From: an uncultured Atribacterota bacterium
GTDB taxonomy: Bacteria; Atribacterota; Phoenicimicrobiia; Phoenicimicrobiales; Stramentimicrobiaceae
Reading direction: 5' to 3'
Length of the DNA stretch: 47,298 nucleotides
Assembly (NCBI GenBank): GCA_964404675.1
Contig: CAYOLB010000294.1
Location: forward strand, 1-47,298
The notes beneath the pieces are model-generated. The model made no database searches. It was not told the origin of the DNA and was given only the letters and a program-made list of their open reading frames with translations. Made by a program: the position numbers and the translations under genes. Shown here piece by piece: positions 1-47,298 of this stretch; positions within the stretch are counted from its first letter, which is position 1, and each line of letters opens with the position of its first letter.

Positions 1-25
1 TTTAATGGAAATCTACTTGAATATT

Positions 26-63
26 CCCTCTCCCCTCGGAGGGAGAGGGTTAGGGTGAGGGGG
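26..63. repeat. GC-rich palindromic REP-like element with G-tract tail
   Basis: CCCTCTCCC (26-34) pairs with GGGAGAGGG (41-49) around a 6-nt loop, followed by TTAGGGTGAGGGGG; stands out in AT-rich DNA. Confidence 0.7.
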
Positions 64-133
64 AGAAATAATACAACTAATTTGAACCAATTAACCAATT
101 AACTAACAAACTAATTAACTAATTACCAAGAGT

Positions 134-164
134 AGTATTTAGTATCTGGCATATAGTATCAAGT
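134..164. repeat. 7-mer tandem repeat (AGTATyn family)
   Basis: AGTATTT AGTATCT GGCATAT AGTATCA AGT. Confidence 0.6.
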
Positions 165-190
165 TAGTAAATGCAGTATCTATTCATTTG

Positions 191-560
191 AACCAATTAA
201 CCAATGAATTAATGAACTGCATTTTAAACTAATTCAATGTCTTTGAGGTTGTGAACCAATTAACCAATGAACCAATTAACTAATTAACTAATGAACCAAC
301 TATACTGGCTACTAGTTTTTCTTGCTTTTTAGATCGACTGATTGGTGATTGGTAGATTATATTATTTTTTGAACTAATTAACTAATTAACTAATTAACCA
401 ATGAATTAATGAACTGCATTTTAAACTAATTCAATGTCTTTGAGGTTGTGAACCAATTAACTAATGAACCAATGAACTAATTAACTAACTATACTGGCTA
501 CTAGTTTTTCTTGCTTTTTAGATCGACTGATTGGTGATTGGTAGATTATCTTATTTTTTG
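191..560. repeat. ~190-bp tandem duplication (array-linker B-array-linker C, twice)
   Basis: 215-253 is identical to 412-450; 301-371 matches 490-560 with one mismatch (361 A vs 550 C). Confidence 0.9.
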
Positions 561-608
561 AACCAATTAACTAATAAACTAATTAACCAACAAACTATTT
601 ATCAAGTA

Positions 609-637
609 TTGTGTATAATTAAATTAAATGATAAAAT
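609..637 (+). promoter_or_regulatory. Putative sigma70-type promoter for the epimerase gene
   Basis: TTGTGT-N17-TAAAAT with extended TGn, 35 nt upstream of the ATG. Confidence 0.4.
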
Positions 638-672
638 CATTTTAGATTTTTAAGCAATGGAAAAGATATAAT

Positions 673-1656
673 ATGAATCAAAAAGGAAAAGAAAAGGTGC
701 TTGTCACAGGTGGAGCTGGATTCATAGGCTCACATATTGTAGATTTGTTAATAAAAAAGAATTATGAAGTAACAGTGATTGATGATTTATCCAGTGGAAA
801 CAAGGAAAATATTAATACAAAAGCGAAATTCTATCAAATTGATATCACTGATTCCAGATTGAAAGCTATCATTAAAAAAGAAAATCCTGATTATATCTGT
901 CATCAAGCAGCCCAGATAAGCGTTTCTTATTCTGTTAGAAATCCTTTAAAGGATGCTCAACGAAACATAATTGGTATCTTAAATTTACTGGATTGTGCCT
1001 CTGATAATAAGGTAAAGGGTGTAGTTTTTGCTTCTAGCGGTGGCACAGTATATGGAGAGCCAGATTATTTTCCTATAAACGAAAAAACTCCCTTTAACCC
1101 CACTTCTCCTTATGGTATTGCCAAAATGTCATCAGAATATTACCTGAGATTTTTTTGCGATTATTATAATTTAAACTATATTGCTCTGCGATATGGGAAT
1201 GTATATGGCCCAAGACAGGACCCCTATGGTGAAGCCGGTGTCATTGCTATCTTTATTCGTAAGATGCTAAATGGAGAGATACCAACTATAAACGGTGATG
1301 GTGAATATATTAGGGATTATGTTTATGTTGAAGATGTAGCAAATGCTTGTTTACTCAGTATAAAAAATATGCTAAAATTAGCAGAGTTATATCAGAAAGA
1401 TAGTTTGAAAAATACCTTTATTTCTTATAATATTGGTACAGGTGATGGTATATCTGTGAATCAGTTGTTTTCCTACTTAAGGGAGATAATTGATTTTTCT
1501 ATGCAGGCTAATTATGGGCCTCCTCGTCCGGGAGATGTAAGAAAAAATATACTTGATTGCAGGATGGCAAAAGAATTTTTAAATTGGGAAGCAAAAGATA
1601 ACATTAAAAGTGGCTTACGAAAAACTGTTGAATGGTTTGCAAGTGAAAACAAATAA
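673..1656 (+). CDS. NAD-dependent epimerase/dehydratase (UDP-glucose 4-epimerase-like, extended SDR)
   Basis: VLVTGGAGFIGS Rossmann motif, YGIAK catalytic motif, RYGNVYGPRQ, RDYVYVEDVA. Confidence 0.9.
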   Translation: MNQKGKEKVLVTGGAGFIGSHIVDLLIKKNYEVTVIDDLSSGNKENINTKAKFYQIDITDSRLKAIIKKENPDYICHQAAQISVSYSVRNPLKDAQRNIIGILNLLDCASDNKVKGVVFASSGGTVYGEPDYFPINEKTPFNPTSPYGIAKMSSEYYLRFFCDYYNLNYIALRYGNVYGPRQDPYGEAGVIAIFIRKMLNGEIPTINGDGEYIRDYVYVEDVANACLLSIKNMLKLAELYQKDSLKNTFISYNIGTGDGISVNQLFSYLREIIDFSMQANYGPPRPGDVRKNILDCRMAKEFLNWEAKDNIKSGLRKTVEWFASENK

Positions 1657-1770
1657 TAGGATGAGAGATTATAGATATCATACAATATAGACAAACTAAT
1701 AAATTAATTGAATTTATTATTGAAAAATGAGAGTTAACTACTTCTTTAAGAAAGTAATTGGGAGGCATCT

Positions 1771-3414
1771 TTGGCTAATTGGGATAGTGCAATGGTTAAA
1801 ATAGCAGGAATATTTCTTGCTGGTTTATTAATGGTATTATTAGGGAAATTAGACCAAAAGAAAAAACTTGCTCCCTATATAAAATTGTCATTACAAGCTG
1901 TTATTGCTTTATTGGTTATATTTGTTGGGGTCAGAATTGAGTTTTTAAGAGGCTCTTCAGGCGATTATTGGTATTTAGCCAATTTATCGATTCCTATCAC
2001 AATTGTGTGGTTGTTGATAATTACTAATTCTGTAGGCCAGACTGATGAATTAGGTGATATTACCCCAATTATAGTGTTTATTGCCTCCATAACATTTTTA
2101 TTTGTATCAATCTTCCAGCGGCAAGGTCTTCTCCTAGCTGAAATCTTATCCGTTGGTCTATCAATTTTTTCTTTAGCTATTATTTACTTGAGAAAAAAGA
2201 AAGTAAATTTTAAAACTAATACTAATTATTATTCAATTTATTACATGTTCTTTGGCTTCATGTTAGCGATTATTGCAATTGTAGGGGTATTAAAGAGTAC
2301 CGCTGCTTTGACCTTGCTGACACCATTTTTAATTTTGGGGTTACCTATTATTGATACTTCATATTCTTTTATTGCTGGTTATCTAAGAGACGATTATTTG
2401 GGATCAGTTAATGAAAGTAAATTAAGACAGCAATTGATAAGCCAGGGATTCTCTTTGAGAGGGGCAAATATGCTTATTGTATTCACCTGCATTTATTTAA
2501 GCCTTATTGCAATTGTAATATCAATATGGGAGGATGTTTATCTATTTAGTATAATGATTGGGATTGGATATCTGACTTTTTATTGGTTAAAACAACAAGT
2601 CCTGCAAGGGAAAAATATTATTCATATTGACGAAAAGAGGCAAAAGGTAAGCTTGTTCGGTGTACCTATTGATAGGATTAGTGCTCAGAAGGCTATAGAA
2701 AGGCTTGATAATTTTGTTTCTCAAAGAAAACCTAGTTTTGTGGTAACTCCTGATACTCTTGCAGTCTTACGGGCACGCAAAGATAAAAAATATTTAGACA
2801 TTACCAAGAAAGCAGATTTAGTAACCCCAGATGGTGCAGGCATACTCTGGGCTACTGCTACTTTAGATGTGCCATTGATTGAACGTATTACTGGAATTGA
2901 TTTAATAAATAAGATATGTACAGCAGCTGTTGAAAGGGATTATAAGCTTTATCTGTTAGGTTCAAGAAATGAGGTAATTGAGAAAGCTGTAGAAAATTTA
3001 AAAGAAAAATTTCCAGGAATTAATATAGTTGGATATTATCATGGCTATTTTAATCAACTTGCTCCCAATGGTGAAGAAATCGCAAAAAGTGAAAGTGAAA
3101 TCATTAAGGAAATAAAAGAAAAGAAACCGGATTTCTTATTAGTAGGGTTGGGTGTTCCAAAACAAGAGCTATGGATATCAAAACATAAAGATGAATTAGA
3201 TGTCCCAGTATGTATCGGTATTGGAGGAAGTTTTGATGTTCTCTCGGGGAAAATACCCAGGGCTCCAATATGGATGCAAAATCACGGTATGGAATGGATA
3301 TTTAGATTAATGAAGGAGCCAAAAAGATTAAAGCGTGTTGTAGCTTTGCCTTATTTTATGTGGCTTATATTTTTGGGGAAGATTGAATTGTTTTTCCGAA
3401 CCGAAGGTCAATAA
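1771..3414 (+). CDS. Fusion of a degenerate MraY/WecA/TagO-like membrane domain and a WecB/TagA/CpsF glycosyltransferase
   Basis: GGAGG RBS and TTG start; polytopic N-half with LAPYIKLSLQ and PIIDT motifs; C-half has PDGAG, ERITGIDL, VGLGVPKQE, GIGGSFD, RAP..MQ..GMEW.FRL. Confidence 0.85.
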   Translation: MANWDSAMVKIAGIFLAGLLMVLLGKLDQKKKLAPYIKLSLQAVIALLVIFVGVRIEFLRGSSGDYWYLANLSIPITIVWLLIITNSVGQTDELGDITPIIVFIASITFLFVSIFQRQGLLLAEILSVGLSIFSLAIIYLRKKKVNFKTNTNYYSIYYMFFGFMLAIIAIVGVLKSTAALTLLTPFLILGLPIIDTSYSFIAGYLRDDYLGSVNESKLRQQLISQGFSLRGANMLIVFTCIYLSLIAIVISIWEDVYLFSIMIGIGYLTFYWLKQQVLQGKNIIHIDEKRQKVSLFGVPIDRISAQKAIERLDNFVSQRKPSFVVTPDTLAVLRARKDKKYLDITKKADLVTPDGAGILWATATLDVPLIERITGIDLINKICTAAVERDYKLYLLGSRNEVIEKAVENLKEKFPGINIVGYYHGYFNQLAPNGEEIAKSESEIIKEIKEKKPDFLLVGLGVPKQELWISKHKDELDVPVCIGIGGSFDVLSGKIPRAPIWMQNHGMEWIFRLMKEPKRLKRVVALPYFMWLIFLGKIELFFRTEGQ

Positions 3415-3816
3415 TTAATAATTCTTAAGAAATAAATTACCTGAAATACATGTAGAGCATATCCATAGTTATGTAAAACATTTATCATACTTGGGACTAT
3501 TTCATTAATAAAAACCAACATTAATTCATTGCCACCTGTGCCGCCATTTGTTTTATCAATGATAATATTTTAATAAACGAAAATAGATATTTAATTTACA
3601 ATTATAATTTGTGCTATAAATTTAGATTTATAATGGAGTCAAATAGTTAGTGTAGCTATAATTTTTTAAAAAGCGATAAGTAAAAACAAAAATTGCTGCA
3701 ATGCTGCAAAGATACAAGATTGGAAAAAAGTTAATAACATAATAATGAAATGCCCAATATTGTAATATTTCATCTTTGCAATTTTGCATGTGAAAAGTTT
3801 AAAGGATAAGAAGAGA

Positions 3817-4314
3817 ATGAAGCTATTGGCAAAAGTGGGAATCATTGCTCTGGCCTTGGCTATAGAGCTTGGTTTGGCCAATATATTAGATTTAAATAGT
3901 GTGAAACCAGACTTGTTATTGATAGTAGTAATCTGCATGGCATTTATTTCAGGTACTGAAGAGGGGACAATAGCTGGTTTTGCAGGGGGGTTAATCAAAG
4001 ATGTCTTTTCTGTGCATTTTTTAGGGATTAATGCCCTGGCTAAGACCTTAATTGGCTATATTGCCGGTGTAATTAAAGATAAAATATTTTCCCAGCACAT
4101 TATTTGGATAGTTGCTATAGCAACATTTGTTTTTACATTTATAAATAATTTTATAGTTTATTACCTCTTAAATGCCCTTCATGTTGGTTATGATTTTGCC
4201 ATAATACTAAAAAAATTTATCTTTAGTCAGGCAATAATGAATACTTTATTATCTCCTTTTATTTATATAGGAATTAAAAAAATATTTACCGTTATAGGCC
4301 GATGGAGTAAATAG
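3817..4314 (+). CDS. mreD: Rod shape-determining protein MreD
   Basis: VKPDLLLIVV, GFAGGLIKD, LGINAL motifs; directly before mrdA; ATG at 3817 preferred over TTG at 3784. Confidence 0.85.
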   Translation: MKLLAKVGIIALALAIELGLANILDLNSVKPDLLLIVVICMAFISGTEEGTIAGFAGGLIKDVFSVHFLGINALAKTLIGYIAGVIKDKIFSQHIIWIVAIATFVFTFINNFIVYYLLNALHVGYDFAIILKKFIFSQAIMNTLLSPFIYIGIKKIFTVIGRWSK

Positions 4315-4317
4315 GAT

Positions 4318-6120
4318 ATGTTTAATCAAAAGAACACAAAAATAACAGGAGATTTTATAAAAAAAAGGCTAAATAACCTATTTATATTAATAATCATATG
4401 TTTTGCAGTGTTGCTGGTAAATCTTTGGTATTTACAAATTATAAAAGGTCAAGAATTCGAACAAAGGGCAATCAATAATTGTATCCGTTCTCTAGTGGAG
4501 GAAGCTCCCAGGGGAGAAATTTTTGATAAAAATGATAAATTATTAATAACAAATCGTCCTGCAGTAAATTTTACAGTTATTCCCGTGGAAATTGCTGATT
4601 ACCAGTCATTATCAAATCAGTTGAGTTCGATTGTATCATTGGAAGAATCATATCTAATGGATAGATTTGAGCAACTAAAAAATAGGCCTTTTCAGGCACA
4701 GATTGTAGTAAGAGACCTTGAAAAAGAACAGATAATTGCAGTTGAAGAGCAAAAATATAGATTGAAAGGGACACTTCTTACCGTACAACCTGAAAGAAAA
4801 TATCTCTATAGTGAATTAGCAGCACATATTTCAGGTTTTGTTAATGAGGTTAGTGAAGAAGAGTTAAAGTCGGCTGAGAATGCTAAATTATCGGGGGGAG
4901 ATATTGTAGGTAAAAGTGGTATTGAAAAATATTATGATGCTTACCTGCGTGGGAAAAAAGGCACAAAAGAAGTAGAGGTTGATGCTCTAGGGAGGGAAGT
5001 TTTAACATTAAAATATGAAGAACCAGTTGCCGGGAATGATATTTATTTGACAATTGATAGTGAATTGCAACAATATATCCAGAAAGCAATTTTAGGATTA
5101 AAAGGGGTAGTTATAGTAAGCGAAGCAGGCACTGGTAAAATTCTGGCAATGGTCAGCCAACCTAGTTATGATCCTAATTTATTTACGCAACAGATATCAT
5201 TAGAACAATGGAATGAAATAGCACAAAGCAAAGAGAATATCCTGTGCAATCGTAGTATCCAGGGAGTTTATCCTCCAGGTTCGGTTTTTAAATTAATTAC
5301 TGCTATCGCTGCTTTGGAAGAAGGGCTAGTTGGTTTGAACGAGAAGATATATTGCCCGGGTTATTATGAGTTAGGGGATTTAACCTTCAAATGCTGGAAA
5401 GAAACTGGTCATGGCAATCAGACCTTTCTGGAGGCAATCAAAAACTCTTGTAATGTGTTTTTTTACACAATGGGTAACAGGCTGGGGATTGACAAGCTTA
5501 ACCATTATGCAACTATGTTTGGCTTGGGAGTAAAAACAGGCATTGATTTACCAGGAGAATTACCTGGTTTAGTTCCCTCTCAGGAATGGAAAAGAAGAAC
5601 ATTTAACCAGGTATGGTTTCCAGGGGATACCACTAACTTATCTATTGGTCAGGGGTATTTATTAACAACCCCCTTCCAAATTCACAATATGCTTTGTATT
5701 ATTGCTAATGATGGAGATGTATACAGGCAGTTTAATGTTGATAGAATTGTCTCTCAATCAGGGGAAGAAGTAAAAAAATATGAACCTGAAATTATTAGAA
5801 GTGTTGATGTATCTGCTGAGTCGTTTAAATTGGTCAAAGAAGGTATGAAAAAAGTGATAGAAGAGGGAACGGGTTTCAATGCCAGGGTAGAAGGCATCCC
5901 ATTGGCAGGCAAAACAGGGACTGCCCAAAACCCCCAAGGTGAGAATCATGCATGGTTTATAGGGTTTGCGCCATTTCAAAATCCTGAGATTTGTGTGACT
6001 GTTTTTATTGAACATGGTGGAGATGGGAGTCAATCGGCGGCACCGATTGCCAGAGAAATATTCGAATATTATTTTCATCAAAAAGATAGTCAGTTAGTTC
6101 AGTTAAAAGAATCGCAATAG
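4318..6120 (+). CDS. mrdA: Penicillin-binding protein 2
   Basis: N-terminal TM, APRGEIFD, SVFK (SxxK), SCN (SxN), KTG motifs; context mreD/rodA. Confidence 0.92.
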   Translation: MFNQKNTKITGDFIKKRLNNLFILIIICFAVLLVNLWYLQIIKGQEFEQRAINNCIRSLVEEAPRGEIFDKNDKLLITNRPAVNFTVIPVEIADYQSLSNQLSSIVSLEESYLMDRFEQLKNRPFQAQIVVRDLEKEQIIAVEEQKYRLKGTLLTVQPERKYLYSELAAHISGFVNEVSEEELKSAENAKLSGGDIVGKSGIEKYYDAYLRGKKGTKEVEVDALGREVLTLKYEEPVAGNDIYLTIDSELQQYIQKAILGLKGVVIVSEAGTGKILAMVSQPSYDPNLFTQQISLEQWNEIAQSKENILCNRSIQGVYPPGSVFKLITAIAALEEGLVGLNEKIYCPGYYELGDLTFKCWKETGHGNQTFLEAIKNSCNVFFYTMGNRLGIDKLNHYATMFGLGVKTGIDLPGELPGLVPSQEWKRRTFNQVWFPGDTTNLSIGQGYLLTTPFQIHNMLCIIANDGDVYRQFNVDRIVSQSGEEVKKYEPEIIRSVDVSAESFKLVKEGMKKVIEEGTGFNARVEGIPLAGKTGTAQNPQGENHAWFIGFAPFQNPEICVTVFIEHGGDGSQSAAPIAREIFEYYFHQKDSQLVQLKESQ

Positions 6121-6140
6121 ATTTAAAAGGTTTAAAATAG

Positions 6141-7292
6141 ATGATTAGAAATAAAACAAGTTCATTCCTAGGATTAGGGCAAGCTCCTATTAATAGAATG
6201 TTTAATCTGATAAAGCATATTGATTATTCGTTTCTGTTTGTAGTACTGTGTCTATGTTTTTATGGATTATTAATAATTTACAGCACCACACATTTACAGG
6301 CAACAGAATCAGGTTCTTTGTATTATGTTAAACAACAATTAATTTATATATTAGCTGGGATAGCATTAGCTTTTTTAATATCACTTATTGATTATCATGA
6401 AATAGAAAAATTAGCATTACCCCTTTATTTAGCAGCTGTTGCTGCTTTGATATATGTTATTTTTTTCGGGAGGACTACTGGCGGAGCCCAGCGCTGGATA
6501 GTAATTGCCGGCTATGATTTTCAACCATCAGAATTTGCTAAGATTGCCTTAATATGTTTTCTAGCAAATTATTTTTACAGTCAAAAGGAAAAATTATCTT
6601 ATTCAATATATTTTTCATTGCCTTTTTTATTTACCATTATTCCAATGCTATTAATATTCCGCCAACCCGATTTGGGAAGTTCAATGGTATTCTTAGCAAT
6701 ATTATTGTGTATGATATTTGTTGCTGGAATCAAATGGAAGCATATCATAATGATGTTTTTAATAACCCTGGCATCTTTCCCGATTTTATGGTCGTTTCTG
6801 AAGGATTATCAAAAGAACCGATTAATACTCTTTATAAACCCAAATCTAGACCCACTAGGAGCCGGCTATAATGTGATACAATCAAAAGTAGCAATTGGTT
6901 CTGGAGGCCTGCTTGGACAAGGATTATTCAGTGGGATTCAAAGTCAGTTAAAATTTTTACCAGCACAACACACTGATTTTGTCTTTTCAGTAATTGGTGA
7001 AGAAATGGGATTTTTTGGGGCAGTATTGTTACTGATATTATTTGTGATTGTATTATGGAAAGGAATAAAAATTGCCCAGGAAGCACCAGATTTGCTGGGA
7101 ACATTTTTGGCTACTGGAGTTGTGGCATTTTTATTTTTCCATATCTTTATTAATATTGGTATGGCGATGGGTTTGATGCCGGCAACTGGATTGCCTTTAT
7201 CGTTTATTAGTTATGGCGGGACTTTTATGATAAGTAATTTTATCGGTATTGGAATACTCTTTAGTGTTCATATCAGAAGTGTTTTTACTTAA
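6141..7292 (+). CDS. rodA: Rod shape-determining protein RodA (SEDS)
   Basis: GAQRWI, FQPSEFAK, QPDLG, GYNVIQS..AIGSGG, LPAQHTDF, SYGG; start may be the downstream Met at 6198. Confidence 0.92.
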   Translation: MIRNKTSSFLGLGQAPINRMFNLIKHIDYSFLFVVLCLCFYGLLIIYSTTHLQATESGSLYYVKQQLIYILAGIALAFLISLIDYHEIEKLALPLYLAAVAALIYVIFFGRTTGGAQRWIVIAGYDFQPSEFAKIALICFLANYFYSQKEKLSYSIYFSLPFLFTIIPMLLIFRQPDLGSSMVFLAILLCMIFVAGIKWKHIIMMFLITLASFPILWSFLKDYQKNRLILFINPNLDPLGAGYNVIQSKVAIGSGGLLGQGLFSGIQSQLKFLPAQHTDFVFSVIGEEMGFFGAVLLLILFVIVLWKGIKIAQEAPDLLGTFLATGVVAFLFFHIFINIGMAMGLMPATGLPLSFISYGGTFMISNFIGIGILFSVHIRSVFT

Positions 7293-7356
7293 GTCGCCAA
7301 TAATATATAATAATTAGGGATATTTTATAGATAGAAAAAAAACAGAGAAGGTACAA

Positions 7357-9276
7357 GTGAGTAAAAAAACGAGAAAAGAAATAGAGTCAATATTATTTCA
7401 AGAATTATTAGAAAAAGTGGAAAAACCAGGCCGTTATATTGGGAAAGAATATAATGAAATAATAAAAGAGGACAATGATAAAATGGTTAAATTTGCACTG
7501 GCTTTTCCAGATTTATATGAAATTGGAATGAGTTATCTTGGATTCAAAATTCTTTATGACATCATAAATAGAAGAGATGATGCATTTGCTGAAAGAATTT
7601 TTTCACCATATAGAGATATGGAAAATTTAATGCTTGAACGAGAGATACCTTTATTTTCCCTGGAAACCTATAGGCCATTTTCTGATTTTGATATAATTGG
7701 TTTTAGTTTACAACATGAGTTATGTTATACTAATGTGCTTCATATGCTGAGCCTGGGTAATGTTGAATTGCATGCCGTTAACCGAACTGAAAAAGATCCG
7801 TTAATTATTGCTGGGGGGCCATCAGCTTTTAACCCTGAGCCATTGGCTGATTTTATTGATATATTCGTGATTGGTGACGGTGAGGACATTGTAAATGAAA
7901 TTATCGAGGTTTATAAGGAATGGTCTGCCGAGGGAGATAAGCGCAAAAAAATTACTCTTTTAGAAAAGTTGGGAAAATTGCCTGGGATATATGTTCCTTC
8001 TTTTTATGATGTGAATTATTTTCCAGATGGAACAATTAATTCTTTTCAGTTAAAGCAAGAAGGGTCAAGAGAAAAAATAAAAAAGCGTATTAAACGTGAT
8101 TTAGATGATTCACATTTTCCAGTATCTCCCATTGTTCCCAATATTGATATTGTGCATGATAGAATTACCCTGGAAATATTTCGAGGATGTACAAGAGGTT
8201 GTCGCTTTTGTCAGGCAGGAATGATTTATAGGCCAGTTAGAGAGCGTTCTGAGAAAAAATTATTGGAATTAGCAGAAGAAAGTCTGTCTAACACCGGTTA
8301 TGAAGAGATTTCATTAACATCCTTGAGCTCCAGTGATTATAGTAGGATAGATAGTCTAATTGAAAAATTAGTAGATAGATATTGTGAACAGGGAATCAGT
8401 GTTTCTCTTCCATCGTTGAGGATTGATAGTTTTTCAGTGCAATTAGCAAGGCAATCTCAGCGAGTGAGGAAAACAGGGCTTACCTTTGCACCTGAAGTTG
8501 GAACAGATAGGATGAGTAATACAGTAAATAAAAATGTATCTGAAGATGATTTATATCAAACTGTTCAATATGCGCTAAAAGAAGGATGGAGAAGAATTAA
8601 ACTTTATTTTATGATAGGGCTGCCAACTGAGAGGTGGGAAGATATTGATGGTATTATCAATATGATTAAAAATGTTGAAAAAATTGGCAAGCAGATAGTA
8701 GGGAAGAAATTTTCCCTTAACATAAGTATAAATGCCTTTATACCAAAATCCCATACGCCCTTTCAGTGGATTGGACAGGAAAAAGAAAGTTTGTTACTGG
8801 AAAAATATGATTATATTGCCAAGAACATACGAAGCAGAAATATCTCATACAGTTATCCTGATACAAAATTAAGTATACTAGAAGCGGTTTTTGCAAGAGG
8901 AGATAGAAGATTAGGAAAGGTCCTGGAAGAAGCTCACGAAACGGGTTGTAAATTTGATTCCTGGAGAGAATACTTCGACTATGATTTGTGGAAAAAAGCC
9001 TTTCAGAAATGTAATCTTAGTATCTCTTTCTATGCTAACTGCGAAAGAAAAAAAGAAGAGATTTTACCCTGGGACTTAATAGATTGTGGTGTGAGTAAGG
9101 ATTTTTTATGGCTTGAATGGCAAAGAGCCCTACAGGGAATCGCTATAGATGATTGTCGTTTTTCTAAGTGCCACAATTGTGGCTTACAGGATGTTTGTTT
9201 CCGAATACCTAAATTAAACACCAATAAGAACAAAGCAAAAACGAACATAAATAGATATAAAAATGTGAGCAATTAA
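7357..9276 (+). CDS. TIGR03960-family B12-binding radical SAM protein
   Basis: VEKPGRYIG, FPDLYEIGMS, CTRGCRFC (CxxxCxxC), C-terminal C..C..C cluster; typical position after rodA. Confidence 0.88.
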   Translation: MSKKTRKEIESILFQELLEKVEKPGRYIGKEYNEIIKEDNDKMVKFALAFPDLYEIGMSYLGFKILYDIINRRDDAFAERIFSPYRDMENLMLEREIPLFSLETYRPFSDFDIIGFSLQHELCYTNVLHMLSLGNVELHAVNRTEKDPLIIAGGPSAFNPEPLADFIDIFVIGDGEDIVNEIIEVYKEWSAEGDKRKKITLLEKLGKLPGIYVPSFYDVNYFPDGTINSFQLKQEGSREKIKKRIKRDLDDSHFPVSPIVPNIDIVHDRITLEIFRGCTRGCRFCQAGMIYRPVRERSEKKLLELAEESLSNTGYEEISLTSLSSSDYSRIDSLIEKLVDRYCEQGISVSLPSLRIDSFSVQLARQSQRVRKTGLTFAPEVGTDRMSNTVNKNVSEDDLYQTVQYALKEGWRRIKLYFMIGLPTERWEDIDGIINMIKNVEKIGKQIVGKKFSLNISINAFIPKSHTPFQWIGQEKESLLLEKYDYIAKNIRSRNISYSYPDTKLSILEAVFARGDRRLGKVLEEAHETGCKFDSWREYFDYDLWKKAFQKCNLSISFYANCERKKEEILPWDLIDCGVSKDFLWLEWQRALQGIAIDDCRFSKCHNCGLQDVCFRIPKLNTNKNKAKTNINRYKNVSN

Positions 9277-9978
9277 ATGTCGTATATGTATAGAATAAAA
9301 TACAGCAAAGATGGTCCTTTGAAATATGTTTCACATCTGAATTTGAACACCTTATTTTGCCGGACATTACGAAGGGCACGGATTCCGGTAGAATTAACAC
9401 AGGGTTTTAACCCCAGATTCAAGATATCTTTTGGCCCTGCTTTACCTCTTGGATTTGCCGGTTGGGAAGAAGTATTGGATATTAATTTAATAAGAGAGCA
9501 AGATAGTGAGCAGATAAAAGAGATAATTAATCAATATGTACCTGTAGGTCTTAAGATACGAGAAGTCATGCCGATTTCTGAAAAAGAAGGTAATTTAAGC
9601 AGTATTTTAAGATATGCTATTTATCTTGTAGAATTGCATTTAGGAGAATTTGAAATAAATTTTAGTAAGGAAGATGTGAACGATTACTTTAAAACAAAAA
9701 TTGGCCTCTTTTTGGAACAAAAAAATATTTTAATTGAAAAGAACACCAAAAAAGGCTATAAAGAAGTTGATTTGAGACCTTATATTGAAAACATGGAAAT
9801 TATTTCAATTCAAGATAATTTAATATCTATTCTATTGACAGTGGATATACAATACAAAGGAAGCATTAACCCAGTTTTGATAATTAATGAATTTCTTAAT
9901 GGACTGGGCAAAAAAGATATTTATACTAATAGTATAATTAGAAAAGGTTTTAATAGTAATAAGAAAATAGTAAAATAA
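9277..9978 (+). CDS. TIGR03936-family radical SAM-associated protein (DUF2344)
   Basis: YSK.G.LKYVSHL, TQGFNP..KISFGPALPLG, DLRPYI; abuts the radical SAM gene. Confidence 0.85.
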   Translation: MSYMYRIKYSKDGPLKYVSHLNLNTLFCRTLRRARIPVELTQGFNPRFKISFGPALPLGFAGWEEVLDINLIREQDSEQIKEIINQYVPVGLKIREVMPISEKEGNLSSILRYAIYLVELHLGEFEINFSKEDVNDYFKTKIGLFLEQKNILIEKNTKKGYKEVDLRPYIENMEIISIQDNLISILLTVDIQYKGSINPVLIINEFLNGLGKKDIYTNSIIRKGFNSNKKIVK

Positions 9979-10060
9979 TTATGATAAAAAAAGTTTTACT
10001 ATTTTTTATTTCTATTTATAATTTATTTTAAAAATTTCAGAGGAAGGTGATACCTGAAAA

Positions 10061-11563
10061 ATGCAGTACAAAGGAAAACAAGTTATTATTGATAGTGGCT
10101 TGAGTGAAGAACGTGTTGCTATCTTAGAAAATAACAAATTAGTTGAGATACATATTGAAAGGTTGGAAGACCGAAAGATTATCGGTAATATTTACAAGGG
10201 TAAGGTAATGAACGTTTTACCTGGAATAGAGGCAGCATTTATTGATATTGGTATTGATAGAAATGCATTTCTGCATTTAAATGACCTGGATCAATCTTTC
10301 GGAAATCAGAATGGCAAATCTGCTGAAGTAAAAGAAATGATTAAAATAGGTCAGGAGATTGATGTACAAGTTGTGAAAGAAGCAATTATACCAAAGGGTG
10401 CAAGGGTTACCACAAATATAAGTCTGCCTGGTCGTTACCTGGTTTTAATGCCCAATAATAATGGAATTGCTGTTTCTAGGAGAATCGAGCAAGAAGAAGA
10501 AAAAGAGAGATTAAAGAAAATCTTACAAAAAAACAAGAAAAATAAATTTGGTTTTATTGTAAGAACAGCAGGGGTAGGCAAAGACGAAAGTGATTTTATC
10601 CCTGATATGGACTTGTTGATAAGGTTATGGAATAAAATTCAAAGAAGAAGTCGAAGAGTAGAAGCACCCATGTTACTTCATGAAGATTTAAATTTGACTT
10701 ATAGAGTTATACGAGACTTGTTTACAGAGGATATCGATGAATTTGTAGTTAATTCGAAAAAAGAATATCAGGAAATTATCAATTTTCTTGATACACTTTT
10801 ATTGCTTGATTTGAAGCCGCGCGTTTCTTATTATGATGGGGATAAACCAATTTTTGAAGAATACAATATTGAAAAAGAGATAAATCGTGCCTTAGAGAAA
10901 AAAGTATGGCTGAAGTGTGGCGGTTATCTGGTATTTGATGAAGTGGAAGCCTTAACGGTTATTGATGTGAATACTGGCAAGTATGTCGGTGGCAAAAAAA
11001 TGAAAAATACAATTTTAAAAACAAATTTACAGGCTGCTGAGGAAATAGCCAGGCAATTAAGACTGAGAGATATTGGTGGTATTATAGTTATTGATTTTAT
11101 TGATATGGATAACAAGGAAGACCAAGAAAAGGTGATAAAAAAATTAGAGGAAGCCTTGAAAAAAGATAAGACCAAATCAAACATTGTTCAAACAACTGAG
11201 TTAGGTCTTGTTGAAATGACACGGAAACGTTCCAAGAGAGACTTGGATTCACTGTTGCGGACCTCATGCCCTTATTGTTCAGGCAATGGTAGAATTTTAT
11301 CTGCAGAAACAGTAAGCAACCAGGTTATTCATAAGCTGGAAGATTTGAGTAAGCATTCCAAGGCTGAGGCAATATTGTTGGGAGTACATCCAAAAGTAGA
11401 AGAAGAATTATCTGCCAGTAAGATGATGCTTATTAAGCAATTGGAACGAGATTATCATAAGGCTATTTATATTAAAGTATTAAATGACATTCATTTGGAG
11501 AAAATAAAGGTTATTGCTGTAGGGAGAAAAAAGGAAGTAAAAAAGATGGTAAAAATGCTTTAA
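10061..11563 (+). CDS. rng: Rne/Rng family ribonuclease (RNase G-like)
   Basis: GNIYKGKV..VLPG..AAFIDIG S1 domain, IDVNTG, RQLRLRDIGGIIVIDFIDM, CPYC.G.G. Confidence 0.92.
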   Translation: MQYKGKQVIIDSGLSEERVAILENNKLVEIHIERLEDRKIIGNIYKGKVMNVLPGIEAAFIDIGIDRNAFLHLNDLDQSFGNQNGKSAEVKEMIKIGQEIDVQVVKEAIIPKGARVTTNISLPGRYLVLMPNNNGIAVSRRIEQEEEKERLKKILQKNKKNKFGFIVRTAGVGKDESDFIPDMDLLIRLWNKIQRRSRRVEAPMLLHEDLNLTYRVIRDLFTEDIDEFVVNSKKEYQEIINFLDTLLLLDLKPRVSYYDGDKPIFEEYNIEKEINRALEKKVWLKCGGYLVFDEVEALTVIDVNTGKYVGGKKMKNTILKTNLQAAEEIARQLRLRDIGGIIVIDFIDMDNKEDQEKVIKKLEEALKKDKTKSNIVQTTELGLVEMTRKRSKRDLDSLLRTSCPYCSGNGRILSAETVSNQVIHKLEDLSKHSKAEAILLGVHPKVEEELSASKMMLIKQLERDYHKAIYIKVLNDIHLEKIKVIAVGRKKEVKKMVKML

Positions 11564-11627
11564 AAGACATAGTATGTGCCGGAAGATTGTTGAGATACAC
11601 AAGAATTTTATTATCTATAAAAATGAT

Positions 11628-11656
11628 TTGACATGAATTGCTATATATGATAAATT
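11628..11656 (+). promoter_or_regulatory. sigma70/sigmaA promoter of rplU-rpmA
   Basis: TTGACA-N17-TAAATT with extended TGn. Confidence 0.65.
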
Positions 11657-11664
11657 TTATAAGC

Positions 11665-11716
11665 TAAGTGACGCACTGCATAGGTAAAAAAGCTATAGGC
11701 TGCCTATTCGGGCGAT
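11665..11716 (+). ncRNA. Putative L21 leader cis-regulatory RNA
   Basis: GC-rich 5' UTR of rplU, CGCAC...ATAGG...CCTAT..CGGGCGA with nested pairing; resembles the Firmicutes L21 leader from memory. Confidence 0.55.
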
Positions 11717-11742
11717 TTTTGAAAGTAGGAGGAAAACACTAA

Positions 11743-12060
11743 ATGCACGCAGTTATTGCAACTGGAGGGAAACAGTACTTAGTAGAAGAAGGAAATATTA
11801 TAAAGGTAGAAAAACTTGAAGCCAAGAAAGGTGATAAGGTCAAATTTGATGAAGTATTGCTTTTGGAAAAAGATGGCGAATATCAAATTGGACAGCCCTT
11901 GGTTAAAAATAGTTTTGTAGAAGGTCAGGTTTTGAAACAGGGACGTGATAAAAAAATTGTAGTTTTCAAATATAAACCAAAGAAAAAATACCAAAAGAAG
12001 ATTGGTCATAGACAGTCTTTTACAGAAGTAAAGATTGAAAAAATTGCTGAGGGTAAATAA
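11743..12060 (+). CDS. rplU: 50S ribosomal protein L21
   Basis: AVIATGGKQY, KIVVFKYKPKK, GHRQ; AGGAGG RBS. Confidence 0.97.
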   Translation: MHAVIATGGKQYLVEEGNIIKVEKLEAKKGDKVKFDEVLLLEKDGEYQIGQPLVKNSFVEGQVLKQGRDKKIVVFKYKPKKKYQKKIGHRQSFTEVKIEKIAEGK

Positions 12061-12107
12061 GATATCAATAAGTTGAAGCTATAGCTTTTAAAGAGAGGTG
12101 AGATTAT

Positions 12108-12368
12108 ATGGCTCATAAAAAAGGACAGGGTTCAGCTAAGAACGGTCGCGATAGTATATCGAAACGTTTAGGAGTAAAGAAGTTTGGCGGTCAGCTGGTA
12201 AAAAGCGGTAATATTCTTATTAGACAAAGAGGAACTCGAATATTGCCTGGTAAAAATGTAGGCCGTGGTAATGATGATACGCTATTCGCTTTAATCGATG
12301 GTTATGTTGAATTTAAAAACAGGGGAAGTAATAGAAAACAGGTTTCTGTTAATGCAACAGAAAGCTAG
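12108..12368 (+). CDS. rpmA: 50S ribosomal protein L27
   Basis: [26 protein letters not shown]. Confidence 0.97.
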
Positions 12369-12391
12369 TATTTTTTTTAGAAATAGTTTAT

Positions 12392-12423
12392 ACCCTGGGT
12401 TTCGAAAAAACTCAGGGTTTTTT
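12392..12423 (+). terminator. Rho-independent terminator after rpmA
   Basis: ACCCTGGGTTT-CGAAA-AAACTCAGGGT stem (one G-U pair) followed by a T run. Confidence 0.75.
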
Positions 12424-12467
12424 ACTATTAGGATAAAATTTTATGACTAACAAAGAGAAGGATTACA

Positions 12468-13760
12468 ATGTTTTCGGATAAAGTTATTATTAATGTAAAA
12501 GCTGGCAAAGGTGGTGACGGAGCGGTAAGTTTTCGAAGGGAGCGTTTTATACCTAAGGGTGGTCCTGATGGTGGTGATGGTGGAAAGGGTGGAGATGTCT
12601 TCATCCAGGCTGATTCACATACCAAAACTTTAATACAGCTTTATCGTAAACCACATTGTAATGCAGAAGATGGTGAAAGAGGGAGAGGACAGAAAAAAAA
12701 TGGCAAGGAAGGCCAGGATTTACTGCTTCAAGTACCATTAGGCACTATTGTGGAAGACCTGGAGAAGAATAAAATTGTTGCGGATCTTTCTAATGCAGGA
12801 GACAAGATATGTGTAGCCAGAGGTGGAATGGGAGGAAAAGGGAATTACCGTTTTAGGGGTTCACAAAGACAGGTGCCAAACTTTTCCCAAAAAGGAGAGC
12901 CAGGAGAAGAAGTAAAGCTTAAGCTGAATCTAAAACTTATTGCTGATGCAGGTCTTGTAGGATTTCCAAATGCAGGTAAATCAACTCTTCTTGCGCGTGT
13001 TTCTGCTGCTAAACCAAAGATTGCAGATTATCCTTTTACTACTGTTGAGCCTAATTTGGGAGTAGTGCAAGTTGATGAGGAGAATTCCTTTGTTCTTGCT
13101 GATATTCCTGGTCTGATAGAAGGTGCTCACACAGGTGTTGGAATGGGTACACGTTTTTTAAAACATATAGAGAGAACCAAAGTGTTGGTACATCTTATTG
13201 ATGGTGTCCAAATAACATCAGAAAACCTTTTTCAAAATTATCAAATTATTGAAAATGAATTGACACAATATGCTAATTTTTTATTAGAAAAGGAAAAAGT
13301 TGTGGTTATAAATAAATGTGACTTACCAGAGGTAGCAAGAAAAAAGGAATGGATAAAAGAAGAATTTTTGAAAAAAGGTATTGATGTTTCCTTTATTTCA
13401 GCTGTACAGGGACAGGGTGTGCAGGAGCTTATTTATAAATTATATAATTTGATTATTGCCGTAGATACAAAAGAAAGAAATAAAGAACAATCAGTGGAAA
13501 AACAAAGAGAGGAAAAGAAAATACCCGTTTATAAATATAAACCTGAATTTACCATTAAAAAAATGAATGATTTCTTTATTGTTGAAAGTGAAAAAATGGA
13601 GAAAATGGTTAACCAGTATGATTTAGATAATCCCCAGGCGTTACAATATTTGCAAAAAATACTTAAGAGTATAGGTATAGAAAAAGCTCTAAAAAGAGAA
13701 GGCATAACTGAAGGTGATCGAGTGAAAATTGGTGATAAGGATTTTTACTTTTACTCATAG
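12468..13760 (+). CDS. obgE: GTPase ObgE/CgtA with C-terminal OCT domain
   Basis: Gly-rich Obg fold, GFPNAGKS, YPFTT, DIPG, NKCD; C-terminal GIEKAL..GI.EGD.V.IG. Confidence 0.96.
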   Translation: MFSDKVIINVKAGKGGDGAVSFRRERFIPKGGPDGGDGGKGGDVFIQADSHTKTLIQLYRKPHCNAEDGERGRGQKKNGKEGQDLLLQVPLGTIVEDLEKNKIVADLSNAGDKICVARGGMGGKGNYRFRGSQRQVPNFSQKGEPGEEVKLKLNLKLIADAGLVGFPNAGKSTLLARVSAAKPKIADYPFTTVEPNLGVVQVDEENSFVLADIPGLIEGAHTGVGMGTRFLKHIERTKVLVHLIDGVQITSENLFQNYQIIENELTQYANFLLEKEKVVVINKCDLPEVARKKEWIKEEFLKKGIDVSFISAVQGQGVQELIYKLYNLIIAVDTKERNKEQSVEKQREEKKIPVYKYKPEFTIKKMNDFFIVESEKMEKMVNQYDLDNPQALQYLQKILKSIGIEKALKREGITEGDRVKIGDKDFYFYS

Positions 13761-13790
13761 ATACTGTATAATATTATGTAAAATAAAAAA

Positions 13791-13816
13791 TTTACTTTTT
13801 TGTTAAAAAAAGTAAA
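13791..13816. terminator. AT-rich inverted repeat between obgE and the TPR gene (possible terminator or operator)
   Basis: TTTACTTTTTT-GTTA-AAAAAAGTAAA, 11-bp perfect arms. Confidence 0.3.
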
Positions 13817-13844
13817 GAATATTAAAAAATAAATTAGGAAAAAA

Positions 13845-16800
13845 ATGGCTTCTTTATCTATTCTTATTAAAAAATACATTGATAAGCAAACTAGATTTAA
13901 TTTACTAAATTGGGCAATTGTTGCTGTAATAATTTTTTTGTTATCAGGAGCAAACGCTCTTGGTTCAGAAGAACCCTCTATTGCGGTTTATTATTTTCAT
14001 AATCAAAGCGGAAAAGATGATTTGGAATGGTTAGAAGAAAATTTGGCTGTTTCAATGGGTCAAACATTATCAAAAATTGAACAGATATCTTATATTCCAT
14101 TATCCGAAGCGGAGAGTATTGCTGATTATCAGCAATACAAAGATATGGTCCAGAAGAAAGACTCAATGTTGTTCGGCCAATTGGCAAATTTGCTGCAAGC
14201 TGATTTAATTTTTTCGGGTAATTATTACCAGGAAGAAAAAGACCAGATTGATCTGGACCTGTTAATGTATTCGACCTCCGAGGGTTACTTGGTTGAATTT
14301 CGTAGAATGTCAGCTCCTCTGGACGATTTGTACGATTTAAAGGAAAGAGTAATCAGGATTATTTTGCAGGAATCCGGTATTGATCCAGACAGAGTTCCTT
14401 TGGAGACTATTATAGAAGCTGATATTGTTGAAATAGAGACAGATGTAGCCGAAGAAGAGGTGTCTGATATATTTACCATCGAAGAACCTCTTGTCGAAGA
14501 ACCTCGCAGGGACCTTGCACAAATTGCATCGCTTTTTCTGGATGGGCAATCAGCTTCAGAGTATTATCAGAAAGCAATAGAGTTAAAGGAAAAAGCTATT
14601 TTGGAATATGGGGGAGCTGATTATCCCAGTAAACCTTTGTGGAATGAGGCAATTCAGAACGCAACAAAAGCTGTTGAGCTAGACCCTGATTTTGCTGATG
14701 GTTATTACCTGTTATATGAGATTTATCGAAAAACAAAGTGGATTGCCCGGGAAATAGAAAGTCTGGAACTATATGTTGATACTGTGCAGAGAACTGGTAA
14801 ACAGGTTAATAATACAGAATTTTCTATATTACTTACCAGGCTTGCTCATTTAAAATATAATGCCGGTGAAGTTTCATCTGCTATCTACTATTTAGAGGAG
14901 GCAATTTCATATAATAAAAACGATATTGATGCCCGGTCATATTTAGTGAGGATTTATTATGATACCGGACAGGAAACAAAGGCGTTGCAGCAGGCAGAAG
15001 AGATTAAAAGAATTCAACCGGAAAGCATTGAACTGGACTGGTTTGCAAGTAGAACACAAAGAATATCAATATTTGGCCGGCAAGCCTTTGAGAGTTATGA
15101 AAAAGGGTATAATTCTTATATTGTAAAAAATTACAGTGAGGCTATAAATTATTTAGAACAGGCAATTAGTATGGCTCCTGCATTTAAAGATGCCCATTAT
15201 TATTTAGGTTTAAGTTATTATCACTATGGAAATTTAGATGGAGCTATTCGTCATTGGGAAGAGGCCGTCAGGTTAGACACATTCGACAATCATGCCAGGA
15301 TTTATTTAAACAAAGCGCTTGAAGAAAAGGAATACGGGAGAGATGCTGTCTGGAAATTTAATGAGGGTTATGAGCACTATATAGCCGGCGAATACGAGGA
15401 CGCTTTAGCCGAATTCAAAGCATCCACTTACTTGAATCCTAATTTTGAAAAAGCAAGAACGTTTTTAATGCGCACATATTTCCATTTAGACCGGATGGAT
15501 GAATATGCGGAAGAGAGAAGAAGAATTGGGGAAAACGTTGAATATACTGGAGGAATGGAGAAAGAGTTTTACCAGTTAGGCTATGATTTTTACTCAATAG
15601 GCGATTACAAGGTAGCATTAGAAAAACTAAGGGAATCATTAGAGATAAATCCTGATTATTTAGAGGCAAGGTTTTTGATTGCTGAAACCCTTTACCAGCT
15701 AAAAGATTATCATGAAGCAAATGTTCATTATAAATATATAATTGATAATTACCCCAATAGTGAGTATTATGAAAATTCTTTATTGGGAAGTGGGTGGTGT
15801 TTATATTTACTTGAAGAATATCCCCAATCTGAAGAGTATCTAAAGCTGTTGATAGATAATTTTCCAAAAAGTTCTTTATATGAAGAGGGGATTTATAAAT
15901 TAGGAAGAGTCTATTTTGTTCAGGAGAAATACCCCCTTACAATACAGCTTTATGAGAACTTATTAGAATCAGAATCATTGGAATATGATTTGGTAGAGAT
16001 AAAATATGTCTTAGGTCAATCATATTTCTGGTTAGAAGACTATGAACAGTCAAAAAAATATCTGCTGGATATTATAGAGAATAATACAGATTTTAAACAG
16101 ATAGACGAGACAAGGTATTATTACAGCTTTACATTATTCAGGGAAGAAAAATATAACGAGGCTATGGGTGTTTTAGAGAAGTTGCTGGAGAAGGAAAACA
16201 GTCCAGTAGAAAATGAGGCAGCATATCTTTTAGGAAGGACATTGCTTGAGCAAAGAGAATATGATAGAGTTATTGAAATTAATAGTACTTTGATAGAAAA
16301 AGATGCAGTAGAAGAATACATATTGGAAAGAGCGTTATTTGATTTAGGTTTATCATATTCCAGGAAAGATGATGATGAAAAAGCAGTGCCCTATTTCGAG
16401 CGTGTTATTAAAGAATTTCCTAAGGGGGAACTTGCAGGCTTAAGTAAAATTGAGCTCGCTCAAAGCCTTTATCACCTTGGAAAATACCAGGATTCAATTG
16501 ATGTGTTGGAAAATACAAACACAAAAGAAGCCTGGGAAATTAAACTTGATTCTGCAACAAGACTGGGTGATGAAGAATTATTACTTTCATTATATGAAGA
16601 GGCTGAAGAGATATATCCTAATGGTGATTTATCTGTAGATGGGTTTTGTGCTCTGGCAAAAACACAATTTGAAAGCAATAAGTACCAGGAAGCAATTGAA
16701 ACCTTTAGCATGATTGAAGACATGAATATTACCGATCAGATGAGAATGGAAATAAATTACTGGAAAGGATTAAGTTTTTACAGACTGGCAGATTATAATC

Positions 16801-17561
16801 AGGCTAAAGATAATTTTCAGAAAGTTGATTATTTGGAAGAAAGCGAAATTTCCGCGAGATCTCTATATATGTTAGCTGAAACCTGTTATCAGCAGGCAGA
16901 CTTTAAGTCAGCAATTACTTATTATAAAGATTTTTTACAACACTACAGCACTCATTCATTAAGAGAACATGTCCAATACAGTATTGCCTGGAGTTACTTA
17001 AATGATAAAGATTATCCTAATGCATTGTTATCATTCCAGGAGCTCATACAGCAATATCCTGATAGTTCATTTATAGAGGAAAGCGTTTTTCTTACAGGAA
17101 AGATAAATTATTTAATATCTGATAATAATAATTCTAAGACCAAATTAACAGATTTTATTGATAAATATCCGAATAGTGAATATCTGGAAGAAGCTATCTT
17201 TATTATTGCTCAGGTTGAACTGGAAGAACAGCAATGGATTGACAGTATATTGTACTTTGAAAGGCTAATAAATAATTACCCTGATAGCAGATATATGCCC
17301 GGTTCTCTTTATGGGCTTTGTTTGAGCTATTATAAAAAAGAAGAATATAACAAGGCTGCTACTGTAGGTGAAAGGTATTTAAATTCCTACCCGGATGGTA
17401 CTTTTAAATGTGATATACTGTATATCTCTGCTATCAGCCAGCAGGAATTGGGAAACATAGATGAGGCATATAATTATTACACAAAGATTGTAAATGATTG
17501 TCCTGACAGCAGCTATTTAGACAGTGCTCAAGAACAATTAGATTATCTTAATACATTATAA
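13845..17561 (+). CDS. Large exported TPR protein with N-terminal TolB_N/CsgG-like domain and CpoB/BamD-like repeats
   Basis: Signal peptide; IAVYYF.N.SG..DL.WL...LA..LQADLIFSG.Y alpha/beta domain; many TPRs, the later ones with YP.S...EEA motifs. Confidence 0.8.
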   Translation: MASLSILIKKYIDKQTRFNLLNWAIVAVIIFLLSGANALGSEEPSIAVYYFHNQSGKDDLEWLEENLAVSMGQTLSKIEQISYIPLSEAESIADYQQYKDMVQKKDSMLFGQLANLLQADLIFSGNYYQEEKDQIDLDLLMYSTSEGYLVEFRRMSAPLDDLYDLKERVIRIILQESGIDPDRVPLETIIEADIVEIETDVAEEEVSDIFTIEEPLVEEPRRDLAQIASLFLDGQSASEYYQKAIELKEKAILEYGGADYPSKPLWNEAIQNATKAVELDPDFADGYYLLYEIYRKTKWIAREIESLELYVDTVQRTGKQVNNTEFSILLTRLAHLKYNAGEVSSAIYYLEEAISYNKNDIDARSYLVRIYYDTGQETKALQQAEEIKRIQPESIELDWFASRTQRISIFGRQAFESYEKGYNSYIVKNYSEAINYLEQAISMAPAFKDAHYYLGLSYYHYGNLDGAIRHWEEAVRLDTFDNHARIYLNKALEEKEYGRDAVWKFNEGYEHYIAGEYEDALAEFKASTYLNPNFEKARTFLMRTYFHLDRMDEYAEERRRIGENVEYTGGMEKEFYQLGYDFYSIGDYKVALEKLRESLEINPDYLEARFLIAETLYQLKDYHEANVHYKYIIDNYPNSEYYENSLLGSGWCLYLLEEYPQSEEYLKLLIDNFPKSSLYEEGIYKLGRVYFVQEKYPLTIQLYENLLESESLEYDLVEIKYVLGQSYFWLEDYEQSKKYLLDIIENNTDFKQIDETRYYYSFTLFREEKYNEAMGVLEKLLEKENSPVENEAAYLLGRTLLEQREYDRVIEINSTLIEKDAVEEYILERALFDLGLSYSRKDDDEKAVPYFERVIKEFPKGELAGLSKIELAQSLYHLGKYQDSIDVLENTNTKEAWEIKLDSATRLGDEELLLSLYEEAEEIYPNGDLSVDGFCALAKTQFESNKYQEAIETFSMIEDMNITDQMRMEINYWKGLSFYRLADYNQAKDNFQKVDYLEESEISARSLYMLAETCYQQADFKSAITYYKDFLQHYSTHSLREHVQYSIAWSYLNDKDYPNALLSFQELIQQYPDSSFIEESVFLTGKINYLISDNNNSKTKLTDFIDKYPNSEYLEEAIFIIAQVELEEQQWIDSILYFERLINNYPDSRYMPGSLYGLCLSYYKKEEYNKAATVGERYLNSYPDGTFKCDILYISAISQQELGNIDEAYNYYTKIVNDCPDSSYLDSAQEQLDYLNTL

Positions 17562-17678
17562 TGATGAATATTTTATTAAGATAGAAACATAACAAGATAA
17601 TTTTCAATACAAGAATAAATTAAGATTTAGAAAGAAATTAAAAAATTATTTATAGATAATAGAGGAGGCAACTATTTA

Positions 17679-18341
17679 ATGTTTGAACTATTTATTAAGG
17701 GCGGTTTCTTAATGTACCCGATTTTCTTCTGTTCTTTACTGGCTATTGCTATTTTTTTTGAAAGAATGTTTTACATGAAGAGTATAAAAACATCAACAAG
17801 AAAATTTGGCAATAGAATCAGTGATTTAATAAGAAAGGGGAACATTAATTATGCAATATCCGCTTGCAGAAAGAATATTACACCCATATCTCAGATAATT
17901 CTGGCAGCTCTATTAAAATATGGCAGTTCAAGGGATGAGATAAAGGAGACTATTGAAGACACTGCCAGACAAGAAGTTGATATATTAGAGAGAAATTTAC
18001 CTATCCTGGCGACTGTTGCCAATATTGCCCCATTATTAGGACTTTTGGGGACAGTTTTTGGTATGATAAAGGCGTTTCAAGTTGTTTCAGTTGTAGGTGT
18101 AGGTAATCCTGAAGCCTTAGCCGGAGGAATATCGGAAGCATTGCTGACAACTGCATTTGGTCTTTCTGTGGCTATTCCAACTATTGTTGCTTACAATTAC
18201 CTTACCCATCGGGTAGATAGGCAGATTAAGGAAATGGAATCCACATCTATAGAAATCCTGGAATTATTAACTATTGAAAAAGAGACAAAAGACGTTAAAG
18301 AGGAAGGTGTAAAAATAAATGAAATTCTCTCACGCCAATAA
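17679..18341 (+). CDS. exbB: MotA/TolQ/ExbB proton-channel protein
   Basis: GGFLMYPI, APLLGLLGTVFGMI.AF, LAGGISEALLTTAFGL..AIP; GAGGAGG RBS. Confidence 0.9.
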   Translation: MFELFIKGGFLMYPIFFCSLLAIAIFFERMFYMKSIKTSTRKFGNRISDLIRKGNINYAISACRKNITPISQIILAALLKYGSSRDEIKETIEDTARQEVDILERNLPILATVANIAPLLGLLGTVFGMIKAFQVVSVVGVGNPEALAGGISEALLTTAFGLSVAIPTIVAYNYLTHRVDRQIKEMESTSIEILELLTIEKETKDVKEEGVKINEILSRQ

Positions 18342-18729
18342 AAAAAGCATTGGTTTTGATATAACACCTCTAATAGATGTGGTTTTTTTATTACTTATCT
18401 TTTTCATGCTGACTACTACCTTTATAAATGTTGAAAGCGGTGTAAAAGTAGACCTTCCGAGCGGAGATTTTGCCGCAGTTGAAGAAAGGCAAAACCTTGT
18501 TGTTTCCATTACTGAAAATAATGTTCTATATCTAAATAACATGTTAATTAATCCTAATAATTTATCAGAACGCATAAGAGAAGAAATTGGCAATAATGTA
18601 GATTCATTGGTTGTATTGGAGGCAGATCAGAATATTAGTCATGGAAAAGTGGTTAGGGTAATGGATTTAATAAAAAAAGGCGGAGCTGAAAAAATTGCTA
18701 TTGCAACCAAGCCAATTGAAGAAAATTAA
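18319..18729 (+). CDS. exbD: ExbD/TolR biopolymer transport protein
   Basis: DITPLIDVVFLLLIFFM with the conserved Asp; VDLP; LEAD....HG.VV.VMD; overlaps exbB. Confidence 0.9.
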   Translation: MKFSHANKKSIGFDITPLIDVVFLLLIFFMLTTTFINVESGVKVDLPSGDFAAVEERQNLVVSITENNVLYLNNMLINPNNLSERIREEIGNNVDSLVVLEADQNISHGKVVRVMDLIKKGGAEKIAIATKPIEEN

Positions 18730-18770
18730 ATAATACTATTGAAAAAATTGTTAGAAAACAGGGTGACTAA

Positions 18771-20264
18771 TTGAAAAATACTATTGGATATAGAGCAAAA
18801 AGAAGAAAAGTAAAGCAAAAAAGTTTTTTAGGTCGTTCTTTTTTGATTTCTGTGATTGTAAATTTATTGTTTATATTTGCCTTCAGCAATTTAATTACCT
18901 TTGATATATTTAATTTACCACCGGAGGAAGAGATTATTGAAGTAACTATGATGGAGTTACCTGCCGCTAGAACACCTGTATCACAGAGACCAGAAATAAT
19001 TAGGGAAGAGCCTCTTGCAGAAATGGATGTGAAGCCTAAAGTCGATCCAATGATGCCCGAACCAGCCCAAATCCAGGAGGTAGAGACACATCACCAGGAA
19101 GAGGAACAGGTTGCAATTGCAGAAAGCACCCCAAAGGTCGAGGTAAAAGTTCCAGAGATTGAAATTCCTGCTGAGGAAGATATTGCCCCAATAAAGGAAG
19201 AAATTGCATTGAGACAGGATGTACAGATAGCAGCAAGGGAGATTGACCCATCTTTAACCAGCAGGAGGGAAATTGAAGGTCAAATGTTGGAAGAAGGCAG
19301 TTATGAAATGCAGGCAAATTTAGGCATGGAAGGTCGTGAGCGGATTGAGTCAACATATGGTTCAGTGGTGACTCCCGGAAGAATAAGCAGTTTGCCAGAT
19401 GCAATTGAAAAAGAATCACCTTTTGGCAATAGACCATTAGCGGTTATGATTGACAATGCCAGTTTTGCCCGCCCCCAAAGCGGTTTAGACAAGGCAGATA
19501 TTGTTTACGAGGTACTGGCTGAAGGTGGAATTACCCGATTTTTAGCTATATATGCAACCAAGGAAGCTGACAAAGTAGGTCCGGTAAGAAGTGCCAGACC
19601 TTATTTTATAACCAAAACATTAGAACATAATGCTATTTATGTTCATGCTGGGGAGAGTCCGGATGCGGCAAGGTTTATTCGTGAAGAGAGAATAGACGAT
19701 ATTAATGAATTAGTCCATTATCAGCCATTCTGGAGAAGTCAGGATCGCAATCCACCCCATAATCTTTATGCCTCCACTGAACAGCTTAGAGATGAGACAA
19801 GAAGATTAGGCTATATTGAAATGGTACACAAGGGAGACTACCAGTTTGAAATTGACAGAGAAGAAGTCCTTACAGGTAGAGATGCTCAGAAAATTGACAT
19901 TAGATATCATAATGACTATACGGTTAGCTATCAATATATATCGGATGCGCAAAGATATGTTCGGTTTATTAATGGTCAACCTCACCTGGATGCAGAGACT
20001 GGCAAGGTTCTTGATGTAAAAAATATTATCATTCAGCATAGTGAAAGAAAAGTTTTAGATGAAGAGGGAAGGTTGTCAATTGATTTTATTGGAGAAGGTA
20101 GCGGGCTGATTATATTTAACGGTAAGTCTGAAGAAATTACCTGGGTAAAAGAGAGTCTTCAATCTAAAACGCTTTTTTATAATAAAGAGGGTAATAGATT
20201 AGCCATACAACCAGGAAATGTATGGATACAGGTAATTCATCCTGATACTGAACTTAGCTATTAA
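18771..20264 (+). CDS. TonB/TolA-like membrane anchor and Pro/Glu-rich stalk fused to DUF3048 (YerB-like) domain
   Basis: Basic N-terminus, single TM with S-x3-N, Pro/Glu-rich linker; from ~19430 RPLAVMIDN..ARPQSGL..ADIVYE..AEGGITRF..GPVRSAR. Confidence 0.8.
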   Translation: MKNTIGYRAKRRKVKQKSFLGRSFLISVIVNLLFIFAFSNLITFDIFNLPPEEEIIEVTMMELPAARTPVSQRPEIIREEPLAEMDVKPKVDPMMPEPAQIQEVETHHQEEEQVAIAESTPKVEVKVPEIEIPAEEDIAPIKEEIALRQDVQIAAREIDPSLTSRREIEGQMLEEGSYEMQANLGMEGRERIESTYGSVVTPGRISSLPDAIEKESPFGNRPLAVMIDNASFARPQSGLDKADIVYEVLAEGGITRFLAIYATKEADKVGPVRSARPYFITKTLEHNAIYVHAGESPDAARFIREERIDDINELVHYQPFWRSQDRNPPHNLYASTEQLRDETRRLGYIEMVHKGDYQFEIDREEVLTGRDAQKIDIRYHNDYTVSYQYISDAQRYVRFINGQPHLDAETGKVLDVKNIIIQHSERKVLDEEGRLSIDFIGEGSGLIIFNGKSEEITWVKESLQSKTLFYNKEGNRLAIQPGNVWIQVIHPDTELSY

Positions 20265-20267
20265 AAT

Positions 20268-20300
20268 TGTATTGAGTGTCGAGTATGTAGCCATCGAGTC
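20268..20300. repeat. Degenerate 7-mer repeat (AGTATyn family)
   Basis: TGTATTG AGTGTCG AGTATGT AGCCATCG AGTC. Confidence 0.45.
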
Positions 20301-20438
20301 TAAAAATAGTAAGAATTAAAACACTAATAATATTTTAGAATATAATGGATAGATTGATGATAGTTTTATACTTAATGCTCAAATTTCTGTAGATAATTGC
20401 CATAATCTTTTATTTCTAATTAAATATAAGGTAGATAT

Positions 20439-21335
20439 ATGGATCATCAGAAGGAACTAATAGAGAATTTTTTGGATTACCTATCTCTTGAGAGAGGCCT
20501 GGCTTATAATACAATTATTTCTTACCGCTATGATTTATTAAAATATTATGATTTTATTATTTCAAAAAAACATATTACATTTGAAGACCTGAATCGCGAA
20601 ATAATTAATGATTATTATCATTATTTAGGAAGTATTAATCTTGGGATTAATTCTATATTTAGGAATTTAGTGGCACTAAAAATGTTTTATCGCTTTTTGT
20701 TTACTGAGGAATTTACTAAAAAAGACCTAACAAATTTAATAGACTTTCCCAGGATGAGAAAAAAATTACCAATTGCCCTTAGCCTAAAAGAATTAGATAC
20801 AATATTAGATGAAAGAAATTTTAAAGGGATACTAGGGAAAAGAGACCAGGCGATTATGGAATTACTTTACGCAACTGGAATGAGAGTTACAGAATTAATT
20901 AGCCTTAAAAGAAATGATATTAAGTTGGAACATAGACTCCTTAAATGTACGGGAAAAGGTAATAAAGAAAGATGGGTTCCTTTCACTGATAGGGCACATG
21001 ATAGTTTGTTTTATTATATAAAATATATTCGAACTCGTCTTATAAAGAAAAGAGATACAAATTTATTATTTATAAACAACCATGGTAATCCAATTTCTCG
21101 CCAAGGAGTTTTTTATTTAATAAAAAATTATGCAAAAAAATCAGGAATAAAAAAGAAAGTAACACCACATACATTCAGACATACCCTGGCAACGCATTTG
21201 ATTGAAAATGGGGCAGATTTAAGATCTATTCAGGAATTATTGGGTCATTCTGATATTTCAACTACCCAAGTTTACACTCATGTTAGCAGAAAATGGGTTA
21301 AGGAAGAATACTTTAAAGCATTTCCAAGAATATAA
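20439..21335 (+). CDS. xerD: Site-specific tyrosine recombinase XerD
   Basis: ERGLA.NTI.SY..DL, ELLYATGMRV.EL, GKG.KER, HTFRH, LLGH, TQVY; precedes punA as in Firmicutes. Confidence 0.9.
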   Translation: MDHQKELIENFLDYLSLERGLAYNTIISYRYDLLKYYDFIISKKHITFEDLNREIINDYYHYLGSINLGINSIFRNLVALKMFYRFLFTEEFTKKDLTNLIDFPRMRKKLPIALSLKELDTILDERNFKGILGKRDQAIMELLYATGMRVTELISLKRNDIKLEHRLLKCTGKGNKERWVPFTDRAHDSLFYYIKYIRTRLIKKRDTNLLFINNHGNPISRQGVFYLIKNYAKKSGIKKKVTPHTFRHTLATHLIENGADLRSIQELLGHSDISTTQVYTHVSRKWVKEEYFKAFPRI

Positions 21336-21344
21336 AAAAATAAT

Positions 21345-21375
21345 AGTATAGCGTATTCAGTATACCGTATAACGT
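21345..21375. repeat. 7-mer tandem repeat (MGTAT core)
   Basis: AGTATAG CGTATTC AGTATAC CGTATAA CGT. Confidence 0.6.
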
Positions 21376-21417
21376 GAAGAAAAAGAATATAGAAAGATTA
21401 AAGGGCAAGATGCAATT

Positions 21418-21441
21418 AGTATCGAGTATCTAGTATTGAGT
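21418..21441. repeat. 7-mer tandem repeat (AGTATyn family)
   Basis: AGTATCG AGTATCT AGTATTG AGT. Confidence 0.65.
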
Positions 21442-21498
21442 CCAAAGATAAATAAAAGTTACAAGGAAAACTAAAAACTTTTATGTTGGAGGGAAATA

Positions 21499-22326
21499 AT
21501 GGAAGAAATATTAGCTAAAATTGAAGAAAGTATTAAATCAATACAAGAATATAGTAGGGTAAAACCAGAGATTGCTATTATCCTGGGAACTGGTCTGGGA
21601 GAGCTAGCTAACCAGATTGAGGACAAGGTGAGCATACCTTATAAAAATATTTCTAATTTTCCAATTTCTACGGTTCATGGTCATAGCGGAAACCTTGTAT
21701 TGGGAAAATTAGAGGACAAAAAGGTAGTTGCCATGCAGGGAAGGTTTCATTTCTATGAAGGATATAGCATGAAGGAAATAACCTTTCCCGTCAGAGTGAT
21801 GAGAAAGATGGGGGCAAAAATTATTATAATATCTAATGCCGCTGGTGGCATGAATCGTTTTTTTAAGAGAGGTGATTTAATGTTAATCACTGATCATATT
21901 AATCTTATGGGTGATAATCCTTTAATTGGCGCAAATGAAGATAAATTAGGCTCTCGTTTTCCAGATATGTCTCAGGCATATGATTTAGAATTGTTGAAGT
22001 TAACTGAAAGGGTTTCGTTGGAAGAAGGAATTTTAATACACAAAGGAATTTATGCGGGTTTACCTGGGCCAATGCTGGAGACTCCGGCAGAATATCGTTT
22101 TTTGATAAAAATTGGAGCTGATGCTGTTGGAATGTCTACGATACCAGAAGTTATTGTTGCCAATCACATGGGAATGCGTGTCCTGGGATTATCCTGTATT
22201 ACTGATCTGGCTATCGATGGAGCAGTTGAGAAGGTTCAATTCCAGGAAATTCTTCAGGCTGCAGCGAAATCTGAACCAATTATGAGTCGTGTTGTGAGAA
22301 AGGTAATAAAAAATATTGTTAGTTAA
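21499..22326 (+). CDS. punA: Purine-nucleoside phosphorylase (trimeric type)
   Basis: ILGTGLG, STV.GH.G, MQGRFHFYEG, NAAGG, DHIN, GP.LETPAE, GMST.PE. Confidence 0.9.
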   Translation: MEEILAKIEESIKSIQEYSRVKPEIAIILGTGLGELANQIEDKVSIPYKNISNFPISTVHGHSGNLVLGKLEDKKVVAMQGRFHFYEGYSMKEITFPVRVMRKMGAKIIIISNAAGGMNRFFKRGDLMLITDHINLMGDNPLIGANEDKLGSRFPDMSQAYDLELLKLTERVSLEEGILIHKGIYAGLPGPMLETPAEYRFLIKIGADAVGMSTIPEVIVANHMGMRVLGLSCITDLAIDGAVEKVQFQEILQAAAKSEPIMSRVVRKVIKNIVS

Positions 22327-22780
22327 TCTTATAAAAGTTTCAATATTAGCAACATTACCAGTATTAGAATTAAGAGGAGCTATTCCTATTGCAATAAATT
22401 ATTACAAATTACCAGTTATAACAAGCTATTTGTTTGCAATTGTAGGAAACATGATACCGGCGATTTTTTTGTTGCTTTATTTAAAACCATTCTCAGAGTT
22501 ATTGCGAAAATGGAAAATTTTTGATATATTTTTTTCTTGGTTATTTAAACGAACCAGGAGACACGAACAAAGGTATGAAAAATACGGTGCACTATTTTTA
22601 TTATTTTTCGTTGCAGTGCCTTTACCGATTACCGGAGTATGGACCGGTTCGGTTGCAGCATTTTTGTTTGGTATCCGTTTTTGGTATGCCTTCCCTATGA
22701 TGGCTGGAGGTGTCGTTATTGCGGGAATTATTGTTACATTAGCTAGTTTGGGAATTATAAATTTGCTTACTTATTGTTAG
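22316..22780 (+). CDS. COG2426 putative small multidrug export membrane protein
   Basis: LPVLELRGAIP and FVAVPLP.TG.WTG motifs; about four TMs. Confidence 0.8.
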   Translation: MLVNLIKVSILATLPVLELRGAIPIAINYYKLPVITSYLFAIVGNMIPAIFLLLYLKPFSELLRKWKIFDIFFSWLFKRTRRHEQRYEKYGALFLLFFVAVPLPITGVWTGSVAAFLFGIRFWYAFPMMAGGVVIAGIIVTLASLGIINLLTYC

Positions 22781-22846
22781 CAGAAAAATAAATATAGCCA
22801 AGATATGTTAGCTTGATTAACAATATTAATCAGGGGTAAAACAGTT

Positions 22847-23890
22847 ATGAGAAAAACTATAGAGTGGAAGCAAAACAAGGTATTAATGATAGACCAAAGA
22901 AAATTACCACATAAACTTGAGATAATGAGCTGTAAAAATTATCATGAAGTAGCTAATGCAATAAGGGGTTTGGCTATCAGGGGAGCTCCTGCCATAGGTG
23001 CTGCTGCTGCCTATGGGATGGCATTGGCAGCAATAAATATAGATACGGATAATATGGAAGAATTTTTAAAAGAATTAGAAAAAGCCAGGCAGGAATTGTC
23101 CATGACCAGGCCTACTGCGGTAAATTTATTTTGGGCTTTAAATGAAATCAATAAAATTAGTAAAAGAAAGGCAAATTCAGTAGAAGAGCTAAAAAATAAT
23201 ATTTTATTTGAAGCAGAAAAAATTGCAAAGCAGGATATTGAAATTAACTATCAGATTGGGAATAATGGTGTTGAGTTATTCAATGATAATGACAATATAT
23301 TAACTCATTGTAATGCAGGTTCACTGGCAACCGTTTATTATGGTACCGCCCTGGGTGTTATTAGATCAGTGTATAAAAAGAGAAAGAACATCAGAGTTTT
23401 TGTGGATGAAACCAGGCCGGTTTTACAAGGTGCCAGATTAACAGCATGGGAATTACTGACTGAGAAAATTCCAGCTACTCTTATATGTGATTCTGTAGCT
23501 GGTTTTTTAATGTCTCAAAATAAAATAAATAAAGTAGTTGTTGGTGCCGATAGAATATCGGCAAACGGAGATGTAGCCAATAAAATTGGAACTTATACTA
23601 TTTCAGTCTTAGCTAAAGAGCATAATGTACCTTTTTATGTTGCTGCTCCCTTTTCGACAATTGATTTTTCAATAAAGGAAGGAACTGAAATACCTATTGA
23701 AGAAAGAGACAAAAATGAGGTTACAAATATAATGGGACAGACAATAGCACCTGCTGGTATTGATGTCTTCAATCCTGCATTTGATGTAACTCCATGGAGG
23801 AATATAACTGCCATAATTACTGAGAAGGGCATAATAAGACCTCCTTTTTTATTAAACTTGAAAAGACCAAACATAAATGAAAAATATTAA
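22847..23890 (+). CDS. mtnA: S-methyl-5-thioribose-1-phosphate isomerase
   Basis: IDQR.LP, IRGAPAIG, RPTAVNL, THCNAG.LAT, ETRP.LQGARLT, ANKIGT, NPAFDVTP. Confidence 0.94.
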   Translation: MRKTIEWKQNKVLMIDQRKLPHKLEIMSCKNYHEVANAIRGLAIRGAPAIGAAAAYGMALAAINIDTDNMEEFLKELEKARQELSMTRPTAVNLFWALNEINKISKRKANSVEELKNNILFEAEKIAKQDIEINYQIGNNGVELFNDNDNILTHCNAGSLATVYYGTALGVIRSVYKKRKNIRVFVDETRPVLQGARLTAWELLTEKIPATLICDSVAGFLMSQNKINKVVVGADRISANGDVANKIGTYTISVLAKEHNVPFYVAAPFSTIDFSIKEGTEIPIEERDKNEVTNIMGQTIAPAGIDVFNPAFDVTPWRNITAIITEKGIIRPPFLLNLKRPNINEKY

Positions 23891-23910
23891 CTAAAGTTTG
23901 AGGTAAAAAT

Positions 23911-25170
23911 ATGCAAGATCCAGATAAATTTTTAATTACTGGTGGAAAACCATTGAATGGAACAGTGGTAATAGATGGTGCGAAAAATTCTGCTCTATCT
24001 ATTATGGCAGCCTGTCTTCTATCAAGCGAAGTAAGCATTTTAGAAAATGTACCTAGATTGAAAGATGTATACAGTATGATTGAAGTAATAAAGATACTTG
24101 GAGTAAGAGTAGAGTGGATTGATAATACAACACTTTCTATTGATCCAGATGATTTTAATAATTATGAAGCACCTTACGAATTGGTAAAGACTATGAGAGC
24201 ATCATTCTTGGTAATGGGCCCTTTATTAGCCAGACTGAGAAGGGCTAAAATATCACTCCCCGGGGGATGTGCTATTGGAGCAAGGCCAGTTGATTTTCAT
24301 TTGAAAGGTTTTCGGACATTAGGGGCTAATATAACTACCGAAGAAGGCTATATTAAGGCTGAGGCCAGCCAATTAAAAGGGAGCGATATTTATATTGATT
24401 TTCCCAGCCTTGGTGCAACTGAAAATATTATGATGGCAGCATCATTAGCTGAAGGGACTACTGTTATTGAAAATGCTGCTAAAGACCCAGAGGTTATAGA
24501 GTTGGGGAATTTTCTAAACAAAATGGGAGCACGAATTGAAGGATTGGGTAATGATATTATTACAATTGATGGTGTAAAAAAATTAAAAGGTGTAAGATAC
24601 AAGATTATTCCTGACAGAATAGAAGCTGGGACTTATATGATTGCTGCTGCAATTACAGGAGGGAATGTTACAATAAAAAACGTTAATCCCTATTATTTAA
24701 AGTCATGTATTGTAAAATTGGAAGAAGCAGGTCTAAATGTAGATATTGATAGTGATATAGCATATATTTCTGATCCAGAAGGAATCAAATCGGTTGATAT
24801 CAAAACAATGCCTTTTCCAGGATTTCCTACTGATATGCAAGCCCAATTTATGGCATTAATGACTATAGCTAATGGAACCAGTATTATAACTGAAAATGTA
24901 TTTGAGAATCGTTTTGCTCATGCGGGTGATTTAAGAAGAATGGGAGCAGACATAAAAATAGAAGGCCGTAACAGTATTATAAAAGGAGTAAAAAAACTTA
25001 GTGCTGCGCCGGTTATGGCTTCTGATTTAAGAGGAGGGGCTGCCCTGGCATTAGCTGCATTGGTCGCAGAAGGAACAACGGAAATAAGTAGAATATACCA
25101 CATTGACAGAGGTTATGTTAAACTAGAAGAAAAATTAAAGGCACTAGGTGCCAACATCAAAAGATATTAA
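23911..25170 (+). CDS. murA: UDP-N-acetylglucosamine 1-carboxyvinyltransferase
   Basis: GAKNS, MRAS..V.GPLLAR, LPGGCAIG.RP (active-site Cys), PGFPTDMQ, DLRGG. Confidence 0.96.
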   Translation: MQDPDKFLITGGKPLNGTVVIDGAKNSALSIMAACLLSSEVSILENVPRLKDVYSMIEVIKILGVRVEWIDNTTLSIDPDDFNNYEAPYELVKTMRASFLVMGPLLARLRRAKISLPGGCAIGARPVDFHLKGFRTLGANITTEEGYIKAEASQLKGSDIYIDFPSLGATENIMMAASLAEGTTVIENAAKDPEVIELGNFLNKMGARIEGLGNDIITIDGVKKLKGVRYKIIPDRIEAGTYMIAAAITGGNVTIKNVNPYYLKSCIVKLEEAGLNVDIDSDIAYISDPEGIKSVDIKTMPFPGFPTDMQAQFMALMTIANGTSIITENVFENRFAHAGDLRRMGADIKIEGRNSIIKGVKKLSAAPVMASDLRGGAALALAALVAEGTTEISRIYHIDRGYVKLEEKLKALGANIKRY

Positions 25171-25322
25171 ATAAATTAACAGGAAAATATGACTTATATG
25201 GTACAATATTTAAGTGCAATGTGATATTTATTTAGTATACTGGCAAAATTATAAAAAAAGTATTTAAATAGACAGTAAAGAGTAAACAATGATTAGGGAT
25301 ATTTGAGGAGGTATCTTTCAAT

Positions 25323-26342
25323 ATGCTGGGAATGGACAAAAGTTTAGGAATAGATTTAGGAACTGTAAGTGTATTAATATTTCAAAAAGGGGAAGGAATA
25401 GTGCTGCAAGAACCTTCTGTTGTTTCTATATACAAAGATACCGGAAAAGTTTTTGCAGTCGGGAAAGATGCCAAAGAGATGCTGGGGAAAACCCCCGGAA
25501 ATATTATAGCCTTGGAACCCATGAAAGCTGGTGTTATTGCAGATTATGATGTGACTGAGAAAATGTTAACTTATTTCATTAGAAAAGTGTCTGCCAATTC
25601 AAGATTATTCAGGCCACAGGTAGTAATATGTGTCCCAGCAGGGGGAACAGAGGTAGAAAAAAGAGCAGTTTTGGAAGCAGCAGTGCAGTCAGGGGCCAAG
25701 AAAGCTTATTTAGTTGAAGAATCAATTGCTGCTGCAATTGGAGCAGGGCTAGATATTAGTGAACCATATGGGAATATGGTAGTTGATGTAGGAGGAGGAA
25801 CTACTGATATAGCAGTTATTTCTCTTGGTGGAATAGTTGAAAGTGAATCTTTAAGAATTGCTGGAAATAATTTTGATGAGGATATTATAAAATATATAAA
25901 GAATAAATATAATTTGATGATAGGAGAAAAAACTGCTGAAAATTTGAAAATAGAAATTGGTTCAGCAATGGAACAGGAAGAAGAGATGTATGCAGAGATA
26001 CGAGGGAGAGATCTTGTATCTGGTTTGCCAAAAAGTATTGAAGTTGGATCTTCTGAAGTTTTAGAGGCGATTTCAAAGACTTTAGAATCTATTTTAGATG
26101 GAATAAAAATGGTACTGGAAAGAACACCACCAGAGCTATCTGCTGATATTGCTGACAAAGGAATGGTGCTGACTGGAGGAGGAGCCTTGTTAAGAAATTT
26201 CGATGTACTATTAACAAAGGTTAACAAGATACCAGCCTACGTTGCTGAAAATCCTATATCCTGTGTAGCTTTGGGTGCTGGCAAGGTATTAGAGCAAATA
26301 CACTTGTTGAAACAGGGTTTGATAAGCAGCACACAACGATAA
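25323..26342 (+). CDS. mreB: Rod shape-determining protein MreB/Mbl
   Basis: GIDLGT, EPSVV, GVIADY, DVGGGTTDIAVISLGG, LTGGGALL; follows murA (mbl-like position). Confidence 0.92.
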   Translation: MLGMDKSLGIDLGTVSVLIFQKGEGIVLQEPSVVSIYKDTGKVFAVGKDAKEMLGKTPGNIIALEPMKAGVIADYDVTEKMLTYFIRKVSANSRLFRPQVVICVPAGGTEVEKRAVLEAAVQSGAKKAYLVEESIAAAIGAGLDISEPYGNMVVDVGGGTTDIAVISLGGIVESESLRIAGNNFDEDIIKYIKNKYNLMIGEKTAENLKIEIGSAMEQEEEMYAEIRGRDLVSGLPKSIEVGSSEVLEAISKTLESILDGIKMVLERTPPELSADIADKGMVLTGGGALLRNFDVLLTKVNKIPAYVAENPISCVALGAGKVLEQIHLLKQGLISSTQR

Positions 26343-26382
26343 TATTTACTCTGGGAGGTTTTTAGATATTCTTAGGATAATT

Positions 26383-28260
26383 ATGATACCTTTTAAAATA
26401 GAAAAAAACAAAAGAGAATTTTACAAGTTAATAATTTTATCTTTTTTATTGTTATTATTTTTGTCAATAATAACCTCGAATATTTCCGCTAAAGAAGAAT
26501 TTATTTTATTAGATGAAATTCATTCTGGCATGGAAGGAATTGGTAAAACTGTTTTTTCAGGAACAAAAGTTGAGGAATTTAATGTTCAGGTAATTGATGT
26601 AATTGCCGGTACAGGAATTGATGATGACTATATACTGGTTAAATTAAGCGGAGAGAAAATTGATAATAATGGCGGAATTTCTGCAGGAATGAGTGGCACT
26701 CCAGTTTATTTAAAAGAAAGATTAGCAGGAGCAATTTCCCATGCCTGGGAAATGAGTGAACATAATCTCTGCCTTGTGACACCAATTGAAAGAATGCTTA
26801 AGCTATTTAATTATATTAACTCTGATGGTAAAGTCGAGATAATTAATGATACAGATATTGGTGTAGTTTCTATTCCCTTAAATAATAGTTTGAAAAATAA
26901 TATTTCTGAAAAGATACCAGAATGCGAAGCTGAGTTTTTAGCTAAATCAAATGATGATGAAATTTATTCCTTGAGTTTTAGACAGATAAAATCCCCTTTA
27001 TTGATTAATGGTTTTAATGAAAGGGCACTGAGAAATATTGAGAGCAGCATAAATAGGCAATATAAACAGGAAATTGTAAAGATTTCGGATTTTCAAAAAT
27101 ATAATTCTATTCCGGATATTAATTCAGAGACAAGTACCATAGTTCCTGGTTCCTCAGTAGGTGTACAGTTATCTGCAGGAGATGCTAACGTGCTAACTAT
27201 TGGAACAGCTACCTACTGTAAAGGTGAGTACTTATTAGCTTTCGGTCATCCTTTTCTGCATTCCGGAGATGTTTCTTATTTATTATCTGCAGTTTACATA
27301 TACCACAGTTTTCCCAGTATTGTAATGCCATTTAAGTTAGGTTTCCCTTATAAGTTAGCAGGTATGGTTATACAGGATAGAGATGCCGGGATTTTGGCTT
27401 TTTTAAATAATTTTCCAAAGGTAGTATCATGTAAAGTGAGTGTTGGTGATATTGATAAAAATATTAATATTCAAAGGGGAACAAAAATAGTTACTCAAAA
27501 TGACTTAATAGAGAGCATTACCAGTGCCTTGATAATCGAAGCAATAGATAAGACAATTAATAGGATAGGACAGGGGACAGCAACCGTGCATCTTGAATTG
27601 CTTGCGGAAGAACCTGATGGGGAAATGATATATGAAAACATGTTTTTCAGTAAAGATGATATTGCAATACAATGTAGTAGCGATTTTGAGGAAATAATGG
27701 ATTTAGTGACGAATAACTATGGGGAAACGATTACCTTAAGTGAGATAAAAGTTGACATTAAAATAAGTGAAGATAATAAAAGTGCAATGATAACCGATGT
27801 CAAATTAAATAAAGAAGAATATCTACCAGGGGATATCATTGAAGCGGACATAATTATTAAACCATTTCGGAAACCAGAGGAAAGTAAATCTATAAAGCTT
27901 GAATTGCCTGATAACATGGAATCAGAAGAAGTAATATTAATTATCAGGGGAGGTACTTCAAGAGATTCACTAAATGATAAATCAGCCATATCTCAAGAGA
28001 AAGAAAAATACCTATTAAGTGGATGGGAAGACATTAAAAAGCAATTTCAAGAAAAAGTCAAGAATAATCAGGTTGTTGCTGAATTAATTCCCATAAATCA
28101 ACAAGAGCAAATATCATTAACCAATGAAGATAAATTGGTAGAGTCAACTAATAATGAAATAAAAAGAATTGTGGATACTAATTTTATTATTGAAGGATAT
28201 CATGAAACATATCTGAGTATTAAAAATGGAAAAAATAAAAATAAGGATAGAGATTTATGA
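26383..28260 (+). CDS. Exported SpoIVB-like peptidase S55 domain protein
   Basis: Signal peptide; GM.G.GKTVF.G..VE.F.V, GISAGMSGTPV Ser motif, GT.TY...LAFGHPF. Confidence 0.82.
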   Translation: MIPFKIEKNKREFYKLIILSFLLLLFLSIITSNISAKEEFILLDEIHSGMEGIGKTVFSGTKVEEFNVQVIDVIAGTGIDDDYILVKLSGEKIDNNGGISAGMSGTPVYLKERLAGAISHAWEMSEHNLCLVTPIERMLKLFNYINSDGKVEIINDTDIGVVSIPLNNSLKNNISEKIPECEAEFLAKSNDDEIYSLSFRQIKSPLLINGFNERALRNIESSINRQYKQEIVKISDFQKYNSIPDINSETSTIVPGSSVGVQLSAGDANVLTIGTATYCKGEYLLAFGHPFLHSGDVSYLLSAVYIYHSFPSIVMPFKLGFPYKLAGMVIQDRDAGILAFLNNFPKVVSCKVSVGDIDKNINIQRGTKIVTQNDLIESITSALIIEAIDKTINRIGQGTATVHLELLAEEPDGEMIYENMFFSKDDIAIQCSSDFEEIMDLVTNNYGETITLSEIKVDIKISEDNKSAMITDVKLNKEEYLPGDIIEADIIIKPFRKPEESKSIKLELPDNMESEEVILIIRGGTSRDSLNDKSAISQEKEKYLLSGWEDIKKQFQEKVKNNQVVAELIPINQQEQISLTNEDKLVESTNNEIKRIVDTNFIIEGYHETYLSIKNGKNKNKDRDL

Positions 28261-28964
28261 GTAATATAGCTATAATAGCTGCAGCAGGAAACGGAGAAAG
28301 ATTTCATTGTCACCATAGTAAAATGCTGGCAAAGATATTAGACAAACCAGTTCTTTCATATACATTAGATCAGTTTGAAAATTCAGAAGTAATTGATGAA
28401 ATAGTATTAGTTGTTCATCAAAAAGATATAAAATGTGTTAAGGATGAAATTATAAAAAAATATGATTATAATAAACTTTCTGCCATTGTATTAGGTGGGA
28501 TGAGCAGACAAGAGTCGGTATATCTTGGTTTGCAGTCAATTAAGAAGAAAGATGGTATTGCCTGTATTCATGATGGTGCTAGACCTTTGGTAGAAAAGTG
28601 GATGATTGAAGAAACTATAAAAATGACTGATTCGTACGATGGAACAATTATGGCAGTTCCAGTAATTGAAACAATAAAGAGAGTGTTTTTGCAGGATTAC
28701 CTGGTAGAAAAAACGGTAAATCGTGATGAATACTGGATTGTACAAACTCCACAGACTTTTAAATTAGATTATATAAGGGAAATGTATCAAAAGGCACAAA
28801 AAGATGGCTTAAAGGCTACTGATGATGCATCAATAGTTGAACACTATGGTGGAAATGTCAGAATTGTTTTAAGTACAAGAGAGAATATCAAGATAACTAC
28901 ATCTGTTGATATGGTGTTAGCAGAAATATTACTAAAAAAACGCCTTAAACAAAAAAATGATTAA
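28257..28964 (+). CDS. ispD: 2-C-methyl-D-erythritol 4-phosphate cytidylyltransferase
   Basis: AAAG.G.RF, GG.SRQESV, IHDGARP, VQTPQ.F, TDDAS, NIKIT. Confidence 0.93.
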   Translation: MSNIAIIAAAGNGERFHCHHSKMLAKILDKPVLSYTLDQFENSEVIDEIVLVVHQKDIKCVKDEIIKKYDYNKLSAIVLGGMSRQESVYLGLQSIKKKDGIACIHDGARPLVEKWMIEETIKMTDSYDGTIMAVPVIETIKRVFLQDYLVEKTVNRDEYWIVQTPQTFKLDYIREMYQKAQKDGLKATDDASIVEHYGGNVRIVLSTRENIKITTSVDMVLAEILLKKRLKQKND

Positions 28965-29835
28965 ACTGAGAAGTTATGCAAAAATAAATCTCTACCTAGA
29001 TGTAGGGGAAAAATTAAGTAATGGCTATCATAATATTGAGACATTGTTTCAAACAATTGATTTATTTGATGAAATAAGAATAGAAAAATTAGATAAACAA
29101 ATATACCAAATAAAATGTAATAATTCCGAAGTACCAATTGATAAAAATAGTTTAGTTTATCGAACAATTGAAATGATCCTGAGCGAAGAAAAATATGGAG
29201 TTGCAATATCTATAGATAAAAAAATACCATTAGCTGCAGGTTTAGGTGGGGGATCATCAAATGCTGCATCCATATTGCTTGGTATCTGCAAATTATTTGA
29301 TTTGAACATTAAAAAGGAAGCTATGTTAACCATGGCAACTAGTTTAGGTATGGATATTCCATTTTTCTTGGAAAGGGGGACTGTTTATGCCAGGGGAAGA
29401 GGTGAAGTACTGTTCCCACTTAAAGTAGAAGAAACCGCATTACAGTTAGTCTTAGTTAATCCAGGTATTAAGATATCGACAAAATGGGCATATCAAGTAT
29501 TCGATGAAGAGAACAGAGATAGTACTCAGGAAAATAAAGTAGATATTTTAAAACATATAAGACGAAAAAAAATAATATCGTTATCTGAAATAAGTGAATA
29601 TGTATATAATAGATTTGATGCAATTATATGTAAAGAATATCCGATAATTAAAGAGATTAAGGATAGATTACTGGAATTGGGAGCAATTTCTGCTACAATA
29701 TCCGGGAGTGGTCCCACAGTATATGGGATTTTAAATAACGAGAATAAAGCAGATTATGCTTATAAAATATTAAAAAAAGAATATCCTTTTGTATCTAAAA
29801 CAACGACTGTAAGAGCAAAGAAAATATTTTTTTGA
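28957..29835 (+). CDS. ispE: 4-diphosphocytidyl-2-C-methyl-D-erythritol kinase
   Basis: AKINLYL.V, GYH.I, KKIP.AAGLGGGSSNAA, DIPFF, SGSGP.V. Confidence 0.93.
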   Translation: MIKLRSYAKINLYLDVGEKLSNGYHNIETLFQTIDLFDEIRIEKLDKQIYQIKCNNSEVPIDKNSLVYRTIEMILSEEKYGVAISIDKKIPLAAGLGGGSSNAASILLGICKLFDLNIKKEAMLTMATSLGMDIPFFLERGTVYARGRGEVLFPLKVEETALQLVLVNPGIKISTKWAYQVFDEENRDSTQENKVDILKHIRRKKIISLSEISEYVYNRFDAIICKEYPIIKEIKDRLLELGAISATISGSGPTVYGILNNENKADYAYKILKKEYPFVSKTTTVRAKKIFF

Positions 29836-29875
29836 AAATAATTATCAATATAATCTCAAGGAGCATACATAATAA

Positions 29876-30352
29876 ATGAAAGTTGGTTTTGGCTATGATA
29901 TACATCGACTGAAAAAAGGAGAAAAGCTTATTTTAGGAGGGGAAGAAATATCCTATGCAAAAGGTCTAGAGGGCCACTCTGATGCAGATGCAATTTTACA
30001 TGCATTAATGGATGCCTTATTAGGTGCTTCTGGTCAGGAAGATATAGGGGTTCTTTTCCCGGATAATGAGCCAAAATATAAAAATATTTCAAGCGTACAT
30101 TTGCTTGCAGAAGTAAAAAGGCTGCTGGATAAGAAAAAATATGATATTAGTAATATAGATATCACAGTAGTCTTGGAAAAGCCAAAGATATCTCCATATT
30201 ATAGTAAAATGAGAAATAATATTGCCAATGTATTGCAACTGCCTATAGAAGACATTAATATAAAGGCTTCCACGAATGAAGGAATAGGAACGATAGGTAA
30301 AGAAGAAGCAATTGCTGTATTTTGTGTTGTATTGCTAGAAAAAAAATGCTAA
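29876..30352 (+). CDS. ispF: 2-C-methyl-D-erythritol 2,4-cyclodiphosphate synthase
   Basis: GFGYDIH, GHSDAD..LHAL.DALLGA, DIG..FPD. Confidence 0.94.
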   Translation: MKVGFGYDIHRLKKGEKLILGGEEISYAKGLEGHSDADAILHALMDALLGASGQEDIGVLFPDNEPKYKNISSVHLLAEVKRLLDKKKYDISNIDITVVLEKPKISPYYSKMRNNIANVLQLPIEDINIKASTNEGIGTIGKEEAIAVFCVVLLEKKC

Positions 30353-30446
30353 TGAATTTATAATTACTATTGTAAATGCTATAAAATGGAATTCTGTAAT
30401 ATATAATTAAATTATTTAGCAATAAAAAATAAAAGGAGAGGTAAAA

Positions 30447-30812
30447 ATGAATCAGAAAGACCAGGAAAATATTAATAATAGTGAAAATAATAGTGAAAAC
30501 CAAAAATTATATCCACATCAATTGCCATTAACGACATTATTTACCTGGTTTATTGGTATCTTGAATGGTAAGGCATGGGAGTATTTGGGATTGATGATGA
30601 ACCCTGAAACAAAAGAAGTAAACCAGGATTTGCAAAAAGCAAGAATATCGATAGATAGTATAGAATTCTTATTTGAACAAATCAAAGGCGAACTTCAAAA
30701 AGATGAAAACGTTCAGCTAGAAAACCTTTTGGCAAATTTACAAATGAATTTTGTAGAAAAGACTAAAGAAAGCAATCAGAAAAAGGAAAATAAGGAAAAT
30801 AAAAATAAATAA
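30447..30812 (+). CDS. DUF1844 domain protein
   Basis: AW.YLGL..NP.T....DL.KA..SID...NLQMNFV; AAGGAG RBS. Confidence 0.75.
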   Translation: MNQKDQENINNSENNSENQKLYPHQLPLTTLFTWFIGILNGKAWEYLGLMMNPETKEVNQDLQKARISIDSIEFLFEQIKGELQKDENVQLENLLANLQMNFVEKTKESNQKKENKENKNK

Positions 30813-30863
30813 TAATTAAAATTATCTATTCTTATGGGAAGCTACCGGAGAAGGAGTGTATTT

Positions 30864-31868
30864 ATGACTATTAAGTCAAGATTGAAAAAAAATTTCTGCT
30901 ATGAAGTATTGCTTATTTTATTTATTTGTTTTGTTTTTACTAACATTTCTTCCATGGCTCAAGATGCCAGAAAATATTATGAAGATGCATACCAATTTTT
31001 TTCTCAGAAAGAGTATCAAAAGGCTGAAGAAAATTATCTTAAGGCTATTGAGTTAGATCCAAATTTTGAAGATGCTCATTATTGGCTGGGAAAAGTTTAT
31101 CGTCAATCAGGACAATATGATAAAGCTGTTCCTCAATGGATCGAAGTTTTAAAAATTAATCCCAGAAATCCTTATGCCTTTAGATATTTGAATGAGAGTT
31201 TTCGTGGGACACCACATGTACAGAATGGAGATGCTGATGATTACTATCATAAAGCTCTAGAGATGCTGGAGATTTCAGAAGATGTATTCCTAAATGAAAA
31301 CCAATATAATAATGTAACCCTACTACAAGTTACTCCATATTTTAAAAAGGCAATTGAATTAAATGAAGGCTTGATAGGTGCTCATTATTGGCTAGCGGAG
31401 GTTTATTATGCTTTATCAGAAAAAATAAGCTGGCAGTATACCTCTATGGCAATTAATAGTTTTGAAAAAGCAATACAGATTGAGGAAAAAAAGGAAAATA
31501 TTTTTCAAAGGCCATCTGAATACTGGTGTTCATATCAGGAATTAATAGGGATATTTCAATCATTAGGATTAAATGAAAGAAGAGATAATTTATTAAATAA
31601 ATTACACGAGGTAAAAAGTAAACCTTATCAAGAAGTATTGAAGAATGCAGGATATGAAGATTATGGTTACCCCGATAGTATTGAAATAATCAAAGACAAC
31701 AAAGAACTAATTGAGCTATGGGAGTATATTGAAGAGGGAAAAGTTTTCAGGGTTGTCGATAAAGAAATAGTGGGTGAAGAGATAACCTATGAACAACATC
31801 CACAAGAAACTACTGTAACCGAGGAATACATTGAAGAGGAAGTTGTGGATGATGAAGACGAATTGTAG
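30864..31868 (+). CDS. Exported tetratricopeptide repeat protein with acidic C-terminal tail
   Basis: AAGGAG RBS before ATG 30864; signal peptide; TPRs (KAIELDPNF.DAHYWLG); tail EEEVVDDEDEL. Confidence 0.75.
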   Translation: MTIKSRLKKNFCYEVLLILFICFVFTNISSMAQDARKYYEDAYQFFSQKEYQKAEENYLKAIELDPNFEDAHYWLGKVYRQSGQYDKAVPQWIEVLKINPRNPYAFRYLNESFRGTPHVQNGDADDYYHKALEMLEISEDVFLNENQYNNVTLLQVTPYFKKAIELNEGLIGAHYWLAEVYYALSEKISWQYTSMAINSFEKAIQIEEKKENIFQRPSEYWCSYQELIGIFQSLGLNERRDNLLNKLHEVKSKPYQEVLKNAGYEDYGYPDSIEIIKDNKELIELWEYIEEGKVFRVVDKEIVGEEITYEQHPQETTVTEEYIEEEVVDDEDEL

Positions 31869-32484
31869 AGAAAAAATAGAAGATAAAAATAATACTAAAA
31901 ATGTGCGTATAGGTATAATGGGCGGAGTGTTTGATCCCATCCATATAGGTCACCTTTTTACTGCAGAAGAAGCTAGGATAAATTATTGTTTGGATAAAGT
32001 AATATTTGTGCCTTGCTTAAATCCCACACATAAAAGAAATGACCAGGTGACAGATGTCAGGCATCGTCTAAAAATGTCTTATCTTGCAACTGACAGTAAT
32101 CCATATTTTGAGGTTTCAAAAATAGAAATTAATCGTTCCGGACCATCTTATACTATTGATACGATAAAAGAGTTTCGTAGGATTTATGGATGGGATGCAA
32201 AGATATTTTTTATAACAGGTGCCGATGCTTTTTTAGAAATAGAAACATGGTATAAGAAAGAAGAATTACTAACAATGTGTCAATTTGTAGCTGCAACAAG
32301 ACCTGGCTATGATCTACACAAATTAAATAATAATTTTAAAGAAATATTAAAGATAATGGAAATTCCTTTATTGGCAATTTCATCAACTGATATAAGAAAT
32401 AGGATTAGAAATGGTTTAAGTATTAAATATATTGTTTTAGAAGAAGTAAGAGATTATATTTACAGAAATAAATTATATTTATAA
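31849..32484 (+). CDS. nadD: Nicotinate-nucleotide adenylyltransferase
   Basis: GG.FDPIHIGH, SYTIDT, FITGAD, ISST.IR; start codon uncertain. Confidence 0.93.
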   Translation: MMKTNCREKIEDKNNTKNVRIGIMGGVFDPIHIGHLFTAEEARINYCLDKVIFVPCLNPTHKRNDQVTDVRHRLKMSYLATDSNPYFEVSKIEINRSGPSYTIDTIKEFRRIYGWDAKIFFITGADAFLEIETWYKKEELLTMCQFVAATRPGYDLHKLNNNFKEILKIMEIPLLAISSTDIRNRIRNGLSIKYIVLEEVRDYIYRNKLYL

Positions 32485-32515
32485 AAAAATAAATTATTGG
32501 GATAAAGTATTATTA

Positions 32516-33094
32516 ATGAATTCAGATTTACAGCAGATTGATTCTTATTTAAAAAAACATCTAAGTAAAGACCGTTACCAGCATTCTTGGCAGGTTAGCA
32601 ATTTGGCAGGGAAAATTGCAAGCTATTATAAGGTATCTTCTGAAAAAGCTAAGTTATTGGGATTAATTCATGATTGTGCGAAAGATTTTTCAAGATATAA
32701 GCTAAAAATATTTATAAAAAAGTATAATATTAATTTGACTAAAACTGAGGAAAATATTCCAGGTTTATGGCATGCCTATGTAGGAGCTGAAATGGCAAGA
32801 TATCTGTTTAATATCCAAGATGCAGAAATCTTAGACGCAATTAAGTACCATAGCACTGCCTCTAGGAAATTGACTTTGTTAGGGAAAATTCTCTACATTG
32901 CAGACAAAATTGAACCAGACAGAAAAGAGGCAAGCTTAAACAATGCAAGAAAAATGATTTGGGATGATATTGATTTAACCATGTTAGAATTACTTAATCA
33001 GGAGCTAAAAAGTCTTATTTGTAGAAATTTAATTATTCATCCTGAAACCTTGTATACAAGGAACAAAATTTTAAATGATAAAGGTATAGTTTAA
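32516..33094 (+). CDS. yqeK: HD-domain Ap4A hydrolase YqeK
   Basis: RY.HS..V, IHD.AK, H..VGA, AI.YH, YIADKIEP.R; follows nadD. Confidence 0.88.
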   Translation: MNSDLQQIDSYLKKHLSKDRYQHSWQVSNLAGKIASYYKVSSEKAKLLGLIHDCAKDFSRYKLKIFIKKYNINLTKTEENIPGLWHAYVGAEMARYLFNIQDAEILDAIKYHSTASRKLTLLGKILYIADKIEPDRKEASLNNARKMIWDDIDLTMLELLNQELKSLICRNLIIHPETLYTRNKILNDKGIV

Positions 33095-33097
33095 AGG

Positions 33098-34258
33098 ATG
33101 AGCAGAGTAGAGAGAAAAAAAAGACTAATTAAAAAAGGCAAAAAAAAGTATTTGCAAATATCTGTCCTTATTATATTAGTGATTATTTGTTTTGGTTTTT
33201 TATATTTATTTAATATATTCCCCTTTGGGTCTGATATTTTAGCACATGAGAGACTAAATATTCTGGCTGTGGGAACTGACACTGTTGAAAGTAAAGGAAG
33301 GGCAGATACAATATTCATATTGAGCCTGTCCCCTAAAACAAAAGATACAATATTATTTTCTATTCCTAGAGATACAAGGGTAATGGTACCAGGCAGAGGA
33401 ATGGACAAGATAAACCATGCATTTGCTTATGGCGATATTGAATTATTGCAAGAAACAATTGAGAATTTTATGGGAATCTCGATTCATCATTATGGAGTAG
33501 TTGATTTCGAAGGGTTTCAATATATAATTGATGCCTTGGGTGGTGTCAAGATTAATGTTGAAAAAGATATGTATTATGTAGATCAAGCAGGCTCTTTAAA
33601 GATCAATCTACATAGTGGAGAGCAAGTTTTAGATGGGCAAGGGGCATTAGACTATGTAAGGTTCAGATTTGATCAACTTGGTGACTTGGGAAGAATAGAG
33701 AGACAGCAAAAACTTATTAATGCAGTAATAGATAAAGTTATGAACTTTGATATAATGGTTAAATTGCCAAATATAGTTTCAAGCTTGACAGAATATATCA
33801 AAACAAATATGAAGCCAAATGAAATAATAACCCTGGCAAGATTATTAAAGGAAATTGATAGAAATAAAATATGGATTGAAACTATAAAAGGGGAACCGCA
33901 ATACATAGACCGGGTAAGTTATTTAGTTGTGGATGCGGAAAAAGTGCAAAATCGTGTTAAATATTTAATTGAAAACAAACAGAGAGGGCTTAGTGTGGAA
34001 GTACTTAATGGTAATAAGATGCCTGGTATAGCTCACAGTGTAGCAAATAAGTTAGCAGAATTGGGATTCAACGTTGTAAATGTAGATAATGCTGATAGCT
34101 TTGATTATCAAAAAACAGTTTTAATTATTTATTCTAAAGAAGTACAAATAGATGATTACATCAAACAGTACCTTGGAGATATTGATATTATCAGGAAGGA
34201 ACAACCGCAGAGTGAAGTAGATATGACTATAATAATAGGTAAGAATATGCTATACTAA
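33098..34258 (+). CDS. LCP (LytR-CpsA-Psr) family protein with LytR_C domain
   Basis: TM; NIL..G.D, RADTI, SIPRDT, KINHAFAYG, YVRFR..GDLGRI.RQQ; C-terminal VEVLNG...G.A. Confidence 0.9.
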   Translation: MSRVERKKRLIKKGKKKYLQISVLIILVIICFGFLYLFNIFPFGSDILAHERLNILAVGTDTVESKGRADTIFILSLSPKTKDTILFSIPRDTRVMVPGRGMDKINHAFAYGDIELLQETIENFMGISIHHYGVVDFEGFQYIIDALGGVKINVEKDMYYVDQAGSLKINLHSGEQVLDGQGALDYVRFRFDQLGDLGRIERQQKLINAVIDKVMNFDIMVKLPNIVSSLTEYIKTNMKPNEIITLARLLKEIDRNKIWIETIKGEPQYIDRVSYLVVDAEKVQNRVKYLIENKQRGLSVEVLNGNKMPGIAHSVANKLAELGFNVVNVDNADSFDYQKTVLIIYSKEVQIDDYIKQYLGDIDIIRKEQPQSEVDMTIIIGKNMLY

Positions 34259-34398
34259 ACCAGTGTAATTTATGTTTTAAAGCAAGATAACTAGAAAAAA
34301 ACATTGGGATAGCAGGTAAACCAGACATCTATTGATAATACTAAAGTATATTATTTTTATTTTAAGTAAATTGAAAATATAAAGAAGGAGCAGCATGA

Positions 34399-34746
34399 TT
34401 GTATAAAAAGGTTAAAGATTTAACGTTATTCTTGGCCAAATTATTAGATGAAAAGAAAGCACAAGATACTATTATCCTTGATATTAAGAAAATTTCTTTT
34501 ATAGCTGATTATTTTATAATTACAACGGCACAATCTCCAGCTCACTTGAAAGCACTTTTTAAGTTTGTTCTTGAAAACATTAAGGACAAAAATATTAATA
34601 GAAACGTTAAGTGCGAGGGAAGTCCCCAAACAGGATGGATATTAATCGATTGTGGTGATGTTGTAATTCACATATTTTCTGAAAGTAAAAGAAATTATTA
34701 TAATTTAGAGTATATTTGGCAGGAAGCAAAAAGAGTCTCTTTATAG
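34399..34746 (+). CDS. rsfS: Ribosome silencing factor
   Basis: KKA.D...LD, ADYFII.T, WILID.GDVVIHIF, R.YY.LE..W; TTG start after AAGGAG. Confidence 0.93.
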   Translation: MYKKVKDLTLFLAKLLDEKKAQDTIILDIKKISFIADYFIITTAQSPAHLKALFKFVLENIKDKNINRNVKCEGSPQTGWILIDCGDVVIHIFSESKRNYYNLEYIWQEAKRVSL

Positions 34747-34830
34747 AATTGTATTTAAATATGTTTAATAACTTTATAAAAATAGGTAGTTTCGGAAATT
34801 AGTACCGAAGAATTATGAAGGGGGTCAATT

Positions 34831-35232
34831 ATGGGTGCTACTAATAAAAATACTGGTCAATGGCTTTTTGGATTAATTATTCTTATTATTGGCATTATAT
34901 TTTTACTAGAAAATATTTTTGGCTTTAAGATATGGGAAAGTATTTGGTTATTCTGGCCTGTCATTTTTATATTATGGGGATTGGTAGAAATCTTTCAGAA
35001 AAAGTCTATTTTCTTTGGTGTAATACTACTTGCTATTGGTGTAATCTTTATAGCAAAAAACTTCGATCTTTATTTGATATCTGAATCAGTCTGGAGATTC
35101 TGGCCAGTCATAATTATTGCCGTAGGAATCGATCAAATATTTAAAAGACCTGAAGTAGGTTATTTTAAAGGAAATACAAAAACTCGAAAAGGGAAAAAGG
35201 AAACAGTTATTCAGGATGATGAAATTATCTAA
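34831..35232 (+). CDS. DUF5668 / LiaF-like transmembrane protein
   Basis: Two internal repeats of G..L..IG..F...N....W.FWPV..I..G. Confidence 0.7.
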   Translation: MGATNKNTGQWLFGLIILIIGIIFLLENIFGFKIWESIWLFWPVIFILWGLVEIFQKKSIFFGVILLAIGVIFIAKNFDLYLISESVWRFWPVIIIAVGIDQIFKRPEVGYFKGNTKTRKGKKETVIQDDEII

Positions 35233-35265
35233 ATTGGAAAATATTTTTCAGATTGGTAAGACAAA

Positions 35266-35949
35266 ATGATTGGTACAATTGTAAATAGTCTGGCAATTGT
35301 TGTAGGTTGTTTTCTAGGTTTAATATTAAAAGGACGATTCCCCGATAGATTAAGAATAATACTCTTTCAGGGTATAGGATTAACTACATTAATGATTGGA
35401 GTTCAGATGGCTATTCAGGGGACAAAAGTCTTACCTATTATTTTATCACTGGTAATAGGCGGGATAATTGGAGAGACTATAGATATTGAGAAAAGACTAG
35501 ACCAGCTTGGCAATAGAATAAAAAAATTGTTTAAGAACCAAAAAGGTAAAGAGAGCTTTACGGAAGGCTTTATTACTGCCAGCTTACTTTTTTGTGTAGG
35601 TTCTATGGCAGTTATGGGGGCAATAGAAGAGGGAATAAGTGGTAATCCAGATATCCTATTAGCAAAATCAGCCCTGGACGGAGTATCTTCGATAATTTTT
35701 GCTGCCTCATTGGGTATAGGAGTTTTGTTCTCTGCTGTCCCTGTTTTTGTTTATCAAGGCACTGTTACACAAATTGCTTATTTAATTAAAAATTATATTA
35801 CCGCAGATATGATTAATGAAATGACTGCTGTTGGAGGAATACTAATTATCGGTTTATCTTTAGGTATTTTAGAAATAAAAAAAATAAAAGTAGGTAATTT
35901 ATTACCATCTCTAATAATTATACTTATTTTTACATCTATAAAAATATGA
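35266..35949 (+). CDS. DUF554 membrane protein
   Basis: GTIVN..AI..G, GF.TASLLFCVG.MA, KS.LDG, NLLP. Confidence 0.85.
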   Translation: MIGTIVNSLAIVVGCFLGLILKGRFPDRLRIILFQGIGLTTLMIGVQMAIQGTKVLPIILSLVIGGIIGETIDIEKRLDQLGNRIKKLFKNQKGKESFTEGFITASLLFCVGSMAVMGAIEEGISGNPDILLAKSALDGVSSIIFAASLGIGVLFSAVPVFVYQGTVTQIAYLIKNYITADMINEMTAVGGILIIGLSLGILEIKKIKVGNLLPSLIIILIFTSIKI

Positions 35950-36028
35950 AAGTATTAAAGGTTTGACATAATTATTGGTTTTTACAAATTAGATTAAGAA
36001 AATAGAAAGAGTATGAAGGAGAATTTGA

Positions 36029-37255
36029 ATGGCAAATTATGAATCAGTATCTTACTTGAGAGAACAAAAACAAGAAAATCTTAAAAATAAAAAAGTATTG
36101 GTAAGGGTTGATTTCAATGTTCCATTAGATGAAAATTTGCAAGTTAGTGATGATACCAGAATTATTAAAGCCCTGGATACCATAAAATACCTTTTATCAG
36201 CGGAATGTATATTAATTCTTATGAGTCATTTAGGAAGACCAAAGGGAAAAGTTGTTGAAAAAATGAGGATGGATCCTGTTGGTAAATATTTAGCGAATTT
36301 GTTAAAAAAGGAAGTTATTAAGCTTGATGATTGCATTGGAGATAATGTAACAAGTGCGGTGTCAAAATCAAAGCCTGGTGATATTATTTTATTGGAAAAT
36401 TTAAGGTTTCATGAAGAAGAAGAAAAAAACGATAGTGATTTTGCACAAAAGCTAGCTTCTATAGCAGATATATATGTGAACGATGCGTTTGGTGCTGCTC
36501 ATAGGGCACATGCTTCAACTGCTGGCATTATTAAGTATTTACCGTCTTTTGCAGGTTTTTTAATGGAAAGAGAAGTCAAATCTTTAAACAAACTACTTAC
36601 TAACCCTGAAAAACCTTTTGTTGCAATAATTGGAGGAGCAAAAGTTTCAGGAAAGATTGAGGTGTTGGAAAGCTTAGTAAAAGTATGTGATGTCCTATTA
36701 ATCGGTGGGGGAATGGCTTACACTTTTTTAGCTGCCAAGGGATATAATGTAGGTAAATCTATTTTAGAAAAAGATTTGATCGATTATGTAAAAAAAATCA
36801 ATGAGGAAGCTGAAGAGCAAAATACTGAGATTGTAATACCTATAGATTCTATTATGGCCAGAGAGTTCAAGGAAGATGCAAAAAGTCTTAATTTACCAAC
36901 AGACAAAATAGAATCAGATATGATTGGTATGGATATAGGAGAATCTACTGTAGAGTTGTTTAAAAAGAAAATAGAAAATGCCAAAACAATATTTTGGAAT
37001 GGGCCTTTGGGGGTTTTCGAAATGGAAAAATTCTCTAAAGGTACAAATCAAATTGCCCAAAAGATAGCAAGTTTGGGTAATGATGTTTTTTCAGTTATTG
37101 GTGGAGGAGATTCAATAGCTGCTATTAATAAGATTGGTTTGTCTGATAAAATTTCTCATATATCTACAGGTGGAGGAGCCTCGCTGGAATTTTTAGCAGG
37201 GAAAAACCTTCCAGGATTAGAGGCATTAAAGGGAAAAGAGCATAACAAAGAGTAA
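36029..37255 (+). CDS. pgk: Phosphoglycerate kinase
   Basis: RVDFNVP, SHLGRP, LENLRF, NDAFG.AHRAHAS, GGAKVS.K, WNGP.GVFE, STGGGASLE. Confidence 0.97.
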   Translation: MANYESVSYLREQKQENLKNKKVLVRVDFNVPLDENLQVSDDTRIIKALDTIKYLLSAECILILMSHLGRPKGKVVEKMRMDPVGKYLANLLKKEVIKLDDCIGDNVTSAVSKSKPGDIILLENLRFHEEEEKNDSDFAQKLASIADIYVNDAFGAAHRAHASTAGIIKYLPSFAGFLMEREVKSLNKLLTNPEKPFVAIIGGAKVSGKIEVLESLVKVCDVLLIGGGMAYTFLAAKGYNVGKSILEKDLIDYVKKINEEAEEQNTEIVIPIDSIMAREFKEDAKSLNLPTDKIESDMIGMDIGESTVELFKKKIENAKTIFWNGPLGVFEMEKFSKGTNQIAQKIASLGNDVFSVIGGGDSIAAINKIGLSDKISHISTGGGASLEFLAGKNLPGLEALKGKEHNKE

Positions 37256-37343
37256 ATAAGAAAACTTAAAAATTTTATTGGTTTATAAAGTTTCCTATTT
37301 TATGGTTGTGATGCTTACTGTAAAAAAGTAGTTTTGAATATAT

Positions 37344-37383
37344 AAATAATAATGGATAGACAGATGTCTATCCATTATTATTT
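37344..37383. terminator. 19-bp perfect inverted repeat downstream of pgk (probable terminator)
   Basis: AAATAATAATGGATAGACA-GA-TGTCTATCCATTATTATTT followed by TT. Confidence 0.7.
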
Positions 37384-37474
37384 TTGAGAGATATATAAAT
37401 AATTATAAGAATAAGATTTTTTGTTTTTTCCATATTTACACTATTTATAATTAGGATGAAAGGAATGATGAATA

Positions 37475-37502
37475 TTGACAAAGAAAAATAATGTTGTATA
37501 AT
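37475..37502 (+). promoter_or_regulatory. sigma70/sigmaA promoter of the CsoR-family gene
   Basis: TTGACA-N16-TATAAT. Confidence 0.7.
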
Positions 37503-37506
37503 TTAG

Positions 37507-37523
37507 ATACCCTAGGGGGGTAT
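37507..37523. promoter_or_regulatory. CsoR-type operator
   Basis: ATACCCTAGGGGGGTAT: TAC/GTA arms flanking C/G tracts, just downstream of the -10 and upstream of a CsoR-family gene. Confidence 0.75.
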
Positions 37524-37531
37524 AATGATTT

Positions 37532-37816
37532 ATGTCAAAACATGAAAATATTGATGAATTAAACAAAATTAAAATATTACAGCGTCTAAAAAGAATAGAA
37601 GGACAAATCAGGGGAATACAGGGAATGTTGCTTGATAACCGCTCCTATGAAGAAATATTGATGCAGGTATCAGCAGTAAAATCAGCACTAAATAGAGTTA
37701 ATAAATTAATCTTAGAGGAAAAAGTTAATTCATGTTTTAATTATTCTGAGGAAATATATCTTCCTCAGAGTGCCCTTGATGAGATTATAGAGTTAATAAA
37801 CAGATTTGTAAGGTAA
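37532..37816 (+). CDS. CsoR/RcnR-family transcriptional repressor with atypical ligand set
   Basis: RLKRIEGQIRGI..M, IL.Q.SAV.SAL; ligand positions are Y39/K64/C68 instead of C/H/C. Confidence 0.88.
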   Translation: MSKHENIDELNKIKILQRLKRIEGQIRGIQGMLLDNRSYEEILMQVSAVKSALNRVNKLILEEKVNSCFNYSEEIYLPQSALDEIIELINRFVR

Positions 37817-37817
37817 A

Positions 37818-37847
37818 TTGACATAGTTTTATATTTTATCCTATAAT
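37818..37847 (+). promoter_or_regulatory. sigma70/sigmaA promoter of mcsA-mcsB-clpC
   Basis: TTGACA-N18-TATAAT. Confidence 0.65.
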
Positions 37848-37883
37848 TGGGCGAAAGAAATACCTGGAAAGAAGGTTTATATT

Positions 37884-38423
37884 ATGTTATGTCAGATGTG
37901 TAAAAAAAATGAAGCGACTATAAAGATAGTAAAAGTTGTCGGAATGAGCAAAACAGAGATTAATGTTTGTAGTGAATGTGCCAATTATCTTTTGGGAAGC
38001 ACTATTTCATCAATATCGTTTTCTCAAAATAGCATAAATGAGATTTTAGGTAATCTATTAAATGCATTCTATAAATACAGCGAAGAGGATAATTATAGTT
38101 CACAAGAAATTGTTCTCAAATGTGCTAATTGTGGTCTAACATATAATGAATTTGTAAAAACTGGTAAACTAGGTTGCAATAAATGCTATGAAACATTTAC
38201 AAAGCAAATAAAACCACTTTTAGATAGATTACATGGTAAGAGTGAGCATGTAGGTAAGATACCGAATAAGGTTAAAGTTCGAATTGATAGATTGCAAAAA
38301 ATTAAAAAAATAAAAGAGGAATTGCAGAAAGCAGTATCAAAAGAAGAATACGAAAAGGCTGCAAAATTGAGAGATAAGATTATTGAGGAAGAAAAAAAAG
38401 TTGGAACTAAAGGGAATGAATGA
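37884..38423 (+). CDS. mcsA: Protein-arginine kinase activator McsA
   Basis: Four CxxC motifs, GKLGC..CY..F, H.GK.P, C-terminal UVR motif EEYEKAA.LRD. Confidence 0.92.
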   Translation: MLCQMCKKNEATIKIVKVVGMSKTEINVCSECANYLLGSTISSISFSQNSINEILGNLLNAFYKYSEEDNYSSQEIVLKCANCGLTYNEFVKTGKLGCNKCYETFTKQIKPLLDRLHGKSEHVGKIPNKVKVRIDRLQKIKKIKEELQKAVSKEEYEKAAKLRDKIIEEEKKVGTKGNE

Positions 38424-39483
38424 TAACAATGGTAAATTTATTAAGGAATTAAGGGATTCAACGGCTCAGTGGGTAAAAGGATATGGTCCTAAAAATCATA
38501 TCGTTGTTAGCTCAAGAATAAGGTTAGCTAGAAATATTAAAGATATCCCTTTTCCTGTTAAAGCCAGTGATAAACAATTAGAAATAGTTTTAAAAAAAAT
38601 TGAAAAAATAGTAAAAGATAAAAAGGACTTTGCAAATTTTAAAATTATTAAAATTGATAAATTGTCATCAATACCAAGAAATTTTCTAATTCAGAAAAGA
38701 TTAATTAGTATAGCACTGGCGTCAGTTGATAGACTAAACAGTGCGCTTATTTATGATCCTGAAGAGATTAACAGTATAATGATAAATGAAGAAGACCATT
38801 TGCGATTACAATGTATGCTACCAGGTTTTCAGTTGCAGAAAGTGTGGGAATTGATTAATCAGTATGACAATAAGATAGAAGAAGAAGTTGAATATGCCTT
38901 TGATGAGTTACACGGCTTTCTTACTTGTTGCCCTACTAATGTCGGGACCGGGTTAAGAGCTTCTGCAATGCTTCATTTGCCTGCTTTAATAATTTTAAAT
39001 CGCTTAAATGAATTATTAAAATCAATATCAAATAAGGGGTATGCAGTAAGAGGGTTTTATGGAGAAGGTACTGATTTTCAGGGGAATCTGTTTCAAATAT
39101 CAAACCAGACAACATTGGGTTTAAGGGAAATGGAAATTATTGAAAAGCTGGAGAGTGTTGTAGAAAACTTAAATAATAAAGAGCAAGAAGCGAGAGAAGA
39201 GTTAATGATAAAAGCGAAGAAAAAAATTGAAGACCAGGTTATGCGGTCATATGGAATACTAACAAATGCCAGGATTATCTCAACATCTGAAGCAGTAAAT
39301 TTATTATCAAATATCAGGTTTGGAATAGAAATGGGAATATTGGTCAAGATAGGTTATGATACAATAAATCGTTTAATGACAATCATACAACCAGGATATT
39401 TGCAACTAATAAAAGGTAAGAAGATGAATCAGATGGAAAGAGGCGAAGCCAGGGCAGACCTTGTCAAGGAGTTACTAATTTGA
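38416..39483 (+). CDS. mcsB: Protein-arginine kinase McsB
   Basis: SSRIRLARN, MINEEDHLR, CPTNVGTGLRAS..LHLP, RG.YGEG, QISNQ.TLG; ATG overlaps the 3' end of mcsA. Confidence 0.93.
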   Translation: MNDNNGKFIKELRDSTAQWVKGYGPKNHIVVSSRIRLARNIKDIPFPVKASDKQLEIVLKKIEKIVKDKKDFANFKIIKIDKLSSIPRNFLIQKRLISIALASVDRLNSALIYDPEEINSIMINEEDHLRLQCMLPGFQLQKVWELINQYDNKIEEEVEYAFDELHGFLTCCPTNVGTGLRASAMLHLPALIILNRLNELLKSISNKGYAVRGFYGEGTDFQGNLFQISNQTTLGLREMEIIEKLESVVENLNNKEQEAREELMIKAKKKIEDQVMRSYGILTNARIISTSEAVNLLSNIRFGIEMGILVKIGYDTINRLMTIIQPGYLQLIKGKKMNQMERGEARADLVKELLI

Positions 39484-39633
39484 TATAAAGTATTTGGATA
39501 TTCTCCAAGCAGGATATTTTATTATAAGAAATTATTGTCAGTATGGAGTTTTTCGCAAAATTATAAACAAAAAGTAATTTTAGAAGATTATTAGTAAGAA
39601 TAATCTAATAGGGAAGGATTGGAAGAATAGAAA

Positions 39634-42096
39634 ATGTTTAAAAGATATACAGAAAAAGTTAGAAAAGTTATTATGATGGCACAGGAAGAAGCTGTCAATC
39701 TTAATCATAATTATATTGGTACTGAGCATATTTTAGTTGGCTTAGTAAAAGAGAATGAAGGGATTGCCGGGAAGGTATTGCGGGATGTCGGCGTAGAGCC
39801 TGACAAAATTATTGAAGAAATTGAAAAAATTGTAGGGAAAGGCGAGTACCAGGAAGTAAGTGAAATAACATTCACTCCCAGGGCAAAAAAAGTATTAGAA
39901 CTAGCTTCACAGGAAGCTACTCAGTTGGGACAAAATTATATTGGGACAGAACATTTATTATTAGGATTAATCAAAGAAGGAAGTGGTGTAGCTACTAGAA
40001 TCCTAAGTGAAATGGGTATCGATCTTGATAGTATCTATTCCCAAATCATGAGAATATTAATGGAAAGCGGACAGTCAGAAACAACAGCTACTGGAGGTAG
40101 TATCAGAAAAGATAGCAAGGTCCCTACTTTAGATGAATTTGGGAGGGATTTAACTGAGCTTGCCCGAGAGGATAAACTAGACCCGGTTATCGGTAGAAAT
40201 AATGAGATTCAGCGAGTATTGCAGATATTAAGCCGAAGAAAGAAAAATAATCCATGCTTGATTGGTGAAGCGGGTGTTGGCAAAACTGCTATTGTAGAAG
40301 GATTAGCCCAAAAGATTGCCAGCAATGATGTGCCGGAAATACTAAAAGGGAAGAGAATTATAAGTTTAGACCTAGCATTAATAGTTGCTGGAACTAAATA
40401 TAGAGGTGAATTTGAAAAACGTTTAAAGAAAATTGTAAAAGAAGTTCAAAATTCAAATGACGTTATCTTGTTTATTGATGAACTTCATACATTGGTTGGA
40501 GCTGGTGCGGCTGAGGGAGCTATTGATGCTTCAAATATTTTAAAACCGGCTTTAGCAAGGGGAGAGATACAGGCTATTGGTGCAACAACTACTGATGAAT
40601 ATAGAAAATATATTGAAAAAGACAAGGCATTGGAAAGACGTTTTCAACCAATATATGTTTTGGAACCATCAATTGAAGAGGCTATTCAGATATTATCAGG
40701 ATTACGTGACAAGTATGAAGCCCATCACAAACTTACTATTAGTGAAACGGCCTTAGTTTCTGCAGTAAAATTAGCTGCTAGATATGTCTCAGGAAGATTT
40801 TTACCTGACAAAGCAATTGATGTTATTGATGAAGCTTCTGCAAGAGTTAAGTTAAAAAATACAGTTTATCCACCTAATGTAAAAGAGGTAGAAGACCAAT
40901 TGCTAAAGATAAGAAAAGAAAAAGAAGCCGCGGTTAAATTACAAGAGTTTGAAAAGGCTGCAAAATTAAGAGACAAAGAAAGAAAGGCTATGGAACGCTA
41001 TAACGAAATCAAGAAAGAATGGGAAACAGGGCGAACTAAGGATAAGATAGAAGTAACAGTTGAGGATGTAGCGGAGGTAGTTTCCACCTGGAGTGGTGTT
41101 CCTGTATATTCTCTGAAGGAAGAGGAGACAAAAAAGCTTATTCGTATGGAAGAGGAATTACACAAGAGAATCGTTGGTCAGGATGAAGCAATAAATGCAA
41201 TATCAAAGGCAGTAAGAAGGGCTCGGGCTGGGATGAAAGATCCGAAAAGACCAATTGGTTCTTTTATTTTTCTAGGACCCACTGGAGTAGGCAAAACTGA
41301 ACTAGCGAGGAGTTTAGCAGAATTTCTTTTTGGAGACGAAAACGCAATGATTAGTTTAGATATGTCCGAATATATGGAAAAATTTGCAGTTTCCCGTTTG
41401 GTAGGAGCTCCTCCAGGATATGTTGGCTATGAAGAAGGTGGACAGTTAACAGAAAAAGTTAGAAGACGCCCATACTCAGTATTATTGCTTGATGAAATAG
41501 AGAAAGCACACCCGGATGTTTTCAATATTCTTTTACAGATATTTGAAGATGGTAGACTAACAGATGCTCAAGGGAGAGTGGTAGATTTTAAGAATACAGT
41601 AATCATCATGACATCAAATGTTGGAGCGACCCTGATTAAAAAAGGCAAATCTTTAGGATTCAGAAGTGCTAATGAACCTGATCAAATGTCTTATAAGGAT
41701 ATTAAAGAAAGCGTAATGGGGGAACTAAACAAGACCTTTAGACCTGAATTTCTTAATCGTATTGATGAAGTCATTGTATTTAAGAGTTTAACAGAAAACG
41801 AAATAAAAGATATTGCGGATTTATTGCTTGGTGAAGTGAAGGAATTATTAAAAGACCAAAAAATTACAGCGACTATAAAAAGAAGTGCAAAAGAAGTATT
41901 GGCAAAAGAAGGATATGACCCTAACTTTGGAGCAAGACCATTAAGAAGGACAATTGAAAGGTTAGTAGAAAATCCAATTTCTGAAAAAATACTTGCAGGA
42001 GATTTTAAGGAAAACGACCATATCGTGGTAAAGGGTAAAAAGGGAAAGATTGTCTTTGAGAAAAGCAAAGAAAAAATCGATAAGAAAAATGAGTGA
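39634..42096 (+). CDS. clpC: ATP-dependent Clp protease ATP-binding subunit ClpC
   Basis: Two Clp_N repeats (IGTEH), GEAGVGKT and GPTGVGKT Walker A motifs, UVR middle domain, GAPPGYVGY. Confidence 0.96.
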
Positions 42097-42145
42097 ATGG
42101 TAATTTCTAACAATTAGAGAGTTAAAATAGTTCAGTAAAAATAAT

Positions 42146-43516
42146 ATGAAAAAAAATGTTAAAGAATATTACAGGTGCAAAAATTGCGATTACGAAACCC
42201 CACAATGGTTAGGACGCTGTCCCAGTTGTGGGGCTTGGAATAGTTTTATCAGTTATGAAAGAACTGAAAAAAAAACTACAAGCAATAAAGAAAGCAATTT
42301 AGCTAAACCCATTAATTTATTTAATTTTAATGATGAAATTCAGCGGTATAATTCAGGAATTACAGAATTTGATAGAGTTTTAGGAGGGGGAATAGTACTG
42401 GGTTCGCTAGTACTTATTGGTGGGGAACCTGGAATTGGGAAATCTACTTTAGCTCTGCAGGCTGCAAATAATTTTTCCCAAAATGTTGGAAAATCTTTAT
42501 ATATTACAGCAGAAGAATCAATCAGGCAAATAAACATGAGAGCAAATCGCTTATCCGTAAATTCGCAAAATCTTTATTTGCTTTCAGAGACTGATTTAGA
42601 AAAAATAATTGAACAGATACTTAATATTAAGCCAAAAATTGCAATTATAGATTCTATTCAAATAATCAATGACAGTACAGTATTTTCTTCACCAGGTAGC
42701 GTTAATCAAGTTAAAAGCTGTACTTCAAAATTAATGGAGATTGCTAAGAAAAATAATGTTGCCTTGATTATTATTGGTCATGTTACAAAGGGGGGTGCAA
42801 TAGCAGGACCAAAAATATTAGAGCACATGGTAGATACTGTGTTATACCTGGAAGGAGAAAGATTTCATTCATTCAGACTACTGCGTTGCATAAAAAATCG
42901 TTTTGGAACAACAAACGAATTGGGAATATTTCAAATGAAAAACGAAGGATTACAAGAGGTAAAAAATCCTTCAAAGGTACTCTTATCTTCCCGAGAACAA
43001 TCAATACCAGGCACGGTCACTACAGTAACTTTCGAAGGTAGCCGCCCGTTAGCAGTGGAGATTGAAGCTTTGGTCAATTCATCTTTTTTGACTAATCCAA
43101 GAAGAATAACAACAGGAGTAGATTACAATAGAGTTTCTTTAATAATTGCTGTGTTAGAAAATAGACTTGGTTTACAATTTCAATACAAAGATATTTATGT
43201 AAATGCTGCCGGTGGTATTAAAATAAGTGAACCAGCAATTGATTTGGGGATTGCCTTAGCAATTATTAGTAGTATCAAGTGTTCCGCTATTAATATGGAT
43301 ACTGTAGCCTTTGGAGAATTAGGGTTGACAGGCGAATTAAGGTCTGTTGGAATGAGTGAACAAAGAATAAAGGAAGCTCAAAAAATTGGATATAAGAAAA
43401 TTATTATGCCTTTGGAGAATGCCAAACAATTATCTGCGTCCTTTTCTAATACAATAAAAATTGAAGGTATTTATAATGTAAAGGAGCTAATGAATGTAAT
43501 AAAGCAGTCTGAGTGA
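42146..43516 (+). CDS. radA: DNA repair protein RadA/Sms
   Basis: CxxC..W.GRCxxC zinc finger, GEPGIGKST, KNRFG, Lon-like C-terminus. Confidence 0.96.
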   Translation: MKKNVKEYYRCKNCDYETPQWLGRCPSCGAWNSFISYERTEKKTTSNKESNLAKPINLFNFNDEIQRYNSGITEFDRVLGGGIVLGSLVLIGGEPGIGKSTLALQAANNFSQNVGKSLYITAEESIRQINMRANRLSVNSQNLYLLSETDLEKIIEQILNIKPKIAIIDSIQIINDSTVFSSPGSVNQVKSCTSKLMEIAKKNNVALIIIGHVTKGGAIAGPKILEHMVDTVLYLEGERFHSFRLLRCIKNRFGTTNELGIFQMKNEGLQEVKNPSKVLLSSREQSIPGTVTTVTFEGSRPLAVEIEALVNSSFLTNPRRITTGVDYNRVSLIIAVLENRLGLQFQYKDIYVNAAGGIKISEPAIDLGIALAIISSIKCSAINMDTVAFGELGLTGELRSVGMSEQRIKEAQKIGYKKIIMPLENAKQLSASFSNTIKIEGIYNVKELMNVIKQSE

Positions 43517-43559
43517 TATAATAAAATAAAAAAAGGATTGACAATATTTTTGTATAATT

Positions 43560-43588
43560 TTGACACTAAATTTGGCAAATGATATAAT
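43560..43588 (+). promoter_or_regulatory. Consensus sigma70/sigmaA promoter upstream of PIN/TRAM-cysS
   Basis: TTGACA-N17-TATAAT with extended TGn. Confidence 0.75.
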
Positions 43589-43826
43589 TTAAATGCTTTT
43601 TAACTATTTTTAGTTGTTTTCATTTATCTTATTATCCATAGGGAATTAACTTCTTTGAAAGCGATAATGGTTAAATATAAGGGAATATATTTTGAGTACT
43701 TTTTCAAAACAATATCTTTGTGGGTGTGATATTTATTGATTAAAGTAGAATAAAAAGGTGGTGATTGCTGCAAATAATAAAGCATAAAAGGAACTAATGG
43801 AAAATTGAATAAAGGAGGTATTAATT

Positions 43827-44966
43827 TTGTCAGGAGTATTAAGAAAAATATTTTGTGTTATTTTTATTCTGGCAGGTGGTTTTATAGGTTATGAAATAAT
43901 TCCTGGCATAAGAGCCATATCAAATATAGAATTCTTAATTAATCAAAAATGGCTTTTATACATTTTATCATTTATTATAGGAAGTTTTTTTGGATTTATA
44001 ATATTTATACTAAGTAACAAAAAATTAAGCTCTCTAGGTGAAAGATTCATAACCTTTTTTTTAAAAATACCTACTCAGAATATACTTTCAGGTGTTTTAG
44101 GTTTAATTGTTGGTTTAATTATTGCTAATTTGCTAGCATATTCATTGTCTTTTATTCCTTTTGTTGGTAATTATCTTCCCATAATACTTAATGTAACACT
44201 TGGCTTATTAGGAATAATTTTAGGTTTAAACAAAAGAGAAGAAAGTGTTAACTTTTATAGAAAAAGCATAGGGAGATTTAAAAAGAAAGATAAAGTCTCA
44301 CAATACCAACCAAAAATATTAGATACAAGTGTTATTATTGATGGCAGAGTGGCAGATATTTGCCAAACAGATTTTTTAGAAGGAGAATTAATTATACCGA
44401 GATTTGTATTAAATGAGTTACAGGCTATTGCTGATTCCTCTGAACCGCTAAAAAGAAATCGGGGTAGAAGAGGTTTAGATGTTTTAAATAAAATTAATAA
44501 AATTCACATAAATAAAATCAAAATAATAAGTCAAGATTATCCAGATTTGAAAAGCGTTGATACAAAATTGATAAGGCTAGCAAAAGACCTTGATGCTAAA
44601 GTATTAACGAATGATTATAATCTTAATAAACTAGCCCAATTAGAAAATGTGTCTGTATTAAATATTAATGATCTTTCTAACGCATTAAAATCAGTAATTT
44701 TACCAGGAGAAGAATTGATAACACAGATTATAAAAGAAGGCAAAGAAACAGGGCAGGGAGTTGCCTATTTAGATGATGGTACGATGATTGTCATTGAAAA
44801 CGGTGTTAAAAATATTGGAGACAAAGTTAAAGTTATAGTAACGAGTATTTTGCAAACCCCTGCTGGGAGAATGATATTTGGTAGGGTAAAAGAAAAAATA
44901 ATAAACAAGAGAAATTATGATTCCAGTGAGACAAAAATATCTTATTATAATAAAAGAAACCGATGA
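43827..44966 (+). CDS. Membrane PIN/TRAM domain protein (YacL family)
   Basis: About four TMs; [48 protein letters not shown]; AAGGAGG RBS and TTG start. Confidence 0.9.
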
Positions 44967-45024
44967 AAAACAAAGAATTTTTGCTGATTAAACTCGATTA
45001 ATATTTAGAAATGGGGAGATAGAA

Positions 45025-46452
45025 TTGGTCTTAAAATTGTATAATACTTTAGGCGGGAAGAAAGAAGAATTCCTTCCTTTAAAGGAAGGAAAAGTAGGTA
45101 TGTATGTTTGTGGTCCAACGGTTTATGATTTTTTTCATATCGGTAATGCCAGGCCCTTTTTAATGTTCGAAGTTTTAAGAAGGTATTTAATATTTAAAGG
45201 ATTTAAAGTAAAATATGTTACAAATTTTACTGATATTGATGATAAAGTAATTAAAAAGGCAAATGAGCTTGGAATAGATTTTTCGGAAGTTGCAAAACGA
45301 TTTATAAAAGAATATTTTAAAGATGCTGATTGTTTAAATATAGGTAGGGCTGATGTTTATCCTCGTGCTACTGATCATATAACTGACATAATTGATTTTA
45401 TTAAGAGATTAGAAGAGAAGGGATATGCCTATTCAGTTGATGGGGATGTATTTTTTGATGTTAGTCGTTTTAAGGAATACGGGAAGCTATCAAAACAAAA
45501 TTTAGATGAGATTAGAGCTGGAGAAAGAGTTGAACTCGATGAAAGAAAAAGAAATCCATATGATTTTGTATTATGGAAAAAGGCCAAAAAAGATGAACCT
45601 TATTGGGATAGCCCATGGGGTTATGGAAGGCCTGGTTGGCATATTGAATGTTCAGTAATGTCTCGAAAATATCTGGGGGAGAGTTTTGATATACATGCTG
45701 GAGGCGCTGATTTAATATTTCCCCACCATGAGAATGAAATTGCTCAAAGCGAGGCTTTGAGTGGGAAAATGTTCGCTAAATATTGGTTGCATAATGGTTA
45801 TTTAAAAATTGATAATAAAAAAATGTCTAAATCACTTGGAAACATTTTAAAGATAAGAGAACTTTGTCAGAATTATGATGGTTCAGTTATTCGACATTTT
45901 TTACTTTCTGCACATTATAGGAGTCCACTGAATTTTTCAGTAGAACAGATTGACCAATCAAAGAATAGCATGGAGACCCTAAATAATATTATTTACAATA
46001 TCCAATTTTTAATAAGACAAGCTAGTCTCAGTGAAAAAAATGATTTTGAAGAAAAAGAATTGTTAAATATTAAATCAAAAATGGAAAAAATGTTTATAAA
46101 AGCAATGGATGATGATTTAAATACCCCTGTGGCATTGAGTACATTGTTTGTACTGGCCAAGAGTGTTAACAAATACTTAAATAATAATAAGGATAAAAAT
46201 GGAGCTGTCTTGACTGAGATATTGGATTTTTATGAGAAATATGGTTCTCAGATTCTTGGATTTGAAGATATATCAAAAAAAGGACAAGCTAAGGAAATAA
46301 AAAATACAGAAATTGAGGAAATGATAAAAGAGAGGGAAATAGCCAGAAAAAATAAAGATTGGGAAAGTGCAGATAAAATAAGAGAAGAATTGAAAAACAT
46401 GGGTATTGTTTTAGAGGATACAAAAGAAGGAATGCGTTGGAAAAAGGCTTGA
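45025..46452 (+). CDS. cysS: Cysteine--tRNA ligase
   Basis: [38 protein letters not shown]. Confidence 0.97.
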
Positions 46453-46478
46453 CTATATTGAAAAGCCTAGTCTATAAT
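46449..46478 (+). promoter_or_regulatory. Putative promoter of sigH
   Basis: TTGACT-N18-TATAAT. Confidence 0.5.
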
Positions 46479-46556
46479 TTAATAAAATTTTCCAACTTAG
46501 TATTTCTCAAAAATATATAATGAAGAACATTGCTATTTCTTGATAGAGGTGTTCAA

Positions 46557-47192
46557 TTGGATGTTTTTGTGAAAGAAAATATTAATGCTTTTCGTAACTA
46601 CAATGACCGAGTATTGGTAAATATGGCTAATGCCGGTAATTATTTAGCTGAAGAATACATAATTAATAAGTATAAAAAAATGGTAAAAATGAAGGCCAGG
46701 GCTTATTTTTTAGTAGGAGCAGATAAAGAAGACTTAATTCAAGAAGGAATGATTGGCTTATATAAGGCAGTTAGAAGCTATGATAATTATAAAATGCCTT
46801 CTTTTAAGATGTTTGCAGAAATTTGCGTAAACAGGCAGATTATAACAGCTGTAAAAATGGCTACAAGAAAAAAACATAAGCCGTTGAATTTTTCCATATC
46901 ATTAAACCAACCGATTTGTTATAATGATTCTGATAAGACATTACTGGATATTGTTAGTGATGTGAATACTAATGATCCAATGTGCCTTTTTATAACTCAA
47001 GAAAAATTTAGTGAAATAAAATCAAAATTACAAGAAATTCTTTCTAAATTAGAAATAAGGGTATTAGAATCATACCTTGAAGGCAAGACATATAAGGAAA
47101 TTGCCTCAGAGATTAATAAAAGCGTTAAGTCTATCGACAATGCTATACAAAGAATTAAATCAAAACTGGGATTTGCTAATAAATTAAATTGA
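46557..47192 (+). CDS. sigH: RNA polymerase sigma factor SigH family
   Basis: KAR.YFL.GADKEDLIQEGMIGLYKA, RQIITA.K.ATR.KH.PLN, KSIDNA.QR.K; AGAGGTG RBS favours TTG at 46557 over 46530. Confidence 0.9.
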   Translation: MDVFVKENINAFRNYNDRVLVNMANAGNYLAEEYIINKYKKMVKMKARAYFLVGADKEDLIQEGMIGLYKAVRSYDNYKMPSFKMFAEICVNRQIITAVKMATRKKHKPLNFSISLNQPICYNDSDKTLLDIVSDVNTNDPMCLFITQEKFSEIKSKLQEILSKLEIRVLESYLEGKTYKEIASEINKSVKSIDNAIQRIKSKLGFANKLN

Positions 47193-47217
47193 CTCTAAGA
47201 AAAAAAACAATTATAAT
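47189..47217 (+). promoter_or_regulatory. sigma70/sigmaA promoter of the tRNA
   Basis: TTGACT-N17-TATAAT ending 10 nt before the tRNA. Confidence 0.7.
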
Positions 47218-47227
47218 GTTGAATGTT

Positions 47228-47298
47228 GCCGGTGTAGCTCAGCTGGTAGAGCAGCTGATTTGTAATCAGCAGGTCATCCGTTCGAATCGGATCATCGG
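47228..47298 (+). tRNA. tRNA-Thr(TGT), last few 3' bases cut off by the window end
   Basis: GCCGGTG acceptor arm, TAGCTCAGCTGGTAGAGC D arm, GCTGA-TTTGTAA-TCAGC anticodon arm, GTTCGAATC T loop. Confidence 0.95.

Follow-up and report, generated by a model that had tools for sequence, protein, structure and literature searches.

What does an ExbB-ExbD-type motor pull on if the protein encoded beside it ends in neither a TonB_C nor a TolA domain? Four + strand genes at 13845-20264 of an Atribacterota MAG raise this question. (Positions are those of the window, the whole stretch of 47,298 nucleotides that was analyzed.) The genes are flanked by obg (12468-13760) and xerD (20439-21335). The original prediction described a co-oriented four-gene insert between obgE and xerD, and the open reading frames lie at exactly the positions that it gave (Table 1). 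We lean toward the view that this operon encodes a Ton/Tol-like 5:2 machine, driven by the proton motive force, in which a DUF3048 head takes the place of the transducer's usual head.

Table 1. The four genes and the parts of the putative transducer, in window coordinates.
Feature	Position	Strand	Details or basis
Giant TPR protein	13845..17561	+	1238 aa ORF; Pfam TPR families
ExbB/TolQ-like stator subunit	17679..18341	+	220 aa, 3 hydrophobic segments; PF01618
ExbD/TolR-like stator subunit	18319..18729	+	136 aa, 1 TM with Asp20; PF02472
Proposed force transducer	18771..20264	+	497 aa, TTG start; DUF3048 N+C
TM helix, aa 24-44, Ser27-x3-Asn31	18840..18902	+	Conservation in 30 aligned orthologues
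Acidic linker, aa 45-215	18903..19415	+	20% Glu, 10% Pro, net charge -25
D-box-like strand I55-I-E-V-T-M-M-E-L-P64, after P50-P51	18933..18962	+	Orthologue alignment; likeness by eye
DUF3048 N (aa 216-348) + C (aa 375-486)	19416..20228	+	PF11258, PF17479; homologous to B. subtilis lipoprotein YerB

The four-gene unit and its stator

The genes are tightly spaced, with no terminator-like sites within 12418-20264. exbB has a ribosome-binding site (GAGGAGG) 9 nt upstream of its ATG, and exbD overlaps it by 23 nt. Other genomes have either a gap of 3 nt or an overlap between exbD and the transducer gene.

We compared gene order in two sets of fetched loci (n = 13 and n = 16), which represent all 7 of the 7 families of the phylum. 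Contig ends aside, the order TPR-exbB-exbD-DUF3048-xerD was found in 29/29 loci. The exbB-exbD pair is immediately 5' of the DUF3048 gene in 13/13 loci of the first set and in 14/16 of the second; the other two (L057 and L059) stop at a contig edge. Upstream, the TPR gene is present in 11/13 and 14/16 loci, and the remaining loci are cut by contig ends. The conserved neighborhood also includes xerD, a purine nucleoside phosphorylase and, in one class, lgt. The original prediction hinged on synteny in relatives, which holds for all 13 and all 16 loci in the two sets, again with contig ends aside. A long DUF3048 protein was matched at E ≤ 1e-10 in 82 of the 86 genomes from the phylum, and 73 of the 86 have an essentially full-length homologue of the transducer (query start ≤22 and end ≥489).

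Both stator subunits belong to the expected families. ExbB matches Pfam MotA_ExbB (PF01618) with E = 6e-36 and 123.4 bits (gathering cut-off 22.9), and ExbD matches PF02472 with E = 1e-30 and 107 bits (gathering cut-off 25.4). The motifs quoted earlier are present in the translations (ALLTTAFGL in ExbB and TPLIDVVF in ExbD). Residues T125, T157, T158, and P167 of ExbB are invariant in 32/32 sequences from the phylum, as is the transmembrane aspartate of ExbD, D20, in 29/29. Because the alignment of ExbB to E. coli TolQ (chain 8odt_A) covers residues 94-182, T125, T158, and P167 can be equated with T145, T178, and P187 of TolQ. The claim that the stator is intact thus stands at the level of these residues: the pore threonines and proline of ExbB and the aspartate of ExbD are all conserved. 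If S19 of ExbB corresponds to Ser34 of ExbB and Ser28 of TolQ, which is conditional as the register of TM1 falls outside that alignment, then its partner tryptophan at +4 is replaced by I, L, M, V, or F, which would speak against our view.

Among NCBIfam models, the stator comes closest to tolQ and tolR, but both subunits miss the equivalog cut-offs. ExbB scores 120.3 for tolQ (cut-off 221) and 75.4 for exbB (cut-off 206), and ExbD scores 79.7 for tolR (cut-off 127) and 59 for ExbD (cut-off 123). The canonical ExbBD pair of the same genome (on contig C402; see below) is also below the cut-offs, so Tol and Ton cannot be told apart by these scores.

The fourth component, the giant TPR protein, begins with a hydrophobic segment (residues 18-36) that is followed by Ala-x-Ala-like sites, and it is probably secreted via a Sec signal. 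This segment, which lacks a conserved polar motif, resembles a cleaved signal. Residues ~40-240 form an alpha/beta-looking, lineage-specific domain. We found no Pfam, NCBIfam, or PDB match for it and only 7 relatives; Atribacterota is the sole taxon among the names given. The next ~1000 residues are TPRs with repeated modules that resemble YbgF/CpoB and BamD. The Pfam matches include TPR_2 (1e-57) and YfiO (2.6e-27). NCBIfam tol_pal_ybgF (TIGR02795) scores 205.6 bits, summed over 6 stretches (cut-off 90.1), and BamD scores 135 bits. CpoB itself (~260 aa) has a coiled coil and one TPR module, so the resemblance to CpoB is in the modules and does not extend to the architecture. The TPR protein may be the periplasmic partner of the machine, as suggested by synteny and by fusion proteins: of 10 long DUF3048 proteins taken from elsewhere, 6 also contain TPRs.

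Several surface-process systems run on 5:2 motors. We also considered that the motor might drive gliding, secretion, or a pilus-like process (compare GldLM and AglRQS) and that the TPR protein might belong to a track across the envelope. NCBIfam does give TPR matches to PorW/SprE, GltC, GltE, and Tgl, but they are weak, far below the cut-offs, and reflect generic TPR similarity. Also, the conserved neighborhood contains no other gene for gliding or for a T9SS. We consider this explanation very improbable.

A TonB/TolA-like stalk with a DUF3048 head

The putative transducer has a K/R-rich cytoplasmic N-terminus, one TM helix, a linker, and a DUF3048 N+C module. Within the helix, S27 is invariant in the 30 aligned orthologues, and at position 31, 29 of them have Asn and L056 has His. 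The most divergent family of the phylum has Ser-x3-His instead of Ser-x3-Asn, and the database proteins P0123 and P0128 also have His at +4 from the serine. In E. coli TonB, Asn can stand in for His20. The canonical TonBs of the phylum (18 N-termini) have invariant S13 and H17, and hhalign pairs S27/N31 of the transducer with S13/H17, albeit with a probability of only 72% (E = 3e-5). As for the SHLS motif, the serine is kept, the histidine is mostly Asn, and the Leu and Ser spacing is non-canonical. The histidine of this motif in TonB and TolA is described as essential (PMC12215075), so the Asn of most members counts against our view.

Shortly after the helix, the transducer has a strand that resembles the D-box of TonB. 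The orthologues share I-x-V-T-M-x-E-L-P at this point; V58 is nearly invariant and E62 and P64 are invariant. The D-box of E. coli TonB (residues 43-54, with Ser-Val-Thr-Met at 46-49) has prolines on both sides and binds the ExbD dimer (PMC10907165). Scores for the first 215 residues are low: matches to two NCBIfam models, TonB with E = 1.8e-4 and TolA with E = 2.7e-3, are far below their cut-offs, and these matches might reflect composition. In JGI/IMG, 4 of the 15 listed members of a 494-aa cluster are called "outer membrane biosynthesis protein TonB." The Ser-x3-Asn/His in the helix and the D-box-like strand agree with the earlier suggestion that the N-terminus of the 497-aa protein is TonB/TolA-like, as far as can be judged from sequence.

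The head is clearly a member of the DUF3048/YerB family (PF11258, E = 1e-48 and 165.6 bits; PF17479, E = 2.5e-29 and 102.4 bits; cut-off 25 for both). Residues 219-493 match the "YerB protein" of PDB entry 2psb with E = 2.9e-45, and the head domains contain 50+ invariant columns in the alignment of orthologues. Pfam identified only DUF3048 and DUF3048_C in the 497-aa protein, with no TonB_C (PF03544) or TolA domain.

Perhaps the DUF3048 protein is not coupled to the motor at all, but is a membrane-anchored, YerB-type wall protein, and the motor's real partner is the TPR protein or some other protein. DUF3048 proteins are mostly stand-alone lipoproteins or secreted proteins, and the similarity to TonB and TolA is weak by score. 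On the side of coupling, the helix motif is specific. The family is large (at E ≤ 0.001, it comprises 9,755 representative clusters), and only 4 of its best 150 representatives have S-x3-[H/N] in a hydrophobic N-terminal helix. Three of the four also match the N-terminal region of the profile, and one of these clusters with members named as Atribacterota. The fourth is P0128, whose architecture is like that of the transducer, yet it is not adjacent to exbBD. ExbB or ExbD was found in 0 of 59 metagenome loci fetched with P0128, 57 of them with a DUF3048 frame (although only 26 of these 57 reach at least 1.5 kb upstream), which fits the specificity of the arrangement but also suggests that DUF3048 works without a motor elsewhere. 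However, the lack of any coupling seems inconsistent with the strict adjacency of the motor and DUF3048 genes throughout the phylum, and with S-x3-[N/H] and a D-box-like strand being kept at exactly the positions where TonB and TolA have theirs. Furthermore, the closed genomes offer no other TonB_C candidate (see below), and the N-terminal segment of the TPR protein, which resembles a cleaved signal without a conserved polar motif, is an unpromising substitute. We consider it rather unlikely that the 497-aa protein is uncoupled, and we continue with the proposal that it transmits force to its DUF3048 head.

Other Ton and Tol components, and a proposed role

A search for TonB_C, the barrel of TonB-dependent receptors, the OmpA domain, and TolB_N placed none of these four families on contig C294, which contains the window, in agreement with what had been reported from the sequence for TonB_C, the receptors, and Pal. 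The same MAG has a canonical TonB_C-ExbB-ExbD set (contig C402) and, on C85, a single TonB-dependent receptor, with no match for the OmpA domain or for TolB_N. A canonical TonB is present in 15 of the 21 genomes from the window's family, while TonB_C is present in only 21 of the 86 genomes from the phylum.

Four closed genomes of the phylum (G045, G059, G070, and G072) all encode BamA, and Atribacterota is a diderm phylum. TonB_C, the barrel of TonB-dependent receptors, and TolB_N were each found in 0 of the 4; with the window's genome included, the count for TolB_N, the domain by which TolB was sought, is 0 of 5. The four closed genomes also lack Pal. OmpA domains are missing from G000 and G045. 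In G059, G070, and G072, every OmpA domain adjoins a second MotA-like gene, except for one more weak match elsewhere in G070. The four closed genomes encode no ExbD besides that of the cluster, and G045 has no PF01618 match of any kind apart from the cluster's ExbB. Whether a canonical TonB elsewhere might account for the motor, which would undercut the original prediction, therefore depends on the genome. The closed genomes have none, but the window's genome and most of its family do, and on C402 it comes with its own ExbBD. Since the family has a canonical TonB-ExbB-ExbD set, cross-talk is possible there.

Could the DUF3048 head instead open an unrecognized outer-membrane transporter, as in Ton-like import of nutrients? 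The hallmarks of the transducer's N-terminus are as TonB-like as they are TolA-like, and Atribacterota, which are described as sugar fermenters, would stand to gain from uptake systems. This explanation seems inconsistent with the lack of receptor barrels in the closed genomes and with a head that is not TonB_C. A partner gene with CpoB/BamD-like TPRs is what one typically finds in Tol-type and assembly systems, and the window's genome, which does have a receptor (on C85), also has a canonical TonB and a separate ExbBD pair to go with it. We judge Ton-like import to be improbable. Because most of the phylum lacks TonB-dependent receptors, we favor a Tol-like job, such as envelope integrity or the coordination of the wall and the outer membrane, and the motor probably serves envelope upkeep.

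We propose that the stator is ExbB5-ExbD2 and that the transducer's TM helix would sit on the outer face of ExbB via Ser27 and Asn31, as in TonB and TolA. The periplasmic ExbD dimer would catch the D-box-like strand, again as in TonB and TolA. Ion flow would then pull on the linker, and hence on whatever the DUF3048 head grips, in the wall or the outer-membrane zone. The TPR protein could act as a scaffold or a ligand.

More speculatively, the operon might be the sole carrier of energy out of the inner membrane into the envelope in most Atribacterota and might replace Tol-Pal. In that case, the DUF3048 head would bind or process the wall, the motor would pull or gate it, and the multi-CpoB TPR protein would link the head to wall synthesis or to constriction of the outer membrane. 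We regard this extended version as possible but doubtful. If true, it would give the large YerB/DUF3048 family its first function. The phylum setting for such a stand-in is an outer membrane and three membrane-like layers, without Pal, TolB, or TonB-dependent receptors.

The operon provides candidate genes for the unusual envelope of the Atribacterota. The main text of the Atribacterota cultivation papers that we searched does not mention Tol, Ton, or ExbB genes. The system spans an entire deep-branching diderm phylum and is the only ExbBD-type motor in the closed genomes. For DUF3048/YerB, a family with many representatives and a solved structure, it offers a concrete and testable functional lead.

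Comparison with known systems

As in TolQ-TolR-TolA with CpoB, a transducer comes after the TolQ/TolR-type genes; it has one TM helix, a motif of the Ser-x3-His type, and a long linker. Likewise, the operon includes a TPR protein with CpoB-like modules. In contrast to Tol-Pal, the Atribacterota operon lacks TolA domain III, TolB_N, and Pal, and its stator scores below the tolQ and tolR cut-offs. Also, its TPR protein is much longer, has many modules, and is encoded upstream, while CpoB is encoded downstream. In a survey from 2025, curated Tol-Pal systems are confined to Gracilicutes (PMC12204202, Fig 7 legend).

With TonB-ExbB-ExbD, the operon shares the topology of the transducer, the Ser-x3-[His/Asn], the proline-flanked D-box-like strand after the helix, and a Pro/Glu-rich linker. 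It differs in having a DUF3048 head instead of TonB_C and, mostly, Asn instead of His, and the closed genomes lack TonB-dependent receptors. As for B. subtilis YerB (2psb), the C-terminal 280 residues of the transducer align to it end to end, and the RPQSGL, EGGITRF, GPVRSAR, and PHNLY stretches are conserved. However, YerB-type proteins are short lipoproteins, whereas in Atribacterota the module follows a TonB-like anchor and linker and is encoded after motor genes.

The closest precedent is in section 8 of the 2025 survey (PMC12204202), which describes transducers with a TM helix, a linker, and a vWA domain that adjoin TPR-tolQ-tolR-tolR genes. The principle is the same and the order is nearly identical: a TPR protein, a motor, and a TonB/TolA-like stalk with a foreign head. 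The vWA-headed system has two tolR genes, instead of one tolR-like gene, and is reported from Proteobacteria, PVC, Bacteroidetes, or Rhodothermaeota, while the DUF3048 version is in Atribacterota. Neither "DUF" nor "YerB" occurs in the main text of that survey (supplements aside). Since vWA-headed transducers beside a TPR gene were already published, novelty is limited to the DUF3048 head, and it is for the head that the description of this operon as an undescribed system holds. Similarly, the conserved unit, the intact stator residues, and the TonB/TolA-like N-terminus lend partial support to the original prediction of a distinct ion-motive machine with DUF3048 as its output, but its principle is not new. 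We view DUF3048 as the second foreign head, after vWA, for TonB/TolA-style transmission of force.

Gene content and conservation of the unit

The genome that contains the window as its contig C294 (G000) is a MAG of 2.37 Mb in 404 contigs, with 33% G+C, 89.8% completeness, and 5.8% contamination. The original prediction described four co-oriented genes, and the open reading frames and their Pfam and NCBIfam identities show that this observation is real (see table). The TPR protein scores 205.6 bits against NCBIfam's tol_pal_ybgF (cut-off 90.1; spread over six stretches) and 135 bits against BamD. The second gene matches Pfam's MotA_ExbB (6e-36) and the third matches ExbD (1e-30); their top NCBIfam equivalogs are tolQ and tolR, with scores below the cut-offs. 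In the fourth gene's 497-amino-acid product, Pfam and NCBIfam find DUF3048 (amino acids 216-348) and DUF3048_C (375-486) and no other domains. Its C-terminal 280 amino acids match the solved structure of YerB from Bacillus subtilis (PDB 2psb, E = 2.9e-45). By hydropathy, ExbB has three transmembrane segments, ExbD has one, the 497-aa protein has one (amino acids 24-44), and the TPR protein has one hydrophobic segment at its N-terminus.

Positions of the features discussed in the text
Feature	Sequence	Position	Strand	Description
TPR protein	window	13845-17561	+	ORF, 1238 aa
ExbB-like	window	17679-18341	+	ORF, 220 aa
ExbD-like	window	18319-18729	+	ORF, 136 aa; 23-nt overlap with ExbB-like gene
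DUF3048 protein	window	18771-20264	+	ORF, 497 aa; TTG start, GGGTGA 5 nt upstream
Terminator-like hairpin	window	12392-12418		strong; ahead of obg
Gap between DUF3048 gene and xerD	window	20265-20438		175 bp
Downstream genes in constant order	window	21499-25170		downstream of xerD
lgt	L050 (G045)	11440-12207		PF01790, 4e-52
P0128	L070	796-2883		696 aa; metagenome contig
Peptidase_S11 and DUF3048 lipoprotein genes	L006 (C366 of G000)	1042-3333	-	lipoprotein of 389 aa
TonB_C fragment, then ExbB, ExbD	C402 of G000	1-1392		3.7-kb contig
TonB-dependent receptor	C85 of G000	1-1874		3.4-kb contig

The TPR orthologs have Ala-x-Ala-like sites after the N-terminal hydrophobic segment, which we read, by eye, as a putative cleaved signal. 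The pattern IAVYYF.N.SG...W had led us to suspect a fold like that of TolB_N or LpoB in the N-terminal domain; nothing significant came from Pfam, NCBIfam, or a profile-based comparison with PDB sequences. A search for its homologs found seven close relatives only, and Atribacterota was the sole taxon among the names given.

In the window, rplU-rpmA-obg lie on the upstream side of the unit and xerD lies on the downstream side. From the hairpin ahead of obg to the end of the DUF3048 gene (12418-20264), a simple scan found no convincing terminator-like site: the single + strand site, of 5 pairs, is within the TPR gene, and the site count was not above that of the shuffled region. The contigs from two sequencing runs that we compared belong to relatives about 90% alike and are probably DNA, so they say nothing about transcription.

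The stator had been predicted to be intact, and the conserved residues agree. ExbB's T125, T158, and P167, which correspond to the pore residues T145, T178, and P187 of Escherichia coli TolQ (8odt_A, aligned over residues 94-182), are invariant in 32/32 Atribacterota sequences, and D20 of ExbD is invariant in 29/29. By these residues, the stator looks functional. We also considered NCBIfam scores as a way to assign the motor to TolQ or to ExbB. They favored tolQ and tolR for both of the motor pairs in G000, so they do not discriminate between the two.

The 497-aa protein is matched in all 41 relatives and in 82 of the 86 genomes of the phylum set (E ≤ 1e-10); by table count, the match is essentially full-length in 73/86. 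The four genomes without a match are 60–90% complete. Gene order was compared in two sets of loci. The first comprised 13 loci from named Atribacterota records. In all 13, exbB and exbD are immediately 5' of the DUF3048 gene; the TPR gene precedes them in 11 (the other two, L043 and L049, begin at exbB), and xerD is next in 12 (L047 stops earlier). The second set, of 16 loci, drew on six of the seven families (f2-f7) and included four closed-genome loci. All four genes are together in 14 of these, the remaining two (L057 and L059) stop at a contig edge, and xerD is downstream in 16/16. The predicted synteny is thus upheld: the order exbB-exbD-DUF3048 is kept in 13/13 loci, and the full unit in 14/16, with the rest at contig edges. 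As an upstream neighbor, obg is found only in the window's order; the upstream genes at L050 (from the closed genome G045) encode an HtrA-like protease, a methylase, and ABC transporter components.

We also noticed variations around the unit. In four loci of one family (L051 from the closed genome G059, L054, L058, and L065), the pair is doubled around the TPR gene, as exbB-exbD-TPR-exbB-exbD-DUF3048. The two ExbD proteins of any one genome are 100% identical, and over the length that they share, its two ExbB proteins are identical or almost identical, barring differences in ORF starts. This near-identity suggests a recent duplication or gene conversion. At L050, lgt (prolipoprotein diacylglyceryl transferase) lies between the DUF3048 gene and xerD, and its start overlaps the DUF3048 gene's stop. 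The other loci of this class (L051-L055, L057-L060, and L065) have a gap of that size there (about 750 bp); the window has just a short gap. Downstream synteny is unusually stable: xerD and the genes for a purine-nucleoside phosphorylase, a small multidrug-export-like protein, and an IF-2B-family (MtnA-like) protein are in constant order phylum-wide (the window and L037-L065). An EPSP-synthase-family gene (perhaps MurA-like) is next, as in the window, where the loci extend far enough.

The DUF3048 protein as a putative transducer

The N-terminal part of the 497-aa protein resembles TonB and TolA. Across 30 orthologs, S27 is invariant and N31 is nearly so; the one exception, L056 from the most divergent family, has histidine at this position, and so does the database representative P0123. 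The canonical TonBs of Atribacterota (n = 18) have an invariant serine and an invariant histidine, four residues apart, and when the N-terminal profiles are aligned with hhalign, S27 and N31 align with them (probability 72%, E = 3e-5). Most orthologs of the 497-aa protein thus have asparagine where TonB and TolA have histidine; in E. coli TonB, His20 can be replaced by asparagine. Passages of PMC12215075 describe cryo-EM structures in which Ser16 and His20 of TonB, and Ser18 and His22 of TolA, touch ExbB or TolQ. On the stator side, S19 is the only serine in the first transmembrane helix of ExbB (32/32), and the residue at +4 is I, L, M, V, or F (register unconfirmed); a tryptophan is described at the corresponding position of ExbB and TolQ in passages of PMC12215075. 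In L056, the only member of the set with histidine, the residue at S19+4 is phenylalanine, against I, L, M, or V elsewhere in the set. But L056 is a single lineage, so we do not take this covariation as evidence.

Ten residues past the transmembrane helix, between P50-P51 and P64, is a putative strand, I-I-E-V-T-M-M-E-L-P, in which V58 hardly varies and E62 and P64 do not vary at all. In place and pattern it is like the D-box of TonB, which, in passages of PMC10907165, spans residues 43-54, has Ser-Val-Thr-Met at 46-49, is flanked by prolines, and has alternate hydrophobic side chains buried in the ExbD dimer. The strand is followed by a linker of 170 residues (20% Glu, 10% Pro, net charge -25). 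NCBIfam models give weak matches of amino acids 1-215 to TonB (E = 1.8e-4) and TolA (E = 2.7e-3). All of these model-based scores are modest. Some members are automatically named "outer membrane biosynthesis protein TonB" in JGI/IMG; at NCBI, all are named "DUF3048 domain-containing protein."

This N-terminal part is rare among DUF3048 proteins. A profile of 30 orthologs, run against 1.84 billion representatives, found 9,755 DUF3048 proteins at E ≤ 0.001, and the N-terminal part was matched as well only in P0057, P0121, and P0123 (full-length) and in the fragment P0125. Among the best 150 DUF3048 representatives, S-x3-[H/N] within a hydrophobic helix at the N-terminus is seen in just four (P0057, P0121, P0123, and P0128). 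P0128, from a metagenome, has an S-L-I-I-H helix, a D-box-like strand, a K/E/P linker of about 400 amino acids, and a DUF3048 head. No exbBD adjoins it on its 3-kb contig, where a divergent sugar-phosphate-isomerase-like gene is upstream. Of the metagenome loci retrieved with P0128, 59 in all (57 with a DUF3048 frame), none had ExbB or ExbD by the phylum HMMs; at least 1.5 kb of upstream sequence was available in only 26/57.

In other long DUF3048 proteins, a signal peptide is present and the N-terminal part is helical or made of TPRs. Of the 10 that we scanned, 6 have TPR_19 or TPR_16 in the same chain; this hints, if modestly, that the two kinds of domain may act together. One large group, of 560-690 amino acids (P0158, P0165, P0179, P0186, P0217, and others), has a signal peptide, a conserved helical N-domain with the motif Y-F-E-L-R-D-T, and a long K/P/A-rich linker ahead of DUF3048. 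Another, of 810-917 amino acids, combines a signal anchor and TPRs with DUF3048 and is extended at the C-terminus. No function is named for either group. In the literature, DUF3048 is only named, or is listed as a lipoprotein of unknown function; a sporulation gene list has YerB as a "putative lipoprotein." The conserved stretches of the family are all retained in the Atribacterota head, whose role is therefore probably that of YerB. DUF3048 proteins are usually surface lipoproteins of monoderms, and solely from this location we infer that DUF3048 may be concerned with the cell wall. We also considered a short paralog in G000, a lipoprotein with a Cys-containing signal end, whose gene directly follows one for a Peptidase_S11 D-Ala-D-Ala carboxypeptidase. 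This pairing is absent from the 14 other Atribacterota loci with short paralogs and from the 59 metagenome loci, and we dropped it as evidence of a link to peptidoglycan. The common short paralog is found among housekeeping genes: YbeY, RecO, and GlyQ at one locus, and RecO, cytidine deaminase, and CNNM/CBS membrane proteins at another.

Canonical Ton and Tol-Pal components in the phylum

A canonical TonB elsewhere might account for the motor instead. G000 does encode a canonical TonB_C fragment with its own ExbB and ExbD (on C402) and one TonB-dependent receptor (on C85). We considered contamination. The composition of these two contigs is not set apart, with G+C of 0.343 and 0.363 and tetranucleotide correlations of 0.971 and 0.951 (genome median 0.967, 5th percentile 0.919). 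Furthermore, TonB_C recurs in 15/21 genomes of the window's family, so we treat the canonical set as real. TonB_C is in 21/86 genomes of the phylum; besides the window's family, it is in 4/30 genomes of the sister family and 1/34 elsewhere, or 5/64 outside the window's family. The canonical set looks like an accessory system of that family.

All four closed genomes (G045, G059, G070, and G072) have BamA, and none has TonB_C, a TonB-dependent receptor barrel, or TolB_N. Their only ExbD is the unit's own, and in G045, the unit's ExbB is the sole match to PF01618. OmpA domains are solely beside a second, longer MotA-like gene (in G070, plus one weak match elsewhere), and we take these neighbors to be MotAB. 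TonB_2 (PF13103) had no match in five genomes, but the control genomes were equally without a match, so this negative carries no weight. The alternative therefore stands for the presence of a canonical TonB in G000 and most of its family, but not for the closed genomes. With TonB_C absent from these and rare overall, the motor would lack a canonical partner in most of the phylum, and the DUF3048 protein is the only candidate that is encoded next to it. On balance we favor a coupled motor and transducer, with some reserve.

Comparison with known systems

In the main text of PMC12204202 (2025), Atribacteria appear only as a phylum with reported TonB, and neither DUF3048 nor YerB is mentioned. 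Among the matches listed, we found no further report that couples TonB with OP9/Atribacteria, and Atribacterota was absent from those on Tol/Ton motor genes. The cultivation papers on Atribacterota that we searched report three membrane-like layers, with unusual lipid A chemistry in the outer membrane; the envelope-motor terms that we sought in their main texts (ExbB in each; TonB and Tol/TolQ/Tol-Pal variously) were absent.

The unit differs from Ton in being without TonB_C, and from Tol-Pal in being without TolA domain III, TolB_N, and Pal; its stator scores below the equivalog cut-offs for either. It therefore fails membership of both Ton and Tol. It does have CpoB/BamD-like TPR modules in common with Tol-Pal. 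Its membrane end would work as in Ton and Tol, a putative mechanism that comparative evidence supports well. Judged from sequence, the unit is a Ton/Tol-like system, conserved across the phylum, with a putative DUF3048-headed transducer and a giant TPR protein as its predicted partner.

Follow-up and report, generated by a model that had tools for sequence, protein, structure and literature searches.

Proton-motor-driven periplasmic force transducers have so far been reported with two kinds of tip, those of the TonB/TolA type and the vWA domain. According to the available part of a cryo-EM study (PMC12215075), which also defines the SHLS motif, the Ser and His residues of this motif in TonB and TolA contact the first transmembrane (TM) helix of ExbB or TolQ. 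The D-box that binds ExbD follows the pattern hydrophobic-polar-hydrophobic-polar-hydrophobic-hydrophobic-polar and is flanked by prolines (PMC10907165). The vWA-tipped proteins were introduced as 'motor-driven force transducers' by Williams-Jones et al. (2025, Mol Biol Evol msaf138, PMC12204202). In the available portion of that report, they possess a TM helix bearing an SHLS-type motif, a predicted motor box, a linker (about 100 residues or longer) that is disordered or rich in proline, and a C-terminal globule unrelated to TonB and TolA; their genes adjoin TPR, tolQ-like and tolR-like genes. The protein described here, encoded by an uncultured member of the Atribacterota, shares this plan. 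As measured against the same portion of the report, it differs in that its tip has the YerB/DUF3048 fold and not the vWA fold, in that its anchor carries Asn and theirs His, in that one tolR-like gene is present here and a heterologous pair there, and in its origin, since the hosts reported for the vWA-tipped transducers are Proteobacteria, PVC, Bacteroidetes and Rhodothermaeota. While vWA-tipped analogues have thus already been described, a DUF3048-tipped transducer was not found in the literature searched: the main text of PMC12204202, as far as it was available, does not mention DUF3048 or YerB, the publications found for DUF3048 contain nothing on this system, and the matches listed for YerB of B. 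subtilis included nothing relevant.

The gene central to our analysis (18771..20264; forward strand, like all features given below) lies in a stretch of 47,298 nucleotides, referred to as the window, and encodes a TonB/TolA-like::DUF3048 fusion protein of 497 amino acids. Its start codon is TTG, with the sequence AGGGTGA 4 nt upstream. The original prediction, made from the letters of the DNA, had described a Lys/Arg-rich N-terminus, one TM segment, a Pro/Glu-rich linker of about 170 amino acids and a full DUF3048 domain from about position 19430, and this description was borne out in each part. The basic cytoplasmic N-terminus (18771..18836; residues 1-22) contains nine Lys/Arg residues and no Asp or Glu. 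It is followed by the single TM segment (18837..18911; residues 23-47; SFLISVIVNLLFIFAFSNLITFDIF), assigned by sequence composition and the sole hydrophobic segment of the protein, inside which Ser27-x3-Asn31 (18849..18863) stands where the SHLS motif of TonB and TolA has Ser-x3-His. The Glu/Pro-rich linker (18912..19415; residues 48-215) comprises 168 amino acids (20% Glu, 10% Pro), and both peptides quoted in the original prediction, EEIIEVTMMELP and PKVEVKVPEIEIP, were found. A D-box-like strand, IEVTMME (18936..18956; residues 56-62), is preceded by Pro50/Pro51 and followed by Pro64. Two Pfam domains make up the C-terminal part, the DUF3048 N-terminal domain (19416..19814; residues 216-348; PF11258, E 1.1e-48) and the DUF3048 C-terminal domain (19893..20228; residues 375-486; PF17479, E 2.5e-29), with 165.6 and 102.4 bits, respectively, against a Pfam gathering cut-off of 25. 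A profile search of the genome contigs returned identical DUF3048 coordinates, and a Pfam scan of the fusion protein (E <= 0.01) detected nothing beyond these two domains. The full-length AF2 model, computed from 19 orthologues, is poor (pLDDT 44.6) and was relied upon for the TM helix alone, which it places at residues 22-39; it predicts no secondary structure for the linker, a result of low confidence that does not in itself establish disorder.

An unusual architecture in a fragmented metagenome-assembled genome (404 contigs, 89.8% complete) could arise through the chimeric assembly of a TonB-like 5' part with a DUF3048 gene, and nothing beyond these two circumstances favors such an origin. 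Mapping of reads across positions 19300-19450 had been proposed as a check for a chimeric join; contigs from other sequencing runs, X4 (17752-19458) and X5 (19239-19533, from another study), bridge the border between the linker and the DUF3048 domain, and joints were not reported for either of them. The full-length fusion protein was found in 71 of the 81 sampled Atribacterota genomes, four of them consisting of a single contig. Because the full-length protein recurs in this way and its border is bridged by other contigs, an assembly artefact can be excluded for the fusion gene; the chimera, whose probability we put close to nil, is already refuted. The fused DUF3048 domains form one clade (99/97), so the fusion appears to have a single origin. 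Judged from its distribution, it is a core gene of the Atribacterota and, for this reason, probably serves a basic function in the envelope of this deep-branching, double-membraned phylum, in which Tol-Pal was not detected and most genomes lack a Ton system.

The fusion gene closes a block of four genes. The first encodes a giant TPR protein of 1238 amino acids (13845..17561), which has a hydrophobic segment at its N-terminus and repeats of the CpoB/YbgF type; it matches many Pfam TPR families and scores 205.6 bits with the NCBIfam model TIGR02795 (tol_pal_ybgF; cut-off 90.1), and its first 260 amino acids have no Pfam match. An ExbB/TolQ-like proton-channel subunit of 220 amino acids (17679..18341; Pfam MotA_ExbB, E 6.2e-36) comes next, in which the Ser of TM1, the GTVxGM motif of TM2 and the TTAxGL..P motif of TM3 are conserved. 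Its gene overlaps by 23 nt with that of an ExbD/TolR-like subunit of 136 amino acids (18319..18729; Pfam ExbD, E 9.5e-31), whose transmembrane Asp20 is shared by all 20 sequences compared. The order TPR, ExbB-like, ExbD-like, fusion is found at 19 of the 21 Atribacterota loci, the other two being cut at contig ends; the TPR gene itself is present upstream at 16 of them, and the other five have no upstream DNA. The co-occurrence with exbBD that the original prediction wished to see examined is hence found throughout the phylum, with the fusion gene directly behind the motor genes. A promoter and terminator scan of positions 13400-21600 gave counts no higher than those of shuffled sequence, with no terminator inside the block, and is not evidence for an operon.

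The adjacency to motor genes may be read in a different way. The window is a core envelope neighborhood (MreD, PBP2, RodA, MurA, MreB, LCP), and the fusion protein might be a membrane-anchored DUF3048 enzyme or binding protein with a long spacer, placed beside the motor genes through co-regulation of envelope genes and not through mechanics. A long spacer is not peculiar to the fusion either: in other phyla, the DUF3048 domain is found in lipoproteins or in proteins with a signal anchor, about 340-400 amino acids long and with acidic low-complexity spacers, in agreement with the statement of the original prediction that the domain normally stands alone in a lipoprotein or secreted protein, and Halanaerobiales lipoproteins with Glu-rich spacers reach 460-497 amino acids. 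The genomic setting nevertheless separates the two groups, since the motor genes adjoin the fusion at every informative Atribacterota locus, whereas ExbB/ExbD was found within 6 kb of none of the 59 DUF3048 loci from other phyla.

Sequence conservation in the N-terminal module bears on the same question. In an alignment of 19 sequences (50-94% identity), Ser27 and Asn31 are invariant, and all 19 intact orthologues taken from genome contigs have the S-x3-N motif within the TM segment, among them a lineage at 36-41% identity. The motif is therefore more than a chance occurrence, and the anchor proposed in the original prediction, together with its expected conservation in orthologues, stands. 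Residues 56-62 match the published D-box pattern exactly, and Val58, Glu62 and Pro64 are invariant in the same alignment. The distance between the anchor Asn and an RPQ motif is 198-206 residues in 16 orthologues despite identities of 36-40%. A plain membrane anchor would retain neither an invariant intramembrane Ser-x3-Asn across such distant lineages, nor a D-box-pattern strand, nor a spacer whose length stays within 9 residues, and we consider the co-regulation of an anchored DUF3048 protein an unlikely explanation of the locus.

It should be noted that Asn31, although invariant, departs from the strict Ser-x3-His of SHLS. In the available part of a preprint (bioRxiv 10.1101/2022.09.26.509584), Asn is reported to replace His20 of E. 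coli TonB fully, as the original prediction had stated; for this reason, we regard Asn31 by analogy as a probable functional variant and not as the strict SHLS motif. In a pairwise alignment (E 6e-6), Asn31 lies opposite the His of a metagenomic TonB-like::DUF3048 protein, P0128, the one related fusion that bears His. The short contigs encoding P0128 extend 750-1180 bp upstream of it and showed no ExbB/ExbD there, which is too little DNA for a conclusion. The fusion thus offers a natural, phylum-wide case of Asn at the His position of SHLS that matches the E. coli mutagenesis.

Complex prediction with two copies of the ExbD-like periplasmic domain (residues 40-136) and fusion residues 42-100 gave 0.41, against 0.00 for the best of three controls, with at least 55% contact agreement and partner pLDDT of at least 44 across the runs. 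Of 157 solved complexes, 116 attain the mark applied, as do 2 of 215 mismatches; in the range of 0.60 or under, it is attained by only 18 of these solved complexes, and both of the passing mismatches fall there. Since an ExbD:D-box complex has already been solved, the pass may also reflect likeness to that structure. The model, which has no defined interface, hence lends weak support to a contact between the ExbD-like protein and the D-box region, and this weakness is a further point in favor of a plain membrane anchor.

Compared with E. coli TonB, the fusion protein shares the basic N-terminus, the single TM helix and a Ser-x3-(His/Asn) motif (PMC12215075, as far as available), a strand of D-box pattern that closely follows the membrane segment (PMC10907165), a Pro/Glu-rich spacer and adjacent exbB/exbD-like genes. 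It differs from TonB in lacking the Ton-box-binding domain TonB_C (PF03544), in carrying Asn for His and in showing no co-occurrence with TonB-dependent transporters (TBDTs). With the NCBIfam TonB model (cut-off 315 bits), it gives a marginal match of 18.7 bits (E 0.0013), which falls within a low-complexity region. The Atribacterota possess a canonical TonB of their own, with S-x3-H in six of six loci inspected by eye and with its own ExbB-ExbD and TBDT; in the source genome, TonB_C is encoded on a different contig (C402). The fusion system is a paralogue separate from this canonical TonB system. The N-terminal 110 residues of the fusion have no significant similarity to the canonical TonB (E 0.81), which, like the marginal NCBIfam match, counts against a motor-coupled reading of the fusion.

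The TonB-like N-terminal features, the exbBD-like context and the restriction of TonB_C to 19 of the 81 genomes might suggest that the fusion replaces TonB and energizes TBDTs in a phylum mostly devoid of TonB_C. The distribution of the transporters speaks against this, since TBDT plug domains occur in only 22 of the 81 genomes, all 19 genomes with TonB_C have one (on the same contigs), and, of the 59 genomes that lack both domains, 51 carry the full-length fusion, including four single-contig genomes. The fusion is hence independent of TBDTs, and a role as a replacement TonB seems to us exceedingly improbable. The TonB-like reading of its architecture given in the original prediction is strengthened by the adjacent motor genes, the D-box-like motif and the alignment of Asn31 with the His of P0128; the likeness does not extend to work with TBDTs. 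As a candidate target of the tip, a TBDT is largely ruled out by the same plug-less, TonB_C-less genomes.

The resemblance to TolA lies in the position of the gene behind tolQ-like and tolR-like genes, in a CpoB-like TPR gene in the cluster, and in a TBDT-independent set of core genes within an envelope and division neighborhood. Accordingly, the Tol-Pal system might be present in a divergent form, with the fusion as its TolA and with TolB and Pal diverged beyond detection. The motor subunits indeed score higher with the TolQ and TolR models (ExbB-like protein: tolQ 120.3 bits, exbB 75.4 bits; ExbD-like protein: tolR 79.7 bits, ExbD_2 59.1 bits), and the TPR protein exceeds the tol_pal_ybgF cut-off, but the motor scores all remain below the equivalog cut-offs. 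Pfam detects neither TolA domain III nor a TonB C-terminal domain but DUF3048 alone, TolB_N and OmpA/Pal-type domains were not found in the 89.8%-complete genome, and curated Tol-Pal systems are, in the available part of PMC12204202, confined to the Gracilicutes. The TPR protein also differs from the CpoB of Tol-Pal in its length of 1238 amino acids and in being encoded first. A divergent TolA is therefore, in our view, very unlikely.

The C-terminal 280 residues share the two-domain fold of B. subtilis YerB (PDB accession code 2psb), the founding DUF3048 protein, which they match with an E value of 5.7e-58. The structure model of the DUF3048 part (pLDDT 93.9) superimposes on 2psb with Z 37.3 and an rmsd of 1.9 Å over 274 residues at 35% identity, the next match among the 48,161 chains searched by VIA-align having Z 3.0. 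Foldseek against the PDB likewise returned 2psb (TM 0.87) and, at E <= 0.001, no other match. Neither fold search provided a functional lead through relatives of DUF3048, and a search of the ESM Atlas with DUF3048 families excluded gave no usable match. As in YerB, all 12 family-invariant residues are retained in the tip (N229, A242, E247, E251, R256, G270, P271, R273, S274, R276, G294, G451; scored in 64 sequences, the window protein among them). Proteins of the YerB type are lipoproteins or carry a signal anchor, have short spacers and are encoded without motor genes nearby; the fusion differs from them by the added TonB/TolA-type N-terminal module.

Architecture and motor-gene position together suggest that the machines energizing the outer cell envelope exist here in a variant not yet described. 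We consider it likely that the fusion is a proton-motor-coupled force transducer with a YerB-fold tip, and neither a TonB nor a TolA; we infer its physical coupling to the motor, the transmission of force and the nature of its target. As such a transducer, it would be the output subunit of a PMF-driven envelope machine specific to the Atribacterota. Its TM helix would dock via Ser27/Asn31 on the pentamer of the ExbB/TolQ-like protein, and the ExbD/TolR-like dimer would capture strand 56-62 with its periplasmic domains, as happens with the TonB D-box. The spacer of about 150 residues, fixed in length, would let the DUF3048 domain reach across the periplasm, and the motor could then pull on or reposition whatever this domain binds, with the giant CpoB-like TPR protein as a likely periplasmic partner. 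Single-membrane Bacillota and Patescibacteria commonly possess stand-alone DUF3048 proteins, and for this reason we guess that the tip targets peptidoglycan or a polymer linked to the wall. The original prediction had read the fusion as a Rosetta-stone clue that DUF3048 binds a target in the cell wall or outer layer and that force acts on this target; DUF3048 may bind such a target, but the fold has no informative relative and the stand-alone forms have housekeeping genes as neighbors. The DUF3048 domain would then provide a third kind of tip for periplasmic force transducers, after the TonB/TolA-type and vWA tips, and the motor block a first mechanistic context for the orphan DUF3048/YerB family.

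A more far-reaching proposal, which taken as a whole we regard as tentative and rather doubtful, is that the block of TPR, TolQ-like, TolR-like and DUF3048-stalk proteins may be a proton-driven Atribacterota counterpart of Tol-Pal. Its tip would grip peptidoglycan or a wall-linked polymer and not an outer-membrane protein, it would keep the outer layers of an unusually layered envelope attached or coordinated during growth and division, and DUF3048 would by extension be a cell-wall-binding or cell-wall-modifying module in general.

Most DUF3048 proteins work motor-free, as lipoproteins of single-membrane cells, and the domain therefore does not need force. Among 111 flanking ORFs scanned at non-Atribacterota loci, the neighbors of stand-alone DUF3048 genes are housekeeping genes: Clostridia and Halanaerobiales have dgkA, cdd, era and recO there, Bacilli a TrpR-like yerC and response regulators, and Patescibacteria L25 and PrmC. 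A single L,D-transpeptidase neighbor was seen, which forms no pattern. The DUF3048 structure was solved in 2007 without a function, and the family now counts approximately 7,700 cluster representatives.

The open reading frame at 18771-20264 on the forward strand encodes a protein of 497 amino acids; it opens with a TTG codon, with AGGGTGA located 4 nt upstream. Reading of the frame, its composition and Pfam searches showed that all of the features originally ascribed to it (a basic N-terminus, a transmembrane segment, a linker and DUF3048) are present at the positions assigned to them, and its described architecture is confirmed. Residues 1-22 contain nine Lys/Arg and no acidic residues, the sole hydrophobic segment (residues 23-47) includes Ser27-x3-Asn31, and the linker (residues 48-215; Glu 20%, Pro 10%) leads into the DUF3048 (residues 216-348; E 1.1e-48) and DUF3048_C (residues 375-486; E 2.5e-29) domains. 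The interpretation of this protein as a TonB-like anchor joined via a linker to a DUF3048 tip is supported.

The genomic surroundings of the fusion gene are decisive for its interpretation. Its block on the forward strand contains the gene for a TPR protein of 1238 amino acids that passes the tol_pal_ybgF (CpoB) model, and genes of the MotA_ExbB (Pfam match) and ExbD families lie on the same strand; the latter two overlap by 23 nt, and 41 nt separate the ExbD-like stop codon from the fusion gene. The envisaged co-occurrence of this architecture with exbBD was found throughout the phylum: the ExbD-like gene stands immediately upstream in 19 of 21 Atribacterota loci taken from species-representative genomes, with the TPR gene visible too in 16, while the remaining loci end at contig edges. 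Neither ExbB nor ExbD was detected within 6 kb of DUF3048 genes at 59 loci outside the Atribacterota (Bacillota including Halanaerobiales, Patescibacteria, Chloroflexota and others; phmmer, E ≤ 1e-4). The best models for the motor subunits are TolQ and TolR, with scores under the equivalog cut-offs. The transmembrane Asp of the ExbD-like protein is kept in 20/20 sequences, and the ExbB-like protein possesses a TM1 Ser in 25/25 sequences along with the usual TM2/TM3 motifs. Residues 1-260 of the TPR giant (13845-14624, forward strand), a hydrophobic segment followed by a non-TPR region, have no Pfam match.

The membrane anchor carries the S-x3-N motif in all 19 intact orthologues, so that the conservation predicted for S-x3-[HN] holds; S27 and N31 are both invariant in the 19-sequence alignment, and the motif is kept in a class that is just 36-41% identical, though the remaining helix residues differ. 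The SHLS motif of TonB and TolA reads Ser-x3-His-x6-Leu-x3-Ser; cryo-EM structures show the Ser and His in contact with TM1 of ExbB or TolQ (PMC12215075). That His20 of TonB is fully replaceable by Asn, as the original prediction stated, is confirmed by a preprint (bioRxiv 10.1101/2022.09.26.509584). A metagenomic protein of 696 amino acids (P0128) has an N-terminus of the same kind joined to DUF3048, but with His, which lies opposite Asn31 in a pairwise alignment (E 6e-6). In this protein (loci L093, L094, L132), a TonB-like N-terminus bearing S-x3-His is followed by a D-box-like strand, ~370 amino acids of Lys/Glu-rich linker and DUF3048; its contigs have a GC content of 0.41-0.44, and no ExbB/ExbD was found in the short upstream DNA that they contain.

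Just beyond the membrane, between Pro51 and Pro64, residues 56-62 (IEVTMME) are an exact fit to the published D-box pattern, and V58, E62 and P64 are invariant among the 19 aligned orthologues. Complex prediction with two ExbD-like periplasmic domains and residues 42-100 of the fusion protein scored 0.41, the best of three controls 0.00, with at least 55% contact agreement between runs and a partner pLDDT of at least 44. Of 157 solved complexes, 116 reach the mark applied, as do 2 of 215 mismatches; with a score of 0.60 or under, just 18 of these 157 solved complexes reach it, together with both passing mismatches. The predicted complex lends weak support, and would indicate a likeness at most, because an ExbD:D-box complex has already been solved. 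In 16 orthologues, the anchor Asn and the RPQ motif of DUF3048 lie 198-206 residues apart, which fits a spacer of constrained length.

The DUF3048 tip was modelled from a 64-sequence alignment (pLDDT 93.9), and YerB of B. subtilis (PDB 2psb) is the sole match to this model (Foldseek TM 0.87; Z 37.3, next chain Z 3.0); the sequence profile match to YerB has an E value of 5.7e-58. Twelve family-invariant residues, including N229, E247, E251, R256, R273, S274 and R276, are retained, so the biochemical activity of the domain is probably retained as well. In a maximum-likelihood tree, the eight fused domains from Atribacterota group in a single clade (99/97) placed among sequences of Bacillota, whereas the stand-alone paralogue of the same genome sits on a long branch with Patescibacteria, a placement that suggests a single fusion event early in the Atribacterota. 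This paralogue (contig C366, 3361-4290, reverse strand; locus L002; ORF of 391 amino acids) is ~32% identical to the fused domain; in the two closest families, too, many genomes carry such a short paralogue. We favour a putative wall-associated target over an outer-membrane protein for the tip, only because DUF3048 is abundant in single-membrane bacteria; that the tip exerts force on such a target is plausible.

The fusion protein is neither TonB nor TolA. The same genome also encodes one TBDT and, on a short contig, a canonical TonB_C protein beside a second ExbB-ExbD pair. TonB_C occurs in 19 of 81 Atribacterota genomes, each time accompanied by a TBDT plug; 59 genomes lack both, and 51 of these carry the full-length fusion, so that a role in TonB-dependent import is ruled out. 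Canonical loci of the phylum have the order TBDT, TonB, ExbB, ExbD, with S-x3-H in 6/6 TonB proteins as judged by eye. TonB_C is patchy in the phylum, and most carriers belong to the family of the genome studied here, whose canonical Ton system (TonB with S-x3-H) lies on contigs C402 (L003/L005) and C85 (L006), with further phylum loci at L087-L092; the GC content of these short contigs is 0.33-0.40. Omp85 is present and an outer membrane is therefore expected; neither OmpA/Pal-type nor TolB_N domains were found in this 89.8% complete genome of 404 contigs.

Matches to the fusion protein exist in 77 of the 81 genomes sampled and are full-length (starting at residue 22 or earlier, ending at residue 449 or later) in 71, four of which are single-contig assemblies; this makes the fusion gene part of the near-universal core of the Atribacterota and rules out an assembly chimera. 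The other ten genomes have pieces of the long form (four), only a short paralogue (two), or no match (four, 60-90% complete). In a collection of 5.8 billion proteins, the closest relatives (~494-499 amino acids) are labelled Atribacterota by their sources. The suspicion of a chimeric join near the linker/DUF3048 border is also dispelled by contigs from other runs that bridge it without joints, in run X4 (17752-19458) and in run X5, which belongs to another study (19239-19533). High-depth X4 contigs end at 19458 and restart at 19548, within the DUF3048 domain, unlike those of runs X1 and X2, which are continuous through this gap (19459-19547); strain variation possibly disrupted the assembly.

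Williams-Jones et al. (2025) described TonB/TolA-like proteins whose transmembrane helix and motor box are joined through a disordered linker to a vWA tip (PMC12204202), whereas the Atribacterota protein carries DUF3048 as its tip. In the main text of that paper, 'DUF3048' and 'YerB' are absent and Atribacteria are mentioned solely as a phylum with TonB; a full-text literature search on 'DUF3048' returned nothing related to such a transducer. Since vWA tips are described and no mention of DUF3048/YerB was found in these sources, we regard the putative DUF3048-tipped transducer as new within an already described wider kind.

The DUF3048 family comprises 7,693 cluster representatives (E ≤ 0.001). 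Outside the Atribacterota, its members are lipoproteins or signal-anchored proteins of ~340-400 amino acids, in keeping with the earlier view of DUF3048 as normally a stand-alone lipoprotein or secreted domain. The domain is modular: among P0155, P0166, P0200, P0210, P0121 and P0157, DUF3048 is fused to a beta-lactamase-family serine hydrolase domain, PEGA domains or TPR repeats, and in the same set a dockerin precedes two tandem DUF3048 units. Secreted proteins of 550-690 amino acids form a further group, in which the N-terminal part is helical and the linker rich in Pro. Genes flanking stand-alone DUF3048 genes (loci L027-L033, L036, L039, L050, L060-L062, L073, L074, L079, L084-L086) are housekeeping genes. 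In Thermoanaerobacterales, Tepidanaerobacter and Halanaerobiales, the gene lies within the conserved run around dgkA (DAGK_prokar), cdd, era and recO, often immediately after dgkA, a DUF881 or a CNNM gene; it adjoins the TrpR-like yerC in Bacilli, and ribosomal protein L25 and PrmC genes in Patescibacteria.

Two further forward-strand ORFs of the window deserve mention. Directly after mreB, 26383-28260 encodes 625 amino acids whose sole match is a partial SpoIVB peptidase S55 domain (residues 43-121; E 1.6e-7). At 1771-3414, an ORF of 547 amino acids has a partial Glycos_transf_4 match at residues 12-135 and a WecG/TagA glycosyltransferase domain, complete, at residues 348-523; it is possibly a fusion of two wall-polymer initiation enzymes.
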